Source of the DNA: a virus
Lineage: Duplodnaviria; Caudoviricetes
IMG/VR virus record: IMGVR_UViG_3300034126_000020
Coordinates: 212,811-276,810 of that record
Length of the DNA stretch: 64,000 bases
Direction: 5' to 3' (one strand)
Below the pieces are notes generated by a model. It was not told the origin of the DNA, made no database searches, and worked only from the letters and a program-made list of their open reading frames with translations. A program made the translations under genes and the position numbers. This document shows positions 1-64,000 of this stretch, piece by piece. Each line of letters begins with the position of its first letter. Positions within the stretch are counted from its first letter, which is position 1.

Positions 1-596
1 CGTTCACGCGTGTTGAACACCTGCATCAGCGTCGGAGTCATGCCCCGTTCAGCTTTACGCAGGTCAGACAACGCTGGCAGGGTCTGAGGCAGATCAAACA
101 GGATGATGTGATGCCGTTCGTGTTCAGTCTTCAACTGATTGAACCGATCCCACTGAGTGGTCCTGAGGTTGCGCCAGTTCCACCAGCGACTCAAGGCCGA
201 CCGTTGATACTTGTACATCTGCGCGACCATGGCGTAGTTGACTACGAGCATGTTCAGGGGTTCTTTTGCCGCTGCTTCATAATCCCGCATTGGGCGGATG
301 GTCATGTTCTCGCGACGGTACTGCTGCATCATTGGAGCGAGTTGCTTGAACGTGGAACGAGGGTTACCCTCCTTCGATAGCAGGTCAGGGACATGGTCAA
401 TGAAGATCAGTCGCTGAGCCGCTTGAATGATCTGGCTGCCAGCAGCCGGACCCAGTTCGGTTTCATTCATCGGCATGTAGTGGACGTTGGCACCACGAGG
501 CAAACCGAATCGTGCGATTGGTCTTACTCGTGGGTTCTCCAACTCTCCTAGCCTACGGATGCCGAACAGTTTCATGTAGCGGTCATACAGAAACAT
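1..596 (-). CDS. Virion RNA polymerase beta-like subunit, 5' part (phiKZ gp178-like); runs off the window start
   Basis: Not in the ORF track (no stop in window). Manual translation from ATG at 596: MFLYDRYMKLFGIRRLGELENPRVRPIARFGLPRGANVHYMP...; overlaps the stop of the beta' gene. Identity comes from its position next to the DFDGD subunit, as in phiKZ-like phages. Confidence 0.55.
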   Translation of the reverse strand, partial: MFLYDRYMKLFGIRRLGELENPRVRPIARFGLPRGANVHYMPMNETELGPAAGSQIIQAAQRLIFIDHVPDLLSKEGNPRSTFKQLAPMMQQYRRENMTIRPMRDYEAAAKEPLNMLVVNYAMVAQMYKYQRSALSRWWNWRNLRTTQWDRFNQLKTEHERHHIILFDLPQTLPALSDLRKAERGMTPTLMQVFNTRE

Positions 597-2253
597 TACG
601 GCCATGTTTGAATCGTCCTGTCAGGTTGGTTACGACGTACTTGATGGTGTCGTAGTCGTAGGAGGATGTGAGGTTGCCCCCTGCATCGATCCAGTGGTTA
701 CGTGACCTGAGGATACGGTCATTCTCAACCAGAGCCTCTTTAGACATTACCAGTGTTGCTGAGCCAGTGTCACCATCGAAGTCCGCTGCCAACCCAACCA
801 ATTTGGTCGAGTGTGGGGACTGAGTGTCCATAAAGGACGTCGATCCCGTTTTAGGGAACTCTTGCGCCACATGCTCGTCATCGTCGTACGGTTGCCAGTT
901 GTCATCGAGCTCTACTCGACGTTCACCGACCACAGTCGTCTTGACGTACACACGGCTTGGGTAGATGGACCCTAGACCCGAGATCGGGTAACGACAGATC
1001 TGTGCATAGTAGCGGTTCCAGTATTGGTAACCACACAGGTACAGCAGTTCCACGAGGTTGATCGGGTGCACGTCATTGCGGTTCAAGTGAGCCGGCATGT
1101 CGTGGATGTCGAAGAACACCTTGAACGTGTTGTCCGGGCCTTTGTAGATGAGGGCCAAGTAATGACCTTCGATCTCAACCGGCCGTGTCCGCATCTCCGT
1201 CATCTGGTAACGGTCGATCACGCTGGTCAGACCATCACGGGTCGACCATTGGTCTCGGGTGTCTGGCGAGAGACTCACCCACGCTGGACGCAGGGTCTTC
1301 GGATCGATCAATTGAGCCTGACCTTCCCCGTTCTGAATCAGGTGCCCGAAGGTCCGACGCATGTGGTGAAGGGTCAATGGAGTCAGGCCTTTGATAACCT
1401 GGAACAACCCGAGGGTCGTGCTATCGAACCCTGGAGCGTTGGTGTCGTTGAGGTTGGCAATGGACGTATCCATCACGGTCAACACGTTCCGCGTACCGTA
1501 GACCACTTTACGAGAGGCCCACTTGTCCAAGATGAAACCGTTCTTACCTGCCAACATGCCTTCAATGAGGTCGTAGATCTCAGAGAGGGTATTGGTCAGC
1601 GCGTTCCGGGCAATGTTGAGTGCCGGAGATTCCATGTCGCTGGTGATCGGGATCGTGTTGGAGATCGACAGTGCACGGTAGTACAAGTCGTGGATCTCGT
1701 TCTTGGTGGTCACGCCGTTATCATCGACTTCGATGTCACGCATACCAGCAGGCAACACAGGGATGAATCGAGTCAGGGCAAACTCACGCCACTTCTCGAT
1801 GAATTCCACCCGAATACGACGGGTCGGTGATTTGGACTTACGCAGTTCCAGCTGTGGGAAGTGCTTCACGAAGAAGCTGTAGCCAGTCTCGGCCTTCTCA
1901 GAACTGTCAGCGATGAAGTCTTTGGTCACCGGGTCAAAGATAGCTGTCTCACGACCGGACACAATGCCGCGGTAGATAGACTTCAGACTCATGAGGTCAC
2001 GGAAGATCTTCGGATGGAAGATTTGGACCTTCAAGTCGATGTAAGAAAACGCACCATCACGCTCATCAGAACCCACACGTCCGAAGATGGTGGTGGAGTA
2101 CAGACCTTGGTCATGGAACTCAGCGCTGGCCCCGTCATAAATGTCGAGACTGGTGACGGGGGTCATGCGTGCGACACGTTCACGTGTGAGCACCATGGGC
2201 CAAACCTTGGCTGGAGTCTGGGCGTATCTAATGCCCGAGCCAGAGTCCGTCAT
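583..2253 (-). CDS. Virion RNA polymerase beta' subunit carrying the catalytic motif (phiKZ gp180-like)
   Basis: C-terminal AADFDGD catalytic motif; N-terminal GLYSTTIFG..FSYIDL..IFHP and LPAGMRD match beta' regions. Start set at 2253 (AAGGAG upstream; 2277 is the alternative) rather than the 2367 track start. Confidence 0.9.
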   Translation of the reverse strand: MTDSGSGIRYAQTPAKVWPMVLTRERVARMTPVTSLDIYDGASAEFHDQGLYSTTIFGRVGSDERDGAFSYIDLKVQIFHPKIFRDLMSLKSIYRGIVSGRETAIFDPVTKDFIADSSEKAETGYSFFVKHFPQLELRKSKSPTRRIRVEFIEKWREFALTRFIPVLPAGMRDIEVDDNGVTTKNEIHDLYYRALSISNTIPITSDMESPALNIARNALTNTLSEIYDLIEGMLAGKNGFILDKWASRKVVYGTRNVLTVMDTSIANLNDTNAPGFDSTTLGLFQVIKGLTPLTLHHMRRTFGHLIQNGEGQAQLIDPKTLRPAWVSLSPDTRDQWSTRDGLTSVIDRYQMTEMRTRPVEIEGHYLALIYKGPDNTFKVFFDIHDMPAHLNRNDVHPINLVELLYLCGYQYWNRYYAQICRYPISGLGSIYPSRVYVKTTVVGERRVELDDNWQPYDDDEHVAQEFPKTGSTSFMDTQSPHSTKLVGLAADFDGDTGSATLVMSKEALVENDRILRSRNHWIDAGGNLTSSYDYDTIKYVVTNLTGRFKHGRNVSV

Positions 2254-2317
2254 GAGACTCCTTGCTTCAGTGGTCATAAATGCTTCCCGTAAGTTTAGGA
2301 GTCGTTTCGACAGTTGG

Positions 2318-2321
2318 TATG
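2318..2321 (+). promoter_or_regulatory. Putative late promoter core (TATG) upstream of the large tail gene
   Basis: TATG 40 nt upstream of ATG 2361 in a divergent intergenic gap; TATG is the reported phiKZ late-promoter consensus. A 4-mer is weak evidence alone. Confidence 0.35.
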
Positions 2322-2360
2322 AAGGAGGCTTAGTATAATAAGCCAATTTGGAGAATTTCG

Positions 2361-5300
2361 ATGGCAAAGAAAGATGTCGATTTGGACCATCTCGACCTCG
2401 ACGATTTCGACTTTGACATCCCTGAGTGGAAGTCCGACTCCGAAGTCGACGACAATTCGAGAAAGCCCATTGAACGAGTTGCCAAAGGCGCTCTGTCCGG
2501 GGTTAAAGACGAGCTGGCCAGCAAGAACGCCCTGCGCAAAGCCTTGACACTGGCTTTGCCCTCGGGCTATGGCTTGGCCGCAGACACCATTGAGAACGTC
2601 GCAACCGACGCACGATCGCTATACGATAAGGTGACTGGCGACTCGCCTCAACTGGTTCGTGGTAGTAAAGCTTTCGGTCGTAAAGCCATGCAGCTGGTTG
2701 GTAACAAGCTTCTGACGAAGAAGGCTTCGGACCGACTCAACAGCGCACTGGAAGATAACGACGACGGCCCGGTCAAATCCGCGGCGCAATACCGTAAGGA
2801 ACAAGAAGACAACGACATCGCTCAATTGGCTGAGATCTTCAAAGCCAAGACCGGTGCCGATGAAGAGCGTGCGAAGCAAGAAGCCGCTGGGAAACTGGAA
2901 GACAAAGCTCTTGACCAGGTCCGCTTCAAGTCCAACATCCAAGTTCTGTCTGCTATCAACCGCTCCATGGCGCGGATGGTTGGCTACCAGGACAAGATCA
3001 CTGCCAAGTACCAGCAGAAGATGCTGGAACTCAACTACCGTCAGTTTGCGACACAGAAGCAACTGCTGGATGTAATGGCAGAAGCAACTCAGAAGCAAGC
3101 CCAGATCCTTGAATCCATTCGCCACAACACCGCGCTTCCTGAGGCAGTGAAAATCCGTGGCAGTGAGATGTTCAAGCAGATGGCGCATCAGCGTCTGATG
3201 GGGAGTGGTCTCAACACCATTTCCAACTGGTCTCAAAACTACACCAAACAAATCATGGACAACGTCCAAGGTCTTGTGCAAGGCGTCGTCAGTCCGCTGA
3301 CTGAAGCCCAAAACATGACTGAAGGCATGGACATCGACAAACACGCGATGGGCGGTCGTGTTGTAGGTTCGATGATCGGTTCCGGTATCCGTGATCAAGC
3401 TGCGATGCACGTTGCACCGTGGCTGTACAAGAACAAAACGATTGCCAAAGGCGGTGAAGCACTGCGCACCACGTTCTCTGGCATGCCTCAAAAGGTTAAC
3501 GAATACGCCCAGTCGGAAACCAAAGGCAACGGCTTCAAGTCTGTCATGACGCAGATGTTCAAAACCTTCCTGCCGCAGTTCTCTTTGGACTCGCGACCAG
3601 GTGGTGACAGCGTCGACAAACTGGATGAGATCGGCACGTTCGACAAGATTGCCCGTCGTTCCCTGATCGAGATCATCCCGGGGTACCTGTCTGAGATTGC
3701 TCACTGGTCCAAAGTGGCAGTCACGGGTGAAAAGGATTCCGAGAAGCAAGTGTACAACGTGGTCCGTGGTGGCTTTACATCTCAGGGTGAAAACCTGAAG
3801 GATGTGGGTCGTCAGATCATGAGCCGTTCGGAGCGTGATTCGCTGCGTACTGCCGCTGATGACTTCATCAAGACGATCGGTGGCGACACTATGTCGTCCA
3901 AGGCCCAGCGCGCCCTCAAGAAGAAATTGCTTGATGAGCTGGCCAACGGTCGTGACCTTGTGCCTAAACGCTTGGTTGATCCTGCCGAATACCCTAACGT
4001 TGACGTTGGGATTGTGGATGAGATCACTTCGCTGATTGCCGACACATTCAACCTTGATCACGAGGGGAATCGTCAGGACCAATCGACTGAAGGAGCTGGG
4101 CGATTCAACGACATCCGTGACAAGTTCCTGGGTATGGCGAGCATGATCCCCGCTGCGGGTGATCGCATTCGTATCTTGGGCGATGTCCTCGGCAAAGACT
4201 CCCTGCGCAAGTTGGGCTATGTTGAGCGTCAAGGCCGTGACGACCGGATCAACTACGACAAGATCTGGGGGTCAGTACTCGATGAAGATGACGAAGACGG
4301 CGCAGGCGGAGCTCCGAAAGGTGGCCCGGATGCTGATAATAGCGGTGGTAAGCGTTCTGATCGTGGTTCTCGGTCTTCTAAAGGTCGTCGCGATCTTTCC
4401 CGTCGTGCTGATCGAGCTGATCGCATGGATGGTGCTCGGCGTGGACTCGGACAAGGAGCCTCGGGCCTAGAACATTACCTCGGTGACAAGTCTACCCTGA
4501 TTACCCTGATCACTCAGTCGCGTGACTTCCATTCGGAAACGGTGGAACTGCTCAAGCAACTGGCAGCCTGTGGTTGCCATGGTGAAGGCAGTGGTGGGAG
4601 TAAGCTTGGCGATTACGGAACCCAGACCAAAGCCGCTATGAAGCGCATGCGCAAACGCGGTGGTCAGTTCGCTACACAAGCGAATCAATGGGGGCAAGAC
4701 AAGTTCAAGATGGGCCAAGAGAAGTACGGCACCGCTAAGCAACTTGCGAAGGACATCTGGATTCAGGGTGAAGACCACCCTCGCTTGGTAGAGGCTAAGC
4801 TTCAAGCCGGCGAGTACCGCGACAAGGTCTCCAACAAGGTGATCAAGAAGTGGGAAGACATCCAAGGTGATGTGATTGACCTCAAAGGCCGGACGGTAGC
4901 CCGTTACAACGAGATCGTCGATGAAGGCGTGATCGCGGACTATAAAGGAAAGATCACTGGCACGTTTGCTGAGAAGTACGCCAAGCTCAAGAACAGTGGG
5001 GCTGGGATGTGGGCAGCCGGTGCAGTTGCTGGAGGCCGTGCTCAGCTCGGCAAGTTGGGCGGTACCATCAAGGACATGAAAGGTACAGGCGGTGCTAACG
5101 AGTTCATCGACAACCTCGGTCGTCGGGTGTCTGATAAGGGCGCCATGGTCTCGAAAGAACTGCAACAACAACGTCGTAAGTTCAGGCCTCGTGTCAAGCG
5201 CATGATGTCTCGTTTCACTGGCGGTAAGGTGGGGGCTGATGTCACCAGCGAACTGACCGGGGATCAAGAACAAGACATGCTGACTCTGACGCTTCGTTCT

Positions 5301-8300
5301 GTGCAATTGCAGTACGAAACCTTGAAACAGGTGACCAAGGAAAAGGTGCGTAAGGGTTCGTTCACGGAGATCAACTCCAAACGTGACGAGATGGTGAACA
5401 AAGCCAAGGAGATGGCGAAAGAGAAAGGTCAAGCGGTGCAGGGGCTGTTTGGTAAGGCAGGAGGTCTCGCCGGCCTCATGGCAATGCTGAGCGGCAAGAA
5501 AGGACAGGATGGCGGAGATGAGGAAGGCGGTGGTGGTGGGATTATGGACAGCCTTGGCGATCTCTTCGGAGGCGGTGAGGAAGGTCGTAAACGCCGTGGC
5601 GGTCGGACTAACTCTCGTCGTGCAGGGCGTGTCGGTAAGCTGGGCAAGATTGCCAACTGGGGCGGTCGCCAACTCGACAAGATGGGGACGGCTGGTAAAA
5701 TCCTCAAAGGCGGTTTGAAAGGTGGTGCCTGGTTGACCAAGAACACAGCCAAACTCGGATGGTGGGGCGCTAAGACCGCTGGCCGTTTGGGGATGGGTGC
5801 GTTGCGGTTGGGCGGTAGTATCCTGACGAACCCGCTGACACGGATGGCAGCAGGCTTTGCAGGCCGGATGGCCATGGGTGCTCTGTTGGGTGCGGCTGGT
5901 CTGGTATCGGCGCCTGTATTGGCCGCTGTCGCAGTCGTAGGTGGTGCAATTGCAGTAGGTGCTTACATCTACAGTCGCAACAAGGACAAGTTGCCTCCAC
6001 TGACTCGCCTTCGCATGGTTCAGTACGGGATCAAACCCAAGACTGACAGCGATGAGCTGAAGACCCTGCTGGAACTGGAGAAGATCTTCGCTTCCCAGAC
6101 TGCTGTCGACTCGGAAGGTAAAGCCACGGTTAACTCTCAAGGCCTGCCTCAAGACAAGATCATGCAGCTGTTCAAGATCGACACCAGCATCCCGGCTGAA
6201 GAGAACGAAACCTACGGGCGCCTCATCAAATACCTGACGGGTCGTTTCTCTGCTGTCTACCTGCAACACGTTTCCAACATGCACGCACTGACCAAGTCCA
6301 TGGATCTGAGCCAGATCGACGCTAAGATCACTGGCAAGGTAGCCATGGGCTTTGTTGATAAGGTGGCAATGGCTGATCGTCAGGAAGTGTTCAATGCCAT
6401 GGTCGGTCCTTTCGAGGATGAGAAACTGGACATGGACTCTGGTGACGTGAAGGACACCGTTGCTGAGGTCAAGGGAGAGATCCAGGAATACATCAATGAA
6501 AACGAAAAGACAGGCAAAGACAAAACCGACCAGAACATGGTCGACGCTGTGGCTGCTGCTGGTGGGATCAGTGCTGGTGCTGTTGCTAAGGTCGCAGCCA
6601 ATGCTGATAAGCAATCCAGTGCGGGTACAGCTGCCTCGAAACCATCCGGAGCTGGTACTGGCGTAGAAGCCACCAGCAAAACCACTGGCGCTAACCTCAC
6701 TGCGGCTCAAACCGTTTCGTGGGCTGGCAATGGCGGCATGGCGGCTGCTGCAACTGCGGCTATCTTGGCTGGCAGTAACCGTGACGGTGAAATCGACGAT
6801 GGCAAACCAGTGCGGTACCGTGTCTACGGTCTGACTGAGATGCTGATGATCAAAGTCGGTCAACTGGATCGGTTGGAGGGTGCACTGTACCCACTGGTGA
6901 CCTACGACAACGAGAAGCAGGCGTTCTTCAAAGACCCTGCTCAGGCGTACGGCATTGCGGAAGCTTTGTTCTCGCCGATCGGCCCTGAGGCTGATTCGTT
7001 GTACGTGTGGTTCTACCGTCGGTTCATGCCTACCTTCTTGCAGTTCTGTTCCTCGGTCCGTGCGCGTGCTAACATTGACGCCAAGGATGCCGCTGAACGC
7101 CTGAAGCCACAAGAACTGTTGGAAGTCCTGAGAGAGACAGCCACCACTCGCGACAACTCCGGTATCTCCGTGTGGGATATCTCGGAATCGCCGTGGCCCG
7201 GTTACTACCTCAACGATGATGAAGAGACCGTCAAGGAACCTCTTTACATGCTGTCCACCAAAGTCAAAGACAAGACTCTCACTGAGAACGCTGCTGCGGT
7301 AGCGGGTCAAGTCCGAGACAAGGATGGCAAGATCATCGAACAGGATGCGACTCAGGTTAACCGTCCAGCTTCGGCTGATGGTCAGGGTTCGCAGTCCGCA
7401 GGCTCTGGTGGTGCAAGTGGTGCACCTAAGGAAGAGCAAGGCATCTTCTCCAGCATGTGGAGTGGTGTCAAGTCGGTCTTCGGTGGCGGTGATGACAAAG
7501 CCCCTCAACAAGGTAATGTCAGTCCTTCCGGCCAACCGGCAGGCACAGCCTCTGGCCCTACCGCATTTACACCCGGTACTCCGTTGACTCACCCAGGTGG
7601 TGGTTCGGGCGGTAACATCAACGATGTCCCAGCTCCAACGGGCGATGGTTGGGCGGCTACTCGTGCTACACTCATGTCGGCAGCTAACATGGTGGGGGTT
7701 GACCCTAACTTGGCAGCGTCGATTGCAGGTGTGGAATCGAACTTCAAGCCAAACGCCATTCCGTACAAGAACCCACGTAACCCAGGCGCAGGAGTCCTCT
7801 CCTCGGCAGCGTCGTTCTACCAAGTGATTAAAGGCACTTGGAAGTCGCTGATGGGCAAGTACGGTGCGAAGTACGGCATCAACCCGAACACCACCCAGCA
7901 TGACCCTCGGGCTAACGCCTTGCTGGGTCTGGAGTACATCAAGGAAAACATCGACGTCATCAAGAAGGTGAAGAACAACGTCACTGACACCGACGTTTAC
8001 CTCGCTCACTTCTTGGGACCGTATGGGGCCAAGCGCTTCCTGTCGGCCCCTCCTGGTGACCCAGCGATCAACCATGTAGGTCCTGAACAAGCCGCGGCGA
8101 ACCCGTCTATCTTCTACGATAAGAACAGGAACCCTCGTACCGTAGCGGCGGTGTATAACGACTTCGATGGGAAGTTGCAAAAACACCGTCAAGCTGATGC
8201 CATGCAGATCGCCAGTTCCATGAAAGGCGGTCAGCCAGTAGCAGGCGCTAGTACAGCTGCTGAAGGACCTTCCACCGCCGCAGAAGAGCAAGCCTCAGGT

Positions 8301-8747
8301 CAATCTACCGTTGCAGCCACCGGACCAGAAGTACCGTCCATGGTGAAACCGGCTGATGGGGCTACTCCAAATACTGTGGCAGAAAGCCCAGCCAATGCTG
8401 ACACCCCAGGAATGGCGGAGAAAGCAGACGCTCGTCAAACGCAGAACACCACTGCGTCCTTGGCGATGGCGGCCAAAACGGCTGAGGTGCAAAGCTCTGG
8501 CCAAACCGCTGCAAACACCAACACGTATGGTGGTGCAGATAAAATGATGAGCCGTCTGGTTGAAGTCAACGAGGGACAACTTGAACAGTTGATCTCCTTG
8601 GTGGAATTGATCAGGAACGGTGGCTCTGCAATGCCGAATGCGGCTCAGACTCCTTCGGGACCTCAGGTTGCACAGACAACGCAGAACCCATCGATCAACA
8701 CCCCTAAAGCTGCAAACAAGGGGACGGTTTCGGTAGGTCGGACGTAG
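2361..8747 (+). CDS. Tail-associated lytic transglycosylase / tape-measure-like protein (phiKZ gp181-like)
   Basis: 2128 aa; helical, Gly/Ala-rich body; hydrophobic segment GALLGAAGLVSAPVLAAVAVVGGAIAVGAYI; C-terminal SLT domain (VDPNLAASIAGVESNF...FYQVIKGTW...DPRANALLG...VYLAHFLG); divergent from the vRNAP beta' gene. Confidence 0.9.
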   Translation: MAKKDVDLDHLDLDDFDFDIPEWKSDSEVDDNSRKPIERVAKGALSGVKDELASKNALRKALTLALPSGYGLAADTIENVATDARSLYDKVTGDSPQLVRGSKAFGRKAMQLVGNKLLTKKASDRLNSALEDNDDGPVKSAAQYRKEQEDNDIAQLAEIFKAKTGADEERAKQEAAGKLEDKALDQVRFKSNIQVLSAINRSMARMVGYQDKITAKYQQKMLELNYRQFATQKQLLDVMAEATQKQAQILESIRHNTALPEAVKIRGSEMFKQMAHQRLMGSGLNTISNWSQNYTKQIMDNVQGLVQGVVSPLTEAQNMTEGMDIDKHAMGGRVVGSMIGSGIRDQAAMHVAPWLYKNKTIAKGGEALRTTFSGMPQKVNEYAQSETKGNGFKSVMTQMFKTFLPQFSLDSRPGGDSVDKLDEIGTFDKIARRSLIEIIPGYLSEIAHWSKVAVTGEKDSEKQVYNVVRGGFTSQGENLKDVGRQIMSRSERDSLRTAADDFIKTIGGDTMSSKAQRALKKKLLDELANGRDLVPKRLVDPAEYPNVDVGIVDEITSLIADTFNLDHEGNRQDQSTEGAGRFNDIRDKFLGMASMIPAAGDRIRILGDVLGKDSLRKLGYVERQGRDDRINYDKIWGSVLDEDDEDGAGGAPKGGPDADNSGGKRSDRGSRSSKGRRDLSRRADRADRMDGARRGLGQGASGLEHYLGDKSTLITLITQSRDFHSETVELLKQLAACGCHGEGSGGSKLGDYGTQTKAAMKRMRKRGGQFATQANQWGQDKFKMGQEKYGTAKQLAKDIWIQGEDHPRLVEAKLQAGEYRDKVSNKVIKKWEDIQGDVIDLKGRTVARYNEIVDEGVIADYKGKITGTFAEKYAKLKNSGAGMWAAGAVAGGRAQLGKLGGTIKDMKGTGGANEFIDNLGRRVSDKGAMVSKELQQQRRKFRPRVKRMMSRFTGGKVGADVTSELTGDQEQDMLTLTLRSVQLQYETLKQVTKEKVRKGSFTEINSKRDEMVNKAKEMAKEKGQAVQGLFGKAGGLAGLMAMLSGKKGQDGGDEEGGGGGIMDSLGDLFGGGEEGRKRRGGRTNSRRAGRVGKLGKIANWGGRQLDKMGTAGKILKGGLKGGAWLTKNTAKLGWWGAKTAGRLGMGALRLGGSILTNPLTRMAAGFAGRMAMGALLGAAGLVSAPVLAAVAVVGGAIAVGAYIYSRNKDKLPPLTRLRMVQYGIKPKTDSDELKTLLELEKIFASQTAVDSEGKATVNSQGLPQDKIMQLFKIDTSIPAEENETYGRLIKYLTGRFSAVYLQHVSNMHALTKSMDLSQIDAKITGKVAMGFVDKVAMADRQEVFNAMVGPFEDEKLDMDSGDVKDTVAEVKGEIQEYINENEKTGKDKTDQNMVDAVAAAGGISAGAVAKVAANADKQSSAGTAASKPSGAGTGVEATSKTTGANLTAAQTVSWAGNGGMAAAATAAILAGSNRDGEIDDGKPVRYRVYGLTEMLMIKVGQLDRLEGALYPLVTYDNEKQAFFKDPAQAYGIAEALFSPIGPEADSLYVWFYRRFMPTFLQFCSSVRARANIDAKDAAERLKPQELLEVLRETATTRDNSGISVWDISESPWPGYYLNDDEETVKEPLYMLSTKVKDKTLTENAAAVAGQVRDKDGKIIEQDATQVNRPASADGQGSQSAGSGGASGAPKEEQGIFSSMWSGVKSVFGGGDDKAPQQGNVSPSGQPAGTASGPTAFTPGTPLTHPGGGSGGNINDVPAPTGDGWAATRATLMSAANMVGVDPNLAASIAGVESNFKPNAIPYKNPRNPGAGVLSSAASFYQVIKGTWKSLMGKYGAKYGINPNTTQHDPRANALLGLEYIKENIDVIKKVKNNVTDTDVYLAHFLGPYGAKRFLSAPPGDPAINHVGPEQAAANPSIFYDKNRNPRTVAAVYNDFDGKLQKHRQADAMQIASSMKGGQPVAGASTAAEGPSTAAEEQASGQSTVAATGPEVPSMVKPADGATPNTVAESPANADTPGMAEKADARQTQNTTASLAMAAKTAEVQSSGQTAANTNTYGGADKMMSRLVEVNEGQLEQLISLVELIRNGGSAMPNAAQTPSGPQVAQTTQNPSINTPKAANKGTVSVGRT

Positions 8748-8754
8748 CTACGAG

Positions 8755-8790
8755 GGGTGAGTGGGGGAAACCCTGCTCACCCTTTCTTTT
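8755..8790 (+). terminator. Rho-independent terminator
   Basis: 12-bp stem GGGTGAGTGGGG/CCCTGCTCACCC (G-U pairs on + strand), GAAA loop, followed by TTTCTTTT. Confidence 0.8.
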
Positions 8791-8805
8791 ATCAGAGGTC
8801 AAGAC

Positions 8806-10881
8806 ATGGAAAACATTCTGGATGACAGCTGGGTCAAATCAGCGTTCCTGCTGCCCTCCGATCAGATCATGGGTGGTAACCAGGCGGCCATCAATCGCAT
8901 CTACTCCACGTCGATGCAGAAGGCTACTGATACGACCCTGGGTGGCAACTTTGTTATCAACCCACTGCCTCAGTTCACCCGTTACTGTGACCTGAAGCAC
9001 AACATCCTCACCAAGCCCAGTGGCCGTGGTAAAGACACCTTGATCCCTAAGGTCAGTCGCACCAACGGTACCAGTGCTAACTCGACCAACGGCATGGGTC
9101 GGGTGTACAGTGAGAAGTTCGACGACAACATGCAGGTGGTGCACTTCCGGTGTGGCTATCCGCAGTTCAACAGCCTGACGTCGTTCTATGCCAACTACTA
9201 CTCGATCCCTGCTGCCTCCATGGCGCGTTCGGGTCGGGCTCCAGGGTTCTTCTACACCTTGGGCTGGGCCGTAGGTTCGGTAGCCACCATTGGCCTCTTG
9301 CCGTTCATCATGGCAGGTAAGGCAATCAAGTTCTTCCTTCGTCGTCCTGCGTCGAAGTACTATTACCTCAAGCCGTCGATGCTGCCTTATTGGGGCGCTG
9401 TAAGCTCGATGGTCAACGCAATTGCCGCGAACATGGGTCTCATCCCTCGACCTATCTACGAGGGCGCTAAGGCGCTCTACGAGAAGGAGAACGGGATGGA
9501 TCAGACTGACGTCGATTCGTATCACCGTCTGATCCCGTCCATCTACCGTGCCAACGGCGGTATTGACGTATTCGCTGTAGCGCAGCGTGGTCAGAAGTTG
9601 GTGAACCACCGGCGTAAGTTGCTGGACAAACAGCTCGACAAGATCACCAACAAAGCAGAAATGCGTGAGGTGTTCAAGAAGCGGCTGTACGGTGAAGACA
9701 TGGGTGATGTGTACGCTATTGTCAACAAGATTGACAGCAGCTACGAAGCCTACGTGGACATCTGGAAGAACTCGGAGATGATGGGTCAGATCTCTGAGAA
9801 AGACACCAAGAACGAAGCCGTTGTTGAGAAGACAGGTCGGATGGATGAAGGTCTGTGGGAACGGACCAAGTCAGCCTTCAAGTCTGAATCGCGCATGGCC
9901 TCTGAGTTCGTCAGCTTCCGTGTGGACCACACCGGTACTCAAACCGAGTCCTTCAGCAACGGTACCAAAGAACCTTCGATCCAAGGTCAGATCAACGGCA
10001 TCTCTGCCTCTGCTCGTGAAACCCGGTTCAGCATGTTCGACGGTAACATTGAAGGTTCGGGGATTGTGCAGGGTGCGTTGGGTGCAGTGAAAGACTTTGC
10101 TCTCGGCATCGGGCAAGGTATCGGTATCCAAGGTCTGGCGCAGTTGGCCGGTTCTGCTTACGTCGACATTCCAAAGGTCTGGGACAGTTCCAGTGCAGAG
10201 TTCAACAAGCTCTCGCTGACCATCCCTCTGCGTTCCCCGTACGGTGATCCATTGTCTCGGTTGCAGAACCTGATCCTGCCGATGTGTTGTTTGTTTGCCA
10301 TGGCGGTTCCACTGTCCACCGGTAAACAATCGCACACCTCTCCATTCTTGGTAGAGTACTTCGCTCAAGGGCGTGCTCACTCTCGACTGGCGATCATCGA
10401 CAGCCTCACCATTACCCGTGGTGTTGGTGATGTGGGTTGGAACAACACCGGTGGTTTCCTCGGTGTGGACATTCAGGTTGGTTTGCTCGACCTGTCCAAC
10501 GCTGTGAACATGCCTCTGAACCCTTCGTTCGAGATCTCTGACCGTATCATCCAAGCCGCAGGCTATGGGGTCGGTGCAGGCGTTTCGTGGCTGGGCGGTG
10601 GGTCAGCCTCCACAGGCGGTGAAAACGGCGTAGCGGTCTCCTCAGCGATGCTGGGCTCTACGTACGACGACGATAACAACTACACGGACTACTTGGCCAT
10701 CTTGGCAGGCATTCCGTTGGAAGCTGAGATCAACAGTCTGCGTAAATGGGCCGTTCGTTTGGCTCGTCAACAGGCAGCGTTCGACGACATGGTGTCGCCA
10801 GAACGGATTGGTATGTGGGCGATGTCTGGTGTGACTGGCGAAGCTATCAAAGGCTTCAGTCAGGCTACCGATCGACAGTAA
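8806..10881 (+). CDS. Tail tip / baseplate-hub-type virion protein (phiKZ gp182-like)
   Basis: 691 aa from ATG 8806 (AGAGG upstream); directly follows the gp181-like gene; TTLGGNFVINPLPQFTRYCD-type motif recalled from this family. Confidence 0.7.
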   Translation: MENILDDSWVKSAFLLPSDQIMGGNQAAINRIYSTSMQKATDTTLGGNFVINPLPQFTRYCDLKHNILTKPSGRGKDTLIPKVSRTNGTSANSTNGMGRVYSEKFDDNMQVVHFRCGYPQFNSLTSFYANYYSIPAASMARSGRAPGFFYTLGWAVGSVATIGLLPFIMAGKAIKFFLRRPASKYYYLKPSMLPYWGAVSSMVNAIAANMGLIPRPIYEGAKALYEKENGMDQTDVDSYHRLIPSIYRANGGIDVFAVAQRGQKLVNHRRKLLDKQLDKITNKAEMREVFKKRLYGEDMGDVYAIVNKIDSSYEAYVDIWKNSEMMGQISEKDTKNEAVVEKTGRMDEGLWERTKSAFKSESRMASEFVSFRVDHTGTQTESFSNGTKEPSIQGQINGISASARETRFSMFDGNIEGSGIVQGALGAVKDFALGIGQGIGIQGLAQLAGSAYVDIPKVWDSSSAEFNKLSLTIPLRSPYGDPLSRLQNLILPMCCLFAMAVPLSTGKQSHTSPFLVEYFAQGRAHSRLAIIDSLTITRGVGDVGWNNTGGFLGVDIQVGLLDLSNAVNMPLNPSFEISDRIIQAAGYGVGAGVSWLGGGSASTGGENGVAVSSAMLGSTYDDDNNYTDYLAILAGIPLEAEINSLRKWAVRLARQQAAFDDMVSPERIGMWAMSGVTGEAIKGFSQATDRQ

Positions 10882-10886
10882 AGCGG

Positions 10887-10921
10887 CATAAGGGCCAGGG
10901 GCAACTGCCCCTGGCCCTATG
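10887..10921. terminator. Hairpin between convergent genes
   Basis: CATA-A-GGGCCAGGGGC-AACT-GCCCCTGGCCC-TATG. Confidence 0.7.
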
Positions 10922-10925
10922 TTCG

Positions 10926-11933
10926 TTAGGTAAGGTTCGTGACCATCTTGGGGAATTGAATGCGGATGACTTCTTCCACGCTCAACTCCGGGGCGAATGG
11001 TGCAGCGATGGCGTAGCGTCCCAGTTCTGGATGCAGCTCAAACAACGAGAGTGCATCTGCGCTGGCAATGCCGAGGTTAGTCAGGTCCACAATGGTCTGA
11101 TCGTCCTGACGCTTGAACTTGTACCAGTTGACGTCAAGGCGGTTCAAAGTGTCCACCAAGTCTTGGGCGTAGGCTTCCCGTGTCATCGGTATATCGGCAG
11201 GCGTCTTGAACTGTTGCAGGAACGACTTGATGAAGTCCGGCTTGGTAGCCATGGCCGTATCGGGTGTCATCTGAGCCAGCAGTTCTTTCACGGCTGTCAG
11301 AGAACCTGACGTCGACACCATGGGGACGCTGTACACCAACGCTTGCTGATACACCGCAGGGTCAATGTACTGCTTCACGTCACCGATGTACTGGTACTGC
11401 CCGTACTCAACCGACTTGGCAATGGCCGAACCAAAGACCGCTGACTCAAGCCCCAAGTTAACGTAACTGGCGTAGTTCTCATTGCCTGTCAGTTCACCCA
11501 ACAGTGTGGTCAGTTCCCCGTAGTTGGACAGGTCGCTGGGGTCGCCGTATTCGAGCCGAGAGAACAGTTGCTCCCCTGTACCCTTGATCTTGTTGACCGT
11601 TTCAGGGTTCAGGTCGATGAACTCAGCCGCCTTGTCGAAGATACCGTTACCAGCGGTCTTCAGGATGCCCATGGTGCTCGTGCCGAACATCCCCAGGCCA
11701 GCCTCAAGCATTTGCTTGCCCGTGGCTCCAGAGCGCTTAGCGGTGATCAGGCTCTGTATGCCGGTCGCAATGCCTTGACGACCACCGAGACGGTCATAGA
11801 CGTTCTTGGCTCCGTCTTTGGCTGCATCGTAGATCTTGTTGATGGGGCGGGAGTTCGAGATGTCGTAGGAGTCAGCCGCCTCCAGCTTCTCGGTTTTGTC
11901 CGTCTTGAAAAACGGAATAGCGATCAAAGACAT
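10926..11933 (-). CDS. Hypothetical protein, possibly virion structural
   Basis: 335 aa from ATG 11933 (GAGG upstream); codon usage like neighbours; no motif recognised. Confidence 0.7.
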   Translation of the reverse strand: MSLIAIPFFKTDKTEKLEAADSYDISNSRPINKIYDAAKDGAKNVYDRLGGRQGIATGIQSLITAKRSGATGKQMLEAGLGMFGTSTMGILKTAGNGIFDKAAEFIDLNPETVNKIKGTGEQLFSRLEYGDPSDLSNYGELTTLLGELTGNENYASYVNLGLESAVFGSAIAKSVEYGQYQYIGDVKQYIDPAVYQQALVYSVPMVSTSGSLTAVKELLAQMTPDTAMATKPDFIKSFLQQFKTPADIPMTREAYAQDLVDTLNRLDVNWYKFKRQDDQTIVDLTNLGIASADALSLFELHPELGRYAIAAPFAPELSVEEVIRIQFPKMVTNLT

Positions 11934-11946
11934 GTCAGCCTCGGAC

Positions 11947-11992
11947 AAAGAAAAAAGAAAGAGGGTGTCATGAGGACCCGGAGGCCCTCATG
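11947..11992 (-). terminator. Rho-independent terminator
   Basis: Minus strand CATGAGGGCC-TCCG-GGTCCTCATG, then TTTCTTTTTTCTTT a few nt downstream. Confidence 0.65.
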
Positions 11993-11999
11993 CGGTCAA

Positions 12000-12569
12000 T
12001 CACTCATCAACCTTTGGACTCTTCGGGTTGGCAAGGTGGTACTTGATCGACTCTTCCAGCTCGTTGCGAATCACATCAAGCGAGCCGGTGTTGATCAAGG
12101 TACTGCGCAGCAGAATCCAGAAGTCCAACTGCCACTGGTGACGATCAAGCTGAACGATCTTCTTGCCACCGCCGTACGAGTAGTAGTGCGCGAGTGGCTT
12201 GTCGTTGTTGATCAGTTCCTGGATGAGCGATGGATTGCGCTCCAGTTTCACCAACATGCCCAACTTGAACATCTTGTTGAACAGTGGGTACGGTTCCGTT
12301 GGCATCGACTTGCCGAGATCCCGGGCAGCGATACCTTTGAGGATGCGGAACTGATCATCCTTGAAGTCGGTCTTCATGTAGAACCACAGGCCTTCCAGTG
12401 TGCGGAAGTGACCGAAGTAGGGGTGTTCGATGTTGCATTCGGAGAGGTTGCTCAGACCTCGACCCAAAGTGGTCGCACCGCGAGTATAGACGTTGATGTG
12501 GGTTACACCATCGTCCTCCGGCTTGTAGGGGAGGTTGCTCTGAGTTTTCGCTGGGGTGTCAGTAGACAT
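12000..12569 (-). CDS. NADAR-family (T4 gp30.3-like) ADP-ribosylhydrolase-like protein
   Basis: LSN...HFRTLEGLWFYMK...LKGIAARDLGKS...LLRSTL parallels the LSNF..F..LEG...K...L.G.AA..G.S pattern I recall for T4 gp30.3/NADAR. Confidence 0.6.
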   Translation of the reverse strand: MSTDTPAKTQSNLPYKPEDDGVTHINVYTRGATTLGRGLSNLSECNIEHPYFGHFRTLEGLWFYMKTDFKDDQFRILKGIAARDLGKSMPTEPYPLFNKMFKLGMLVKLERNPSLIQELINNDKPLAHYYSYGGGKKIVQLDRHQWQLDFWILLRSTLINTGSLDVIRNELEESIKYHLANPKSPKVDE

Positions 12570-12608
12570 GGCACTGTTCCTGTTATAACTGGGTAGACGA
12601 CCGAGGAC

Positions 12609-13211
12609 CTAGTCTTTGACTTGAGTCGTTTTCGCGCTGACTGTCGAGAGGACTCGACCGAGCCGTGCGCGTTGTTCGGGACTGCGTGAACGATACACCG
12701 GACTTTGAATCTGATGAATCATCTCATCAACAGCTTCGTCAGTGATGTCGGCTTCCAGCTCTTCTTCGTCTTCGTCATAATCGACGTTGTCGTTTTCCGG
12801 GTTCAGCCCTTTACCTGTCATGGTCGCATTGAGCGAATCAATCTGGGAATAGGGGTTGTTAATCAACCCTGTAGAGACCGTCAGCTCTTTACCATCGCGC
12901 ATGACCAGGGTAATGCTCATAGAATACTTGAGCGGACCCAGAATCTGGATGGCTTTCTGAAAGGTTTTAAACGTGATGTGACGCTTTGCAATAGCTCGGT
13001 TGAAGTTATTGCGCTCTTGTCCAATGTCTTTGGCGTTCTTTGGGACACGGGAAAGATGGCTCTGAAGGAACGTGGTGAGTCGGCGGTTCCACGACTGCGT
13101 TTCAACACGCATCTCCTTTAGAACACGACGGAACAGATTAGTCAGCGGGTTACCCGCTTCCTTGATCAGTTTATCGTCGTCGTTCATCATGCGAACTTGT
13201 TCTTTACTCAT
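12609..13211 (-). CDS. Hypothetical protein (basic helical N-terminus, acidic C-terminus)
   Basis: 200-aa ORF, CCAGGA RBS, packed in operon. Confidence 0.7.
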   Translation of the reverse strand: MSKEQVRMMNDDDKLIKEAGNPLTNLFRRVLKEMRVETQSWNRRLTTFLQSHLSRVPKNAKDIGQERNNFNRAIAKRHITFKTFQKAIQILGPLKYSMSITLVMRDGKELTVSTGLINNPYSQIDSLNATMTGKGLNPENDNVDYDEDEEELEADITDEAVDEMIHQIQSPVYRSRSPEQRARLGRVLSTVSAKTTQVKD

Positions 13212-13229
13212 GATGTGATTCCTGGGTGG

Positions 13230-13709
13230 TTATCTCAGGCACTCCCGACTGGCTTTAAGCAAGGCAAGGAGGTCTTCGACTACGAAGTTGCATTTACGTT
13301 GGTAGTAGTCGCGGTCTGCGCTGTCCATTTTCAGGAACGCATCCAGCAACTTCACGATGTACAGCTTATGGTGGATCACCCAATCGATCGGATGGATCAA
13401 CTCATTAGCCTCAGATATAAATGATTCGAGGGTGCCTAACTCGTACCGAAATTCCCGTGTAGTCCATCGACCAGGAAGCGAATCGCCTTTGGTGATGGTA
13501 ACAGAAGCCTCGATCAAGTAGTCAGCCAGATCCTCTAGGTTGACTGTGGCCGTCTCTAAAAGCACGGTACGTGTCTTGGGTAAGTTGAATCCGCGTTTGG
13601 CTATTTCATGGATGTCTTCCAGTTGGTTGATGAGAGTTTCGTAGATGTTCTCGCCTTCAAGAGGCAAGGGTTCTTTACGCCTGAACCAGGCTAAAAACTG
13701 CTTGAGCAT
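13230..13709 (-). CDS. Hypothetical protein
   Basis: 159-aa ORF filling the gap in the minus-strand operon. Confidence 0.65.
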   Translation of the reverse strand: MLKQFLAWFRRKEPLPLEGENIYETLINQLEDIHEIAKRGFNLPKTRTVLLETATVNLEDLADYLIEASVTITKGDSLPGRWTTREFRYELGTLESFISEANELIHPIDWVIHHKLYIVKLLDAFLKMDSADRDYYQRKCNFVVEDLLALLKASRECLR

Positions 13710-13773
13710 GTGTGGGCCCTTATTCGCACCACTGATCCTATGAACCTATACCTTTTCCTAACGGAGTGGAGCT

Positions 13774-14316
13774 ATGAACTCTATCAATCCGCTCGAAGGC
13801 GAATTTCTCGCTAGAGACGATATGGACCCTGTACAAGATGGGGAATACCTGAATCCAGATCAGGCACCTATCCATATCAATCAGTCTGTTGATCCCAGTG
13901 ATGTGATCAAGACCACCCAAGGCATTCGCTTGAGAATCCTCAAGAGCCGATTCGCCAAGGGCATTCCGTCTGACGACAAAGAACTCAGCCTGAACATGCA
14001 GCTGCTGCGTGACCTGGACTCGGCTGCACTCACCACGCGGAAGATCGACGTGGAAGAAATGGGTGTCAACGAATCCGAACGTCTGGCCAACGCGAACAAC
14101 GAACTGCTGCGCATCTTGGGCGGCAAGAACCCGTTTGCTGTGGAGCTGGGCTCGGCACCTGTGGCTACCCGCAGATCCGAACCTGTACTGCCTCCAGTTG
14201 TACTGGTTCCAGACATCACCACCCAAGGCACTCAGCCAGTGGAATACGACGACTTTGTTCAGAGTGTCGAAGCTTCCGAACGCGCCATGCGCGAAGAGAA
14301 CTCCGAGGACAACTGA
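13774..14316 (+). CDS. Hypothetical protein
   Basis: 180 aa, GGAG RBS, TATG at 13739; 3' end overlaps the convergent gene by 58 nt. Confidence 0.7.
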   Translation: MNSINPLEGEFLARDDMDPVQDGEYLNPDQAPIHINQSVDPSDVIKTTQGIRLRILKSRFAKGIPSDDKELSLNMQLLRDLDSAALTTRKIDVEEMGVNESERLANANNELLRILGGKNPFAVELGSAPVATRRSEPVLPPVVLVPDITTQGTQPVEYDDFVQSVEASERAMREENSEDN

Positions 14317-15071
14317 GGTTCGTCTTCTTCCTCTTCCGGCAGCTTGTAGGTGCGCGGCAACAAGAAGCAAAAGTCAGTCACGGGAATGTGCTCGATATGG
14401 ACGAAGTCTTCCATAATCAACTCGAGCAGCCCGTGCTTGTCCATGTCCTTGAAGATGTCCTCCTCACTGCTCTCAGACTCCCCAGGCTCTTTCTTAAAGA
14501 GCTTGGGGGTTATGCACGCAAGTTCGTTAATGGGCACGCCCAGCAACTCTTCTTTGTGCATGGCCAACCACGAGTCCAGATCGTAAGTGATCCAGCCGTT
14601 GTAGTGACCGCCCATGAATGTCGGGGTCATGGACGCCGGAGAATGGTGACACATGTTCACTTGGACATAAGCCGGCAACAGAGTCCTGAGGCAGTTTTGG
14701 AATGTCTCTGCCAGAGGACCCGGTAGCGTGTACGGCCACGAGTTGATGTCAACCGAAATAGACGTGATGTCGACACCCCGGAAGAATCGCTCCTTCAGAC
14801 TGTCCACGTAGTTCATTAAGACTGGCACCATCCCAGTGATGATACTGCGCTTGAGGACGAGAATGTCACGCCGAGCATAACGCTCATTGAACGCCTCCTG
14901 GGTGATTGCTCCGCCGGTTAAGGTTTCCCAATCATCCATCGTGCGTCCGCGGTATGCTGCAAGCGGGAGAACCTTAGGCAGGTCTTCCCGCAAACACAAC
15001 AACGTCCCCATGCGGCTGTCAAACATCGCGTCCATGTCGAACATGAGATTGAAAGCGCTTGATCTTTGCAT
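14259..15071 (-). CDS. Hypothetical protein with HAD-like N-terminal DxD motif
   Basis: 270 aa; FDMDAMFDSR at the N-terminus; function not assignable. Confidence 0.65.
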   Translation of the reverse strand: MQRSSAFNLMFDMDAMFDSRMGTLLCLREDLPKVLPLAAYRGRTMDDWETLTGGAITQEAFNERYARRDILVLKRSIITGMVPVLMNYVDSLKERFFRGVDITSISVDINSWPYTLPGPLAETFQNCLRTLLPAYVQVNMCHHSPASMTPTFMGGHYNGWITYDLDSWLAMHKEELLGVPINELACITPKLFKKEPGESESSEEDIFKDMDKHGLLELIMEDFVHIEHIPVTDFCFLLPRTYKLPEEEEDEPQLSSEFSSRMARSEASTL

Positions 15072-15088
15072 GGTATTGTCTCAAGGAT

Positions 15089-15107
15089 AATGTATTGCTG
15101 AAATAAA
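15089..15107 (-). promoter_or_regulatory. Repeated 19-nt AT-rich putative promoter motif, copy 1
   Basis: TTTATTTCAGCAATACATT on the minus strand, 18/19 identical to the copy at 50301-50319; lies just upstream of ATG 15071. Confidence 0.5.
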
Positions 15108-15109
15108 GA

Positions 15110-15595
15110 CTACTGGAGATCCAGCATGGACAGCAGGATCAAGAACACAGCCCAGTGGTTACCCTTGAGGAAGCCTTCGATCTGCACTTGTTCAGCCGCA
15201 TGTTCTTTGAGGTCAGGAGGCACCAGTTGGCACCGCTTCATCCAAGACAGGTTGGTGCACAGGTGCGCGATGAACGCATCGTAGTTTTCACTGGCTGTTG
15301 GGTTAACCAACCAGATGTACGACGCCCCTGTCACGTAGAAGTCGAACACCGTTTCCTTGAGCTCACCTTCAAGCTCAAGGTTCTCCACGTAACGCTGCCA
15401 CAGATCTGTTGCGTGCACCTGATCGTGCATCGCATACCAACGTACCCGCCGAAGCTGAGGCAGGTCTTGCTCCATGATCTGCGCGCGTAGGCCAATGGCA
15501 GTGTTGGTGGTGTCGTTGAACTGCATTTCAGTCCATTTGCGCAGCGCTGCGTTCAGGTTGTCCAGTGTGCTGCGGTCTGTATCCGTCGCTGCCAT
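15110..15595 (-). CDS. Hypothetical protein
   Basis: 161 aa, GAGG RBS, 5 nt after the RNAP-fragment gene. Confidence 0.7.
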   Translation of the reverse strand: MAATDTDRSTLDNLNAALRKWTEMQFNDTTNTAIGLRAQIMEQDLPQLRRVRWYAMHDQVHATDLWQRYVENLELEGELKETVFDFYVTGASYIWLVNPTASENYDAFIAHLCTNLSWMKRCQLVPPDLKEHAAEQVQIEGFLKGNHWAVFLILLSMLDLQ

Positions 15596-15600
15596 GTTAC

Positions 15601-16302
15601 CTATACCTCGTCAATGTCAGTATCAATCATCATGCCCCTGAGGAGCTTCCCGACGGTGGAAGTCGACGTGGTTACACCCGTGCCTTCCGTAACATCGACG
15701 ATGCTGGCTTCCCCATGCTCGATCAACTGACGATCAAACTCTACTTGTGCGGCACGGTCACCGCCTCGCACCTTGATCTCTTCGATCAGGGTGTGCTCAA
15801 GCCCTTGGGCGAGCTGTGCCTGTAGTTCAGGGAACGAAATCTTGGAGCCTTTCGATTTACCGGTCACCTGGCCTGACATCTCATCGACGTGGCGGGAGTT
15901 CTCTGGGATCGAAGACTTCTTGGTGAGCATCTGTGCCTGACGCCTTACGGTCATGTCAATCACGAGATACTTCTGGGGTGTAAGGAATACCCGACCTGTT
16001 TGCGGGTCTGTCAGCCAAAGCTGTTCAAAGAACTCAAAGCCGATGAGGTCTGCCACCTTCAAGAGGTTAGGCATTGTCACTCGTGGGTCTTTCAGGTTAG
16101 GAGAGTAGAACGGCAGGATTTCCTGCGTCGCAATCCCTTCTTCAGTCGTTGGCTTCGCCAGTGCACGAATGTATTCATCGAACTCATCGTCCGACATTTC
16201 GTCTAGGCGTTTCTTGGTCAGGTCGCTGTTATAGGTGTCACCCGGAATAATCTCCGCAATGGCGCCTGCAATGAACGCGGTGACTTCTTGACGACTGGCC
16301 AT
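15601..16302 (-). CDS. Virion RNA polymerase beta C-terminal fragment (phiKZ gp149-like)
   Basis: VRRQAQMLTKK...SGQV..KGSKISFPELQAQLAQGLEHTLIEEIKVRGGD aligns by eye with the beta C-terminal GQRFGEME..AL.AYGA...LQE.LT.KSDD clamp region. Confidence 0.7.
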   Translation of the reverse strand: MASRQEVTAFIAGAIAEIIPGDTYNSDLTKKRLDEMSDDEFDEYIRALAKPTTEEGIATQEILPFYSPNLKDPRVTMPNLLKVADLIGFEFFEQLWLTDPQTGRVFLTPQKYLVIDMTVRRQAQMLTKKSSIPENSRHVDEMSGQVTGKSKGSKISFPELQAQLAQGLEHTLIEEIKVRGGDRAAQVEFDRQLIEHGEASIVDVTEGTGVTTSTSTVGKLLRGMMIDTDIDEV

Positions 16303-16312
16303 CTAACGTACC

Positions 16313-16597
16313 TCAGTGAATGGTGGGCAGATCGTGAGAGACGATCGTTGGCAGCACCAGTTGTTCAAAATGACGCAGCCAATCGCGCGGCATGATGTTG
16401 TCGACCAGGCAGGTGCGTGCCGAGATGGTCGAGGATTGCAGACGAGTCAGCTGGTCACGCCAGTAGCGATTCAGCTCACGGATTTCGTCATGCTCATCGG
16501 CAAGCCGGACATTGAAGTCACGGGCGAAACGAGTAGCAGCATTAGGGTTACGGTCCGCCAGCATATCAACGACGGCGGACACAATCGAGTTGCTCAT
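16313..16597 (-). CDS. Hypothetical protein
   Basis: 94 aa, GGAG RBS, between recombinase and RNAP fragment. Confidence 0.65.
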   Translation of the reverse strand: MSNSIVSAVVDMLADRNPNAATRFARDFNVRLADEHDEIRELNRYWRDQLTRLQSSTISARTCLVDNIMPRDWLRHFEQLVLPTIVSHDLPTIH

Positions 16598-16659
16598 GAG
16601 AGTGTCTCCAGGGATTGTGGGATAGAGACCGGCGGCTTGCGCACACCGGCCTCAGATTA

Positions 16660-18222
16660 TTAGGAAACTTTCGCATCCTGACGGGCGGCGATCTTCTTCA
16701 ACAGATCAGCGCCTGTAACAGGCTTCGGAAGGTCCGGTTGTTGCGATGGAGCAGCAGCCGTAGCCACGGCCTTGGTAGCGATGCCTTTAGCTTTCAAGGC
16801 AGCATCGTACCAGTACGGACGGTAGGTACCGGCACGCATGTTGAGCAGGTCCATCGTCGACAAGAACGGAATGTCGGCGTAAGTGCCTTTCTCTTCAAGC
16901 GGTAGCCAGAAGCCACGAGTGTCCAACAGCAGGTCCCAATCGTACCCAGCGGCAGCGATGCTGTCGTAGAGTTCTTTCGGGTTGCACAGCAGGTCCTCTG
17001 GCAGGTCGTGCCACAGGTTACGCATCATGCACAGCTCAGCAGTGATGTTCATGGCGCGTTGCAGACGCGAATCGGATTCCAGCAGCTTGCGGACCGTTTT
17101 GCGCGTGAGGTTTTGTTGCGGGTACAGATCAAGGCGGAAGTTCGGTTTGCCCTTCGCCTTGTTGCCGTCCTTGTCAGAGATACCGAAGTACTCGAAGCCT
17201 TTGCAGTAACTGAACTCAGTCAGTTCTGGCTTGAGGCCTTCGGACTGAGACACGATCACTTCGAACGGAATGCCGGATGGACCGGACTTGCCACGCAGGT
17301 TCACCAACGTGATGCAGATCAGGTCGGTGTCGCCCTTCAGATCGTCTTCATCGTCACGTGGGTATTCAGGCTGCTTGTCGCCATCGAGCAAAGGCTGGAG
17401 GGACACGCAGTACCAGCAGTTCGCCGTGAGGAAGGAGAAGTTCTCTGGGACCTTCTTCATCTTGAGGTCGCCTTTCAGGAACTTCAAGCGCTTCACGTTC
17501 GGCTTGTACATGTCGAGCTGGTATTCCTGACCCACGTGCGCAGTCATGGTCAGCAACAGGCCCGATCCGCTGGTGACCGAAGTCACTTGGTCGATCAACT
17601 GGCTCTTTGCACCGGCAGCCTTCATGGCCACCATGTTCAGCTCTTTGTTACCGATGTCGCCCTTCTCGTACATGTTCATGACGCCTTCAGTCTGAAGACC
17701 AGACAGGGAGTCAAGGAACGAAAGGGTTGGACTTGGAATCTTGATCAGCTCGCCACTACTCTCGTCAACGAACGGAGTGGTGATGAGGATCGACTTGTCC
17801 TTGCGACGGCTTTCACCGTACTCGCGCATGACGTTCCACCATTCGTTACCGTTGTACACGGTCGCGTCGGTGAAGAGGAGACGGCCCTGCTCGACCAGAT
17901 CGATGCCGAACAGTTCAGGGAACTGACGGAATACGTGCATGATTCGGCCGGGGGACAGCGTATTCTCTGAGTCATGCGCCATCATAATGGCCAGTGAGAC
18001 TCGGTTCAATACGGAACCTTGCTGAAAGAGCGAGATGACCGTCTTGAACATGTTGGGCAGGCCGGCGACGCCAGTGAAGTGGTTGAGACCACCACACAGG
18101 ATCGACTCGCCGTGCTTGCCCTTATAGTACTTACCGGTCTGGATGTCGAAGAGCGCGCCGATGTTCCACATGGGACGAATCGACGGAGCCTTCTTGAACA
18201 TGGCAAAAGGGTTGTTGGACAT
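16660..18222 (-). CDS. uvsX: UvsX/RecA-like recombinase (phiKZ gp152-like)
   Basis: Divergent Walker A (GVAGLPNMFKT), DSENT, Walker B (SFLDSLS), TAHVG; start set at MSNNPF (18222). Confidence 0.8.
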   Translation of the reverse strand: MSNNPFAMFKKAPSIRPMWNIGALFDIQTGKYYKGKHGESILCGGLNHFTGVAGLPNMFKTVISLFQQGSVLNRVSLAIMMAHDSENTLSPGRIMHVFRQFPELFGIDLVEQGRLLFTDATVYNGNEWWNVMREYGESRRKDKSILITTPFVDESSGELIKIPSPTLSFLDSLSGLQTEGVMNMYEKGDIGNKELNMVAMKAAGAKSQLIDQVTSVTSGSGLLLTMTAHVGQEYQLDMYKPNVKRLKFLKGDLKMKKVPENFSFLTANCWYCVSLQPLLDGDKQPEYPRDDEDDLKGDTDLICITLVNLRGKSGPSGIPFEVIVSQSEGLKPELTEFSYCKGFEYFGISDKDGNKAKGKPNFRLDLYPQQNLTRKTVRKLLESDSRLQRAMNITAELCMMRNLWHDLPEDLLCNPKELYDSIAAAGYDWDLLLDTRGFWLPLEEKGTYADIPFLSTMDLLNMRAGTYRPYWYDAALKAKGIATKAVATAAAPSQQPDLPKPVTGADLLKKIAARQDAKVS

Positions 18223-18297
18223 TGACTCTATTCCATCTGAAAGAGGTTCGGTTGTGCGCAAACGATATGAAAAACTACTTTCTTTTAACACGGAGCC

Positions 18298-19134
18298 ATG
18301 TGGATGACCACCGACTACCAAACCGCCCTCGACACCGTATCCATGGAAGACTTGCAGAACCTTGCCCGTGTCATCTCCATGGAAAGTTCAGTTGTACCCA
18401 CCTTCACCATTGACTCGAAGCAGCGCTTCGGTCAGTTCTTCAAGCGTGCTGGCACCTTCTTCAGCGCAATGAAGATGCCGTTCCTGGCTGGCGTCAAGTT
18501 GTTCTCCAACGACATGGATGGCCTCGTTGGCAAAGTTGGCTTCGTCGACGCCGCTAACAAGAACGTCATCGTCCCTGAAGGCTTCATCGGCCTGTGGTTG
18601 CCTTACTCTGCCCTCCTGAACGAGGCCATGGGTCGTGCGGTTAAAACCGAATACATGATCCGTAGCTTCAACGAGACACTGGGTCAGTTGGCTAACGATC
18701 CAATGATCCTTGAATCGGCATCGGGCATTGGCTACAGCGGTCCGACTGATCTGGGTCTGACCACCAGCATGCAAGATGCAGGTAAAACCTACTTCGACGG
18801 TAACAGCAACAACATCACCCGCACCCTCGGTGCTGTGGTAGAACGTGCTGCTGACATCCGCGCGGTACACAACAACATCAACGACGCCATTGCCAAGGAC
18901 AAAGCTCACCCAGCGTCCAAGTCTCTGGCAGCTGTACAGCGCTCCATGGAGCTGTCTGAGAAGCTCATGCCTTACGTGGAAGGTAACTCCCGCGTGTCCA
19001 AGGCTTCGATCCAGGAGCTGATCGACATCACCTTGCAGATCGCCAAGGAGATGGAATCGTACGGCGTGTTGCTGTTCCGTATCCGCCAGTTCTCTGAAGC
19101 ACTGAAAGACAGCGTCAAAGAGCTGAAAAAATAA
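18298..19134 (+). CDS. Probable virion structural protein (phiKZ gp153-like)
   Basis: 278 aa, divergent from the recombinase, TATG at 18266, GGAG RBS; identity by synteny only. Confidence 0.55.
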   Translation: MWMTTDYQTALDTVSMEDLQNLARVISMESSVVPTFTIDSKQRFGQFFKRAGTFFSAMKMPFLAGVKLFSNDMDGLVGKVGFVDAANKNVIVPEGFIGLWLPYSALLNEAMGRAVKTEYMIRSFNETLGQLANDPMILESASGIGYSGPTDLGLTTSMQDAGKTYFDGNSNNITRTLGAVVERAADIRAVHNNINDAIAKDKAHPASKSLAAVQRSMELSEKLMPYVEGNSRVSKASIQELIDITLQIAKEMESYGVLLFRIRQFSEALKDSVKELKK

Positions 19135-19140
19135 CAACGG

Positions 19141-19182
19141 GCATAAAGTCGATGGGAGGGCACGAGTCCCTCCCATCTATGC
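19141..19182. terminator. Hairpin between convergent genes
   Basis: GCATA-aagtc-GATGGGAGGG-cacgagt-CCCTCCCATC-TATGC. Confidence 0.7.
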
Positions 19183-19186
19183 TGCG

Positions 19187-19567
19187 TCATGCCAATCTTT
19201 CGTGGTGCTGCGATTGACGAAGAACACGTTCAACGTCTCTGCACATGGTCTCCCTGTCCAAGTAACGTAACCATTTAGGCATGGTTCCATAGACAAGTTC
19301 GACCGCCTGTTTATAATCCCCCTCTTCACAGCACTTGACGATCTGGTCGACATTCTTACCCTTCCAAAGCATCCGAGCAGACATCGCTGGGAAGGAAAGG
19401 GTCGTCGGATCATTGACCAGGTAGAAAAGCTTGTTGAACTCTGTAAGTAGGGAATCGTCAGGGTCGTAGTTCCGAATCAAACGGAAGTACAGACTTACAA
19501 CAAACACAATGCGTTTGAAGGAAGTCCAGAACCCCATTGACTGGTTTATCGCAACAGATCGGTACAT
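19187..19567 (-). CDS. Hypothetical protein
   Basis: 126-aa ORF directly after RNase H; start uncertain. Confidence 0.6.
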   Translation of the reverse strand: MYRSVAINQSMGFWTSFKRIVFVVSLYFRLIRNYDPDDSLLTEFNKLFYLVNDPTTLSFPAMSARMLWKGKNVDQIVKCCEEGDYKQAVELVYGTMPKWLRYLDRETMCRDVERVLRQSQHHERLA

Positions 19568-19577
19568 AGCCGAGCCC

Positions 19578-21077
19578 TTAGTTCACAAGTTTGAAATTGC
19601 CGAACGGGTTGGCCCAGATTCCAATGTCGTGCTCTGTTTCGATAATAGTTGCGTAACGGATCACCGAATCAGACTCACGCCAGGTCAGAGCCACCACTCG
19701 CTTGACTACATCCGCGAGCGCCGACAGCGCATTTCGACCAATGATGTCGGAACCCACGATGAGTCGGACTTTCGCCTTCGTCGTCGGGACCTCTTCCATC
19801 GCCCTCAGCTCGCGGGCGAAGCCAGTGTTGTAATTCACGTTCACGTCCAGGTGTTTCACCGCTGAGGTGATCTCCTTACGCAACTTGAACGTCACCACTG
19901 CCTTCTTTTCCACGGCTTCATATAGTAGGTCGGTCAAATCGGTAGCGATCACCGACTTGTCACCCTCCATGAACTGGTCAAGGATTACCGACATACATTC
20001 CAGGTTGTCCACGTTGTAGTAGGACAGCCCAGTGGGTGTAACGTGATGGATGACCGGGATCTTCTTTTCAGTCTGAAGACTCCAGTTCGACTTGTTACGC
20101 CTGAGCACGTCCAGACCGAAACGCATGATGTCTTCGGTGGTGTTGGCGTTCAGAATGTTGCGCAGCGCACCTACGAACAGATGCCCTACTTGTGAGGTGT
20201 CCATTTTGACGAAATGCTGACGCACCTTCTCCAAGACTTCAACGTCGTCTTTCAAATAAAGAACAGCGTTGCTTGAGTCGGATTGCGGCTTAGCGATGTC
20301 TTCGTCATCCCCATGCTGACCAGTCCAGTAAACGTGGCGACCGTCCTTTGAGACCCTGCGCTCCGTAGCGTCAGAACTGAAATACCACTTGGGTTGGTCA
20401 AACATGCGGTTGTACGTACCGGTTGCTTTCCAGTACCCTTCCGGCTGTTGCTCGAGCTTGTACGTGAGTTCGTAGCCATTGAGGCCCAGACTGTTGCCCT
20501 TACCGGCCCAACTGTCTGCCTTCTCATTCCCGGTGTGTCCGTTGTGCCCTTTGATCCACGCCAGGGTGACTTTGTTCTCTTTGTCGCGCAATTGGCCCAG
20601 CAGTGTGTCGACGGCTATCCAGTCGGCCTTGTTGGCCACCTCTTCGCCATCCTGCTTACGCCAGCCGGTTTGCTTCCATTTGTTCAGGTACTGGTTAACG
20701 CCTTTGACCACATACTGGGAATCCGAGTAGATGATCGTTTCGTTCAGCCCTTTGTCAAGTACGTATGACAGCGCCTCCTTTGCAGCAAGCAGCTCGGTGT
20801 GGTTGTTGCTGCCTGCTTTAGGCACCCCACCGAAGCTATCAATGTAGTTTAGGATGTTGACGGCTTTCTGCTCATCCTTCGTGTCGGAGTAGCCGACAGC
20901 CGTTGGTGTCGATCCAGGCACACCACTTCCACGGGTCTTGTCCGGTAACGCGTCTGCTGTGTACACGTAACCATGTAGACCCCACCCCCCAGCGCGTTCA
21001 CTGCTATAAAACCCACCGTCGGCGTACAATACCCCATTGTACCCGCCGGATGCCGGGCTTTCCTTAACATCCGTCAT
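19578..21077 (-). CDS. rnhA: Ribonuclease HI with C-terminal extension (phiKZ gp155-like)
   Basis: YADGG, GGWG, NNHTELLA, YSDSQYVVKG, W..GW, WIKGHNGHTGNEKADSWA: full RNase HI catalytic set. Confidence 0.92.
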   Translation of the reverse strand: MTDVKESPASGGYNGVLYADGGFYSSERAGGWGLHGYVYTADALPDKTRGSGVPGSTPTAVGYSDTKDEQKAVNILNYIDSFGGVPKAGSNNHTELLAAKEALSYVLDKGLNETIIYSDSQYVVKGVNQYLNKWKQTGWRKQDGEEVANKADWIAVDTLLGQLRDKENKVTLAWIKGHNGHTGNEKADSWAGKGNSLGLNGYELTYKLEQQPEGYWKATGTYNRMFDQPKWYFSSDATERRVSKDGRHVYWTGQHGDDEDIAKPQSDSSNAVLYLKDDVEVLEKVRQHFVKMDTSQVGHLFVGALRNILNANTTEDIMRFGLDVLRRNKSNWSLQTEKKIPVIHHVTPTGLSYYNVDNLECMSVILDQFMEGDKSVIATDLTDLLYEAVEKKAVVTFKLRKEITSAVKHLDVNVNYNTGFARELRAMEEVPTTKAKVRLIVGSDIIGRNALSALADVVKRVVALTWRESDSVIRYATIIETEHDIGIWANPFGNFKLVN

Positions 21078-21135
21078 TTACTGAACCCTTAGATGTGTTA
21101 GCGCACTTGTCACAGTGCTCATGTGATACACCGGA

Positions 21136-21504
21136 TTATTTCTGAAAAACAGGACGTCCGCTCTTGCCGCATTTCATGTTGTGGCGAGCGATGTCTTCGC
21201 GAAGGTACTGTTCTTCATGGTCAAGGTAGACCTTGAGCTTTTCGGTGTGTGCGAGGAGGACATCATTGATCTCATCCGGCGTGAGCTTGGCAATGTTGAC
21301 CTTAGGAAGTGTGGGCCTGACGTGCTGCAAGTAAACAGTGCGCTTGAATTCTCCACAAGGTGAGTCAGCGGTCTCGTCCGGTAGTTGGAACGAGAACACT
21401 GTGGTACGGTTGTCGATGGTCTGCACGACTGAGCAGGAGCCAAGGAACACAAATATCCAGCAAAGGTGGAAGATCCGGCTTCCTTTCACTAAACCAGCAA
21501 TCAT
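21136..21504 (-). CDS. Lipoprotein, candidate o-spanin
   Basis: From ATG 21504: MIAGLVKGSRIFHLCWIFVFLGSC, with lipobox LGS-C after a hydrophobic stretch; 10 nt downstream of an i-spanin-like gene. Confidence 0.55.
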   Translation of the reverse strand: MIAGLVKGSRIFHLCWIFVFLGSCSVVQTIDNRTTVFSFQLPDETADSPCGEFKRTVYLQHVRPTLPKVNIAKLTPDEINDVLLAHTEKLKVYLDHEEQYLREDIARHNMKCGKSGRPVFQK

Positions 21505-21514
21505 GGTGGTAAAC

Positions 21515-21949
21515 CTATTGGCTAAGCTTTTTCCAACGTTCGACAAGATCGTTGTTAGGCGGGCGAATGATCACCGGCTTGTCTTCCGGTGTTTTTTGGG
21601 GTTTGGTTGGCTCCGGCGGACCAGTGGTCGTCGGTGTCTTAGGAGGTTTGGACTTCAACTCGTAATAGCGATCGCGATACCACTCCATCCTCTCCTTGAG
21701 GTATGGAATCTGTTCGTCAATCTCTTTCTTCATGGCAGTTTCAGCTCGCTCGTGTTCGGCGATGACATCTTCTTGGTCGAGAACGATCAGGTAGACGTGG
21801 ATGAACATGAGAGTCATGATCACGAAACCCAGCGTCGTCACGATTAATGAAAGGTTGTCTCGGACAAACTGCCTGAAGGTACGATCACGAAGCCAAATCT
21901 CCCGGACGAAGCGGAAGAGTGCTTTGAGTACCTTAAAGAGCGTTATCAT
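21515..21949 (-). CDS. Inner-membrane protein, candidate i-spanin
   Basis: Single TM helix (LSLIVTTLGFVIMTLMFIHVYLIVL), coiled-coil-like segment, Pro-rich linker, short C-terminal helix. Confidence 0.55.
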   Translation of the reverse strand: MITLFKVLKALFRFVREIWLRDRTFRQFVRDNLSLIVTTLGFVIMTLMFIHVYLIVLDQEDVIAEHERAETAMKKEIDEQIPYLKERMEWYRDRYYELKSKPPKTPTTTGPPEPTKPQKTPEDKPVIIRPPNNDLVERWKKLSQ

Positions 21950-22033
21950 CTTATTCCCTGGAAATGGTATGGACGTTCCGAGTATTCTTTAACGATTGTC
22001 ATAGTGTACGTGACAATCAGCACGGAGATAGAC

Positions 22034-23389
22034 ATGTATAAACTCAAGGCTTTTTGCCAGATCGCCGCGTTGATTGACAACAGCGTCGACATCGTGGCAC
22101 CGATCGGGGAACTGTCCGATCGTGGATTTACCTACGGTCGCAATAAAGAGAAGTTGAACTCGGCAGCCTCCCCTGGCTACACCCTGATTGGCTTCTCCAG
22201 CAAGCGTGACGGTGTAAGTGAGCAGATCAACGGTATCTTGGCTCAGGATCTCTTGGCTGTCTGCAAGTGGGCCTACGATTCGGCACTGGCGAACAAGTTC
22301 AACTCGAGCAGCGAAAGCTTCCGTGTGGCCTTCGTTCAGCAGTGGCAAGCCAAGTACTCGATCTTCACCACAGGGTCGATGACTCAGGCTGCTCAGGGCG
22401 TGTGGATGCCTACGGTCATTGAGATCCGCGACATCGCCAACGACGAACTCCAGTACAAACTGTGGTTCTCGTCGGAAACGTTCGAACAGCAGTACGACGA
22501 GTTCCACATTGAAGTCGTTGCGCCTGTTGAAGACCTGGACGTGTTCTTCCTGGGGCGTCAAGCGGTCATCACTGCCCTGGCTGAAATGACTCACGACCTC
22601 AAGATGGAGAAAGTCCAAGCCATCCGTGAAGTCTACCCTGAGTCCTTCATCAGCGGTCCGATGTATGAGTGGTACGACCCGACTGACCCGGCCGACAAGA
22701 CCCGTCGCATTGCCACGTACTGGACGCCTCTGGTCTACGGTATCGCCGGTAACAACGTTGATGCTATCAAGGAAGCGCTGCGGGACTACATCCTGTCTCA
22801 CTCCGACCATGGCAAAGACGACTGGGCTGCGATCTTCCCAGAGATCTTCACCTCGACCGAGTTCATCTTCGTGCCGATGTGGAAGAAGTACTCCATCCCT
22901 AACCGGGTCCTGGAGAGCGGTCTCTACAGCTCGGTGTCGAACTTCAACTACGGTAAGGCGGAACTGATTCGTCTGGTGCGTGGTGAAGGTTATACCGATG
23001 CCTACCTTGATGGCAACGCCGAGATCTTCGGTGCATCTCACAAGGCGATCACCGTGGCAGTGGCAGGCAGTCCGTACAACCGTGACGGCGTGACCAGCTT
23101 CGTGCAGCGGTACTTCGACTACATCAACGTCGACCCTACGTCGCTTGACTTTGGTCGGATGGGTCCTGAGACCCGTCGCATGGTGTTGGCTCTGGCAGAG
23201 ATGCTGGCTGTGGCTGAAGACATGACCCCTGATTCGGCTGTGCCAGTGAAGTTCACTCGCCTGCTGCGTGACGGTGTCCTGTACGTGTCCTACACGCTGG
23301 ACCGCTTCCAACTCATCGTGACGTCGAAGTACTCGGCTGAAGATGCGACCTTGGCAGGCAACAGCACTGATGAGCCGGTGCTGAACTGA
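22034..23389 (+). CDS. Probable virion structural protein
   Basis: 451 aa from ATG 22034 (GGAGA RBS), TATG at 21968; no catalytic motif; late-type orientation. Confidence 0.6.
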   Translation: MYKLKAFCQIAALIDNSVDIVAPIGELSDRGFTYGRNKEKLNSAASPGYTLIGFSSKRDGVSEQINGILAQDLLAVCKWAYDSALANKFNSSSESFRVAFVQQWQAKYSIFTTGSMTQAAQGVWMPTVIEIRDIANDELQYKLWFSSETFEQQYDEFHIEVVAPVEDLDVFFLGRQAVITALAEMTHDLKMEKVQAIREVYPESFISGPMYEWYDPTDPADKTRRIATYWTPLVYGIAGNNVDAIKEALRDYILSHSDHGKDDWAAIFPEIFTSTEFIFVPMWKKYSIPNRVLESGLYSSVSNFNYGKAELIRLVRGEGYTDAYLDGNAEIFGASHKAITVAVAGSPYNRDGVTSFVQRYFDYINVDPTSLDFGRMGPETRRMVLALAEMLAVAEDMTPDSAVPVKFTRLLRDGVLYVSYTLDRFQLIVTSKYSAEDATLAGNSTDEPVLN

Positions 23390-23392
23390 CAG

Positions 23393-23425
23393 CATAGAGA
23401 GCGGGCCAATGGCCCGCTCTCTATG
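23393..23425. terminator. Hairpin between convergent genes
   Basis: Perfect 15-bp stem CATAGAGAGCGGGCC-AAT-GGCCCGCTCTCTATG. Confidence 0.75.
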
Positions 23426-23430
23426 TCGTT

Positions 23431-23772
23431 TCACCGAGGACAGCCCAGTGTGTCAAGGATCTCGTCCTTGGACTCTTTCAGGTAGACGCCCGGAGAGCCC
23501 GCCAGCAACGCGATCAACTTACCTTCACCAAAGTGCTTGGCAAAGTCATCCACTTTCATCAAGCGCATGCCTTGACCTTCAACGAAGGCTACCATGCAGC
23601 CCCAGGCCCGCCAGTCTGCAATGCTCGGTTCGATTGAGCATGACCGACCGGGAGCCCACTGACGACGATAGAGGTAAGGTAGGTCACGGCCTGGAGCAGA
23701 CCACTTCCCCTTCCCTTCGCCCATCGTCCCAGCTCCCATAAAGAACTGTACCGTGTGATCCTGAATCCTCAT
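23431..23772 (-). CDS. Hypothetical protein
   Basis: 113 aa, translationally coupled to SbcC (TAATG overlap). Confidence 0.65.
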   Translation of the reverse strand: MRIQDHTVQFFMGAGTMGEGKGKWSAPGRDLPYLYRRQWAPGRSCSIEPSIADWRAWGCMVAFVEGQGMRLMKVDDFAKHFGEGKLIALLAGSPGVYLKESKDEILDTLGCPR

Positions 23773-26255
23773 TACGCAATCTCCACATGCTCGTTGTACG
23801 TCCGGGTCATGGAAACGTGCGTATCGTCCATCACCACCAGTTGGCTATTGGGGTAGCTGTTCTGACTCTCGAAGGAGTGACTGATGAAGAACACCTGCGA
23901 GTAGGTGTCATCGTCGATCAGGTCCTTGATGGCCAGTGTCAGGTTCAAGCGGTGGACTTCATCGAACGTTCGACCCAGCTCATCGAGGTACAGCGGGAAT
24001 TGCTGCAACTCAAGGAACTTGTACACCACCAGAACGAACGCCTGGTTAACAATGTCAACCTGGCTGTCTGACCCATACTTGATGTCTGGGATCAGGTTCT
24101 CTGAGGAGTGTACGTAGATCGGGAACTTGTAGTCCAGCTCACCACCGTCAATGTTGCAGGTGTCCAACGCAAGGTTATAACCCCATACCTTAGCGATGAC
24201 GTCGTTGATGCCGCTGATGAAGGTGTTGATGAACACCATGATCTGTTCAGCGATGATCCCGTCTTTAGGGGACAGGAGTCGCTCCAACTGGATCAGGGCT
24301 TCCTCTTCCGCCCGAGCATCCTCCAACGACCGGTTCAGGTCATTGATGATCCCCATCTGGACTTCAGCTTCGGCCAACGATTGTTCCAGCATGCCCAACT
24401 GCACTTGGTGACGCTTGACCTGAGCCTCGACTTCCTCAACAGCCACGAACCGAGTCATGTTGGTCATCAGTTCATCAAGGCGAGCCATGCCCATCTCGAT
24501 GGTCCGACTGATCTCACGGGCTTCAGTCATGCGGTTGTGGAACTGCTCCACCTCTTTCAAGGTGACACGGGCATCGAGCAAGTGACCTTTCAAGTCAACA
24601 ACCCGATCACCCAACGAGTTAGCCACTTCACGCAGATGACCTGACTTGTCCATCCGAGCCAGTGCCGCTTCCCGCTCACGCAGAGGATGCAACTCACGCT
24701 CAAGATCCGCGATGGCCATGTTGGTCTTCACATCACCCATGAACTGAGTGCACACCGGGATCAGTCCACGTCCCGCACTGAAGCCCCCATTGGCATTGAT
24801 CACCCGCCACAGCTCATTGAGATCAGGGTTACGGTCACGGATCTGCTGGAGGCCGTACAGCCCTTCACTGACCGTGTTCGCTTCCTGTAACCACGAGCTG
24901 ATAGTCTCGATCTTCTCCTGCATGGACTGTCGGAAGCCGTACCCTTTTGCCAACGATGCTTTGATCTCGTCTTCTTCACTGCCATTCACGCCTTCTTTGA
25001 AGGTATGGTTGCAGTTAGGGCACTGAGTGGACTTGCAGTTACGGATGTGTTCGAGACGATACTCCAATTCCCCGATCCGAGACTGTCCCTTCATCATGTT
25101 GTTCTGATGTTCGGCCAACTCACGCTGTTTGGCAGCGTAGACATGGCGGTCAAGGTACGCATCGTCCTTCACATCCACGCCATGCAGCAGGTTCATCACT
25201 TCATTGATGGTCGAGAAGCAGTACTCACTCACCGGCAGGTTGCTACCGTCCTTGACCAGACGGAATTTAGCAATGAGATCCTGTTTCTGATCACACAACT
25301 CGGTCAATCGGTCGGCCAAAGCCTTCGGATCGATCTCTTCCAGCTCTGTCAGGTCATGGATCTGCTTGTCGATCTCGTGATGACGCTCTGAGACCTCCTG
25401 TAAGGCTGCCTCAAGCATTTGCACACGGGACTTGAGGCTATCCTTGAGTTGGACAACCGCTTCGTTGTCGACGTCTTTGACGACCGCAGGCGCAGAACCT
25501 TTCAAGTACTTGGTACGCTGCAACAAACCGTCAATGTCAGAGAGCAGTTCGTGGTACTGACGTTCGTAATGGGCAAAGGTTGGGGCCAATCCATCACGAC
25601 GTGAGACCTGATGCAGCTTCATGAGCTTGTCGTAGACCGCAGCCGACTGTTGACGCAACGTCTGGAACGTCTCGTCGTCGATCTTCTTCGCTGTCTCGTT
25701 AACCAAACGACCCGAGAGGTGTTTGATGACGGCGTTGGTGTCACGCACTGCCCGTTTGATCCGACCGTGCAACTTGATGACGTAGTCGAAGTCAGCAGAG
25801 GACAGCAAGGTGATCCATTCGCGACGTTGGTTGGTGCTCATGTCGGTGAACTTCAACTGCCCTGTCAACACTTGGTGCAGGTCGTTGGTCATGCCGAAGT
25901 GTTCACGTACCAGTTCACGCTGGACTGCCCCAGTGTGTCCGTCGTTCAGCTCTTCAAACTCTTCATCGTTCAACCACATCTTGAAACTGTGCGACATGCC
26001 CTTGCCTGAGTACTCACTGCGGAGTTCATAGACACGGCCATTGTTCAACACCTTGACGTATTTGTAGCCACCCTTTTCAAAGTCGTCTTTCTCGCCCGGC
26101 AAGACACTGAAGCCTACCTTGAGTAGACTGGACTTACCCGAGCCATTGGTGCCCAGTACGATCTGGGTCTTGAGGCTTGGGTTGATCCTCAGAGTCTCGA
26201 TGCCCTTCAGATAAAAACGATTGCAACGGTGTAAGACCATTTCAGAAATAAACAT
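23772..26255 (-). CDS. sbcC: SbcC/Rad50-like ATPase (phiKZ gp165-like)
   Basis: Walker A GTNGSGKS, long coiled coils, zinc hook CPNC, signature YGSDSQ, Walker B LYLDE, H-switch FISH. Confidence 0.9.
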   Translation of the reverse strand: MFISEMVLHRCNRFYLKGIETLRINPSLKTQIVLGTNGSGKSSLLKVGFSVLPGEKDDFEKGGYKYVKVLNNGRVYELRSEYSGKGMSHSFKMWLNDEEFEELNDGHTGAVQRELVREHFGMTNDLHQVLTGQLKFTDMSTNQRREWITLLSSADFDYVIKLHGRIKRAVRDTNAVIKHLSGRLVNETAKKIDDETFQTLRQQSAAVYDKLMKLHQVSRRDGLAPTFAHYERQYHELLSDIDGLLQRTKYLKGSAPAVVKDVDNEAVVQLKDSLKSRVQMLEAALQEVSERHHEIDKQIHDLTELEEIDPKALADRLTELCDQKQDLIAKFRLVKDGSNLPVSEYCFSTINEVMNLLHGVDVKDDAYLDRHVYAAKQRELAEHQNNMMKGQSRIGELEYRLEHIRNCKSTQCPNCNHTFKEGVNGSEEDEIKASLAKGYGFRQSMQEKIETISSWLQEANTVSEGLYGLQQIRDRNPDLNELWRVINANGGFSAGRGLIPVCTQFMGDVKTNMAIADLERELHPLREREAALARMDKSGHLREVANSLGDRVVDLKGHLLDARVTLKEVEQFHNRMTEAREISRTIEMGMARLDELMTNMTRFVAVEEVEAQVKRHQVQLGMLEQSLAEAEVQMGIINDLNRSLEDARAEEEALIQLERLLSPKDGIIAEQIMVFINTFISGINDVIAKVWGYNLALDTCNIDGGELDYKFPIYVHSSENLIPDIKYGSDSQVDIVNQAFVLVVYKFLELQQFPLYLDELGRTFDEVHRLNLTLAIKDLIDDDTYSQVFFISHSFESQNSYPNSQLVVMDDTHVSMTRTYNEHVEIA

Positions 26256-26320
26256 TAGCTAGGTCCTTCCCCTAATTCTGTAGGATAGGTCGTAGAGTTT
26301 CATTTTAACAAGAGGTGTGT

Positions 26321-27118
26321 ATGGCAGAGCAAACGGCCAGTATGTTTCGTCTGGTAGCTGTCGGCACCGCTGTGGAAAACCTCAAGTTAGGTTCCGTTGA
26401 ATTGATGGTTTCGCCCCATGAGAAGCTGGGCTTCACGGACGGGGAAGCTGTCGATAAAGTCGATGCCATGGAATATGGCCATCAGAACTCAGACGGTAAA
26501 GAAAACAGCGGTGTCGCATTCGTGTCCGGTAACCACCCAGCTACATGGATACCAGACAGTAACCGCAAGACCCCACCCAACGTTCGCCGTGGTGAGCGGA
26601 TCAAGATCTACCAGTTCGGCGCTAACGACAAGTACTACTGGCGTGTGTTCGGACTGGATGACCACCTGCGGCGCTTGGAGACTGTGGTCTTTGGGATCAA
26701 CGCCAACCCGGCTGAAGCATCGGATGGCGCAGATCCTGAGAACATGTACTTCGTGGAATGGTCAGCTCACAAGAAGATGATCACCCTCAGCACCAGCAAG
26801 AAGAACGGTGAGGTCTGTACGTACGACGTGCAGTTCGACATGGCATCGGGCAAGATCATCATCCAGGATGATCAGGGTAACCACATCCTGTTTGACACGG
26901 CGAACACCCACATCCTCATCAAGAACATGTTGGGTGCGTTCATTGAGTTGAACAAGCGCGACATCAATGGGTACGCTCCGCAGAACATCAGTCTGACAGC
27001 CGACAGCAATGTTGACGTCAAGGCCAAGAAGATCACTCTCAATGGCGGGGGCAGTATCTTCCAACTGCAAGGCGGCGGTACAACACTCAAGACGCCTCGA
27101 TTTGATGGGAGTAGCTGA
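26321..27118 (+). CDS. Central tail spike / puncturing protein (gp5/VgrG-like; phiKZ gp164-like)
   Basis: OB-fold-like N-terminus (W...P.VRRGERI.IY), beta-strand-repeat C-terminus; coupled to a PAAR gene. Confidence 0.7.
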   Translation: MAEQTASMFRLVAVGTAVENLKLGSVELMVSPHEKLGFTDGEAVDKVDAMEYGHQNSDGKENSGVAFVSGNHPATWIPDSNRKTPPNVRRGERIKIYQFGANDKYYWRVFGLDDHLRRLETVVFGINANPAEASDGADPENMYFVEWSAHKKMITLSTSKKNGEVCTYDVQFDMASGKIIIQDDQGNHILFDTANTHILIKNMLGAFIELNKRDINGYAPQNISLTADSNVDVKAKKITLNGGGSIFQLQGGGTTLKTPRFDGSS

Positions 27119-27384
27119 TGGGCAATAAAGTCTCGTTGGTCGGTGTCGATCAAGCAGGGGGTGTCATCACAGGTCCGGGGAAACCTAACTGGACGTGGAA
27201 TGGCAAACCCATGTCTGTGGTCAACGACGGTGTAGCAGGTCATGGTGCAGGGGCTCACGCAGGACCTAAGATTGCCAACGGCAGTCCTTGGTTCAGCATT
27301 GATGGGATTCCCGTCACACGGGCCACCAGCAAGGCCACCTGTAATGATGATGCAACAGGTTCGGCTGACATGTACATCCCATGA
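27118..27384 (+). CDS. PAAR-like spike tip protein
   Basis: 88 aa; WNGKPMSVVND, GHGAGAH, IDGIPVTRAT..C: PAAR/gp5.4-like repeats with His/Cys ligands. Confidence 0.8.
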   Translation: MGNKVSLVGVDQAGGVITGPGKPNWTWNGKPMSVVNDGVAGHGAGAHAGPKIANGSPWFSIDGIPVTRATSKATCNDDATGSADMYIP

Positions 27385-27389
27385 TGCGG

Positions 27390-27423
27390 CATAGAGGAGG
27401 AGCCACTGGCTCCTCCTCGTATG
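27390..27423. terminator. Hairpin between convergent genes
   Basis: CATA-GAGGAGGAGCC-ACT-GGCTCCTCCTC-G-TATG. Confidence 0.7.
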
Positions 27424-27426
27424 TTG

Positions 27427-28722
27427 TCACGCCACAGGAACCACGATCTCAACGGTGCTGGTGCTCCATTGGATCAGATCACCACGGGCGAAAGTCTGGG
27501 GCTCAGAAGAGACCCGCTTCTCATCGACCTTGGGCTGCAAGGTGTAGTCCGTGGTGTCCATGAAGCGGTGTTGACGCAGGTTGTTGTTGACCCGGATCAC
27601 CCACACGCCATTTTCTTCTTCGCTCACGTACGATGGCAACGCACCCAGTTCGGTACGCAATGGCCACAGTGGACGTTCGTCCAAGTAGAACCGACCCGGC
27701 AAGTGAGTGCGGCCTGTCCCGATGACGTTGGTCACCAAGTGGTCAACCTCAATGCCCACGATGAACGACTGGCTCAGGGTCAGCAATTCGAGCATGCACT
27801 CGTTACTGTAGAACCCTTGCAGGTCATAGTCGAGTTCGTTGGTCGGTGACACATCGTGGAAGCGTTCCATCGACGTCTGGTCAATCAGGTAACGAGAGAC
27901 CATGTACCGCTCAAGGAATGGCAACTTGCGCATCTCCACTTTCATGGAGTTACTGCCGATGACTTTGATGTCACTGGTAGCCAAGTGCAGGTAACCGCCG
28001 ATGACGATACCCATCACCTTGTTGGTGGTGTCGAACGGGACCTTGACGTAGAAGTTGTACGACAGCTTCTTTGTCTCATCGGGCTGGTAGATCATCTCAG
28101 GAGTGATCGAGGCAGTGTGAACCTTCCCCAAGTTCTTGAAGCTGATCAGACCAACCAGAGCGTTCTGAGAACGACGGAATGTAGTACCGCCATCCTTGAT
28201 GTACGCGCCATCATTATCGGCGTCCAGTCGGTGCACCAGACCGTTAACCGTTGCCAAGCAATGCTGCTGCACGTCAACGTAGTCGATCTTGACCTCTTGG
28301 GCAGCATCAGCCTCAAGATCACGAACCAACCAGATGTCAGTCTTGTCAGAGTCGATCGCATCGTTGAAGGGCGAGCCGATAGGTACAGTCAGGTCGCACT
28401 TGTAACCTGCCTGCCAAGCATCCCGAGCCAACGCTTTATAAGTAGTCGGCTTCGGGATGCCCTTGACGGTAGGCAGTGTCAGGTTTGCGTTACTGGTCAG
28501 CCATTGGTTAACCGTGACGGTTTCCAGAACTGTGGCCAGACGATCATTCACGTCGGTCAATTTAAGCGTGTGTTTCTCGCCAAGGACCGGGTGAGTAAGG
28601 ATCAGGTAGACTTCGGCATAAATGCGCAGGAGCGACTTGACCGGAATGTTGCTGACGTTCAGTTCCTCGAATTTCACGTCAGGCTTTCGGTGTTTCACCA
28701 AAGCGCCTTGGTATTCGTACAT
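27427..28722 (-). CDS. Probable virion structural protein
   Basis: 431 aa among spike/fibre genes; no enzyme motif. Confidence 0.55.
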   Translation of the reverse strand: MYEYQGALVKHRKPDVKFEELNVSNIPVKSLLRIYAEVYLILTHPVLGEKHTLKLTDVNDRLATVLETVTVNQWLTSNANLTLPTVKGIPKPTTYKALARDAWQAGYKCDLTVPIGSPFNDAIDSDKTDIWLVRDLEADAAQEVKIDYVDVQQHCLATVNGLVHRLDADNDGAYIKDGGTTFRRSQNALVGLISFKNLGKVHTASITPEMIYQPDETKKLSYNFYVKVPFDTTNKVMGIVIGGYLHLATSDIKVIGSNSMKVEMRKLPFLERYMVSRYLIDQTSMERFHDVSPTNELDYDLQGFYSNECMLELLTLSQSFIVGIEVDHLVTNVIGTGRTHLPGRFYLDERPLWPLRTELGALPSYVSEEENGVWVIRVNNNLRQHRFMDTTDYTLQPKVDEKRVSSEPQTFARGDLIQWSTSTVEIVVPVA

Positions 28723-28867
28723 TTATCGAGTCTCCCACGATAATGGTATGCCAGTTGTCTGATATTCAATATTAGACAAGCTTCGTTTTTAAGTAACGCC
28801 CCAAAGATTTCACGGCCCCTTTTCCAAGCGGCATCTGAACCGATGGAGATCCCAACGGAGAGCATAA

Positions 28868-31258
28868 ATGAGTACTGTCCTTCCACAATACCCTTTCGAT
28901 CCGACGGGTGTCGCGGCAACAAACAAGGTGACCGAGACCCAGTCGATTCGTTCGCGGGGTACGTTCGATCACTATTACATCATTCCGCGCCTCGGTCCGT
29001 TCTACGCCACAAGCGTAAAGCTGCGACTGTATCCGCAGGGTGCAAACGTCAACAACCCAGCGTTGGGTACTGACCTTCACGAAGGTGAGCACTACAACTT
29101 CGGGTATCACTTCGCTTACGCGTCTCATACCATTGGTTTGCCGGTCTACGGCGCCATTACGTTCTACGATCGCAATCTCGAAGGTCAGCTCCGCATGGAG
29201 TACCAGACCATCGGTGACGATTGGGTACTGGATGATCAGGCGTACAGTGAACTCCTGCTTAACGTGGCGTTTAACCCACGCATCGCAAACTGGGAACAGG
29301 TGGTTGAACTGCCTCGTGAATTCCCGGTGGTCAACCATGACTTCAGCATTGACGACTTTGTCGGCATGTCGGAAGTGGTCGATGAGCTGGCGGACATTGA
29401 GCGAGCATTGCTTCAACAAGGTGTCGGTGGCATCGCAGAACACATCGCCGACAAGTCCAACCCTCACGCTGTCACTAAAGCGCAGGTCGGACTGAGCCTG
29501 GTGGATAACTTCCCTACTGCTACTGTAGGTGAAGCGACCGCTGCGGTAGCCAATAACCGTTTTATGACGCCTCTGCGAACCAAGCAGTTGATCGACGCTG
29601 TCGCCACTGCCGCGCTCAATGCGCACATGGCTGACATGAACAACCCACACACCGTGACCAAAGCGCAAGTCGGTCTCGGTAGTGTGCAGAACTTTGCCTT
29701 GGCCACACAGGCTGAAGCCGAAGCCGGTGCCTCGAACGCCCGTTACATGACTCCCCTGCGGACTCGTGAAGCAATCGAAGCCATCGCAGGTGCAAAGATC
29801 GACGGTCACATTGCGGACAAGAACAACCCTCACGGCACTACCAAAGCGCAGGTAGGTTTGGGTAACGTCATCAACATCGGCATTGCAACCAACGCGGCTG
29901 CTCTGTCCGGTACCGATGACTCAGGTATCATCACCCCTCGTCTGTTGTCGTTGGTGTTGAGTGAAACGGTAGGGTCGGGTGTTACTGACCACATCAATAA
30001 CTTCAACAACCCACACAGCACGACCAAGTCCCAAGTCGGCTTGGGCAGCGTTGAGAACTTCGGTATTGCTACACCTGCCGAAGCTGCTGATGCGACTGCC
30101 AACAACAAGTACATGACGCCGCTGGCTGTTCGTCAAGCGATCAACGCCTTGGTGGGTGACAGTTCGAATGCTCACGTCAGTGACTTCAACAACCCGCACA
30201 AAGTGACGGCTGCTCAGGTTGGTACGTACACCGAGCAAGAGATTGACGCTCTGCTGCTGGACAAGTTGGACGTGACTGCCGCGGCAGCTAACGCCCTGAA
30301 GGTCTACGGCTTGACTCAAGCTCAGTTGGCTGCATGGGTAGGGACTCTGAAGGCAGGCGATACCATCCTGTTCGATGGCAAGACCTACATCGATGTCATG
30401 AACACCTTCTTGGCCAGTAAGGTTGCTGACACGTCGAAGTTTGACGGGAAGACCTACGCTGAAGTGAAGGCCGACATGGCCGGTCAGGTGGCGGGCAGCA
30501 AGATTCAGTACGCTGTCCCTGAAATGCCTCTGCTGATCGACGGTACCGGTAACGAAGTCCCTGCTCCGGTTCACTGGATCTTGTTGGGTAGCTTCAAAGC
30601 CCCAATCAATGGTCTGCATGCAGACCTGACGTTGATGCTGACTGGTGGCCGTAACGATGAATCCCTCAACGCAGACAAGCAACACACTGCGCTGTTGGAG
30701 ATCGGTGCGACCTACGACCAAGAAGGCGGTGTAGGTGACTTCACTCTGCATCCTCGTGGTGCGGCAGTCAAGCACTTGTCGGCTGGTGCGTACCCAATGA
30801 CGTTGGGCTTTGTGGTTACAGGTACTAACCTGAACTCGAAGATCGATGTCTACCTCAAAGGGGTGGGTCAGCGCAACCCGATCAACATCACTGAGCTGTC
30901 GGACAAGCTCTGGATTCCGGCTACGTTCCCATCGTGGGAAGATCTGGCTGACATCGTTACTGTGGAACCTACCGGGATTGTTTACCCGGCTGTCTTCACT
31001 GACGGTACAGCAGACATCGCGGCATTGCAGGCTTTCCAAGCCCGTCGTGATAACCCTCACGTTGTGACCAAAGCTCAAGTAGGGCTGGCATCCACGCCGA
31101 ACTACGCTGCGGCAACCAACGCCCAGGCGGTAACCGGCACTGCAACGAACCTGTTGATGACCCCTGCAACAACCACCGCCAAAGTCGATGATTCTATCGG
31201 CAAGATGTGCGATGAGTTGATCACGGTCATTGATGCGTCGATGCCGCTGTTCGCTTGA
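28868..31258 (+). CDS. Tail fibre protein (phiKZ gp146-like)
   Basis: YPFDPTG N-terminus; six H..D..NPH.(V/T)TKAQVGL-type repeats with a ~270-aa non-repeat insert before the last one; GGAG RBS. Confidence 0.8.
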   Translation: MSTVLPQYPFDPTGVAATNKVTETQSIRSRGTFDHYYIIPRLGPFYATSVKLRLYPQGANVNNPALGTDLHEGEHYNFGYHFAYASHTIGLPVYGAITFYDRNLEGQLRMEYQTIGDDWVLDDQAYSELLLNVAFNPRIANWEQVVELPREFPVVNHDFSIDDFVGMSEVVDELADIERALLQQGVGGIAEHIADKSNPHAVTKAQVGLSLVDNFPTATVGEATAAVANNRFMTPLRTKQLIDAVATAALNAHMADMNNPHTVTKAQVGLGSVQNFALATQAEAEAGASNARYMTPLRTREAIEAIAGAKIDGHIADKNNPHGTTKAQVGLGNVINIGIATNAAALSGTDDSGIITPRLLSLVLSETVGSGVTDHINNFNNPHSTTKSQVGLGSVENFGIATPAEAADATANNKYMTPLAVRQAINALVGDSSNAHVSDFNNPHKVTAAQVGTYTEQEIDALLLDKLDVTAAAANALKVYGLTQAQLAAWVGTLKAGDTILFDGKTYIDVMNTFLASKVADTSKFDGKTYAEVKADMAGQVAGSKIQYAVPEMPLLIDGTGNEVPAPVHWILLGSFKAPINGLHADLTLMLTGGRNDESLNADKQHTALLEIGATYDQEGGVGDFTLHPRGAAVKHLSAGAYPMTLGFVVTGTNLNSKIDVYLKGVGQRNPINITELSDKLWIPATFPSWEDLADIVTVEPTGIVYPAVFTDGTADIAALQAFQARRDNPHVVTKAQVGLASTPNYAAATNAQAVTGTATNLLMTPATTTAKVDDSIGKMCDELITVIDASMPLFA

Positions 31259-31265
31259 TCTTGAG

Positions 31266-31299
31266 ACACGCTGCGTCTAACGGCGTAGCGTGTTGTTTT
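31266..31299 (+). terminator. Rho-independent terminator between the fibre genes
   Basis: ACACGCTGCGTC-TAAC-GGCGTAGCGTGT then TGTTTT; G-U pairs support the + strand. Confidence 0.7.
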
Positions 31300-31328
31300 C
31301 GAAACTATTCGGATGATGGAGTTTCTCC

Positions 31329-32774
31329 ATGAGTGTACCACCGATTATCCAGTACCCTCTTGACCTAGACGGTACGTCACTGACGAACAAGATTGTCGGT
31401 GAGCGACGGGAAATCAGTACAAACACGGCTCGCGCGTTTGTTCCCAAGGCAGGTCCTTTCTACACCAGTTCGTTTGTCATCATCAACGCAGACACCGGGG
31501 TTCCCTTGGTGCCGGTTGACGACTACGTGCTGGCCCAACCGTTTTCTCAGGCTTCCTTGCGAAGCGGTAAAGACGTGCAGTGCGCTGTGGTCCTTAAAGT
31601 GCAAGCCCCTATCACGGTGATCATGGATTACCAAGTGGTGGGTGGTGAGTACTCCTGGAACCTGAAGGCGCTGGCTGACTTGATCGAACAGGTCAACCTC
31701 GATGAACGCCCTATCAAATGGGGTTCCATCATCGGACGTCCTACGGCGTATCCGCCGGCTCCTCACATCCACGACATCGGCGATACATACGGCTGGGAAT
31801 ACGTGGTGTGGCAACTGGAGCGAATCACCAACGCGATCTTGGTCGGTGACGAAGCGTCTCACGATGAACTGCGTCAACAGATGCAATTCATTCGGGATCA
31901 ACTGCAAGCGAACATCGATGCAGTGGACCTGAAGATCGACAACCACCTGAACGATTTCAATAACCCTCACAACACCACGAAAGCTCAAGTGGGTCTGGGG
32001 TCTGTTGAGAACTATCCGGTGGCATCGAACGCTGAGGCTCTGGCGGGTGTCGTTGGTAACCGTTACATGACGCCTACGCTGGTGTCGATTCTGGCCAACC
32101 GTATCTCTCAGGAGATCACGGATGCTCACGAAGCCAAGAAGAACAACCCTCACGCCGTTACAAAGGCACAGGTTGGTCTGGGCAGCGTAGACAACTTCGC
32201 CACGGCTTCGCAAGCCCAGGCAGAAGCCGGTACAGCCCCTGATGTGTTCATGACACCTCAGCGCACGTACCAAGCGATCATGGTGTTCGCAGGCAACAAG
32301 ATCAACCAGCACGTTGCTGACGTCAATAACCCACACCAGACCACCAAGGCGCAAGTCGGTCTCGGTTTGGTTGACAACTTCCAGACCGCGTCGGTGGCTG
32401 AAGCTCAGCAAGGTATCCTGAACGATCGCTTCATGACACCTGCTCGTACCAAGGCGGCTATTGATGCCATGGTCGGCAACGTGATCAACCAGCACATCTC
32501 GAACTTCAACAATCCGCACAACACGACCAAAGCGCAAGTGGGGTTGGGGAACATCCCGAACAACATCACTCGTTCTCGTGGGTTGAACTCCGACGATTAC
32601 CTGCTGACCGCTGGCGGCATCTTCGATCACGTGAACTCTGCGGATCACGATGCTCGTTACGCACCCAAGAACACCCCGGGTGTCGACTGCTCTGTTCACT
32701 GGAACGGTTCGGCGGCCTACGTGTGGGGCGGCGGTGCTTGGCGTCAAGTGTGGCCACCGCTGTGGCAAGATTGA
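31329..32774 (+). CDS. Tail fibre protein (phiKZ gp145-like)
   Basis: YPLDLDG N-terminus, four NPH..TKAQVGL repeats, C-terminal WNG..YVW.GGAWRQVW. Confidence 0.8.
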   Translation: MSVPPIIQYPLDLDGTSLTNKIVGERREISTNTARAFVPKAGPFYTSSFVIINADTGVPLVPVDDYVLAQPFSQASLRSGKDVQCAVVLKVQAPITVIMDYQVVGGEYSWNLKALADLIEQVNLDERPIKWGSIIGRPTAYPPAPHIHDIGDTYGWEYVVWQLERITNAILVGDEASHDELRQQMQFIRDQLQANIDAVDLKIDNHLNDFNNPHNTTKAQVGLGSVENYPVASNAEALAGVVGNRYMTPTLVSILANRISQEITDAHEAKKNNPHAVTKAQVGLGSVDNFATASQAQAEAGTAPDVFMTPQRTYQAIMVFAGNKINQHVADVNNPHQTTKAQVGLGLVDNFQTASVAEAQQGILNDRFMTPARTKAAIDAMVGNVINQHISNFNNPHNTTKAQVGLGNIPNNITRSRGLNSDDYLLTAGGIFDHVNSADHDARYAPKNTPGVDCSVHWNGSAAYVWGGGAWRQVWPPLWQD

Positions 32775-32798
32775 TCTGACTACCTAGAGGACTGCATC

Positions 32799-33305
32799 AT
32801 GTTTCAACGGCTGGATAACCTGTTCGCTGAGATCAGTGAAGAACTGCTGGACCTTGACGTCCTGATGATGAGTCCTTTTGTGTACGAGCAGGGCTTGGTG
32901 AAGTTTATCAAGAACGGCGGTAGTCATGACGTATTCACTATTTCCGATTACCTTGAGATTGACGACAAGCCAGTCAAGGTAGAAGGCATGGAACGCCTCA
33001 ACGGAACCATGTGGAAAGTCTGTAAGCGGTTGGCAGATCACTTCGGCCATGAAGGCCCGGTGACCTGTCACCTGTTTATATCCCCTAAAGACGGGGTGAG
33101 TTTCCCGATGCACACTGACCTGGATGATGTGGTTATTCACATGGTCACAGGACAAAAGACTTTCGAGTCAACGGACGGGTCGATGGACCTTGTAGCCGGT
33201 GACTCCATTTACATCCCGAGAGGCACGAAGCATCGTGCCATCAACACTGACAGTTCCCTTATGCTGAGTTTTGGCTTGGAACTCTTCACGGAAGCCAAAC
33301 TGTGA
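32799..33305 (+). CDS. JmjC/cupin 2OG-Fe(II) hydroxylase
   Basis: FPMHTD.DDV..HMVTGQKTF...GDSIYIPRG..H: HxD...H triad in a RoxA/Cupin_4-like pattern; GAGGA RBS. Confidence 0.85.
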   Translation: MFQRLDNLFAEISEELLDLDVLMMSPFVYEQGLVKFIKNGGSHDVFTISDYLEIDDKPVKVEGMERLNGTMWKVCKRLADHFGHEGPVTCHLFISPKDGVSFPMHTDLDDVVIHMVTGQKTFESTDGSMDLVAGDSIYIPRGTKHRAINTDSSLMLSFGLELFTEAKL

Positions 33306-34339
33306 ATCAAAAGACCATTTACGTCAAGACCACCGGTACTTGCAACCTGAACTGTCAGCACTGTTTCACCAACGGGAAGAACGGGGATAAGACCCACTTC
33401 AACCCAGAGGCCACAGTGGCCTGGATCAAAGACTTTATGTCTCGGTATCCGGAAGACACCCACTACCACATCGAGTTCCATGGTGGGGAGCCTTTCCTCG
33501 TGCCCTTGGAGAAGATGCAGATCGTAGCGGATGCGTTCATCGAACAAGAGAACGTGTCCATGTGTGCCAACAGCAACTTGACCTTCAAGATGACTGATGC
33601 GCACATCGACTTCATCAAGCATTATTTTGGTGGTTACATCGGGACCAGTTGGGATCATTGGATTCGCTGGAGCAACGAGAAGCAGGTGAACCTGTGGAAG
33701 AGCAATCTTCGGTTGCTGAAGTCCCATGGCATTGACATTGGTCTCAAGGTGTCTGTCAGTCGTCCTCTGATTGAGACCACGCCTGATTGGTTCATTGATC
33801 AGATGGAAGCCATTGCGGTGGACGATGTGTCGCTTGAGCGTCTGACCCACGACGGCAGTGCTGAGGTCAACCTCGACATCTTCCCCAACAACGAGGCTCA
33901 GGATAACTGGTACCTCGCGCTTTATTTGCGTTACAAAGAAAGGAACCCGCGCGTAAAGATTCGCACCTTGGACATCATCGAGCAAAAGCTCAAGATGAAA
34001 ATGGTAAGAGTCGACACCAACTGCCGGAACTGTGAGCAGAACCTTGTGACGATGAACCCAGATGGGTCGTTGTCGGGTTGCCCTAACGCAGCCACCAAGC
34101 TTCACCATGCCAAGTTAGAGCAGGGCGTCGATGCGTTCCTCAATTCCGACAGTCGGATTGATGAGATCGTAAGCGAAGTGACGCGGAGTGATACGTGCAT
34201 TACGTGCGACGTGTACGATCTATGTGGGGGTGATTGCCATCGTCTCCCATGGCAGAAAGGTCGCTGTGGTGGTCTGAAAAACACACTGCGTTATTTGTCT
34301 GGTCGTGCTCAACAGTCCAACCTGATTATAAAGGTGTGA
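33302..34339 (+). CDS. Radical SAM enzyme with SPASM-type Cys-rich C-terminus (rSAM-1)
   Basis: CNLNCQHC, FHGGEP, C-terminal CRNC..GCP..CITC....CGGDC..C; GTGA overlap with the JmjC gene. Confidence 0.92.
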   Translation: MNQKTIYVKTTGTCNLNCQHCFTNGKNGDKTHFNPEATVAWIKDFMSRYPEDTHYHIEFHGGEPFLVPLEKMQIVADAFIEQENVSMCANSNLTFKMTDAHIDFIKHYFGGYIGTSWDHWIRWSNEKQVNLWKSNLRLLKSHGIDIGLKVSVSRPLIETTPDWFIDQMEAIAVDDVSLERLTHDGSAEVNLDIFPNNEAQDNWYLALYLRYKERNPRVKIRTLDIIEQKLKMKMVRVDTNCRNCEQNLVTMNPDGSLSGCPNAATKLHHAKLEQGVDAFLNSDSRIDEIVSEVTRSDTCITCDVYDLCGGDCHRLPWQKGRCGGLKNTLRYLSGRAQQSNLIIKV

Positions 34340-34340
34340 T

Positions 34341-34877
34341 ATGGCCGAAGTAATTACTCGGAACCGGATGGCCGTCAACGCCAACTCCATTCTGAAGAAC
34401 AACATGAACAGCGGAATCAGTTGGGGGACGAATAACTATCCTGCCAACTCCATTCCCGGCTGGTTCGCTGGTACGACTGCTGGGGTAGACTTCACTGCCA
34501 CTGTAGCGCACTTCCAAGCCGGTAAACCCAGTGCGTCTCAGACAGTAGCTGTGCTGCGTAACATCGCAAACGTCTTCGGTGGCGTGCGGACTACGCGGAT
34601 CGTCATCTACTACAACAACAACGGAAACCTGCAAGTCCAGTACGATGGAACTGCGGTGGCCAACACTATATACGGTGTAGGTGATTTCGCCTCCCAAGCC
34701 AACCTCGGTGGCCTTGGCGTCAACACTCCTTTGTCCTTGAACATGTTCAACGCTGCCTGTCTGGCGCTTTGGAACGTGTACGTGGCCAACTGCCGTAACC
34801 AAGTCCTTACCCTGACCAACACCGTTTGCCACACGAGCTGCCACGTAAGTTGCCACTCGTCCCGCGGTCGTCGGTAA
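34341..34877 (+). CDS. Asn/Gly-rich protein ending in (CHxS)3-RGRR; candidate substrate of the modification cluster
   Basis: 178 aa with very few acidic residues; C-terminus CHTSCHVSCHSSRGRR; starts 1 nt after the rSAM-1 stop. Confidence 0.75.
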   Translation: MAEVITRNRMAVNANSILKNNMNSGISWGTNNYPANSIPGWFAGTTAGVDFTATVAHFQAGKPSASQTVAVLRNIANVFGGVRTTRIVIYYNNNGNLQVQYDGTAVANTIYGVGDFASQANLGGLGVNTPLSLNMFNAACLALWNVYVANCRNQVLTLTNTVCHTSCHVSCHSSRGRR

Positions 34878-34894
34878 TCATCGAGGAGAACATC

Positions 34895-35704
34895 GTGGAC
34901 AAGACTACCGAAGTGGAAGTCAAGAAAGAGCCTAACAAGCTGCCAGTACCGCGCTTTGCACCCATTGAAGGTGAGCTGGTTGTCATTGAGACCACCGTGC
35001 CTGTCCCCATCATGGTCATGCGTCGTAAGTTCACCGAGAACATCAAGTTCATCGTGGACTACGACAACAGCCGTCACAAAGGCAAGGTGTTCATCACGTA
35101 CATCACCAACATGGGTGTTGAATGTGAACTGCGGTTCGGGTCCGTTGAGTCTAAACTGGAACTGGTGAAAGAGTATCTTCACGTCACCTCCATGGTGGAC
35201 CTGCCGCAATTGGAAGACGTCGTGATCAATCTGTTGCTGGCAGCGACGGGCAAGCCTTACCACTTGGACTTCAATCCTCTGGACTTCATTCTGGAGAACG
35301 AAGAGATCCTTCAGGTATGGATGCGGAACTGCTGCATGGTCCCGACGTACGCCCTGCACAGTTACCCGCCCACTGAGGACCAGGTCAAGAACTACGAAGA
35401 GATCCCAGGTGATGACCTGAGCGGTATCAACTTCGTGCACTTGGCCAGCCACATCTTGTTCCCGATGTTGATTTCTGACGTCCCTGAAGAGCACTGGTGC
35501 TGGAACAAGACGTTCTTCAAGGAGTACTGCTTCGGTGGACACAACCTGTTCTACTACACGCAGTCGGAGAACAACCCGTTCTTCATGGCGTTGCTGGTGA
35601 TCAGTGAACCGGAAGCAGTGGGTGATCTGGGGATTGCAGCGGCTACCATCCTGCAAGAAAACCACACTTACCTAAAGGGCCTCGAACATGTACCATCTGC
35701 TTAA
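34895..35704 (+). CDS. Hypothetical protein of the rSAM cluster
   Basis: 269 aa from GTG 34895 (GAGGAG RBS); overlaps the next gene. Confidence 0.7.
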   Translation: MDKTTEVEVKKEPNKLPVPRFAPIEGELVVIETTVPVPIMVMRRKFTENIKFIVDYDNSRHKGKVFITYITNMGVECELRFGSVESKLELVKEYLHVTSMVDLPQLEDVVINLLLAATGKPYHLDFNPLDFILENEEILQVWMRNCCMVPTYALHSYPPTEDQVKNYEEIPGDDLSGINFVHLASHILFPMLISDVPEEHWCWNKTFFKEYCFGGHNLFYYTQSENNPFFMALLVISEPEAVGDLGIAAATILQENHTYLKGLEHVPSA

Positions 35705-36743
35705 CCAGACGTACGTCGATTCTGAAACACGGATTGACCGTACAGCAAATACGATCACCATCTCGCCACAGGTGGGGTTCGAATACATCCCTCAGCCTAA
35801 CGAGAAGGTCGGGACTCACTTGGGTTACGGGACCAGTCTGGATGCTTTCACGCCAGAACAGTTCCATGACCTGATGGTGGCGGCTAATGAGCTGAACGAG
35901 AAGGTTGTCATCTACAGCGATGGCCGGACCTACGCTCGCATGTACGCCATGTTGGTCAAAGCGGTGTTCCCGAACATCGACTTCGACAACTTCTGCTGGT
36001 TCATGCTCTGCAAGAAAGCCACGTTCAACTCGATCATCGTGGCCATGGGCGAACCCCGGGTTGACGTGCTGTCGAGCGTGGTGATCAACCGGGCTGTCTG
36101 CAAAGAACTGTTCGAAGCTGAAGAGCCTCTTCAAGAGACCTTCAATGAACTGGTCGCTGACGACGCTGATGCACTGTCGCTGGAATGGCACATTGCTCGG
36201 TTGCGGACTGAAGGCATTTCGGGAAAGATCCCAAAGGCAACCAAGACCATCTTGCGCCGCATCGCTCTGTCGAACGCGCATGATGCCATGGATGTCTGGG
36301 CCCGTCACCTGACCCGTCCTCAGTTCTGGGACATGGCCGGTGCTGACATGGACACTCTGCTCAATGCACCGTCCGTGTTTGAAGGGTGCTTGGGTCTGCC
36401 TCACTTGGCCTCCCAACAGTTGCTGCGTCCTGGCCTGTACGATTTCCGTCCGAACGACACGTGGATCAAAGGCATGCTGCGTGAAGCAGTGGACCTGATG
36501 CACCGTCTTGAAGATGGTTCGTCGGCTGAACGTGCCGCTGAGATCCTGCGTCTGCTGGAAGATGACCGCAACATGGTCGAGGCAGCTAACTGTCTGGACC
36601 GGGTCAACCGGATGTTCAATGGCGAGATGCGTATTGCCCTGGCCATGCGTGACACCGGCAAGTACGACGAGAACCTCATTCGTCACATCCTGAACATGGA
36701 GCTGTCTGTTCTCAAGGCAGCCTTGGAAGGGGCGACCTGGTAA
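35688..36743 (+). CDS. Hypothetical protein of the rSAM cluster
   Basis: 351 aa; TAATG coupling to rSAM-2. Confidence 0.75.
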   Translation: MYHLLNQTYVDSETRIDRTANTITISPQVGFEYIPQPNEKVGTHLGYGTSLDAFTPEQFHDLMVAANELNEKVVIYSDGRTYARMYAMLVKAVFPNIDFDNFCWFMLCKKATFNSIIVAMGEPRVDVLSSVVINRAVCKELFEAEEPLQETFNELVADDADALSLEWHIARLRTEGISGKIPKATKTILRRIALSNAHDAMDVWARHLTRPQFWDMAGADMDTLLNAPSVFEGCLGLPHLASQQLLRPGLYDFRPNDTWIKGMLREAVDLMHRLEDGSSAERAAEILRLLEDDRNMVEAANCLDRVNRMFNGEMRIALAMRDTGKYDENLIRHILNMELSVLKAALEGATW

Positions 36744-37738
36744 TGGAACTGATCCCTGTAGTGAACATACTCAGGGATAAGAAGGGTCGCCGTAAGGAGG
36801 CCCATCTGATCCTGTTCGAATGGTGCAACCTGCGGTGTTCCTTCTGCCATCAGGACCACGATTCCAAAGTGGGCTTCGATGCGGTTGACATGATCCGTAA
36901 AGCACAAACGCTGATCGACGAAGTGGACAGTGAATCGGAGATCGTGATCAACATCACCGGTGGTGAACTGTTCATGGACGATGTACCGGACTGGATGTTC
37001 GGTTACTACCTGACGATTGGCAGAATGCTGCTCGAGAACTTCCCTCATGCCAAATTGGTCTGGGGGACGAACTTGATCTTCAAGGATGTCTGGCGAGTGG
37101 CTCGTTTGATCCACATGCTGAGACCGTATGGTAAAGTCGTTCTGGCTACGTCGTATGATCCTGCTGGGCGGTTCAATGAGATGCAGCGTATTCGCTTCTT
37201 CGAAGTGCTTGAAGAAGTTGCTCCTCTGGTTGAAACGGTCAACGTGGTGATCACCAAGCAGAACATCGAGTCCTTCCTTGCGGGCCGGGAAGGTCGGGAA
37301 GTGGCTTGGCTCTGTGAGCAGTTCGACGTGTACTTCGATCACTACATCCCTAGCCAGATGTACGAGTACATTCAGCCGGATGAAGAGTTGATCAGCGCCT
37401 TGTACCTGCACCTGAACAAGAAGTACCCCAACTCCTACCCGATCAAGGACTGGAAGGCTAACGTGATCAATGAGACCACGTGCCGTTCTACCAAGATCAT
37501 CAACAAGGACGGCGTTGTCAGTACTTGTTGGTCTGAGGCAGGCAAGGGTGCGATCTTGGATGAGGCTGAAGGCTTGCGGGCTAAGGACGAAGCAGAGATT
37601 GCGTTCGTGGAACATTACGAGTGCTTCTCCTGTGAGTACTACACCCGGTGTGGCTTGCGGTGCTTCCTCCATGACACTGTCTTGGGTGAGAAGTCCAAGG
37701 TGTGCAGCATCAAGACCATGTTCGACGAAATCTTGTGA
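36743..37738 (+). CDS. Radical SAM enzyme (rSAM-2)
   Basis: CNLRCSFC, ITGGE, C-terminal CFSC....CGLRC...C. Confidence 0.88.
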   Translation: MELIPVVNILRDKKGRRKEAHLILFEWCNLRCSFCHQDHDSKVGFDAVDMIRKAQTLIDEVDSESEIVINITGGELFMDDVPDWMFGYYLTIGRMLLENFPHAKLVWGTNLIFKDVWRVARLIHMLRPYGKVVLATSYDPAGRFNEMQRIRFFEVLEEVAPLVETVNVVITKQNIESFLAGREGREVAWLCEQFDVYFDHYIPSQMYEYIQPDEELISALYLHLNKKYPNSYPIKDWKANVINETTCRSTKIINKDGVVSTCWSEAGKGAILDEAEGLRAKDEAEIAFVEHYECFSCEYYTRCGLRCFLHDTVLGEKSKVCSIKTMFDEIL

Positions 37739-37743
37739 CACGG

Positions 37744-37776
37744 CATAAAGGCAGGGGCTGATGCCCCTGCCCTATG
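37744..37776. terminator. Hairpin between convergent genes
   Basis: CATA-AA-GGCAGGGGC-TGAT-GCCCCTGCC-C-TATG. Confidence 0.7.
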
Positions 37777-37782
37777 TTCGCT

Positions 37783-38805
37783 TTACAGGCCGGCCTTCTT
37801 GATAAGGTTCAGCAGCAGTTCAGAGTGCAGCGCTTGAGCGAGGCCGATTGGGACGCCCTTCATACCAAACTGGTTGCAGTATTCGAAGATGCCCCACTTC
37901 TCATCTTCGGTGATAAACAGATCCACTGACGACAATGGACCAATCACCGTCAGTACCAGTTCACGCAGGCCTTCAAGATCAGCGCCGCCCAGTACGTCAT
38001 TGATAGCGCAGATGTCGTTACCCTTGGCGCTGTTGGTTTCAGAGCCCGTGGCTTGAGCCAGACCGGTGTTGTCCTTGTCACGGATGTTGCGACGTTGGCA
38101 GTACGCGATCTCACCGCCTTGACCTGTCAGGAGACGGTATTCTAACTTGATGCCGGGTACATAGTCCTGAATGCAGAAGCCCTGAGACTGGATGGCTGTC
38201 AGACCTTCGTTCTCGAACTTCTCAGCAGAGGTTGCATACTTGAACGACGGGTCGTACTTATGCAGCTCAGGCAAGACGTCAGCCAGTTGAGTACGGCCTG
38301 TCTTTAGGCCATCAAGAACGTCCACCACAGCAGTCAATGGAATCTTGTCCGGGTCAATGAGGAACTGACCAATACCACGAGCCCCGTCCAGCGGCTTGAC
38401 CACGACGCGGTTGTCCGGGTTCACCAATTGACTGAAGCCGTGCAGTTGTGGGTTGTGATGCATCGTCAGCGGATAGAAGTTCTTGAACAGGTGTTCGTTT
38501 TCTTCATCGCTGTTCAGTTCCACCGCAGCCAAGAGACGCAGTTGTTGCTCGACCTTGTTGTACCGCTTGATGGTGTGCATCCGACGGGGAGGGAGCAGGT
38601 TCTGCATGTCCATGCCGTCGATCTTCAAGGAGCCGTCATTGACGACCACGTCGAAGTTGAAGCGGGCATGTCCACCGTTGATGCTCATCTGTGGATCACG
38701 GTGGAAGTAGACCTCGTAGTTACCGTTATCCAGTGACATCCCTTGACTCAGTACATCCCAATTGTTCATGGCATGGGAGGCCACTACGACATTGATACGC
38801 TTCAT
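37783..38805 (-). CDS. ATP-grasp ligase (RimK-like)
   Basis: VVVKPLDGARGIG, CIQDYVP...EYRLL, SSVDLF......IFEYCNQFG; AGGAG RBS. Confidence 0.8.
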   Translation of the reverse strand: MKRINVVVASHAMNNWDVLSQGMSLDNGNYEVYFHRDPQMSINGGHARFNFDVVVNDGSLKIDGMDMQNLLPPRRMHTIKRYNKVEQQLRLLAAVELNSDEENEHLFKNFYPLTMHHNPQLHGFSQLVNPDNRVVVKPLDGARGIGQFLIDPDKIPLTAVVDVLDGLKTGRTQLADVLPELHKYDPSFKYATSAEKFENEGLTAIQSQGFCIQDYVPGIKLEYRLLTGQGGEIAYCQRRNIRDKDNTGLAQATGSETNSAKGNDICAINDVLGGADLEGLRELVLTVIGPLSSVDLFITEDEKWGIFEYCNQFGMKGVPIGLAQALHSELLLNLIKKAGL

Positions 38806-38891
38806 GAAACACTCCTTTATTGGCTATAGGAGACGAACCCTATTTAAAACTTTACTGGATCATTCCTATGAATATATCTGGAGGGTTAACC

Positions 38892-39062
38892 ATGGCTAAG
38901 TGTTGGACTCCTATACAGGAACGCTACCTGCGCTTCAAGATGGCAAGTCCGTTAAGACGTCTTGAGATGTACCTTGAATGCGGACCTAAACCTGCTCCTC
39001 GGAAATCCCCTGTAGGTGAGCCGCATTGGAGAGACCTTCTTAACGAACAACGAGCGAGATAA
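38892..39062 (+). CDS. Small hypothetical protein (56 aa)
   Basis: GGAGGG RBS, TATG at 38867; MAKCWTPIQERYLRFKM... Confidence 0.5.
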   Translation: MAKCWTPIQERYLRFKMASPLRRLEMYLECGPKPAPRKSPVGEPHWRDLLNEQRAR

Positions 39063-39066
39063 TTCC

Positions 39067-39285
39067 ATGACCGATTCCATTCTGCCAATACGTCGCCGTA
39101 AACCACTTGTGCCTCGTTTTCCACGTACGCTCGGTGATAGCGATTGGCTGTTGAAGAAGTTAAGAGAAGCGAACAGTCCAGAGAACGAACAGTTCCGTCG
39201 TGACTACCTCGGTCAATGGACCGTACAGCCTGCTGATAAGGAAAAGCCCGATGGACCTGATCGTCAAACCGACCGTCAACTGTAA
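39067..39285 (+). CDS. Small hypothetical protein (72 aa)
   Basis: Starts 4 nt after the previous stop and overlaps the rSAM-3 start. Confidence 0.5.
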   Translation: MTDSILPIRRRKPLVPRFPRTLGDSDWLLKKLREANSPENEQFRRDYLGQWTVQPADKEKPDGPDRQTDRQL

Positions 39286-40336
39286 CTTCAAGTGCACGTT
39301 CTGCTCGAGCACTCATCTCTCTGAAGACGCCACCGACATTGTTGAGTTGGCCCAGATCGAGGAGTTCATCCAGCGGTTCCACACGCACACGATCATCATC
39401 AACGGCGGTGATCCTCTGATGATGCCTCCAGAGTACTACTGGAAGCTGATCGAGATCCTCGACAAGCATGGCAGTGAGGCCAGCATTAGTTTCACCTCTA
39501 ACCTGTGGCCGTTCTACAAGAAGCCAGAGTTATGGGAGGAGTTGCTCAAACACCCCCGTCTGGGCGTCACAACGTCCTTCCAGTACGGCGACAAGCGTTT
39601 GAAGGGCGATGGTACAGTCTTCAGCGAAGAGGACTTCTGGAACGTCTCAGACATGTTCCTGGAGCGCATCGGTTACCGCCCGGGTTTCATTGCGGTGATC
39701 GACAAGGACAATGAACACACAGTCCTTGATACGGTGCGTCTGGCTCAGAAGATGGACGTCGAAGCCAAGATCAACCATGTGGTCGCTTCGGGCCCCGTGG
39801 TTGTGAAGAAAGGGATTGCCATGGGCAGTATCGACAACTTCTTTACGCAGGCTGACATCTACGGCCACTACATCGAGATCTACAACGCCGGCTTGATGGA
39901 GTGGGAATACAACACCAAGCAGATGGCGAAGAAGCTCAAGCATCAGCACACGACCTGTCCATTGGCGCGTGAGTGTGATTCGGGCATCCGTACACTGCAA
40001 CCGGGTGGTGGTTACTTCTCCTGTGGTTCTTTTGCAGATGACGGGGCGTACCCGATCGACTTCAAAACCGAGATGGACGGTGGGATGGTCTATCCATTGC
40101 AGAACCAGCCGGAACTGCAAAGCATGAAAGACTCGTGCTACATCTGTCCGATGTTCAACATCTGTAATGGGTGTCGGAAGACGATCTCTGACACCAAGCG
40201 CATGGGGCTGACTGAACAGCACTGTCGCAAGATGAAGAGTCAAGCTGCCCAGATCATCGAAATCAATGGCATGTCCGCTCACCTAGAGCCGACGCCGTAC
40301 GAAGATGAATCCCTTCCCTTGATTGCACGAGGTTGA
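39251..40336 (+). CDS. Radical SAM enzyme with SPASM-type C-terminus (rSAM-3)
   Basis: From ATG 39251 (TAAGGA RBS): CNFKCTFC, INGGDP, CPLAREC..YFSCG..CYICPMFNICNGC..HC. Confidence 0.92.
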   Translation: MDLIVKPTVNCNFKCTFCSSTHLSEDATDIVELAQIEEFIQRFHTHTIIINGGDPLMMPPEYYWKLIEILDKHGSEASISFTSNLWPFYKKPELWEELLKHPRLGVTTSFQYGDKRLKGDGTVFSEEDFWNVSDMFLERIGYRPGFIAVIDKDNEHTVLDTVRLAQKMDVEAKINHVVASGPVVVKKGIAMGSIDNFFTQADIYGHYIEIYNAGLMEWEYNTKQMAKKLKHQHTTCPLARECDSGIRTLQPGGGYFSCGSFADDGAYPIDFKTEMDGGMVYPLQNQPELQSMKDSCYICPMFNICNGCRKTISDTKRMGLTEQHCRKMKSQAAQIIEINGMSAHLEPTPYEDESLPLIARG

Positions 40337-40337
40337 C

Positions 40338-40553
40338 ATGTCCTTTCCTATCTTGGATCAAATGGCGTTCTTTCCACCCGGTCATGAAGTCAAGCTTCAG
40401 ATCCCTGAGGTCTTGAAGAAGATCGTCCTCAAGCGCTGCGTTGAAAGCGTTGATGACTTCCTCGACGTGGTCAGTGATTCCCGGGGTCTTAAACTGAGCC
40501 CTTATCAACGAGATTTCTACAAATGCCTAAGTCAAGAATCAACGTCTCGCTGA
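40338..40553 (+). CDS. Small hypothetical protein (71 aa)
   Basis: GAGG RBS, fills the gap between rSAM-3 and rSAM-4. Confidence 0.5.
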   Translation: MSFPILDQMAFFPPGHEVKLQIPEVLKKIVLKRCVESVDDFLDVVSDSRGLKLSPYQRDFYKCLSQESTSR

Positions 40554-41455
40554 ACCCGTGGTACTACTGCAACTTCCGGTGTGACTTCTGTTACCTCACC
40601 GAGCAACAGTTGAGCGACAAGCAGTTCATCCCGCTGGACGTCTTTGAACAACGCATCGACGAACTGCTGGAGCACTTCGAGATCGGTCACATCGACATCT
40701 ACGGTGGGGAAGTCTTCCTGTTGCCTCAGCAGTACCTGATGGACATCAAAGACATCCTGCACATGCGGGGCATTGATGACATCGTGGTCGTCACCAACCT
40801 GTCGCATGTACCGGACATCGCTCATGACCCAGCGTTCGACATCTCGGTGTCGTATGACTTCGGGGCTCGTGAGAAGCACGACCAGGTGTTGCAGAACATC
40901 TTCCAACTCAGCAACAAGTTCAACATCCTGACGTTGGCCGGCCGTACGTTCTTGGATCTGGTGACCCCAGACGAATACGTGCAGACCATGAACGGGTTCC
41001 CACATCTGAAAGGCTGTGAGATCAAACCGTACAGTTCTAACCAAGCCAACGATCAGGACGTGTCGTTTAAGGAATTCGAAGAGTTCGTCTGGGCTGTCAT
41101 CAAACACCCCGAACGTAACTTCTATTTCGAGAACGAGACTCAGGTCAAGGAAGCGGTAGACGGTAGCCGCAATGCTTTCTCTGATGACCACATCTACATC
41201 ACTCCAACCGGCGATTACGCCGTACTGGAGTTTGACAAGAATGACCGCGAGTTCTTCCTGACAGTAGACGGCATCGAAGGATACCTCGACTGGTGCGGGA
41301 AAGAGTATGAGCGAGTAGCGGACAATCCGTTCTGTGCATCGTGTACGTTCCACGGCGGGTGCCTCTCTGAGCACTTGCGGGAAGTCACAACCCTTGAGAA
41401 CTCCTGTAACGGGTTCCGGGGTCTCTTGTTAAAGTGGGTGGAGCATGGAACTTAA
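40523..41455 (+). CDS. Radical SAM enzyme (rSAM-4)
   Basis: CNFRCDFC, IYGGE, VTNL, C-terminal CASC....GCLSEH....C. Confidence 0.88.
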   Translation: MPKSRINVSLNPWYYCNFRCDFCYLTEQQLSDKQFIPLDVFEQRIDELLEHFEIGHIDIYGGEVFLLPQQYLMDIKDILHMRGIDDIVVVTNLSHVPDIAHDPAFDISVSYDFGAREKHDQVLQNIFQLSNKFNILTLAGRTFLDLVTPDEYVQTMNGFPHLKGCEIKPYSSNQANDQDVSFKEFEEFVWAVIKHPERNFYFENETQVKEAVDGSRNAFSDDHIYITPTGDYAVLEFDKNDREFFLTVDGIEGYLDWCGKEYERVADNPFCASCTFHGGCLSEHLREVTTLENSCNGFRGLLLKWVEHGT

Positions 41456-42503
41456 ACACGTAGAGCATCGGCAGCGATTGGAGATCACCCTCGACATCTT
41501 CCGAGGGTGTCAACACCATTGTTCAGGTTGCATGATTGATAAACAGTTGGGGGGAGACGTCGATGACATCCCTCAGTTGGCAATCATGATCAAAGAGATG
41601 GTTGATGCAGGGTATGTTGCGTTTGACATGGGGATCGGTCCCACTGACTACATGTCTTCTGATAACACCTCTGACGTCATGACCCATCCGGTCTTTCAAG
41701 AAATGGCTCAGTGGTTTCATCAGGTCACGTTCAATGCTGCCTTCCTCGAGAAGGACATGGACAAGTACAAGACCATGTGCGAAGAGATCGACCAAGCCAT
41801 TCCGGGTAAGGCCGTTCGCTTCCTGATGCCTGCGGCTCCGCACTTCTTCAAGAGCGAGAAGTTCGGGGACATGATCAGTGAGAAGCTTGCGTTCGTCAAA
41901 GAGCACCTGAAGGTCGCTTACTTGAACGAGGCAGGCTTCGTGGTCAACTGCACTCACGAGACGGTGGGTGAAGACTTCGATGACTTGATGAAGAATGGGT
42001 TCGCTGTGGACTTCCCGGTGGACAAGGACGACATCTTGAACATCCCCTATGGTCGTCTCAAGGTCAAAGACCTGATGACCGCTCAGCGGATCACCCGGAT
42101 GTCTCACCGCATCACGCAGTTCTACTCAGGACTGAATGGCACGGATGAACGTCGTCGCAATCCTGACCTTTGTTACCACACCGGGACGATGGTCAACCTG
42201 TTGTACACGGCAGGCAAGCTGTATTGGGTGCCTTTCCTTAAAGACGACTGTCCGTTCCTTGAGGACGAGTTCGTCGTTCCTCGCCCCTGGTCTATGGATA
42301 ACCTTCTGAACACGCGTCAGAAGGCCATGGAGCGCGCTATGGAGTATCTGAAGGACACTCCGTGCATGAGTTGCGTCTACATGAGTAGTTGCAGCGAAAA
42401 AGGGATCATCAACATCATGGAACGGATGCAAATCCGTGAATGCCTCGTGGGGTTGCAGTATGTCGACAATGATTCAGAGCAGAGCGTTCAACCTAACGCT
42501 TGA
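41445..42503 (+). CDS. Atypical radical-SAM-like protein (rSAM-5)
   Basis: CQHHCSGC; GIGPTD in place of GGEP; C-terminal CMSC....C...C. Confidence 0.7.
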   Translation: MELKHVEHRQRLEITLDIFRGCQHHCSGCMIDKQLGGDVDDIPQLAIMIKEMVDAGYVAFDMGIGPTDYMSSDNTSDVMTHPVFQEMAQWFHQVTFNAAFLEKDMDKYKTMCEEIDQAIPGKAVRFLMPAAPHFFKSEKFGDMISEKLAFVKEHLKVAYLNEAGFVVNCTHETVGEDFDDLMKNGFAVDFPVDKDDILNIPYGRLKVKDLMTAQRITRMSHRITQFYSGLNGTDERRRNPDLCYHTGTMVNLLYTAGKLYWVPFLKDDCPFLEDEFVVPRPWSMDNLLNTRQKAMERAMEYLKDTPCMSCVYMSSCSEKGIINIMERMQIRECLVGLQYVDNDSEQSVQPNA

Positions 42504-43485
42504 GATTCTGCAAGGCTGTAAGTTCCAATGCGTCGGTTGCATGGTGGACAAGGACTTTGATCCAGGTCCCTTCAACAAAGACCGTCGAGAACTGTTGGAC
42601 ATGGTCGATGACATGAAAGCTGCTGGCTATCGCCTGCGAGAGTTCACTGTCGGGCCGGTGGACGTCATTGCCTCCAAGGCAGGTGTGGACATCCTTGACC
42701 ATCCGTTGATCTTCCAACTGGCTCAGCGCTACGATTCGATGGTGCTGCCGTTGGCTCTGTTGACGGACGACGGGTTGGAAGAGCTGTGTGAGAAGGTCAA
42801 CTTCTTGATGAAGGGTAAATCCTTCACCATCGCTACACCGTTCCCGCTCAAGAGCACGTACAACCCCAAGCATCAGGACCTGATCAACCGCCGTGTGCAG
42901 TTCATCATTGACCACTTGCCGGATGTGAAGTTCGAGTTGCTTTACTTGACCGTGAACATGACGGGTGACTCCATTGACCAGTTCAGTGTCGAGACCAATC
43001 GTGACATCCATCAGCTGGACTTTGGGGTCAAACGCTTGGTGGAGTACGTGTTCCCTCATGTGCGCAAAGGGTTCGACGACCTGCTCAACCGTTCTGCCTT
43101 CCTGAGGGCCTTTGGTAAGTTCTGTGACGTGATTCACGATTGCAAGGACACCGAGTTCACCAGGTACCTGATCAAGCCTCTGGCGGACTCTCTGGAGGCC
43201 ACGTACCGTTCAGGAAAGTTGTACTACACGCCGACCCTGATCGAGAAGTTCCCGATCTTCCATCATGACTTCGTCGTTCCAAAGCCGTGGTGCAACACGA
43301 CCATCGAGCAGTTTGAGGAAGACCAGTACATGGAGCAGTTGGTGAACAACAGCAACAACCAGCCGTGCAGCGATTGCATGCATCTGGACCGCTGTGCTCG
43401 CGGTGATGTTCAAGCCATCATGGCACACCTGTGCAGCAGCGACTGCCTTGTCGACATGAAGAACCGTTGGGACCTGCCAGTATGA
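42460..43485 (+). CDS. Atypical radical-SAM-like protein (rSAM-6), paralogue of rSAM-5
   Basis: CKFQCVGC; TVGPVD; CSDC....C...C; shared blocks with rSAM-5 (GCM.DK, AGY, GKLY, FVVP.PW). Confidence 0.7.
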   Translation: MSTMIQSRAFNLTLEILQGCKFQCVGCMVDKDFDPGPFNKDRRELLDMVDDMKAAGYRLREFTVGPVDVIASKAGVDILDHPLIFQLAQRYDSMVLPLALLTDDGLEELCEKVNFLMKGKSFTIATPFPLKSTYNPKHQDLINRRVQFIIDHLPDVKFELLYLTVNMTGDSIDQFSVETNRDIHQLDFGVKRLVEYVFPHVRKGFDDLLNRSAFLRAFGKFCDVIHDCKDTEFTRYLIKPLADSLEATYRSGKLYYTPTLIEKFPIFHHDFVVPKPWCNTTIEQFEEDQYMEQLVNNSNNQPCSDCMHLDRCARGDVQAIMAHLCSSDCLVDMKNRWDLPV

Positions 43486-43931
43486 TTGACGATAAGTGGT
43501 TTATCACTGTGTTCACTGAGCCGGTCGTGATTCCTGAGTGGATGATCGACCAAGCGTTCTGTGAGGTCAACAAAGCCTTCATCGAAACCCCTGAAGTCAA
43601 TGAGTGGGCAATCGAAACGATCCTGCCTATGATCAAGAAGCTTCTCGGTGACGACACGATCACCATCTGTGCCAACCACTTCCACATCGGAGCGGCTGGC
43701 CTGACACCTCATGATCACCTGCCCCATGCGTTCACGTCAGTGCTGTACCTGACCGACGCTGAAGGTGAGTTGGTCATCCATCTGCCGGACGGAAAGTTCC
43801 AGAATGTCGTGCCTAAGGAGGGTCGGTTGGTTTTCTTACCGGCTCACTTACTGCATCACGTCGAACAATCCCCAAATGACGAGCTGCGAATCTCGTTTGT
43901 GAGTAACTATGAATACACAACACCCGTATAA
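43482..43931 (+). CDS. 2OG-Fe(II) oxygenase (HxH...H type)
   Basis: PHDH..FTSVLYL...GEL...EGRLVFLPA.LLHHV....RISF; ATGA overlap with rSAM-6. Confidence 0.85.
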   Translation: MIDDKWFITVFTEPVVIPEWMIDQAFCEVNKAFIETPEVNEWAIETILPMIKKLLGDDTITICANHFHIGAAGLTPHDHLPHAFTSVLYLTDAEGELVIHLPDGKFQNVVPKEGRLVFLPAHLLHHVEQSPNDELRISFVSNYEYTTPV

Positions 43932-44343
43932 AGACTTTCAGCGCCTCTACAACGAGATGGTGACTGATCACCCCGACGCATTTGCCAACATGGAGATCGT
44001 CGAGTCAGAAGAGCTGGTGAACAACGCGTTGCATTACTTCCGTGAAGCGACGTTCCCGTTGTTCTACCCAGCCAAGTCGTATTCGGTAGCGATCATCTAT
44101 GCGTTCAAGCTGTTTGAACTCTATGGGATCAGCATCTACGACTCCTTGCGTGATGAAGACCTGTTCTTAGGTCAAGACCCTTTCTTCGTGCCGTACGACG
44201 AAGACCCAGACACCTACGACGCTATCTTGGTTGGGTTGCAACAGATCCCCAACTGGATTGAATCGGGCTGGGCACCACAGACAGTCGAGTACTGCCTGCT
44301 CGAGTGCACGGAGGAAGGGGTTCAATCCGTTCTTGGAGGCTAG
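43909..44343 (+). CDS. Hypothetical protein of the cluster
   Basis: 144 aa, acidic, overlaps the upstream oxygenase. Confidence 0.7.
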   Translation: MNTQHPYKDFQRLYNEMVTDHPDAFANMEIVESEELVNNALHYFREATFPLFYPAKSYSVAIIYAFKLFELYGISIYDSLRDEDLFLGQDPFFVPYDEDPDTYDAILVGLQQIPNWIESGWAPQTVEYCLLECTEEGVQSVLGG

Positions 44344-44344
44344 T

Positions 44345-44902
44345 GTGGAAATCATTCAACCCTGGAAGACTGAAATCGCTCGCATCAACGTCAGGGATCA
44401 GTTCGACATGGAGACCTTTGCAAACGAGGTCTTCATGATGTACTCCATGACGCAAGGGGAAGCCAATTCTCAGGAGAAGATCAACGCTGAGAACTTCCCT
44501 GTCACGATGGACATGCGAGACAACCTCATCACCCCTCTGATTCAGAGGTTTGCCAAGCGCTGCTTCGACACGACCTTGGAAGACTTCTACGTCGAGACCA
44601 ATGGCAAGTGGATTGAGCCGGGTGAAGGACTGTACCCGCATTACCATCCAGGCTCTGTGGTGTCTGCGATCTGCTACCCGTGCAACTCGGACAATGGCAT
44701 GACCATGTTCGACCCACGAGGCAATGCATGCCGCGGATACCCAAAACCTATGCGACAAGCCCACTTTGGCAACTTCAGTATTTCGCCACGGGCAGGGGAC
44801 ATCTTCATCTTCCCCAGCTATATCCAACACAGTGTCCCTCATGTGACGGAGGACATCAGACTGTCCCTGCTGCACGAGTACTACGTCACTCGAAACTTAT
44901 AG
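44345..44902 (+). CDS. 2OG-Fe(II) oxygenase (HxH...H type)
   Basis: GTG start with GGAGG RBS; PHYH..VSAICYP..DPR..P.AGDIFIFPSYIQHSV...RLSL. Confidence 0.85.
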   Translation: MEIIQPWKTEIARINVRDQFDMETFANEVFMMYSMTQGEANSQEKINAENFPVTMDMRDNLITPLIQRFAKRCFDTTLEDFYVETNGKWIEPGEGLYPHYHPGSVVSAICYPCNSDNGMTMFDPRGNACRGYPKPMRQAHFGNFSISPRAGDIFIFPSYIQHSVPHVTEDIRLSLLHEYYVTRNL

Positions 44903-44913
44903 AAGGCTCGATA

Positions 44914-45465
44914 ATGAACATCATCCAACCTTGGAAGATCGAGATCGCTCAACTCAACCTGTTGGATCGGGTTGACAACGACGAACTCGCTAACGAGATC
45001 CACATGCTTCATTGCTTGTGCCCTCGTAGCAGCCAGACTCCTCTGGACGTGACGCCTGAGCAGTTCCCTGCCTTGGCTCACTTCCGTGATGAGATCCTTC
45101 GACCGATTGCTGAAGAGTACATCCGTCGGTGCTTCGGTGTAGAGCCGAAAGAGATCACCATCGACACGTTCGGCAAGTCGTTCGAGAACGGCGAAGCGTT
45201 GGGTTCTCACCTGCACGGCAATAGCTGCCTGACCAGTGTGTACTACCCTGAAGATTCGAAGGCTGGCATGTCTCTGACAGACCCGCGCTTCAATGCTTCT
45301 CGTGGCTACCCACGCCCTGTACGGGACAAGCACTTCGGTGAGCATTACGTCGCTCCGAAGGCCGGTGACCTGTGGCTCATGCCAAGCTACATCCAACACA
45401 GCGTAGAAGCCAACCCGGCCGACATGCGTCTGTCCCTTATCAACGACTTCCACTTCAAGGCGTAA
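44914..45465 (+). CDS. 2OG-Fe(II) oxygenase, tandem paralogue of the previous gene
   Basis: SHLH..LTSVYYP..DPR..P.AGDLWLMPSYIQHSV...RLSL; IIQPWK N-terminus shared. Confidence 0.85.
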   Translation: MNIIQPWKIEIAQLNLLDRVDNDELANEIHMLHCLCPRSSQTPLDVTPEQFPALAHFRDEILRPIAEEYIRRCFGVEPKEITIDTFGKSFENGEALGSHLHGNSCLTSVYYPEDSKAGMSLTDPRFNASRGYPRPVRDKHFGEHYVAPKAGDLWLMPSYIQHSVEANPADMRLSLINDFHFKA

Positions 45466-45467
45466 TC

Positions 45468-46121
45468 ATGGCTGACGAACAACCTCTTTACGAAGGCGCT
45501 GATCGCGGTCACTTCCGCACCATGCGACTGATCGACAACGCCGGTGTCGCTTTGCGGGCTAACTGCCGCATCAAAGAAGCCACGGTCTTCAACTATCTGA
45601 GCGATCTTCAGTACGCCATCGTGGGTTACGCCATTGAGTGGTGGCCTGAGAACACGCTGGCTCCTCATCAAGGCGGTGAAGCATATCCGTACATCCCGCG
45701 TAATCGTCCGGGCGTGACCAAGCTGTACTTCCGCATGAAGACGTCGGTGACGCCTAAGCTGCTGTACTTGGAAGATGCGATCATCAACGACTTCCTGAAC
45801 AGCAAGGTGCTGGCTGAACCGATGACGCTCCTGTCCTTCTCTCAAGAAGCGGCTGAGCAGATCACCAGCGCGAAAGCCTGGCGCCTGTTGCAGAAGTCTG
45901 CGTGGGATTACGCCAACGCAGTTCACATCACCAAGTTCGAGGCGTCTGCCAATGGCCCTCTGGCGAAGGTGCAAGAAGGCCTGCGGTTCGACTGGCGTGT
46001 GTCCGGCCAAGAAGAACAAATGGAGATGGCTCAGATGAGCGACTACCCATTTGCTAAACTCCGGGATTGTTACCCGGCCATGCAAACCTACCTGGAAGGT
46101 CTCAACAATGGCGGCAACTAA
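45468..46121 (+). CDS. Hypothetical protein
   Basis: 217 aa, starts 2 nt after the oxygenase and overlaps the endolysin. Confidence 0.7.
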   Translation: MADEQPLYEGADRGHFRTMRLIDNAGVALRANCRIKEATVFNYLSDLQYAIVGYAIEWWPENTLAPHQGGEAYPYIPRNRPGVTKLYFRMKTSVTPKLLYLEDAIINDFLNSKVLAEPMTLLSFSQEAAEQITSAKAWRLLQKSAWDYANAVHITKFEASANGPLAKVQEGLRFDWRVSGQEEQMEMAQMSDYPFAKLRDCYPAMQTYLEGLNNGGN

Positions 46122-46827
46122 AGAACAACTGAAGGAACTCCAGCGCAACCTCAAAGCACTGGGTTTCTACACTGGCATCATCGACGGTCTGTGGGGTGGT
46201 GCCTCTCACGGTGCTTTCCTGAACGCTCGCCGTAAGGCCGTGAACATGTCGAAGCCGTCTACGGCTGCCGATGGTATCAATGGCTTGCTGTTTGCCTACT
46301 GCAAGGCTCCTGCGTGGTCTGCCAAGGTCTCTGATGAGTTCCTGCGCAAGACCAACAAGATCGCGACTGATCTGGGTCTGCCGTGGGACGGTACCGATAC
46401 GCTGATGGCCTGCATGGCGTTCGAGAGCGGCTTCAGCCCCACCATCCAGAATGGTGCTGGTGCTCCGTACTACGGTCTCATCCAGTTCGGTGCTGCGGCG
46501 GCTAAGGACTCGGGCACCTCGATCCCTTCGCTGCTGAAGATGTCGGCCGAGCAACAACTCGACTACGTCTACAACTTCTTCAAGCCGTACACCGGCAAGC
46601 TGAAGACCCTCAGCGACATCTACATGCGCATCCTGCTCCCGACTGCTGTGGGTAAACCTGAAGACTACGTGCTGTTCAGTGAAGCGAACACCAAGTCCAA
46701 GGCGTACCTCCAGAACAAAGGCCTCGATGCCAACCGTGATGGTCTGATCACCAAAGCCGAAGCTGCGGCAAAGGTTGCTCAGAAGTACGTTGACGGCCTG
46801 CACCCGAACAACCTTCGGGTAGCGTAA
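46108..46827 (+). CDS. Modular endolysin (peptidoglycan-binding domain + lysozyme/SLT-like domain)
   Basis: LKELQRNLKALGFYTGIIDGLWG (PG_binding_1-like); MACMAFESGF...GLIQFG...QLDYV catalytic block; DANRDGLITKAE EF-hand-like loop. Confidence 0.85.
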   Translation: MAATKEQLKELQRNLKALGFYTGIIDGLWGGASHGAFLNARRKAVNMSKPSTAADGINGLLFAYCKAPAWSAKVSDEFLRKTNKIATDLGLPWDGTDTLMACMAFESGFSPTIQNGAGAPYYGLIQFGAAAAKDSGTSIPSLLKMSAEQQLDYVYNFFKPYTGKLKTLSDIYMRILLPTAVGKPEDYVLFSEANTKSKAYLQNKGLDANRDGLITKAEAAAKVAQKYVDGLHPNNLRVA

Positions 46828-46828
46828 C

Positions 46829-46876
46829 AAAGAAAAAAGAAAGACGTGAGAGGGAGCCCTAGGGCTCCCTCTTATG
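46829..46876. terminator. Bidirectional terminator
   Basis: AAAGAAAAAAGAAAG, then GAGAGGGAGCC-CTAG-GGCTCCCTCTT, ATG; lies between convergent genes. Confidence 0.75.
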
Positions 46877-46880
46877 CCGT

Positions 46881-47621
46881 TTAGCTGATCAACTCTTGCC
46901 AGCGCGCTTGAATGACTTCCCAGTAGAGGCCTGGTTCGATTCCGTCGTACGCCCCGATGGAGAAACCGTCGTTGAGTTCAACCAACGCAGTCTGTCCTGT
47001 GGAGAGTACACCGAAGTCAACCGCGTAACCGGCAGGAGCAGCACACTCCGTCAGGTCACGCACCGCATCGAGGATGATGCCACGGTTGGGTTTGATGTTC
47101 CGATCCCCGCCGTGGTCCGCAAAGCGAATGTCCAGCAAGCAACCGTTAGCCACGTAGCATCGCCACTCGCTGACGAACTCTACGACCTTACCCACCCACA
47201 CTGGCATTTTATCCGACGCTCCATTGAACCGAGGGTCCATGGAGTCACAGGTGACAAAGCCTGTGAAACGTTTCAGGGCGACGGGTTTGACAAAGTGCGA
47301 ACCGACATCGTCGATCAGGTTCTTTGCATCTCGCAAGGTGTCCATCTTTGCAACCTTTCGGTGCAGGTGATGGTGCAAGCATTCGGGGTAGGAATCCTCA
47401 GGAGGCAATTCCTTTCCGAACTGACGCAGTGCATGTTTGATGAAAGGGACGCTCCCCGCTACCAGATCAGTAGATGACAGTGGGATCTGGTTACGGGCCA
47501 TGTGTTTCTCGTAATAGATCTTCACTGGGATATCGTGGGCCTCAGCGTGTTTCATGAGGAGGCGTTCTTCGAGACCGATTTCGTTATGCCGGCACTCAAT
47601 CACTAGGCGTTCAGGCTTCAT
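46881..47621 (-). CDS. ATP-grasp protein (DUF4343/R2K-like)
   Basis: FVKP...KRFTG.V...V.F.SEWR.YV..G...YAVDFG.L..G..ALVE.NDG.SIG.Y. Confidence 0.8.
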   Translation of the reverse strand: MKPERLVIECRHNEIGLEERLLMKHAEAHDIPVKIYYEKHMARNQIPLSSTDLVAGSVPFIKHALRQFGKELPPEDSYPECLHHHLHRKVAKMDTLRDAKNLIDDVGSHFVKPVALKRFTGFVTCDSMDPRFNGASDKMPVWVGKVVEFVSEWRCYVANGCLLDIRFADHGGDRNIKPNRGIILDAVRDLTECAAPAGYAVDFGVLSTGQTALVELNDGFSIGAYDGIEPGLYWEVIQARWQELIS

Positions 47622-48087
47622 CCTTCACCTCAAACATTTCAAGGATGTCTTCCACGTGGTCGACCAACTCACCGAAGATGTTCATGAAATCGCTGAACAT
47701 CTCCTCTTCACATCGACCGTAGTCGTACATGGCTTGCATCAAGACGACTGGGATGTACCCTACCAGCATGCAGCGTTGGATCAACTGCAACATGTCATCG
47801 TGATACTTGTTGATGGTGGGGTCGATGTAAGAACATCCGTCAACGATGACGTAGGTCTCTTTGCCGGTGGTGAGGTCCCGACTCTCGATGTAGAGGAAGA
47901 AGAAGTCGCCTTCACCCCACAGGCAGACGAAGGGAGTTTCCCAGTCAGCGCCTTTGACTTGGAACTCTTCCAGACGGTTGACATACTCCCGACGAACTTC
48001 ATCGTCGGAGTAGGGAGCGATCGCCAATGAACTTACAGCAGAGGCAGCATCACGGACACTTGGAAAGACAGGTTTCTTGATCAACAT
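47611..48087 (-). CDS. Hypothetical protein
   Basis: 158 aa, AGGAG RBS. Confidence 0.7.
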   Translation of the reverse strand: MLIKKPVFPSVRDAASAVSSLAIAPYSDDEVRREYVNRLEEFQVKGADWETPFVCLWGEGDFFFLYIESRDLTTGKETYVIVDGCSYIDPTINKYHDDMLQLIQRCMLVGYIPVVLMQAMYDYGRCEEEMFSDFMNIFGELVDHVEDILEMFEVKDEA

Positions 48088-48106
48088 GGTGTAACTCCTA
48101 AATGGT

Positions 48107-48137
48107 GAAAAAGAAAAGAACCCGAAGGCTCTTTTCT
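48107..48137 (-). terminator. Rho-independent terminator
   Basis: Minus strand AGAAAAGAGCC-TTCG-GGTTCTTTTCT-TTTT. Confidence 0.7.
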
Positions 48138-48144
48138 GTGGGTG

Positions 48145-48378
48145 TTAATCGAACGGCCACGGTCCTTTCGAAGGAGGGATGTCGATGACCGTGATGTTTT
48201 CAGTGGGTTGTTTCTCCACCGCCTCGAAGTACTCCTGGGCAGCTTTCGCTTGCTCAGGGGTCGGAGGCGGGAAGAAGACTTCATCGATGATCTGGCTGAT
48301 CTCGCGGGCGTCGCGTTCGACACCCTTGTCGTCGATGAAGTAAGCTCGGGTAACGGGAGGACGGCATTTATTGCACAT
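48145..48378 (-). CDS. Small hypothetical protein
   Basis: 77 aa, TAAGGA RBS. Confidence 0.6.
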   Translation of the reverse strand: MCNKCRPPVTRAYFIDDKGVERDAREISQIIDEVFFPPPTPEQAKAAQEYFEAVEKQPTENITVIDIPPSKGPWPFD

Positions 48379-48388
48379 GGCGGTATCC

Positions 48389-48769
48389 TTAGTAGGTCAT
48401 TACTTCGAGGCCGTGCTTAGCGCCTTCTTCCCACGCGATGTCAGCCAACTTCATGGCCATCTCATCGCTGTTGAACGGGATGCCCACCAGCTTGTTGCCG
48501 ATGACTTCCTGTGGGAGCTTGTCGCAGACGTCCAACGCATAGAGCGCCTTCTTGGCATCCTTCGGAACACCTTCCACGTTCATGCGCTTGACGATCTCGC
48601 CAATGGCACGGGTGCGGAACGACAGGTCCGATTCACCATGGATCTTACGACCAAAGCTAGCAGCGATCTGCTGCATGCATTTGGACACGCCACCGTGCAG
48701 CTTGTCTTCCCAAGCAGTACGGACAGCGATTTGGATGCGGATCTGGTTTACGGTCAATACTTGAGACAT
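48389..48769 (-). CDS. Hypothetical protein
   Basis: 126 aa, AGGAG RBS. Confidence 0.7.
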   Translation of the reverse strand: MSQVLTVNQIRIQIAVRTAWEDKLHGGVSKCMQQIAASFGRKIHGESDLSFRTRAIGEIVKRMNVEGVPKDAKKALYALDVCDKLPQEVIGNKLVGIPFNSDEMAMKLADIAWEEGAKHGLEVMTY

Positions 48770-48795
48770 GGTTCTACTCCTGAGTAGCGGTTAGA

Positions 48796-49335
48796 TTAAC
48801 GGTCAGCAGCGGCTGCGGCAGCAGCAGTGGCTACACCGATGATTACAGTTGCAACACCCAGCGCGAACCACCCTTTCTTGGTGGTAGGCAGACGGATGGG
48901 TTCTACAGGCCGGCTGTAGGTTGGGGTGGACTTGATGCGGTGACCGCTGACAGCGAACTCTTCAGCAGTGTCCCAGTTCGATGCATGACGCACCGGCTGA
49001 GGTTGTGGAGCGTCGATGATCACCGTGTGGATGATGCTCGCAGGAGCACCCAGGGTGATTACTTCAGAACCCACTTTCACCGAAGTGATGTTCAGCAACA
49101 TCATTGCTGCAACCAGCATGACGTTTTCTTCATGGCTCAACTCGTCCACCGTGCTGGTGAACATGATGAGGCTCATGCTGTAGTTGTCACGGATGCGGTT
49201 CAGCTTGTAGCCATTGCCACAACGGGAGAAGCTGACGTCGCTACCGCTGTTGAACTCCACGGTCAGACCGCGGACTTTACCAATGCGGGACAGAGCGATG
49301 CAAGCGGCGGTAGGGTTGTAAGTGAAGACTTTCAT
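48796..49335 (-). CDS. Hypothetical protein with C-terminal membrane anchor
   Basis: 179 aa from ATG 49335; ends KKGWFALGVATVIIGVATAAAAAADR. Confidence 0.7.
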   Translation of the reverse strand: MKVFTYNPTAACIALSRIGKVRGLTVEFNSGSDVSFSRCGNGYKLNRIRDNYSMSLIMFTSTVDELSHEENVMLVAAMMLLNITSVKVGSEVITLGAPASIIHTVIIDAPQPQPVRHASNWDTAEEFAVSGHRIKSTPTYSRPVEPIRLPTTKKGWFALGVATVIIGVATAAAAAAADR

Positions 49336-49407
49336 GGTGTATCTCCTGTGATACTGGGTAGGTAATTGGATCATGTGAAGACTCTCATCAAGAGCCTTCA
49401 GACTGAT

Positions 49408-49521
49408 TCAACTATTCGGTGCTTGGGTTTCGAAGCACTTGCGGGCGACGTGTTCAATGGCTGCACGAGCAACCACTTTAACAGTTACAACGACAACGAG
49501 TGCAACGATGAAATTACGCAT
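49408..49521 (-). CDS. Micro-protein, 37 aa, hydrophobic
   Basis: Below the track cutoff. MRNFIVALVVVVTVKVVARAAIEHVARKCFETQAPNS; CCAGGAGTTTCACC before ATG. Confidence 0.65.
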   Translation of the reverse strand: MRNFIVALVVVVTVKVVARAAIEHVARKCFETQAPNS

Positions 49522-49566
49522 GGTGAAACTCCTGGGTTAGCTGGGGGTGTCGCCACCCCCGCTTGG

Positions 49567-49674
49567 TTAACGGTTACGGTTCAGCAGCTTCTGACGGAAC
49601 TTAGAAGTGCTGTAGACATCCACTGCCACCTTGATGGCGATGATGGTTACTACGCTGACCAGAATGTTCTTCAT
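49567..49674 (-). CDS. Micro-protein, 35 aa, hydrophobic
   Basis: Below the track cutoff. MKNILVSVVTIIAIKVAVDVYSTSKFRQKLLNRNR; TAAGGAG RBS overlapping the upstream stop. Confidence 0.65.
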   Translation of the reverse strand: MKNILVSVVTIIAIKVAVDVYSTSKFRQKLLNRNR

Positions 49675-49683
49675 GAACGCTCC

Positions 49684-50241
49684 TTACTTCTGCATTGCGG
49701 TGATGAAGTCCTTGAACTGCTCAACCGACAGGCTGCCGTTTGGCAGTTGGTCACGGTACTGAGTAGCCGAGTTGTGGACCACTACGAATGGACCATGACC
49801 CAGGGTGAAGCGTTCGAAGAACACAGCGGTACCGAACTCAGTACCGATCATGATCAAACGACGGCCACAGTCGGCAGTCGCTTTAGCCATGTTGCCATTT
49901 GCCAGGCCGACAGTCTGAGCACCGTTGAAGTAACCGGTGCCATTCTTCCAGCGTGGATCGAAATCCAGCAGGGTGTCGATGTTGGCATAGACGTGATCGA
50001 ACGAAGCTTCCAGCGGGCTGCGGTCACCAGGACCACGGCCAGACTTGGCTTTCAGGGAGTTGATCAGTTCGTTGTTCGCATTGATGCGAGACAGTTCAGC
50101 GGCATTCTTGGCAGTCGCTACGACTTCAGGAGTGATGGCCTTCTTGACGGTCATCTTCGAGATAGCGCGTTTTGCCAACCAGCCCAGACCTGCAACAGCA
50201 GCGGTACCGGCAACAGCAACAGCGATTTGTTTAGCTTCCAT
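49684..50241 (-). CDS. Hypothetical protein with N-terminal membrane anchor
   Basis: IAVAVAGTAAVAGLGWLAKR then a globular domain with W.NGTGY motif. Confidence 0.75.
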   Translation of the reverse strand: MEAKQIAVAVAGTAAVAGLGWLAKRAISKMTVKKAITPEVVATAKNAAELSRINANNELINSLKAKSGRGPGDRSPLEASFDHVYANIDTLLDFDPRWKNGTGYFNGAQTVGLANGNMAKATADCGRRLIMIGTEFGTAVFFERFTLGHGPFVVVHNSATQYRDQLPNGSLSVEQFKDFITAMQK

Positions 50242-50300
50242 GGTGTTTCTCCTACAAGGTTAGTATTGGTAGTTAGATTATTCTCCCTACTCACCACTAC

Positions 50301-50319
50301 AATGTATTGTTGAAATAAA
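50301..50319 (-). promoter_or_regulatory. Repeated 19-nt AT-rich putative promoter motif, copy 2
   Basis: TTTATTTCAACAATACATT, just after a terminator and 60 nt upstream of ATG 50241. Confidence 0.55.
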
Positions 50320-50337
50320 TTCGAATCGCATTTATAC

Positions 50338-50379
50338 AAAGAAAAAAGAAGCCTAGGGAATTACCCCTAGGCCTTTATG
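50338..50379 (-). terminator. Rho-independent terminator
   Basis: GCCTAGGG/CCCTAGGC stem followed on the minus strand by TTCTTTTTTCTTT. Confidence 0.75.
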
Positions 50380-51099
50380 TCACATCGCGAAGGATGCGAA
50401 CGTCTGTACGATCATGCTTTCGCCTTCGTTCAACGTGAAGGTCGAGCCACCCGCACCATGGGCACGGATGATGAGGTTACGACCACGTGCCAGCTTCACC
50501 ATGGCTTTACAGAACCCAGACGGGTCGCCTTGAGACAGACCCAGCGGGTACATGTCCAACAACGCCACCTGACCGTCTTCACAACGCAGCTTCACAGCAC
50601 CCAGACCGCATTTGAACATGAGAGGGATTACCTGCTCATGCAGTTCAACCAGAGCGTTGTGTTCTGGGGTGTCCTCATAGTCCTTGCTCATGCCCCAGCC
50701 GGCGAGGTTGCCTGGTTGTAGGTAGACGTTGATGTGGTTGTCATTGATGCCCAGCTCATCACACATCTGACCGACGGATACCAGCTTGTCACCTTTCCAG
50801 GCTTTCATCAGCGGGGCATCTTCATTGAAGCCCTCGATGAATTTCCCGTCCTTGTCATTGACGATCAGGCGGGTCAGGATCAGGTTAATGACTGGATCGA
50901 GTTTGTGATGGGTGGTGAACTGAGTACCTGGCGACAGGTAACCAATAAAGCGCACAGAGTGACCTTGCCATTCAAACTGCACATGTAGCGTGTACAGGGT
51001 CTGGCCGTAGTTAATACGAGGAAGTGACGGAGGCTGTTTCTTGAACGGTGGTTGGGCGACGAGGTCAACACGAGTGGTGATTGCTTCTGGCTTCTGCAT
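50380..51099 (-). CDS. Hypothetical protein
   Basis: 239 aa, AGGAG RBS. Confidence 0.7.
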   Translation of the reverse strand: MQKPEAITTRVDLVAQPPFKKQPPSLPRINYGQTLYTLHVQFEWQGHSVRFIGYLSPGTQFTTHHKLDPVINLILTRLIVNDKDGKFIEGFNEDAPLMKAWKGDKLVSVGQMCDELGINDNHINVYLQPGNLAGWGMSKDYEDTPEHNALVELHEQVIPLMFKCGLGAVKLRCEDGQVALLDMYPLGLSQGDPSGFCKAMVKLARGRNLIIRAHGAGGSTFTLNEGESMIVQTFASFAM

Positions 51100-51117
51100 G
51101 GTGATACTCCTGGGTGG

Positions 51118-51774
51118 TTATGCTGGGATGGTAAGGATGATGTTACCGATCGCGTGGTTGTAACTGTCAGTCCAACGATCGACAGTCTTGCGGTTAGAGG
51201 ACTTCACAGGGAAGACTTCAACTATGATGTCACCCTGCGCATCCGTATCAATGACACGGAACTCACTGTTGATGACATTGAGGCCAATGTGCCGCACCTC
51301 AAGTCGCCCATAGACAGCCCGTGGTGAGACGCCACGATGATCGACCACCGTTGACCCCAGTACCGCCTCCATCAAGCCGTAAGCATCGCTGAGGGCGTTG
51401 TGGGGGACTTTGGAGATGTGCTTGACACCAACGAGGGGGCGAACAAACAACATGTCGATCAGTACCGGGGCTTTTGCATCTTCGAACAGGCGTGCGAAGT
51501 GATTGGCATCGGAGTTGTTGTCGATCACCAGTGTTACAGCATCGAACTGGCAAAGGAACTTGACCAGAGATTCGAGCATCGCTTCCCGAGTGATCTGAGG
51601 TTTACCCAAGACCGGGATCACGTGTTGACGAGGCCAGTACTCCAGACGAACGTCCTCTGGAAGATGGACAGCCTCGTACCACCGATGTCCTTGGTTACTG
51701 ACCATTGCAGCAGACAGAAGCTTACCGCCTCCGCTGTTAGATTCAGTGTCGGTGTACAGATACGCGTGGGACAT
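51118..51774 (-). CDS. DEDDh 3'-5' exonuclease-like protein (Rv2179c/RNase AS-like)
   Basis: YTDTE...LLSAAMV...W..QHVIP.L...D..HF...HNALSDA. Confidence 0.75.
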   Translation of the reverse strand: MSHAYLYTDTESNSGGGKLLSAAMVSNQGHRWYEAVHLPEDVRLEYWPRQHVIPVLGKPQITREAMLESLVKFLCQFDAVTLVIDNNSDANHFARLFEDAKAPVLIDMLFVRPLVGVKHISKVPHNALSDAYGLMEAVLGSTVVDHRGVSPRAVYGRLEVRHIGLNVINSEFRVIDTDAQGDIIVEVFPVKSSNRKTVDRWTDSYNHAIGNIILTIPA

Positions 51775-51806
51775 TACAACTCCTGGTTAAATGACATAAA
51801 CACCCC

Positions 51807-51843
51807 TACACCCCATCACCCTCTTTTAGGGGATGGGGTGTAG
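51807..51843. terminator. Strong intergenic hairpin
   Basis: CTACACCCCATC/GATGGGGTGTAG perfect 12 bp plus inner CCCT/AGGG. Confidence 0.6.
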
Positions 51844-51844
51844 A

Positions 51845-52262
51845 CCAGCAACATGGCCGGTGACGAAAGGGTGTCGTTTAAGGGAGACAGCATTAACGCT
51901 CTCTATCGGGTTAGGGTGTTACGAAAGGCGAATCGGTTCGCTATGTCGTGCTGGCACGGGCATTGGAAAGACAGCGGAGTCTCTCAGCAGTCGCCTGACA
52001 AGGGAGAGCGCTGCTGGGTTTCTGACTTCTAATTCTTTCAAATGATCGTCATACGCTGAGTCGATAATCAGATCACTACTACGACGTTGTGGAGCTACGG
52101 TTACTACCATGATGGTTTTCCCATAGTGTCTATAGAGGAACGATTTTGGTGCGACGGCATAGCAGATAGTCAGGGGCGGTGGCTATTGCCGATCCGCGCG
52201 CCTGATCTATCTCCGGAGACTGGTACCTTCTCCTACATCATGTCCTAGGTTTGTATTTTTTT
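51845..52262 (+). ncRNA. Candidate structured non-coding RNA (unassigned family)
   Basis: No RBS-led ORF in ~600 nt of an otherwise densely coding genome; several helices (see findings). Boundaries and strand are estimates. Confidence 0.4.
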
Positions 52263-52387
52263 ACCATTGAGCAGGTTTCGCCCAACAGGACTGGCGTTAA
52301 CAATCATCGCAACGATCGTTGACACGTTAGTTATGTATGGTTGAGATTTCGTTGAGTAGAATTGAGAAACAGCATAAAACGGGAGCC

Positions 52388-52678
52388 CTAAGGCTCACCG
52401 TCTACAATGGGTACTGCACCGCAGATACGACGTAAGGCTGCACGACGTTCAGGCATGTCTTCAAAGATCTCTACCTTGAGCCTGCGTGCCCTGAGGCCGT
52501 CTCTCTTCAGCTCTAGCCGACTTATGAACGTGTGGGAGTCATTGCAGTAATCCAGATGAGGCGTGTGCAACGTACGACGCATCTCCTCAGCCGCTTGACG
52601 CATGGCTAACAGGACCTTGTCGATGTAGACGATCTCAGCATCAATGTGTGCCAACTCGTCTTTGACTGAACGGCTCAT
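52388..52678 (-). CDS. Hypothetical protein (coiled-coil-like)
   Basis: 96 aa from ATG 52678, TGATG-coupled to the upstream gene. Confidence 0.65.
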   Translation of the reverse strand: MSRSVKDELAHIDAEIVYIDKVLLAMRQAAEEMRRTLHTPHLDYCNDSHTFISRLELKRDGLRARRLKVEIFEDMPERRAALRRICGAVPIVDGEP

Positions 52679-52908
52679 CACCACCCCTCCATGTGCTTGA
52701 GTGTTTGAAGCAGTGCGAACACCACCGCACCACAGAAGACCAGGTTGACCACACTGGACACACCCAGCAGCTTGTAGTAACCACGCCGCCACTGGATCTT
52801 CTCTTCACTGATGCGCAACAGAACGAACCGCATAGCAAACAGCAGCAGGATCATGTACAGCACGATCCCTACCGCAGTACCCATGAACCACACACCGGAC
52901 ATGCTCAT
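52678..52908 (-). CDS. Small two-TM membrane protein 4
   Basis: 76 aa, two hydrophobic helices flanking a basic linker. Confidence 0.7.
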   Translation of the reverse strand: MSMSGVWFMGTAVGIVLYMILLLFAMRFVLLRISEEKIQWRRGYYKLLGVSSVVNLVFCGAVVFALLQTLKHMEGW

Positions 52909-53126
52909 GACTTGCTCCCCAGTTGATACAGGTCGTACGCGTACCGATCTGCCAACACTAGGAAGGTGATCAGGACAAAGATGCCCAGCACGATGCGGCA
53001 GCCTTGCAGAGCACCCACTTCATTCCACAGGTACGTGCTCTTGGCAAGCTTGCGCTCCAGTCTGCTGAGGTGACAGTACAGCATTATCGACATCACCATG
53101 ATAAACAACACCAGCCATGAATTCAT
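52905..53126 (-). CDS. Small two-TM membrane protein 3
   Basis: 73 aa from ATG 53126 (TGATG overlap). Confidence 0.7.
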   Translation of the reverse strand: MNSWLVLFIMVMSIMLYCHLSRLERKLAKSTYLWNEVGALQGCRIVLGIFVLITFLVLADRYAYDLYQLGSKS

Positions 53127-53338
53127 CACCACCACCCTACATTGACTATTCGGACATGCCGCATGAACAACCACGAGACGATGAACATCAACACCATGAA
53201 CTGGGCAAACCCAGACCACCAGACGATCCGCATGTGATCTCGGTAGCTCGTGTACTGGATCTTATCGTGGACCTGCACAGTCACGGCCATACTGAAGATC
53301 ACCAAGACACCCATGATGATCAATACAACGGAATTCAT
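53126..53338 (-). CDS. Small two-TM membrane protein 2
   Basis: 70 aa from ATG 53338 (ATGA overlap). Confidence 0.7.
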   Translation of the reverse strand: MNSVVLIIMGVLVIFSMAVTVQVHDKIQYTSYRDHMRIVWWSGFAQFMVLMFIVSWLFMRHVRIVNVGWW

Positions 53339-53547
53339 TGCACACCCCCGTGTAACAACGCCACTCCGATCTTTGCAATGAGCATGGTACACAGGAACAT
53401 TTGAAGGGTGGAGGCAAAGCAAGCCGCTCCTCGGATGGCTTCAATGTTCTTCTGTTTGACGTACCCATCTACCCACGCACTGCATCCCATACTGATGAGC
53501 AGTGCGATGAGCAGTAGGAAGTCAGCTACGATGTTGATGTTGATCAT
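53335..53547 (-). CDS. Small two-TM membrane protein 1
   Basis: 70 aa from ATG 53547 (GGGGA RBS). Confidence 0.7.
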   Translation of the reverse strand: MININIVADFLLLIALLISMGCSAWVDGYVKQKNIEAIRGAACFASTLQMFLCTMLIAKIGVALLHGGVQ

Positions 53548-53696
53548 CTTGGTCCCCAGTTCACTATAAAGCATAAGAGAAGTCGTCGCTTCGCTCCTCC
53601 GCTAGCGCATTGTCTTCGCTACACTCCGACAATGCTTTTTATAGCATTTCGAAATTACTCAGAGGATGAGACAACAACGGAATAAAATACAAACAG

Positions 53697-53723
53697 CATA
53701 ACGAGGGACCCGAAGGCCCCTCG
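53697..53723 (-). terminator. Terminator after the portal gene
   Basis: Minus strand CGAGGGGCC-TTCG-GGTCCCTCG then TTATGCTGTTTGTATTTT. Confidence 0.75.
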
Positions 53724-53732
53724 CTAATACCG

Positions 53733-56700
53733 TTACACCTTCGGTGCTGGGTTGTCAGGCAGGTTGTCCAGGATAGAACCCGTAGTAGGGAGCTTCAGCG
53801 CTTTGATAGCCGCATCAGCCTTACGTTGGTTCTTGTCCTTCTCCTTCTGATCCTCATCCGGTTCCTCTTCCTCTTCAACAACAGGAGGCTCAGGATCGGT
53901 TACAGGTTCAGCAGGATCTACTTCAGCAGCAGGTTCCGCTGGATCAGTTGGTTCTTCCTCAACCACAGGGGGTACATCATCCACTGGGGCATCAGGGTCT
54001 ACCGGATCTGCATCCGGATCAACTGGGTCGACTGGATCAGTTGCTTCGAGTGGGTCCACGTCAGGATCAACGGGGTCCACAGGTTCAGCATCTGGATCAA
54101 TCGGATCAGCGTCTTCTACCACTGGAGCTTCTGGATCGACCGGCTCTACTGGGTCCGCATCAAGATCGATAGGGTCAGTAGGCTCTTCTTCCAGCGCTGC
54201 ATCAGGCGCCTCTGGATCTACCGGATCGACAGGGTCGGTCGGTTCTTCCACAGGCTCTACCGGAGCAGCAGGTTCATCAGGCGCCAGTTCTGGGTTCTCT
54301 GCATCCACCTCAGCGGCAGCTACATCGGCACCAGCCAGGTCACCTACTTCCAGACCGTTGTTACCCAGGGTGGTGTCAGGTACAGGCTCGACATCACCGG
54401 CTTGAGGCAGAAGATCAGCATCGGTCTCTTCACCTTCAACGGGTTCTACAGGTGCGTCTACCGCAGGCTCATCGCCCAGTGGAGCATCGGCATCAGGTAG
54501 CGGTGCGTCTGCATCTGGGACAGGAGCATCTGGGTCTACGTCAAGCGATGGATCAGCCGGAGCATCCAAGTCTGGTGCATCCAAGGACGCCTCAGGCGCT
54601 TCAGGATCTACCGGGTCTGTCGGCTCAGCCGCCAAGTCAGGATCTGCTGGCTCAGCATCCGGATCGGCCAATGCATCAAGGTCTGCATCTGGAGCTGCTT
54701 CAGCGTCTACCGGTGCATCCAATGCTGCTGGGTCGGCATCAGCCGCTTGAATAGCGGAGTCATCACCGAGTTCAGCCGCAGGATCAGCGTTTGGATCTGC
54801 CAAGGCATCTGCATCAGCCGGGTCTGCATTAGGATCGGCATCAAGGTCAGCCATTGGATCTGCGTTTGGATCGGCTGCTGGATCAGCATCTGGGTCTGCA
54901 TTCGGATCAGCGTCCATATCGAACTCATCACCGCCCAAAGATGGATCAGCGTTCGGGTCGGCGTTAGGATCTGCATCCAACGAAGGATCATCCCCCAGAC
55001 CACCGTCCATGCCATCACCGCCATCAGCAGGCGCGGTTGCAGCATTCTTCGCTTCTTCCAGATCAGACTTCTCAGTCGTCAACTTGCCCAATACCTTCGC
55101 ACGACGTTTGGCAGCTTTCACTACTTTCTTGACGTACTCAGAGATCGAGTTGTTCAAGCCGTCGAGATGCTCTGCACTGGCCTCAAGCAGATCGAAGACT
55201 GGAGAGCCCTCTTCTTCCGAGACAGTGTTGAACACATCGAGTTCTGGCATGACGTTGTTGTGACGCAGCCAGCGACGTTGGAACTCGGCCTTGACCACAG
55301 CCTTGACATTTGGAATCAGCTCTTCCATGCCGATGGACGAATCCGCAGCAAACATCTCTTCGTTCATGTAGGCGTCGATGACCTTGTCCAGTGCTTCGGA
55401 GTAGGAGTCGAACGATTCCATGGACTTCTTGATGTCGCCCACTTCCGGTGCTGGCAAACCAACACTGAGCGCTTCGATGAACTCGTACAGGAACGCATCG
55501 ACTTGAAGCATCTCGTCCTGAAGGTTCGGGTCGCTCTTGATGTGGTCCGGCAGGTACTGCTTGTTGTCGCTGATGAGCTGACGCATCTCGGTCAGGAAGA
55601 TACCCGAGTTCAACACGTAACGGCGCACGAAGTCCGTCAGGAATGGCTCGAACTTCTCCTGGCTCTGAATCACACGCTTGAGGAGCATCAGGTTGTTCTG
55701 CACGACCGTGGTCGCAAAGTCCGACTGGTTGATACCCTCCATGACCTCCGGCGAGAGACCGAACATCTGGATGTGACGACGACGCATGGTTTCTTCGAAC
55801 TCAGCATCGACTGGCTTGTTCTGCCCTTCGCGCTGGTTGACGTTGAACTTGGTTTCAGGGTACCGGGTGTTACCGGAGACCACCACGTTCACGCCATGGT
55901 TCTGGATCTGATCTGCCAAGCCCAGTGGGTGAGTCGAACCAATGATCTTGCTGAAGCCTTGACTGTTGACCTTCGCGTGTTCGGAGAGCATGAACTCCAC
56001 CGTCGACACTGGATCTTCATCTTCAGGGTCCAACTCGATCTCAACGGTCTTGCCACCGACTGCGTTGTTGAGGGTAGCCAGGGTGTTAGCCAGCATGATA
56101 GAGGCACGGATCGACCCAAGGATCTTACCGTCTTCCAGCACAGACTTACCGACGCCGAACTCGTTGTAATCGAAGGCGATGTACGTCATCATCTCCGGCG
56201 GAACGAACAGCATGACAGTCTTCTGGCCTTTCATGTGGCGAGAGAACATGATGCGGTTGATGTTCTCAGTCTTGCCCAACTCGTAGTTGCCCGAGAGCGC
56301 ACCGCTACGCAGACGTGCCAACAGATCACGTTCTACAGTGTCGGAGTAGACTTTACCCAGCTCGTCAACGATCTCATTCTGAAGACCGCCCGAACCCTCG
56401 AACCCACGACGCGCTTGCTGAATGATCTGCGAAGCGTAGCTGTCGACGTTGTTCATTTGCGAACGGATGTCATCGTAGTACGACGATTGATCCGCTACGT
56501 TGATCGGGTTGCCGTCGATGTCGAGCATCACGTAGTAGCCCACGTGCTCCGACGGGTTGCCTGGTACGTGAATCGGGATCACCGACTCCGAAGGCAAGTG
56601 CATGACCAGCGGGTGACCGTAGGTCTCAGTGCCGGTCTGCTCATGAGTCAACAGTGGCTGAACTGGGACGTGAGCATAACGACGCTTCTGGTACATGCTG

Positions 56701-57698
56701 CGTTCAACAGCCGCCAAGTTGCGCTGAGCATCCTTGTCACCCTGCTGAGCACGGCTTTCAAGCGAAGCACGCTGATGCAGCTTGCCGCCGTAGATACGAC
56801 GCACAGCGATCTTGCGCTTGGCATCGACAACCATGGGACGCTTGAGGATGGTCAGGTTGTCAGAGACAGTAATGGTCGAACCTTTACTCTCTACCTGCTT
56901 GATCGCCTTGGCACTGGCTTCAGTCAGCTTCTGACGGGCTTCCTTGTTCTCCTCAACGTCAACCAACAACTGCTCAAGGCTGACCTTCATCCCGCTGAAC
57001 TGGATGTCGTGGTTGTACGCACCGGAACGAGAGTCAGCACCGAACGTCAGGCTCTCGAAGGACACGCCAGTGTAGCTGTCGACCTTGTCTTTGGCTGCGC
57101 TGGAGTTACCCAAAATGCCCCAAGGGACATAATTGCCGTTCTGGTCCGTCTCTTCCCGCAAGTGACCGTCAAGCGTCTGCATTGCAGACTCCATCGACAC
57201 TCCGCCGTAGTTGTCGGAGTTGATGATACGGTCAATCGAGGATTCCGGCATAATGAGGACAGGGTAGCTACCGGTCTCGAACAATACATCGTTGAGCATC
57301 GGATGCAGCAGCGGTCTAATCCTATAGGAATTATCAAAGAACTCCTGGACCTTCCTGAGAAGCGGCCCTGACAGGTTGCTGTCCATGGAGGTATCTTTGA
57401 TGCTGTACAGAACCTTGGTGTCCGTCAAGTCCCCGGGGGAGATCGTTGCCGAAATCAGGATCTGCCGCGCATAGTCCATGTCCGGCAAGACTTGGAACAG
57501 GTTGCGAGCATCCCGGATGTTACCGATGGTCGTATTGGCAACATGAGCCAGTACACGACCATCGGGCAGCCGCATGTTTTTGCGTTGGTTGCCAGTTCCG
57601 TGGGGGTCGGCTTGGAGTTTGGAGATGGCTGCCTTGACCTCGTTCGGAATAGAACGGTTCGCAGCAAATCTCGTAAACCGCCGTACTTCGTCAGTCAT
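53733..57698 (-). CDS. Portal protein (phiKZ gp129-like) with long acidic Asp/Pro C-terminal tail
   Basis: 1321 aa; ~880-aa helical body, divergent from a gp128-like gene as in phiKZ relatives; identity from family recall and synteny. Confidence 0.7.
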   Translation of the reverse strand: MTDEVRRFTRFAANRSIPNEVKAAISKLQADPHGTGNQRKNMRLPDGRVLAHVANTTIGNIRDARNLFQVLPDMDYARQILISATISPGDLTDTKVLYSIKDTSMDSNLSGPLLRKVQEFFDNSYRIRPLLHPMLNDVLFETGSYPVLIMPESSIDRIINSDNYGGVSMESAMQTLDGHLREETDQNGNYVPWGILGNSSAAKDKVDSYTGVSFESLTFGADSRSGAYNHDIQFSGMKVSLEQLLVDVEENKEARQKLTEASAKAIKQVESKGSTITVSDNLTILKRPMVVDAKRKIAVRRIYGGKLHQRASLESRAQQGDKDAQRNLAAVERSMYQKRRYAHVPVQPLLTHEQTGTETYGHPLVMHLPSESVIPIHVPGNPSEHVGYYVMLDIDGNPINVADQSSYYDDIRSQMNNVDSYASQIIQQARRGFEGSGGLQNEIVDELGKVYSDTVERDLLARLRSGALSGNYELGKTENINRIMFSRHMKGQKTVMLFVPPEMMTYIAFDYNEFGVGKSVLEDGKILGSIRASIMLANTLATLNNAVGGKTVEIELDPEDEDPVSTVEFMLSEHAKVNSQGFSKIIGSTHPLGLADQIQNHGVNVVVSGNTRYPETKFNVNQREGQNKPVDAEFEETMRRRHIQMFGLSPEVMEGINQSDFATTVVQNNLMLLKRVIQSQEKFEPFLTDFVRRYVLNSGIFLTEMRQLISDNKQYLPDHIKSDPNLQDEMLQVDAFLYEFIEALSVGLPAPEVGDIKKSMESFDSYSEALDKVIDAYMNEEMFAADSSIGMEELIPNVKAVVKAEFQRRWLRHNNVMPELDVFNTVSEEEGSPVFDLLEASAEHLDGLNNSISEYVKKVVKAAKRRAKVLGKLTTEKSDLEEAKNAATAPADGGDGMDGGLGDDPSLDADPNADPNADPSLGGDEFDMDADPNADPDADPAADPNADPMADLDADPNADPADADALADPNADPAAELGDDSAIQAADADPAALDAPVDAEAAPDADLDALADPDAEPADPDLAAEPTDPVDPEAPEASLDAPDLDAPADPSLDVDPDAPVPDADAPLPDADAPLGDEPAVDAPVEPVEGEETDADLLPQAGDVEPVPDTTLGNNGLEVGDLAGADVAAAEVDAENPELAPDEPAAPVEPVEEPTDPVDPVDPEAPDAALEEEPTDPIDLDADPVEPVDPEAPVVEDADPIDPDAEPVDPVDPDVDPLEATDPVDPVDPDADPVDPDAPVDDVPPVVEEEPTDPAEPAAEVDPAEPVTDPEPPVVEEEEEPDEDQKEKDKNQRKADAAIKALKLPTTGSILDNLPDNPAPKV
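53850..55020 (-). repeat. Low-complexity D/P/A/E repeat region within the portal ORF
   Basis: DPNADPNADP, DADPAADPNADP, EPTDPVDPVDPEAP, EPVDPVDP units. Confidence 0.9.
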
Positions 57699-57732
57699 GT
57701 TTACCTCTTTATATCCGTCTGGAAATCGAACG

Positions 57733-59922
57733 ATGAGTAATCTTTATCAGATCTATCACGAGTCGGTGACCAAACTGGCCGCCACCCTTGTGGTGAAAGA
57801 TGAGGCTACTTGCCAAGTGATCAATAGTCGGTTGTCGGTCCTCAACAAAGAGGTTCTGGACGACTCGCCTGAAACTTGGAAGTATTACCTTAACCTGAAC
57901 GGCCGGTATCACCCGACCGATACGTTGATGAAAGTCACCTCCATGGATACCCATGAAGAAATTGACTTCACACGTGAAAATATGGACATCCACCGCGCTA
58001 CTTGGCGGGAGTACCAGTACGGGTCTCGTTATTACAACGAACTCATCACCAAATACCCCAAGCAGGACATGTTGATCCATGGGATTTTGAACCCGGTGGA
58101 TATGGCCACGGCAATTGCCGCGCCGGATCATAGTATTCTCTATTTTGACTCTTCGTTGGTTGAAGGTCGTGAGACGAACCTGATTCAGAAGCTGCAAGAG
58201 TGGATCACAGGCACGTTTGTTCGCTGGGCGCAGGACGATTACCGCATCAACAACAGCCTTTTCACGGCTGCACGCTTGGCTATCCTGTTCATGGCGATGC
58301 CGGGTGCTATTAAAAGCATCCGCAGTGAGAACTGCCACACGCCTCAAGTGCACAGTTACCACATTCGTCGTTACTTGGCCTCGTTTGGTCCTCTGGATCA
58401 GTACTACAGCCAGATGAACGAGTTCCAACGCCTGTACTTCTACCGTAACATTCGTTACATCATGCGCAACAACGGCAAAGACGAGATCTTCCGTGAGTTG
58501 ATCGGCAATGTAATGACCGAACGCAACTTCCCGGTCGCTGAATACACCCTTCAGCAGAATGATGCGGACATTGTCACGGCGTTTGACCCAGCAGTGCAGT
58601 ACTTGCGGACCTCGATCAACGGGATTCCGTCGGCATTGGGCCTGGACATGAAGAACACCCGTCAGATGCTGGACCTCCAGCGCACTCTGGCACGTTCTAA
58701 CGTCGGTGAAGAGGAGTACGCCGAGGAATACATCCCTGCTGCGGCTGTTCGTAGCCTCAACGCAGAGGTCGACACCAAGGTTCTTGAGTCCAACGTGCTC
58801 GACATGAAGGAATCGGAGCCGTACACCCTCGCTGACGTGCTGCTCAACCAATGGATCTACTTCGCTGACCTCGGTATCTACAAGACCGTGCTCACGTTGC
58901 AGCTTCCAAACGGTGGAGAGAGCTTTAAGCTGTCCATGAAAGAGGCGTTCATCGTCTACCAGTACCTGTACATGCTGCGGTTGGGTGTGGACATGGTCGA
59001 GATCCCACAGATCAAGGCCAAACGGGTTCGCCGGATGCCACTGCCGAAGTTCGAAGAGCTGCGCGGGATGACCACCAAGGCAAACGTCTCGGACAAGTTC
59101 ATCTACGCAGCCTTAAAGGACAACGTGGACATCACCAACTACGTGTCGGTCGATGCGTTCTTGGCTGTCTGTGAGCAGATCCAGCAGCGCATGCTGTTGC
59201 ACCGTGACCTGTACGTGTTCCGGGAAGATCTGTGGACGTACGCTGAGATGCAGTTGATGTGTAACCGCTTCTACGCTGACGTTCCAGTGGACATGGACCA
59301 TGGTCAGAACTATTCGGCATGGTTGCGCACTCGAGGCCTTAACTTCGAGAGCTACTCGCCGGCTGAACTGGATGACATCATGCTGTCGGTCATCAACCAG
59401 GCCACTGGCTTGAAGTTGCGGACTGCCATGACGTTGCAACAGATCCAGAAAGCCATGCTGGGGATCATGTCGCAACTGTCCTCTTACAGCGTGCAGTACA
59501 TTCAACAGATCAACGAAGACGCCGTGGTCATGTTCGACTGGGGGCACATTCGTTGGCACAACGTCGGTGGTAAATCTTCTCACGACATGCGCCTGCCTGC
59601 TACCTTGGCCTTGCCGATGGACTTCCATGGCGCTGCTAAGCTGCACCAGTTGATTGACGTAAGTGGTGTCACCATTCAAACCATGGACCAGCACTCGGCT
59701 CATGACATGGAAGTGGACATCGGTCTGGAGTTCGAGTTGTCAGGACTGAACCAGTTCCTGCACCACGGCGTAGCGTTGGGCACTCTCTTCGGGGTCGTGA
59801 CTCAACCACAGGTCGATTTGGCCACCCTGACCGGTAAAGTGGTCACACTCCCAGCGTTGCCAGTCAAGCCAATTGCTGATCTTTTCGACAGGACACAAAC
59901 CGATGCCTTCACAAACCCTTAA
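57733..59922 (+). CDS. Virion structural protein, probable baseplate component (phiKZ gp128-like)
   Basis: 729 aa from ATG 57733; WKYYLNL.G.YH..D..M.VTS.DT.EEI.FT-type motif recalled from phiKZ-like structural proteins. Confidence 0.65.
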   Translation: MSNLYQIYHESVTKLAATLVVKDEATCQVINSRLSVLNKEVLDDSPETWKYYLNLNGRYHPTDTLMKVTSMDTHEEIDFTRENMDIHRATWREYQYGSRYYNELITKYPKQDMLIHGILNPVDMATAIAAPDHSILYFDSSLVEGRETNLIQKLQEWITGTFVRWAQDDYRINNSLFTAARLAILFMAMPGAIKSIRSENCHTPQVHSYHIRRYLASFGPLDQYYSQMNEFQRLYFYRNIRYIMRNNGKDEIFRELIGNVMTERNFPVAEYTLQQNDADIVTAFDPAVQYLRTSINGIPSALGLDMKNTRQMLDLQRTLARSNVGEEEYAEEYIPAAAVRSLNAEVDTKVLESNVLDMKESEPYTLADVLLNQWIYFADLGIYKTVLTLQLPNGGESFKLSMKEAFIVYQYLYMLRLGVDMVEIPQIKAKRVRRMPLPKFEELRGMTTKANVSDKFIYAALKDNVDITNYVSVDAFLAVCEQIQQRMLLHRDLYVFREDLWTYAEMQLMCNRFYADVPVDMDHGQNYSAWLRTRGLNFESYSPAELDDIMLSVINQATGLKLRTAMTLQQIQKAMLGIMSQLSSYSVQYIQQINEDAVVMFDWGHIRWHNVGGKSSHDMRLPATLALPMDFHGAAKLHQLIDVSGVTIQTMDQHSAHDMEVDIGLEFELSGLNQFLHHGVALGTLFGVVTQPQVDLATLTGKVVTLPALPVKPIADLFDRTQTDAFTNP

Positions 59923-60883
59923 TGGTACGCAGTTGACGTTGACTGCACTCCAGGTGTCCGATCAGGAGGCCTTTGAACAGCTCCTGAGCACCCTGCTCAA
60001 GAAAGGCGTTAACTCGTCTGGCTTTGAACACGGTGAGGTCACTGTGGATGCTACAGACGCTCAGTATGCCACCACGCCAGTCAAGGTAGTGCGGGATCAA
60101 GCCAACGTCTCGCTCTGGCCGTATCAGGACGAGACACCGATTCGGTATCGCCGTATCCCCATGGGGGCTTTGAAGGCACGGTTCGGTGGCACCATCCGTG
60201 CTGACTTGCCTACCACTACCGCAGAACTGATGCGCATCTACCTGACCTCCAATGGTCTGTTTGATCGTTCAGCTCAAGTGGTGGACCAACCAGTCACACT
60301 GGTGGGTAATCAGACCATCACGTTCACCCCGGGCCAGTTCCTGTTGTACGGTGGAGCAGCGTTTGCCATCAAGCCGAAGCAGCGTCAGTTGGTCGACGTC
60401 ATTAAAGAGACCACCTTGGTGGGCTTCCGTGAAGTCGGGTACTTCAGCAACGATCCTAAGGAACGGCTGTTGAACCAGATGCAGGCTGACAACGCCCTGC
60501 CGTATCCGCTGGAGCCTGCACTGACCTCATTCAGTGAGCCGATCAAGATTTCGGGCTACCGGTACGACAACACCCAGATCCGTGCCACTGCCACAGGCGA
60601 TGGTTACTACCTAGGTGATGTGGACTTGGTCTACACCCGCTACGACTTTGGCTGGAGCACCAACGGGTCTCAGTTCCTTGTGAACGGTCCGTCGATCCCA
60701 ACCACGGCGTACATGGTGGCACAGGTGGCCTTGCAGACAGGCTTCCCGATCACGGTGCAGGATGTCAACGCACAGTCCTATCCATCGATCCCTTCGGGCA
60801 GTCTGGAGACGCTGACGATCACCTTCAAAGACGACAACCTGCGCTACACGGGCGAGTTGACCATCGACTATAAGGCTAACTGA
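59903..60883 (+). CDS. Probable virion structural protein
   Basis: 326 aa from ATG 59903 (CAGGA RBS), overlapping the upstream gene; YxR motifs shared with neighbours. Confidence 0.6.
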   Translation: MPSQTLNGTQLTLTALQVSDQEAFEQLLSTLLKKGVNSSGFEHGEVTVDATDAQYATTPVKVVRDQANVSLWPYQDETPIRYRRIPMGALKARFGGTIRADLPTTTAELMRIYLTSNGLFDRSAQVVDQPVTLVGNQTITFTPGQFLLYGGAAFAIKPKQRQLVDVIKETTLVGFREVGYFSNDPKERLLNQMQADNALPYPLEPALTSFSEPIKISGYRYDNTQIRATATGDGYYLGDVDLVYTRYDFGWSTNGSQFLVNGPSIPTTAYMVAQVALQTGFPITVQDVNAQSYPSIPSGSLETLTITFKDDNLRYTGELTIDYKAN

Positions 60884-60885
60884 TC

Positions 60886-61329
60886 ATGTCAAACTTCTCC
60901 TTGGACCAGCTCCTCACATTCACCCCGTACCAAGCGCTCCTGATTGCGTTCAACGAGGTTCATGGCACGCAGCTTAACCCTCGGTTCGTTGGTTTGGACC
61001 AGGTCATCAGCAGCAATGGGGCTGACCTTGTGGTTCGCCTCAAAGCCATCCCTCAACGCAGTAACTCTGAAGCCAACCGCTTCACAGGGAGCGGGGACAT
61101 CACGGTCAAACGCTTGAACTTGGCTGACTTGTTCCCTAATCCATTCGTCATGGACTACTTCGGTGAGGTGGTCAGTCACGACGTGGCCAGAACCATCACG
61201 CAACGCACCGGTATCGTCTTCGATGAATCGGACTTTGAATCCGTGGTCCTCACGCCTGAGAACGCCATCTTGAAAGCGGGTCCTAACTCGCTCAGGTGGT
61301 ACGGGCAGATGACCATCCTGAAAGCCTAG
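60886..61329 (+). CDS. Probable virion structural protein
   Basis: 147 aa, starts 2 nt after the previous stop. Confidence 0.6.
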   Translation: MSNFSLDQLLTFTPYQALLIAFNEVHGTQLNPRFVGLDQVISSNGADLVVRLKAIPQRSNSEANRFTGSGDITVKRLNLADLFPNPFVMDYFGEVVSHDVARTITQRTGIVFDESDFESVVLTPENAILKAGPNSLRWYGQMTILKA

Positions 61330-61337
61330 AGGTGACC

Positions 61338-62348
61338 ATGTACGTCCGCCCGCTGCGGTATAACAAACCCGCTAATCAAATGATGCTGGACATCATGAAC
61401 ATGACCAACCAGACGGCCATCGAGCCATGGCAGGTGACGTTCGGTCTCCCGTATCCGGTCTCGGAGCCTGCTCCTCAGATCAACGTGCAACACCTGAACG
61501 ACTACAACAACGTCCGTCCAGCGGCCAACACCCTGACCGGTATCGAAGTCCATCCGACCCCTGCCTCCGGCTGGCGTAAGTCAGCGCAGTTGGTGTACCG
61601 GCGTTCGGTGATTCAGGATCAGTTTATCAGTGTGCCCTTCGTGATCTACTGCGTGGACAACTCGGATGAGGTAATTCTGAAAGCTTTGAGCGAACAGTAT
61701 GGTCTCTACCTTGACAAAGAACTCGTGACACTGGAGTTCGTCGAGGTGAGTCTGAATGAAGTACTGTTCCGTACGCACATGGGTTCCATCCTGGAAACCG
61801 ACGCGTGTTCCGACTTCGTACAACCGATTGCTTACAACCTCATCATCAAGATGAAGCCAGAGCATCCGATCTACGTTGGCGAGATCCACGTCTACATCCG
61901 GGAAGCCGTCCAATTCCTCAACCGCGACATCAAGACGACTCTGCAAGTCCTGAAGTATCTGGGGCCTGAAGAGCATCACAAGATGCCGGCTGAGATGATC
62001 CTCCCGAACAACCGCTTTGTGGACCATGACTACGTCATGAAGAACCTCAAGCCGGGCGATCTGGTGGACAAGTGGATTGTGGACACGGCAAAGGCCATCA
62101 CTGGCGACGACTGGGTATTCACGCAGAACCAGAACCCCTTCAACCTCTACGGTACAAAGGTGGTTTACAACGGTTTGAACACGGGTGAGGTTTACATTAA
62201 CGATCCAAAGGTGTCCAACATCTTGATCGTTCAATTCTCCGATGATCACTGCTCGAACATCCGCGGTCAATGGGTTATCGGGTACTACAACCGTGACTCG
62301 TGGCTGCGTCGTGAAAGGATCGATAATCTCCCGATCCAAGACCAGTAA
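61338..62348 (+). CDS. Probable virion structural protein
   Basis: 336 aa from ATG 61338 (GAGGTG RBS). Confidence 0.6.
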   Translation: MYVRPLRYNKPANQMMLDIMNMTNQTAIEPWQVTFGLPYPVSEPAPQINVQHLNDYNNVRPAANTLTGIEVHPTPASGWRKSAQLVYRRSVIQDQFISVPFVIYCVDNSDEVILKALSEQYGLYLDKELVTLEFVEVSLNEVLFRTHMGSILETDACSDFVQPIAYNLIIKMKPEHPIYVGEIHVYIREAVQFLNRDIKTTLQVLKYLGPEEHHKMPAEMILPNNRFVDHDYVMKNLKPGDLVDKWIVDTAKAITGDDWVFTQNQNPFNLYGTKVVYNGLNTGEVYINDPKVSNILIVQFSDDHCSNIRGQWVIGYYNRDSWLRRERIDNLPIQDQ

Positions 62349-62400
62349 TCCCTGCGCTATCGTATGAACTGTATTTCTTTCTGACCATAAAGGCCGCCCC

Positions 62401-63282
62401 ATGCAAAAGATCGTCCCGACGCAGTTGTCGAACTATCTCCAGGTATCCAACTTCTTGGGCACCGCGTTCGAGAAATTCGACAACACCACGTTGAACCAGA
62501 AGTTCGACATTCAAGCGAGCGCCGTGCTCCAACCGAACATGCGGCCTACGCTTCAGTTCTACACCATCGGTATTGGTGGTCACACCTACACCATGGGACC
62601 GAACGACATCCCACTGTCCGACATCCTGGACCACAGTTCGGGCGACGCAGGTCTGTTCAAACACCTGCCGTTCGTCCTCCGTCCGATCAACGACGACCTG
62701 AGTCCAGGCGAGCGCAGCAAGTACTGCTTGCGTAAAACCATCACGGGTCCTGACAACCTGAACTACTACGCCTACTACGGTAAGCGCCTGAGCATGGACG
62801 GCGTAGTGCCGAAGATGACCAAGCGGACCATGGTGGACGGTCAGCCAGACATCGAAGAATACGTCTACACCGAGAAGAACCTGTCGCCAACTCCGGCGTC
62901 GATTCCGAACAACGAAGCTGTCACCACCAGCAACGAGTACCTGGCCACTTCGGCCATCGTACCAATGCCGTTCACCGAGCAAGACGTCGCAGAGATGTAC
63001 AACGTAGCCGAGATCCTCTTCGGTGATCGCCGCATGGCCATCATCTCCGAGTTCGGCTTCTGCACCGCTGTCATGGCAGACGTCTCCATCAACACCTCGA
63101 GCGGTGCAGTATCGTTCAAGGAAGCCATCGGTGCGCAGATCACTGCGATCATCTCTGGCCACTACGAATTGATCTTCAACAGCAAAGGCTTCGACTTCAA
63201 CCTCGAGGTAGGTGCGGTTCAGCCTCTGTTGGCTACGGGTCAAATTCCAACCATCACAATGTCGCTGCTCGGCGGTGTCTAA
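62401..63282 (+). CDS. Virion structural protein (phiKZ gp139-like)
   Basis: 293 aa; FYTIGIGGH...HLPFVLRP..DDL...YAYYGKR pattern; TATG at 62363. Confidence 0.6.
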   Translation: MQKIVPTQLSNYLQVSNFLGTAFEKFDNTTLNQKFDIQASAVLQPNMRPTLQFYTIGIGGHTYTMGPNDIPLSDILDHSSGDAGLFKHLPFVLRPINDDLSPGERSKYCLRKTITGPDNLNYYAYYGKRLSMDGVVPKMTKRTMVDGQPDIEEYVYTEKNLSPTPASIPNNEAVTTSNEYLATSAIVPMPFTEQDVAEMYNVAEILFGDRRMAIISEFGFCTAVMADVSINTSSGAVSFKEAIGAQITAIISGHYELIFNSKGFDFNLEVGAVQPLLATGQIPTITMSLLGGV

Positions 63283-63304
63283 AGCAGCCGCCTAAGGTGA
63301 GAAA

Positions 63305-63901
63305 ATGAAGTACCAAGACGATTCATACATCTACCGGATCATGGCGATCGATAACGGTTCGTCCATGTTGGGGATGGTGATTGTTCTTCTCGACCTTAGG
63401 CTCGGTCACTATCACGTCGTAGCGAAAGATACGTTCGTGGCAGAAAAGCTCATCTCGCGTCACGAAGGGACCGTAGTGTCTCATGGGGCGAGATGGGCGA
63501 GACAAAACACCCTAAGGGACTGCGTCCGTCGAGAACTGCATTGGCATAACCCTCATGCGGTTGCAGTTGAAACTCCGTTCTTCATGCCTCGGCGTGTCCA
63601 GAGTTTCGAGACCTTGACTGAGATGATGATCTTCATCCGCCAAGCGGTAGAGGAACATTCGGGAAGGGACATCTATAGAGTAACTCCAGGCGAAGCTAAG
63701 CGTGCTGTCCAACCAGCTAAGTCAGGGAAGTTCACCATGAAAAAGGTTGTGATCAAAGATTGCATCCTTGCCATGACCAACATTAGCTACAACGAGGACA
63801 TTGATAAACACACCCTGACGGAACACGAGTACGATGCTATAGCTGTGGCAATCTCCCATGGTGAAGCGATTCGAAAAGCGACCGGGTTCCTCAGGAAGTA
63901 G
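63305..63901 (+). CDS. RuvC-like Holliday junction resolvase
   Basis: IMAIDNGSSMLG, AVETPF, TP.EAK..V, KVV, EHEYDAIAVA: RuvC D/E/D/D layout. Confidence 0.8.
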   Translation: MKYQDDSYIYRIMAIDNGSSMLGMVIVLLDLRLGHYHVVAKDTFVAEKLISRHEGTVVSHGARWARQNTLRDCVRRELHWHNPHAVAVETPFFMPRRVQSFETLTEMMIFIRQAVEEHSGRDIYRVTPGEAKRAVQPAKSGKFTMKKVVIKDCILAMTNISYNEDIDKHTLTEHEYDAIAVAISHGEAIRKATGFLRK

Positions 63902-63918
63902 CCTGTGAGGAATACGTC

Positions 63919-64000
63919 ATGCTCTTGTCTGACGTTATAAAGGTCTTGGGGAACACTCCCTTAAAAGCGTTCCCCTGGGGTTGCGTCGTTAAAGATACGG
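63919..64000 (+). CDS. Partial hypothetical CDS running off the window end
   Basis: GAGGA RBS then MLLSDVIKVLGNTPLKAFPWGCVVKDT. Confidence 0.45.
   Translation, partial: MLLSDVIKVLGNTPLKAFPWGCVVKDT

Follow-up and report, generated by a model that had tools for sequence, protein, structure and literature searches.

What do the radical-SAM proteins and Fe(II) oxygenases encoded between the tail-fibre and lysin genes of this jumbo phage act on? The window, a 64,000-nucleotide stretch of a 276.8-kb genome, contains at 32799-46121 a block with six CxxxCxxC radical-SAM proteins, one JmjC-type cupin and three 2OG-Fe(II) oxygenases. All radical-SAM matches of the genome fall in this block, and the only (CHxx)3 site of the genome lies there too, in the gene 34341-34877. 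Such a coincidence is not due to chance. Probably, if far from certainly, the cassette matures the Cys-His tail of the protein encoded by that gene.

Layout of the locus

Coordinates refer to the window and genes lie on the plus strand unless stated otherwise. The cassette is flanked by two fibre-like genes on one side and a phiKZ gp144-like lysin on the other. PHROG matches thus support the fibre at the start and the endolysin at the end that were proposed in an earlier note on this DNA. Fibre-like virion protein A (28868..31258) contains NNPHxxTKAQVGLG repeats (PHROG 13857, tail protein, E 5e-138; PHROG 2163, virion structural protein) and its gene is followed by a terminator-like hairpin. 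Fibre-like virion protein B (31329..32774; PHROG 2163, E 2e-130) is encoded directly 5' of the cassette. Its conserved C-terminal end, ...AWRQVWPPLWQD, is the same in DT01-like and RSL2-like relatives. The lysin (46108..46827; PHROG 4928, E 3e-65) is of the PG-binding and transglycosylase type, with weak PG_binding and SLT matches.

Neighboring genes overlap or are at most 17 nt apart, as the described coupling of start and stop codons implied, and several genes start later than the longest-ORF start. GC-rich hairpins read from the sequence are located at 37750-37771, between the convergent genes of rSAM2 (plus) and an ATP-grasp protein (minus), and at 46850-46871, 3' of the lysin gene. Each of the two units of the earlier note is therefore closed by a hairpin, but the split itself is lineage-specific and no feature of the cassette. 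It results from the insertion of the minus-strand ATP-grasp gene (37783..38805; 340 aa; PF02955, 23.1 bits), which was overlooked when all genes were assigned to the plus strand. This gene lies outside the conserved cassette, is missing in phage pPa_SNUABM_DT01 and is found elsewhere in one locus only (L100). The inventory of six CxxxCxxC proteins, one JmjC protein and three HxH...H oxygenases was recovered completely. The larger proteins without assignment (>140 aa) number five instead of four (178, 269, 351, 144 and 217 aa). Among the three small ORFs, the one between rSAM3 and rSAM4 (40338..40553) is clearly conserved (55% identity across 60 aa with a DT01 stretch that lacks annotation); the others are not clearly conserved.

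The Cys-His tail and its carrier

The candidate substrate (34341..34877) is a protein of 178 residues. Its last 16 residues (DNA 34827-34874) are C-H-T-S-C-H-V-S-C-H-S-S-R-G-R-R, followed by the stop codon, and the consensus of this tail is (Cys-His-x-x)3-Arg-Gly-Arg-Arg-COOH. All 145 motif matches lie exactly at the C-terminus of their protein. In homologues found without using the motif, (CHxx)3RxRR is kept in 141 of 154 proteins and in 129 of 142 representatives of 50%-identity clusters; the whole family comprises 854 such clusters. The Cys-His dyads are invariant. The x positions tolerate much variation and the Ser of "His-x-Ser" is variable, with the first repeat being C-H-x-S in 95% of the homologues. 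No conserved cleavage site precedes the tail among the homologues.

The AF2 model (pLDDT 88.8) gives the body a confident fold and the tail low confidence. A gene for the conserved partner named 'DYDNS' protein (34895..35704; 269 aa; GTG start, GAGGAG Shine-Dalgarno) is located 3' of the tail gene in most loci, and its model has a pLDDT of 88.2. Fold searches returned no known fold for the 178-aa protein and no match for the DYDNS protein, so that no functional analogy supports the roles of these two.

Radical-SAM enzymes and oxygenases

In profile searches, which the earlier note had proposed, Pfam Radical_SAM is matched by five of the six CxxxCxxC proteins and rSAM1 (33302..34339; CNLNCQHC at residues 14-21) passes TIGR04085 (29.2 bits, cut-off 27). 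The sixth protein, rSAM5 (41445..42503; CQHHCSGC), is a paralogue of rSAM6 (42460..43485; CKFQCVGC; blastp E 8e-36), which is recognized by a weak PF04055 match and its Cys pattern. C-terminal Cys clusters are present in all six proteins, with a 7-8 Cys SPASM pattern in three or four.

The start of the rSAM1 gene overlaps the cupin stop codon. The radical-SAM triad, GGEP and all eight SPASM cysteines of rSAM1 are invariant in 34 homologues. Compared with solved structures, its profile aligns over the full length (core and SPASM) to anSME (4K36-39) only. An N-terminal RRE domain is absent from rSAM1, which in this respect resembles enzymes acting on proteins. A canonical 7-Cys SPASM is found in rSAM2 (36743..37738; CNLRCSFC; PHROG 1802, E 9e-33; Cys 247, 262, 294, 297, 303, 307 and 321) and eight C-terminal cysteines in rSAM3 (39251..40336; PF04055, E 2e-13; ATG start chosen against DT01). 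The C-terminal cluster region of rSAM4 (40523..41455; PF04055, E 4e-8) is shorter, with five cysteines. The nearest relatives of rSAM1-4 are the SPASM peptide and protein maturases PapB, YhhB, AmcB, DarE, DynA, anSME and FxsB. The rSAM5/6 type varies widely in paralogue number among loci and is multiplied beside tandem tail genes in marine contigs.

The first core gene (32799..33305) encodes the cupin/JmjC-type Fe(II) oxygenase (PF08007 JmjC_2, 35.8 bits, cut-off 22; Cupin_2). Its HxD...H triad consists of H105, D107 and H145, and it weakly matches the histidyl hydroxylase MINA53 (E 0.008). The HxH...H motif is present in all three 2OG-Fe(II) oxygenases. Oxygenase A (43482..43931; HDH...H; PF13759 and PF13640, 25.8 bits) lies just under the PF13759 cut-off of 27 bits. 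Oxygenase B (44345..44902; 45.4 bits; start chosen by homology) and its paralogue C (44914..45465; 44.7 bits; 38% identity to B) are above it. The solved structures nearest to oxygenase B, 3bvc and 2rg4, are both uncharacterised.

Three further proteins accompany the enzymes. The 351-aa protein (35688..36743), an accessory member without Pfam, PHROG or NCBIfam match, has same-position homologues in 15 loci (E <= 1e-5). The 144-aa protein (43909..44343) is a conserved member (PHROG 20737, E 1e-38; 19 loci at E <= 1e-5; also in RSL2). The 217-aa protein (45468..46121) is without family match; its orthologue is DT01 gp053, and otherwise one fetched locus matched.

Distribution and conserved gene order

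The block belongs to a widespread, unstudied type of phage cassette, and relatives of rSAM1 are encoded on at least 412 IMG/VR contigs. The core order is cupin/JmjC oxygenase, rSAM1, tailed protein and DYDNS protein, after which come more radical-SAM/SPASM paralogues together with 2OG oxygenases. DT01, RSL2 and Atu_ph07 share this order. A neighbourhood survey, also proposed earlier, showed co-occurrence in both sampling directions: the gene following rSAM1 encodes the tail in 68 of 78 testable loci picked by rSAM1 alone (87%), and a radical-SAM homologue is present in 107 of 113 loci picked by the tail (36 of 36 where at least 2.5 kb are available on both sides). A tail-fibre gene stands directly 5' of the cassette in eight of ten divergent loci. 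The upstream fibre proteins are wholly unlike between lineages, and the tail stays conserved.

The earlier expectation that such genes are annotated in related jumbo phages holds, as six radical SAM genes are listed for pPa_SNUABM_DT01 (PMC8541153) and FLC6 (PMC8066314). These are the same genes as here (syntenic or homologous). The host recognition cluster of pelagimyophages contains radical-SAM cassettes beside tail-fibre genes (Zaragoza-Solas et al. 2020, PMC7029224), which are probably the same genes as well. These three papers list the genes only and describe no tailed protein, conserved order or function. No function assignment for this cassette was found in the literature.

Association with the virion

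In the virion proteome of Agrobacterium phage Atu_ph07 the orthologue of the tailed protein, gp170, is represented by eight unique peptides (35% coverage), and the cassette enzymes gp165, 168, 169, 171 and 172 are absent from the list (PMC6102473 Table S5). The particles were PEG-purified only, and the list also has RecA-like, SSB and RNR proteins, which are obviously non-structural (PMC6102473). Despite its mass of 31.9 kDa, gp170 is most abundant in band 1, at the top of the gel; no reductant is named in the described sample buffer (PMC6102473), and this position could thus result from disulfides, an SDS-stable trimer or aggregation. In the RSL2 record, the orthologue ORF068 carries no virion-protein flag.

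Proposed function and alternatives

SPASM maturase kinship, co-occurrence with the tail and gp170 in virions agree with the earlier proposal that the locus modifies protein, in connection with a virion component, and not DNA; domains that modify DNA or nucleotides were not detected in it. In the reading that we consider fairly probable, the cassette post-translationally matures the C-terminus of a single small protein associated with virions. This would be the 178-aa protein, with its flexible last 16 residues as the substrate. The radical-SAM enzymes would abstract hydrogen atoms there and then install cross-links or oxidations at Cys and/or His; thioether links, conversion of Cys to formylglycine and His-carbon links are conceivable. 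The Fe(II) oxygenases would add hydroxylations. Expression would be late, and after maturation the protein would become part of the particle, probably together with the fibre or baseplate structures.

For a stretch of 16 residues, a set of six radical-SAM enzymes and four oxygenases looks large, and part of it may have other targets such as the fibres. Taken further, the enzymes would modify the neighbouring fibre proteins or another virion protein, and the tailed protein would be an accessory, either an adaptor that binds metal or Fe-S, a scaffold or a chaperone for fibres, with a tail that works unmodified. The period-4 tail could simply bind metal, the three Cys-His dyads being plausible ligands. 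The position behind a fibre gene, the variable x positions and the differing number of rSAM5/6 paralogues fit this explanation too. However, the tight adjacency to rSAM1 and a tail that is disordered, nearly invariant and strictly at the terminus are what is classically seen for a maturase and its substrate. Moreover, the upstream fibres differ completely by lineage and the tail does not, and the fibre proteins here have only one or two cysteines without a shared motif. This alternative is unlikely, though it deserves weight.

A true RiPP, in which the body of 160 residues would serve as a long leader and the tail, once modified, would be cut off and set free as a bioactive or metal-binding peptide during infection, is clearly less probable. 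A modified peptide was also weighed in the earlier note, and many RiPP clusters likewise pair SPASM enzymes with a core-like motif at the C-terminus. But the body, unlike a leader, is a conserved domain with a confident fold, the Atu_ph07 orthologue is found in particles, the tail is not preceded by a conserved cleavage site, and Pfam and NCBIfam profile searches detected no protease, exporter or RRE/PqqD domain in the cassette.

Synthesis or modification of a nucleotide, DNA base, sugar or lipid (auxiliary metabolic or anti-defence), with the tailed protein unrelated, is very improbable: the loose link of radical-SAM genes to DNA repair and host metabolism in the DT01 paper (PMC8541153), the match of oxygenases A and B to phrog_274 (labelled 'DNA endonuclease V') and weak sub-threshold matches to QueE, MoaA and viperin N-terminal cores, which reflect the generic radical-SAM core far under cut-offs, are set against SPASM domains that point to peptide or protein substrates, a cassette tied to fibre and not replication genes, and the absence from it of glycosyltransferase, DpdA/Tgt, QueC/D, TET/JBP and any nucleotide-binding partner.

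Comparison with known systems

Maturation of the tail would have parallels in several known systems. In the HXS antiphage system, HxsA is matured by the radical-SAM enzymes HxsB/HxsC with HxsD, and a +8 Da modification maps to an S-H-R-S-S repeat (Li et al., Nat Commun 2026, PMC13128918). Both systems comprise a folded protein with short His repeats, paired radical-SAM enzymes and a small partner, and the C-H-x-S first repeat here resembles the HXS repeat. However, HXS is bacterial, periplasmic and defensive and the present cassette is phage-encoded and virion-linked, with extra oxygenases and without signal peptide or PG-binding domain; its tail has Cys-His dyads, a terminal RGRR and no invariant Ser. 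Membership was rejected, as there is no HxsA or HxsD match and HxsB/C reach 20-27 bits (cut-offs 268-370).

The CXXX-repeat system (target TIGR04114, maturase TIGR04115) shares a Cys at every fourth residue and radical-SAM/SPASM enzymes. Here, in contrast, the repeats number three only, His is obligatory in every one of them, and RGRR is the fixed end. This assignment was likewise rejected (TIGR04115 19.6 bits in the 276.8-kb genome, cut-off 350).

anSME (TIGR03942; PDB 4K36-4K39) is a minimal radical-SAM/SPASM enzyme without RRE that acts on Cys or Ser of a full-length protein. The sulfatase motif is C-x-P-x-R, and the third tail unit has the same spacing, read from the sequence, of Cys i and Arg i+4. 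Formylglycine formation here is a hypothesis only. The tail differs in lacking Pro/Ala at i+2, there is no sulfatase, three repeats meet several enzymes, and rSAM1 was rejected as a member (37.8 bits, cut-off 349).

Triceptide systems (FxsB with FxSxx-COOH proteins, GrrM, YhhB, AmcB) combine a SPASM enzyme with an aromatic-x-x motif at or near the substrate C-terminus. rSAM1 weakly matches FxsB, YhhB and AmcB (37-48 bits, cut-offs 370-445). Nothing in these systems corresponds to the invariant Cys that precedes each His, and the candidate substrate here is a folded, virion-associated protein of 178 aa. By analogy, the His-x-x units of the tail could be cross-linked as in these systems.

Genome setting and gene layout

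The window takes up the final 64 kb of a viral record that is 276,810 bp long and has direct terminal repeats. The closest cultured relative is the phiKZ-related jumbo phage Pseudomonas phage pPa_SNUABM_DT01 (DT01), which has the same gene order in the block and shares ~75% nucleotide identity with parts of it. The neighborhood is typical of a phiKZ-related genome and includes SbcC, RNase H, UvsX and a 2128-aa tail protein of the phiKZ gp181 type with a transglycosylase domain.

The earlier note described six CxxxCxxC proteins on the plus strand, and this description holds: in all six the motif lies near the N-terminus and the C-terminus is rich in Cys. They are termed rSAM1 (33302–34339), rSAM2 (36743–37738), rSAM3 (39251–40336), rSAM4 (40523–41455), rSAM5 (41445–42503) and rSAM6 (42460–43485). 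The JmjC protein and the three 2OG-Fe(II) oxygenases of the note are also borne out, as the cupin (32799–33305) passes JmjC_2 and the HxH...H motif is present in each of oxygenases A (43482–43931), B (44345–44902) and C (44914–45465). Five sizeable proteins without assignment were counted, not four. The proposed flanking by a tail fiber and an endolysin is retained in the form of PHROG matches to fiber-like virion proteins upstream (28868–31258 and 31329–32774, the latter directly upstream of the cupin) and to a PG-binding/transglycosylase lysin downstream (46108–46827). The division into two units stands insofar as each ends in a hairpin (37750–37771 and 46850–46871); the gap between them holds a minus-strand ATP-grasp gene that the note lacked.

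This gene (37783–38805, GSH-S_ATP-like, 340 aa) lies between rSAM2 and rSAM3. It is missing from DT01, only one other contig (L100) has it, and it was rejected as a core member and regarded as a lineage-specific insertion. Its insertion split the cassette into two transcription units, the first ending at the hairpin 37750–37771. An R2K-clade ATP-grasp gene (46881–47621, minus strand; PF18299, E 9e-29) is convergent with the lysin gene and kept in DT01 (gp051). It was likewise rejected as a core member, because it lies outside the cassette on the opposite strand and is restricted to DT01-like phages.

For several genes the true start is later than that of the longest ORF. The 269-aa protein DYDNS (34895–35704), for instance, starts with GTG at 34895 after a GAGGAG site. 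Nearly all genes of the block face an antisense ORF of 347–463 aa (31377–32768, 34610–35665, 35643–36686 and 36683–37741, all on the minus strand). Homology backs the plus strand and none of the antisense ORFs; these are shadows of plus-strand coding. A small plus-strand ORF between rSAM3 and rSAM4 (40338–40553) matches an unannotated part of DT01 at 55% identity across 60 aa and is probably a real, overlooked gene. A scan for sigma-70 promoters and terminators performed no better than on shuffled sequences (7 promoters versus 11.4 expected).

A conserved C-terminal Cys-His tail

The 178-aa protein encoded directly after rSAM1 (34341–34877) has a characteristic end of 16 residues: a Cys-His-x-x unit repeated three times, then Arg-Gly-Arg-Arg directly before the stop codon. 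The proteins encoded at this position in DT01, RSL2 and Atu_ph07 share the ending, although their bodies are divergent (178–296 aa). A DNA pattern of the strict motif retrieved at least 118 IMG/VR contigs and, among the matches listed for it, the motif is the exact C-terminus in 145 of 145 in-frame occurrences. Invariance within these contigs is circular since the set was picked by the motif, and the family was therefore resampled independently of it, using 82 homologs from a whole-protein search and 78 testable neighbors of loci selected by rSAM1 only.

In these samples combined, (CHxx)3-RxRR-stop is present in 141 of 154 unique proteins. The 13 non-fitting proteins mostly have one repeat more or fewer or an extra Gly. 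Cys, His and the three Arg of the tail are invariant. The fourth position of the repeat varies: first repeats have Ser there in 95% of cases, second repeats Ser or Asn (~48% each), and third repeats Ser (56%), Ala (34%) or Asn (10%). Due to this variation, conservation applies to the Cys-His dyad and not to His-x-Ser. A strict His-Xaa-Ser reading was discarded, as the CHxS invariance of the first 118 contigs came from the search pattern and the samples drawn independently of the motif have Ser, Asn or Ala at the fourth position.

A profile including the tail was searched against 1.84 billion representatives. At E ≤ 1e-3 the family comprises at least 854 clusters (50% identity), of which 572 reach E ≤ 1e-10. 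The canonical tail is present in 129 of the 142 cluster representatives retrieved from this search, and the number of repeats is usually three.

The predicted structure of the tail protein has an α/β body (pLDDT 88.8, pTM 0.81) and a tail of low confidence. DYDNS is predicted with a pLDDT of 88.2. Fold searches with the body and with DYDNS (PDB by Foldseek and VIA wide, BFVD, AFDB clusters) found nothing beyond the uncharacterized families of these two proteins, with best unrelated Z scores of 4.1 and 4.9. ESM Atlas feature searches with DYDNS, the 351-aa protein (35688–36743) and the 144-aa protein (43909–44343) gave no usable match.

Co-occurrence and spread of the cassette

The neighborhood survey proposed in the earlier note was carried out, and the tail gene and the radical-SAM genes were found together in both sampling directions. 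Relatives of rSAM1 occur in at least 412 IMG/VR contigs, and the next ORF carries the tail in 68 of 78 testable loci chosen by rSAM1 (87%). Conversely, 107 of 113 loci chosen by the tail contain a radical-SAM homolog, as do all 36 loci with at least 2.5 kb on both sides. A highly conserved order runs through these loci: cupin, rSAM1, tail protein, DYDNS, (351-aa protein), rSAM2, rSAM3, rSAM4, 144-aa protein, (oxygenases). In a second layout, found in marine contigs, two tandem tail proteins of ~130 aa are followed by rSAM6 and several rSAM5 paralogs. Some contigs have both layouts; in the window, the first layout is joined by a single rSAM5 and a single rSAM6. Marine contigs with tandem tails carry up to seven rSAM5/rSAM6 paralogs (IMG/VR loci L004, L015, L021, L036, L047, L048, L061–L063 and others). 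Searches of cultured phage records by DNA and protein gave no match to the tandem 130-aa proteins.

In cultured phages, the records with rSAM1 and those with DYDNS are the same 15. All are jumbo phages: DT01, the RSL2/RSF1/FLC group, RsoM3USA, Atu_ph07 and Phosso. Scanning one genome per species yielded ~39 real bacterial copies, ~28 of them in Bdellovibrionota or Bacteriovoracia assemblies (loci L127, L130, L133–L139, L143–L149, L152, L153, L155, L158–L160, L162, L163, L166 and L168). These copies are compact, with rSAM and DYDNS homologs beside the tail gene, and some lie on contigs of 1.3–2.8 Mb. Some of their tails have four or five Cys-His units.

Enzymes of the cassette

The six CxxxCxxC proteins belong to the radical SAM/SPASM superfamily; rSAM1 scores 29.2 bits against TIGR04085 (cut-off 27). 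Five of the six match Pfam Radical_SAM and the sixth, rSAM5, is a clear paralog of rSAM6 (E 8e-36). PF04055 is passed outright by rSAM3 and rSAM4, and by rSAM1 only when neighboring in-frame matches are added (28.8 to 29.5 bits). A SPASM pattern of 7–8 Cys is present in rSAM1, rSAM2 and rSAM3, and reduced Cys sets are present in rSAM4–6. The cluster triad is invariant among 34 homologs of rSAM1, and so are GGEP and the eight SPASM Cys. The N-terminal stretch of rSAM1 before the cluster motif is 13 residues long. Of the solved structures, anSME alone is related to rSAM1 over the full length; this enzyme targets a Cys or Ser residue in a complete protein. The best NCBIfam matches of rSAM1 are the peptide cross-linkers PapB, YhhB, AmcB, DarE, DynA and FxsB, all far under their cut-offs.

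The cupin passes both JmjC_2 and Cupin_2 (PF08007 35.8 bits, cut-off 22) and contains the HxD...H triad His105, Asp107 and His145. Its nearest solved match, a weak one, is the histidyl hydroxylase MINA53. Compared to ribosomal oxygenases of the YcfD/MINA53 type, the cupin is far shorter (168 aa). Oxygenases B and C match PF13759 (2OG-FeII_Oxy_5, gathering threshold 27 bits) with 45.4 and 44.7 bits, and oxygenase A is slightly under the threshold (25.8 bits). All radical-SAM genes of the phage's own genome lie inside the block, and a tail of this kind is present only once.

Link to the fiber and the virion

The gene directly 5' of the cupin is fiber-like in the window, and at this position 8 of the 10 divergent loci selected through rSAM1 alone match tail-fiber PHROGs. 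In DT01-like and RSL2-like lineages the upstream protein has the conserved end ...AWRQVWPPxWQ (window 32700–32774). The marine type ends in ...FAIALE...GLIEAVIL instead and matches the tail-fiber PHROGs 19602 and 22593. Besides the window, this comparison covered loci L002, L028 and L172–L199.

The tail protein is tentatively a virion protein, on the support of one published proteome, that of the relative Atu_ph07. There, gp170 (31.89 kDa) is listed at 35% coverage from 8 unique peptides (PMC6102473, Table S5). The calculated mass of the tailed protein of Atu_ph07 is 31,894 Da, and the masses of gp176 and gp177 agree with Table S5 as well, which confirms the gene numbering. The protein gp170 was present in gel bands 1–9 with its peak in band 1, where proteins of >100 kDa run, whereas other Atu_ph07 proteins of 30–32 kDa peak in bands 7–8 (PMC6102473). 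Since the loading buffer is described without reductant (PMC6102473), this shift could reflect disulfide bonds, an oligomer that withstands SDS, or a covalent link. The cassette enzymes gp165, 168, 169, 171 and 172 are absent from the virion list, which includes obvious non-structural proteins and derives from particles purified by PEG only (PMC6102473). In the RSL2 record, the ortholog ORF068 carries no virion-protein flag.

Proposed function and alternatives

We infer that the radical-SAM enzymes, aided by the Fe(II) oxygenases, probably act on the 178-aa protein at its flexible Cys-His tail, and that the modified protein would then be incorporated into the particle together with the fiber apparatus. 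Candidate bonds are Cys thioethers, His-carbon cross-links, hydroxylation of His or Arg, and conversion of Cys to formylglycine. The last is a candidate because the third unit of the tail has the sulfatase-like i/i+4 spacing from Cys to Arg.

Alternatively, the tail protein might be an unmodified metal-binding accessory, with the enzymes acting on the fibers or elsewhere; this we regard as unlikely. A true RiPP that is released is a still more doubtful reading: no RRE/PqqD domain, protease or transporter was detected in the cassette by Pfam and NCBIfam searches, the body is predicted to be folded and the Atu_ph07 ortholog was found in virions. A nucleotide or DNA pathway is highly improbable; the domain searches gave nothing in its support, in agreement with the earlier note's inference against a DNA-modification locus.

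Radical-SAM/SPASM chemistry is found in the biosynthesis of antibiotic-like peptides and cofactors and on a few cellular proteins. To our knowledge, no case has been described in a virus particle. The proposed tail modification is directly testable, as the candidate substrate is defined (the last 16 residues of a soluble 178-aa protein, encoded beside six candidate enzymes) and cultured relatives exist (pPa_SNUABM_DT01, RSL2/RSF1, FLC6 and Atu_ph07). If the tail is modified, this would be a new enzyme chemistry on Cys-His motifs, a new step in virion assembly and possibly a new determinant of fiber stability or host recognition. The family extends to abundant marine myophages, for which "radical SAM cassettes" in the host-recognition region were noted and left unexplained, and to predatory bacteria. 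Tentatively, phages of several unrelated lineages (phiKZ-like, Rak2-like and marine T4-like) and predatory Bdellovibrionota might share a dedicated radical-SAM machinery that puts an undescribed covalent Cys/His-centered modification on the C-terminal tail of a small protein of the adhesion apparatus. Such a modification would staple or lock the fiber that recognizes host or prey, and this would be the first case of a virus particle matured by radical-SAM enzymes.

Comparison with known systems

Membership of the anSME family was rejected (TIGR03942: 37.8 and 34.7 bits versus 349), and no sulfatase is encoded nearby. The anSME substrate motif is C/S-x-P/A-x-R, whereas the phage tail (C-H-x-x-R) has no conserved Pro or Ala. 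The CXXX-repeat system has a long repeat target, in contrast to the usual three repeats of the phage tail, and its maturase (TIGR04115) reaches a best genome-wide score of 19.6 bits versus a cut-off of 350. Cyclophane, ranthipeptide and triceptide maturases (FxsB, GrrM, YhhB, AmcB, PapB) were excluded with 18–49 bits versus cut-offs of 310–445. A strict RiPP pathway would have a leader recognized by RRE/PqqD and cut off by a protease, and a released product; the domain searches detected none of the RRE, protease or transporter components in the cassette, and the phage protein has a body predicted to fold.

Papers on DT01 (PMC8541153), FLC6 (PMC8066314) and pelagimyophages (PMC7029224) name radical-SAM genes, assign no function to them and do not mention the tailed protein. 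A full-text literature search found nothing describing this protein. In the Ralstonia phages PhiRP12 and PhiRP31, another radical-SAM cluster follows directly after YomR-like fiber genes (PMC5468394). It encodes a 537-aa rSAM, an "arylsulfatase regulator", and MoaA-like and MgoB-like proteins, and is preceded by unannotated ORFs of 125 and 295 aa (PMC5468394). This cluster may be a further variant of the cassette.

In the HXS system, maturation of the repeat protein HxsA depends on the radical-SAM enzymes HxsB/C together with HxsD, and a shift of +8 Da was mapped to S-H-R-S-S (PMC13128918). Every HXS membership feature examined fails in the phage cassette. HxsA (TIGR03979) has His-Xaa-Ser repeats, a signal peptide and a PG-binding domain, whereas no NCBIfam or Pfam model matches the tail protein, and in its family Ser takes the fourth position in only 48–56% of second and third repeats. 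HxsB (TIGR03978, 27.3 bits versus 370) and HxsC (TIGR03977, 20.6 and 27.1 bits versus 267.9) were rejected, and HxsD (TIGR03976) has no match among the block proteins. By analogy, with a similar working on paper, this bacterial defense system is the closest described system to the phage cassette.

Follow-up and report, generated by a model that had tools for sequence, protein, structure and literature searches.

A near-invariant C-terminal Cys-His tag on a probable tail-fibre-module protein of large phages is a candidate substrate for neighbouring SPASM radical-SAM enzymes

Several radical-SAM (rSAM) enzymes are known to install modifications in peptides or whole proteins. The anaerobic sulfatase maturase (anSME) reads the sulfatase motif C/S-x-P/A-x-R. 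Ranthipeptides and SCIFF/sactipeptides receive Cys thioethers from SPASM rSAM enzymes such as PapB and CteB; a SCIFF/ranthipeptide precursor is recognised either by being short and rich in Cys, with six of them among about 45 residues, or by Cys-X3-Asp/Glu motifs that provide the acceptor. In the QhpC/QhpD pair, a subunit that stays in a larger assembly receives several rSAM-made Cys cross-links. In the structure of the phage T4 protein gp37, HxH layers bind iron. Triceptides are RiPPs with three-residue cyclophanes that are formed by rSAM/SPASM enzymes (3-CyFEs) such as HaaB, YhhB, HtkB, and ChlB. Their core contains aromatic-X-X motifs, and links from His-C2 to a C-beta made by HaaB, YhhB, and HtkB are established, the motifs being HAA, HNR, and HTK (PMC11499958).

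We analyzed a 64,000-nucleotide stretch (referred to as the window) of a 276,810-bp phage genome, in which a small protein ending in Cys-His repeats is encoded amid several rSAM genes. The features of this locus are as follows.

28868-31258 and 31329-32774, plus strand: two tail-fibre genes preceding the cassette (PHROG tail and virion-structural families, E down to 1e-138)
32799..33305, plus strand: small cupin/JmjC-like oxygenase (Pfam JmjC_2 6.5e-9, Cupin_2 9.2e-8)
33302..34339, plus strand: rSAM1, a SPASM radical-SAM enzyme and candidate maturase; a single base separates its stop from the start of the tag gene
34341..34877, plus strand: gene of the CH-tag protein, 178 aa (stop included; ORF, translation, and full-length homologues)
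34341..34826, plus strand: folded body of the CH-tag protein, residues 1-162, an alpha/beta domain that varies among phages (AlphaFold2 pLDDT 90.2, pTM 0.83)
34827..34874, plus strand: C-terminal tag, residues 163-178, CHTS CHVS CHSS RGRR (stop codon 34875-34877)
34895..35704, plus strand: X1, a conserved partner of 269 aa if translation begins at the GTG that follows a GAGGAG site (phrog_20767)
35688..36743, plus strand: X2, present in part of the loci (by gene order in the cassette)
36743..37738, plus strand: rSAM2, a SPASM-type radical-SAM enzyme (Radical_SAM, phrog_1802; conserved cassette position)
39200..40336, plus strand: rSAM3 (Radical_SAM 2.3e-13; weak DynA/anSME-like matches; conserved cassette position)
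40523..41455, plus strand: rSAM4 (Radical_SAM 4.1e-8; conserved cassette position)

Since full-length homologues of the tag protein are found in 82 clusters at 90% identity and in 699 clusters at 50% identity, 34341..34877 is a genuine gene. Its 178-aa product terminates in NTVCHTSCHVSCHSSRGRR directly before the stop codon, which can be read as CHTS-CHVS-CHSS-RGRR. A first-pass annotation of this DNA had described a triple C-H-x-S repeat followed by RGRR and a stop, and the three TGCCAC-started 12-mers at 34827-34862 and their translation agree with this description. The same annotation was right in calling the protein rich in Asn, Gly, and Thr and nearly free of acidic residues (N 24, G 16, T 16, D 3, E 1; calculated pI 9.5), and in placing it directly after rSAM1 and two genes after the JmjC gene. 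The nucleotide pattern TGYCAY-N6-TGYCAY-N6-TGYCAY occurs once in the window and in none of 100 dinucleotide-preserving shuffles, and it is likewise found once in the whole 276,810-bp genome; a search for further tag-bearing genes in this phage detected none. Pfam searches with the 178-aa protein yielded 0 matches and NCBIfam searches 0 families, and NCBIfam scans of the bacterial and small-class tag proteins returned no family either; the C-terminus of the window's protein matches phrog_35144, a family of unknown function. Across the family, tag proteins are folded and span 125-365 aa.

Eight tag residues (C163, H164, C167, H168, C171, R175, R177, and R178) are invariant in an alignment of 54 sequences, and 209 of the 224 family members that we fetched terminate in [VI]-CHx[SN]-CHx[SN]-CHx[SAN]-RGRR-COOH. 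The consensus was built from the 203 proteins with canonical tails, every one of which carries H-x-[S/N], H-x-[S/N], and H-x-[S/A/N] in succession; a Tyr instead of the third His is found as a rare natural variant. By contrast, the bodies fall to about 30% identity among members that still end in the tag, and a second body family (about 127 aa, encoded in tandem pairs) carries the identical tag. With the tails removed, the two tag-bearing body families share no detectable similarity (hhalign probability 0.8%). AlphaFold2 modelled the tag as a floppy tail with low confidence (block pLDDT 68 and 53). Judged from these alignments and models, the behaviour of the tag, i.e., invariant, floppy, and attached to dissimilar bodies, suggests that of a portable enzyme target. 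For this and for further reasons given below, we lean, with moderate conviction, towards regarding it as a portable C-terminal tag on a virion protein of the tail-fibre module that is modified by leaderless SPASM maturases.

The main rival to this reading is an unmodified metal site, which we hold to be possible but rather unlikely. The three Cys-His pairs would bind Zn, Fe, or Cu, e.g., with three chains contributing 3 Cys + 3 His per layer in a manner resembling the HxH iron sites of T4 gp37, and would thereby knit an oligomer together or clamp the protein to the fibre; the targets of the neighbouring rSAM enzymes and oxygenases would in that case lie elsewhere, for instance in the fibre proteins or in a small molecule. 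Cys and His are classic soft-metal ligands, both are invariant, and neither of the two cross-link chemistries alone explains the conservation of both. A metal site leaves unexplained, however, why the tag is identical down to R-G-R-R-COOH on dissimilar bodies, it provides no ligand role for the small polar residue conserved in the fourth place of each unit, and it sits uneasily with a tag that is modelled as disordered and not within a fold.

In IMG/VR, no fewer than 119 contigs carry the tag. The system is also present in cultured phages whose hosts are Pseudomonas, Ralstonia, Burkholderia, Agrobacterium, and Sinorhizobium, and predatory Bdellovibrionota have it on their chromosomes. Eight of 47 pattern matches in genome contigs were dismissed as chance occurrences; these were not the ends of ORFs or, in one case (L158), fell into a CHCHCH low-complexity stretch. 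tblastn searches of cultured phages with the 258-aa, 127-aa, and 192-aa classes returned nothing, and the low-complexity filter of BLAST trims the tag. Small DUF7936 proteins near the cassette of one locus (L002), which we considered as extra substrates, do not carry a CH tail. We found no description of the tag in the literature. The papers on the phages DT01, FLC6, SURPRISE13, and 332-Vera merely list rSAM, cupin, and oxygenase genes, a comparative review of jumbo phages does not mention radical SAM, and our searches for phage rSAM/SPASM enzymes in connection with tail fibres, for RiPP cross-links in phages, and for Bdellovibrio rSAM enzymes in connection with fibres found nothing relevant.

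The body of the tag protein was predicted by AlphaFold2 to be a globular alpha/beta domain with 4 helices and a sheet, and its conserved blocks are NSGISWGTN.YP, R86, and YDGTA. Foldseek found no relative of this model in the PDB (best E 0.3), and the best match obtained with VIA-align among 48,161 chains was a designed protein (Z 4.7); with the same program, TssK and a baseplate chain of phage Milano reached Z values of about 3, which are not meaningful. Matches to the ESM Atlas stayed below a TM of 0.35, a PDB profile search came back empty, and the AFDB clusters and BFVD contained uncharacterised relatives only. The first-pass annotation had likened the body to fibre or beta-rich virion proteins. 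The predicted globular alpha/beta fold does not bear out this comparison. A role in the virion is supported by published proteomic data on a homologue from phage Atu_ph07.

This homologue is gp170, as judged from its calculated mass of 31.89 kDa and from the gene order. In the published ESI-MS/MS table of Atu_ph07 virions, gp170 is represented by 8 unique peptides (35% coverage), and of the gel slices of boiled virions, slice 1 at the top contained the most of it. Neither gp169 nor gp171 nor gp172 (X1, rSAM1, and the cupin, respectively) appears in this virion list. These data from one phage, Atu_ph07, support the view that the tag protein is a virion component. gp170 contains three Cys in all, every one of them inside the tag, and the gel sample was prepared without reductant. 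Disulfides formed via the tag Cys could account for the high-mass species, and this would imply free, unmodified thiols. Such a behaviour fits the metal-site explanation, in which thiols set free by metal loss would form disulfides; the position of a probable virion component next to fibre genes would fit it as well.

The same gel data bear on a variant of enzymatic modification that we regard as unlikely, namely that the rSAM machinery uses the tag to form covalent bonds between proteins, either to staple interchangeable receptor-binding bodies onto the tail fibres or to lock oligomers. Cys/His-derived cross-links would then harden the host-recognition apparatus enzymatically, in a chainmail-like fashion, and this hardening would be common to large phages and to predatory Bdellovibrionota with phage-like fibres. 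If this were true, such cross-links would also account for the 31.9-kDa gp170 being found mainly in the top gel slice.

That the Atu_ph07 homologue is packaged into virions while the enzymes are not speaks against viewing the tag protein as an accessory of the enzymes, a role that we deem highly improbable. In such a role, the protein would use its Cys/His tail to hold or pass on a metal or an Fe-S cluster, or to scaffold rSAM enzymes that mature something else. Cys-rich tails can indeed hold clusters, and a place between rSAM1 and X1 is typical of accessory proteins too. However, three Cys at i, i+4, and i+8 do not, to our knowledge, form a known cluster motif, and one would not expect an accessory protein to have fast-diverging or even unrelated bodies, nor to be encoded in tandem pairs that immediately follow fibre genes.

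The genetic neighbourhood of the tag gene is well preserved; it commonly runs from the tail fibre through the cupin, rSAM1, the tag protein, and X1 to more rSAM genes. Large fibre-type ORFs were found upstream of the cassette in all eight diverse loci tested. The end of the cupin gene overlaps the start of rSAM1 by 4 bases in the window, and of the 61 loci whose flanks reach far enough, 46 have a cupin upstream of rSAM1; the Bdellovibrionota locus contains one too. The gene immediately downstream of the tag gene is X1 in 56 of 70 cases. According to the first-pass annotation, the substrate role would be refuted by homologues that commonly lack rSAM neighbours, and the loci do not refute it in this way: of the 67 in which rSAM1 could be assessed (IMG/VR relatives with a tag protein of at least 160 aa), 57 have an rSAM1 orthologue as the next gene upstream of the tag gene and 64 have one no farther than 2.5 kb away, and some rSAM gene is present in 87 of 91 loci. 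For the small-body class, four of five records contained an rSAM1 orthologue (E about 1e-146). Even the most distant homologues of the tag protein retain the synteny, which also extends to DT01, RSF1, Atu_ph07, and the Bdellovibrionota chromosomes. Cassettes hold four to six rSAM genes plus the cupin and 2OG oxygenases, and except for the generic rSAM and cupin domains, there is a curated family for none of the components. AlphaFold2 modelled X1 with a pLDDT of 88; fold searches with X1 found no relative, and an Atlas feature search was blank. X2 has no Pfam, NCBIfam, or PHROG match.

This arrangement weighs on the metal-site explanation from two sides. A metal site gives no reason for the tag gene to adjoin the gene of a SPASM maturase in more than 85% of the loci, in phages and bacteria alike; in favour of such a site, the number of enzymes in the cassette exceeds what a single short tag requires. 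This latter point also counts against modification of the tag, as four to six rSAM enzymes together with oxygenases seem far too many for 16 residues, and some of them may therefore act elsewhere, e.g., on the fibres.

The neighbourhood is also pertinent to the idea that the tag serves only as an assembly or docking signal, which we think is very unlikely. The basic R-G-R-R-COOH end and the Cys/His stripe would fit into a conserved socket on the fibre, the baseplate, or a chaperone (possibly X1), and variable receptor-binding bodies would be delivered to the particle with the tag enzymatically unchanged. Dissimilar bodies with one tag would then resemble cargo that shares a targeting peptide. 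The linkage of X1 to the tag gene is as tight as that of rSAM1, no enzyme-like fold was matched by X1, and the upstream fibres of several distant loci share a C-terminal domain (phrog_22593/6427/19602) that might be such a socket. Yet this domain is absent from the window's own fibres among the listed matches, X1 was not detected in Atu_ph07 virions, and a signal alone does not need a translationally coupled SPASM enzyme in nearly every genome.

In rSAM1, the CxxxCxxC motif (residues 14-21; C14, C18, and C21) and the SPASM Cys set (C244, C260, C299-x2-C302-x5-C308-x3-C312, and C322) are invariant in 28 orthologues, and the protein belongs to the SPASM family according to TIGR04085 (29.2, cut-off 27). 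It possesses neither an N-terminal extension nor a leader-binding (RRE) domain. Its nearest curated families, PapB, YhhB, AmcB, DarE, anSME, CteB, and ChlB, are all peptide or protein maturases, and the match with the ChlB structure in a profile comparison (E 8e-8) covers the first 100 residues only. Within NCBIfam, rSAM1 falls below the cut-off of every curated maturase family. Since both the tag protein and this candidate maturase stay under all curated family cut-offs, no chemistry can be transferred to them by homology. Since rSAM1 has no RRE and the identical tag resides on dissimilar bodies, the enzymes most likely read the tag itself.

We infer that the tag is a substrate, and the following assignments of enzymes and of all chemistry, be it thioether, cyclophane, or hydroxylation, are of the same kind. 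According to our preferred reading, the virion-associated tail-fibre-module protein would consist of a variable folded body and a flexible, near-invariant 16-residue tag, the latter being both the recognition and the substrate element for the enzymes encoded around its gene. The translationally coupled rSAM1 would act on it, and probably so would the JmjC-like cupin, X1, and further rSAM enzymes. The tag would be read directly, by analogy to the anaerobic sulfatase maturase, which recognises a few residues within an intact protein. We would expect a product that is cross-linked by radical chemistry at each of the three C-H-x-[S/N] units, either from His-C2 to the C-beta two residues on, as in triceptides, or as thioethers via Cys-S, and the cupin may hydroxylate His or Arg. 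The matured protein would enter the particle and leave the enzymes behind. The invariant Cys is unexplained by triceptide chemistry and the invariant His by thioether chemistry, and both count against this proposal.

Taken together, the tag family and its neighbouring rSAM genes suggest an undescribed system that chemically matures virion proteins of the tail-fibre module. If the tag is an rSAM substrate, we know of no earlier example of a virion protein that is matured by radical-SAM enzymes, and the system would be RiPP-like, with a portable tag on folded, mutually dissimilar proteins serving as its "core peptide". New Cys/His radical chemistry might be found in the tag, with a bearing on the stabilisation or exchange of fibres and adhesins, and the tag may offer protein engineering a short handle that can be addressed by enzymes.

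How, then, does this system relate to those already described? The first-pass annotation had invoked HxsA, SCIFF, and ranthipeptide precursors, and kinship with these did not survive family-level comparison of either the tag protein or the maturase. His-x-Ser triplets in the window's protein and several rSAM genes per cassette are reminiscent of the His-Xaa-Ser system, but the third place is S, N, or A family-wide, and the tag unit comprises four residues including a Cys. The 178-aa protein does not match HxsA (TIGR03979), rSAM1 scores 27.3 bits against HxsB (cut-off 370), rSAM2 and rSAM3 score 20.6 and 27.1 bits against HxsC (cut-off 267.9), and HxsD was not found. With ranthipeptides, SCIFF, and sactipeptides, the tag protein has in common a Cys-rich C-terminal core adjoining a SPASM maturase; in NCBIfam, rSAM1 matches PapB best, and CteB is among its top PDB matches. 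Nevertheless, a 178-aa protein with three tag Cys and no acidic acceptor (Asp/Glu) does not conform to SCIFF/ranthipeptides, the PapB match amounts to 48.8 bits against a cut-off of 340, which argues against a PapB/ScfB-type maturase, and CteB aligns over the rSAM core only and has an extra N-terminus of about 100 aa that is absent in rSAM1.

QhpC resembles the tag protein in that both stay in an assembly, and QhpD is among the weak matches; however, there is no sequence relation to QhpC, which links Cys to Asp/Glu and carries a quinone cofactor, of which there is no sign here. The iron sites of T4 gp37 likewise involve short His-containing repeats in a tail-fibre module, with possible metal layers in a trimer. 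In contrast to them, the tag is terminal, is modelled as disordered, contains Cys, ends in R-G-R-R, is mounted on globular bodies, and travels with rSAM genes, whereas gp37 requires nothing of the kind. We also considered a c-type heme site, since the tag reads C-x3-C-H twice, and discarded it for a probable virion component that is assembled in the cytoplasm and has no hydrophobic N-terminal signal.

A closer parallel is offered by anSME, a leaderless SPASM rSAM enzyme whose target is a brief motif within an intact protein. Among solved structures, only that of anSME aligned full-length with rSAM1 from the same start (11-318 vs 12-333), and in the third tag unit, C-H-x-[S/A/N]-R, the Cys is followed by an Arg at the matching i/i+4 spacing. 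The anSME substrate motif is not found in the tag: at +2 of this third unit, the family has S, G, C, N, T, D, or A, mostly a residue other than P/A. The tag also has three units with an invariant His, and its protein is not a sulfatase. Against the anSME family TIGR03942 (cut-off 349), rSAM1 scored 37.8 bits and the Bdellovibrionota orthologue 71 bits, the latter being its best NCBIfam match; the resemblance is thus confined to architecture. A formylglycine at the third tag Cys, for which only the C...R spacing fits, is pure speculation.

The triceptides differ from the tag systems in several respects. Every His of the tag is preceded by an invariant Cys, the "precursor" is a folded, probable virion protein of 125-365 aa and not a short leader-core peptide, and the cassettes contain four to six rSAM genes, a cupin, and 2OG oxygenases in phages and Bdellovibrionota. 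As a cyclophane synthase of the YhhB, AmcB, FxsB, or GrrM type, rSAM1 scores low (YhhB 48.4 vs 445, AmcB 44.4 vs 425, and FxsB 37.1 vs 370 bits). YhhB, AmcB, and FxsB are nevertheless among its best NCBIfam matches, and, like the triceptide core, the repeats of the tag are aromatic-X-X units (H-x-[S/N/A], three times) that are encoded beside an RRE-less SPASM rSAM enzyme.

Translation of the window confirmed that the open reading frame of the tag protein is real and that it closes with CHTS-CHVS-CHSS-RGRR, as the first-pass annotation had read it; we refer to this 16-residue tail as the tag and to residues 1-162 as the body.

34341-34877, + strand: tag-protein open reading frame, 178 aa, C-terminus NTV-CHTS-CHVS-CHSS-RGRR-stop
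34827-34862, + strand: the three CH units, 12-mers that each start with TGCCAC

A degenerate nucleotide pattern coding for three Cys-His pairs with the tag spacing gave one match in the window versus none in 100 shuffles, and this match is the single occurrence in the source record, a complete phage genome of 276,810 bp with terminal repeats, of which the window forms the final 64 kb. The tag gene starts one base after the stop codon of the rSAM1 gene (33302-34339), whose start in turn overlaps the cupin gene (32799-33305) by 4 bases. The encoded protein is rich in Asn, Gly, and Thr, contains four acidic residues, and has a pI of 9.5. C-x3-C-H, a spacing known also from variant heme c attachment sites, occurs twice in the tag (34827-34856); the protein carries no export signal, and this resemblance is probably a coincidence.

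Scans with Pfam and NCBIfam matched the 178-aa protein to no family, and PHROG 35144 (function unknown) gave a weak match to its C-terminal part only. A word-indexed search retrieved 82 clusters of homologues (174-193 aa), and a profile search run exhaustively over 1.84 billion representatives yielded 699 clusters at E <= 0.001, 92 of them below 1e-30. In an alignment of 54 members, body identity drops below 30% while the tail stays invariant; eight of the 11 invariant positions are located in it (C163, H164, C167, H168, C171, R175, R177, and R178). The tail was found at the C-terminus in 209 of 224 fetched family members, and 203 canonical tails define the consensus [V/I]-C-H-x-[S/N]-C-H-x-[S/N]-C-H-x-[S/A/N]-R-G-R-R-COOH. 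Natural variants possess two or four CH units; in some, Tyr substitutes for the third His, or the middle unit is devoid of Cys yet retains H-x-N. In further forms, a Gly-rich end replaces RGRR after four units, or the tag lies internally and precedes a poly-Pro linker with a second short end, CHSSGRSRR. These variants could act as a mutational map.

L037:8105-8878 (a compared tag locus), - strand: carrier of a tag variant
P0143, P0190, P0127, P0202, P0163, P0175, P0169, P0173, P0214 (fetched family proteins): further carriers

The tag is not confined to this family. A nucleotide pattern covering the tail and a stop codon matched at least 119 IMG/VR contigs, in which the reading frames closing with the tag encode 125 to 365 aa; Pfam domains were found in none of 10 representative tag-bearing reading frames. 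A distinct tag-bearing family of about 127 aa, possessing the motif QLRTFDKT, is arranged as tandem pairs, each starting at the stop codon that closes a fibre-type reading frame of 700-2000 aa with the ending ...EVEVKV/I.

L005, L030, L038, L048, L072, L081, L082 and others (IMG/VR loci): tandem-pair class of about 127 aa

When the tail-less profiles of the 178-aa and 127-aa families were aligned with hhalign, no similarity was detected (probability 0.8%). The same 16 residues are thus conserved letter for letter on bodies without detectable similarity, which argues for the tail as an independent functional module rather than the private metal site of one fold. An unmodified Cys/His metal site is the main rival explanation; it would account for the pairing of Cys and His ligands but leaves the portability of the tag unexplained, as well as the near-obligatory presence of an adjoining maturase, and we consider it unlikely.

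Mapping of the cassette proteins over all loci revealed a recurrent gene order: cupin, rSAM1, tag protein, X1, (X2), rSAM2, rSAM3, and rSAM4. Among loci with enough flank and tag proteins of at least 160 aa, rSAM1 lies immediately 5' of the tag gene in 57 of 67 cases and no more than 2.5 kb away in 64, and X1 follows immediately 3' in 56 of 70. Some rSAM gene is present in 87 of 91 loci. The order is retained in the most distant sequence homologues and in the cultured phages pPa_SNUABM_DT01, RSF1, and Atu_ph07; rSAM1 orthologues were found as well in RSL2, FLC6, FLC8, SURPRISE13, RsoM3USA, and Phosso. In view of these neighbor counts and of the order kept in distant loci, tag homologues without rSAM neighbors are the exception, so that the co-occurrence test proposed in the first-pass annotation does not refute its reading. 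In the tandem-pair class, the enzymes are encoded 4-8 kb from the tag genes, with four unknown reading frames between the pair and cupin-rSAM1-rSAM3-rSAM4; an rSAM1 orthologue (E about 1e-146) was present in four of five such records, all five of which are fragments.

Between rSAM2 and rSAM3, an ATP-grasp-like gene (37783-38805) runs on the - strand, against the direction of the cassette. Since it is missing from the same place in pPa_SNUABM_DT01, where there is only a 180-nt reading frame (L001:12563-12742), it is an insertion that does not belong to the conserved cassette. Small DUF7936 proteins starting with M..TYTW.V.S recur 3' of the cassette 2OG oxygenases in distant phages; those checked lack the CH tag.

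L002:19067-19459, DUF7936 protein
L002:19714-20094, DUF7936 protein
L072:1963-2352, DUF7936 protein

Orthologues of rSAM1 conserve CxxxCxxC at residues 14-21 together with the complete seven-Cys SPASM motif, and the SPASM model scored above its cut-off. Among curated families, rSAM1 is matched best by PapB, YhhB, AmcB, DarE, DynA, anSME, and FxsB, without exception maturases of peptides or proteins, with each score far under the respective family cut-off. When rSAM1 was compared with solved structures, the anaerobic sulfatase maturase could be aligned in full with a shared start; CteB and 8vpo possess about 100 additional N-terminal residues, and the match to the triceptide synthase ChlB was confined to the first 100 residues. 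Because anSME shares its start whereas CteB and 8vpo carry an N-terminal extension, the architecture of rSAM1 is leaderless, as in enzymes that directly read a short motif; this is consistent with recognition of the tag on varied bodies. The cupin matched JmjC_2 (Cupin_4), a family whose known members hydroxylate Arg or His in proteins. X1, which is linked to the tag gene as tightly as rSAM1, has a confidently predicted fold for which structure searches returned no relative.

The body had been described as fibre-like, a view that the AlphaFold2 model built from the family alignment does not sustain: it is a confident globular alpha/beta fold (pLDDT 90.2, pTM 0.83). The final strand stops at residue 163, and the model pictures the tail, whose low-confidence blocks average 68 and 53, as a floppy C-terminal appendage. 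Foldseek, VIA-align, and a profile search against solved structures found no relative of the body; its structural resemblance is limited to proteins from phages and metagenomes that are themselves uncharacterised, one of them a 296-aa protein from Agrobacterium phage Atu_ph07.

Large tail-fibre-type genes lie 5' of the cassette in all contexts that were examined. All eight upstream reading frames from diverse loci are of fibre type, and four of them share a C-terminal domain (phrog_22593/6427/19602) that is common to fibre proteins of very distant phages and could be what the tag protein partners with.

L082:5686-7782, fibre protein with this domain
L048:7585-13698, fibre protein with this domain
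L002:1351-8454, fibre protein with this domain
L124:7553-9376, fibre protein with this domain (Atu_ph07 gp176)
28868-31258, + strand: window fibre gene upstream of the cassette
31329-32774, + strand: second window fibre gene upstream of the cassette

Among the matches listed, the domain was not seen on the window's own two fibres. In both, the repeat NNPH..TKAQVGLG..N occurs many times, and both have their N-terminal 250 residues in common with phrog_2163/13857; the second ends in a Trp-rich stretch, ...GGGAWRQVWPPLWQD.

Evidence for the tag protein in virions comes from one phage, Atu_ph07. ESI-MS/MS of purified particles recovered gp170 (31.89 kDa, 8 unique peptides, 35% coverage) in gel slices 1-9, with the highest abundance in slice 1, the top of the gel (PMC6102473, Table S5). 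The calculated mass of the Atu_ph07 tag protein (L124:12001-12891; L035:2521-3411) is likewise 31.89 kDa, and gene order supports the numbering, as gp176 and gp177 match the upstream reading frames in size. X1 (gp169), rSAM1 (gp171), and the cupin (gp172) are absent from the virion list (PMC6102473). Unlike gp170, proteins of 29-34 kDa peaked in slices 7-8 of a gel whose loading buffer is described without reductant (PMC6102473). Since the only Cys residues of gp170 are the three within the tag, and no reductant was present, the top-of-gel position of this 32-kDa protein is likely due to the tag, via disulfides or enzymatic links.

On balance, we lean towards the tag being the substrate handle of a leaderless SPASM machinery and the matured protein a virion component of the fibre module. 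That the tag is purely a docking signal seems to us quite improbable, weaker still than the metal-site explanation, and that the tag protein is an accessory of the enzymes even more so, to the point of being very doubtful. For the favored substrate handle, His-C2 to C-beta cyclophanes on the H-x-[S/N/A] units would rank first among possible chemistries; HaaB, YhhB, and HtkB are established to make such links on motifs of this kind (PMC11499958), and the His-to-Tyr variants agree with an aromatic role. Cys thioethers would come second, and the cupin might additionally hydroxylate His or Arg of the tag. Neither cyclophane nor thioether chemistry alone explains the joint invariance of Cys and His; several rSAMs may perform separate steps, or some links may connect two proteins.

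Searching 185,579 species genomes for the tag pattern yielded 47 loci, about 39 of them genuine reading-frame ends; roughly 28 belong to chromosomes of predatory Bdellovibrionota, including contigs of 1.3-2.8 Mb.

L147/L175, L149/L174, L170 and about 25 more among L127-L173: Bdellovibrionota tag loci

These loci contain rSAM1, X1, rSAM2-4, and the JmjC cupin, and are flanked by housekeeping genes. Near the cassette is either a fibre-type protein with Peptidase_S74, the endosialidase-chaperone domain characteristic of fibres, or an RCC1/Big_2 surface protein of 2355 aa; no curated family matched the bacterial tag proteins or X1. The cassettes may be linked to phage-like prey-recognition fibres of these predators.

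We found no description of the tag in the literature outside subscription journals; phage genome papers go no further than noting the genes for rSAM, cupin, and oxygenase enzymes as unusual, and radical SAM goes unmentioned in a broad survey of jumbo phages. Membership tests assigned the tag system neither to the Hxs system nor to SCIFF/ranthipeptides, the triceptide maturase families, or anSME. By analogy, it would operate in the manner of the rSAM/SPASM systems known to mature C-terminal cores rich in Cys and His. It differs from these four systems in that the candidate substrate is a folded virion protein, one tag is carried by bodies without detectable similarity, four to six rSAMs are combined with oxygenases, and the hosts of the system are phages and predatory bacteria.
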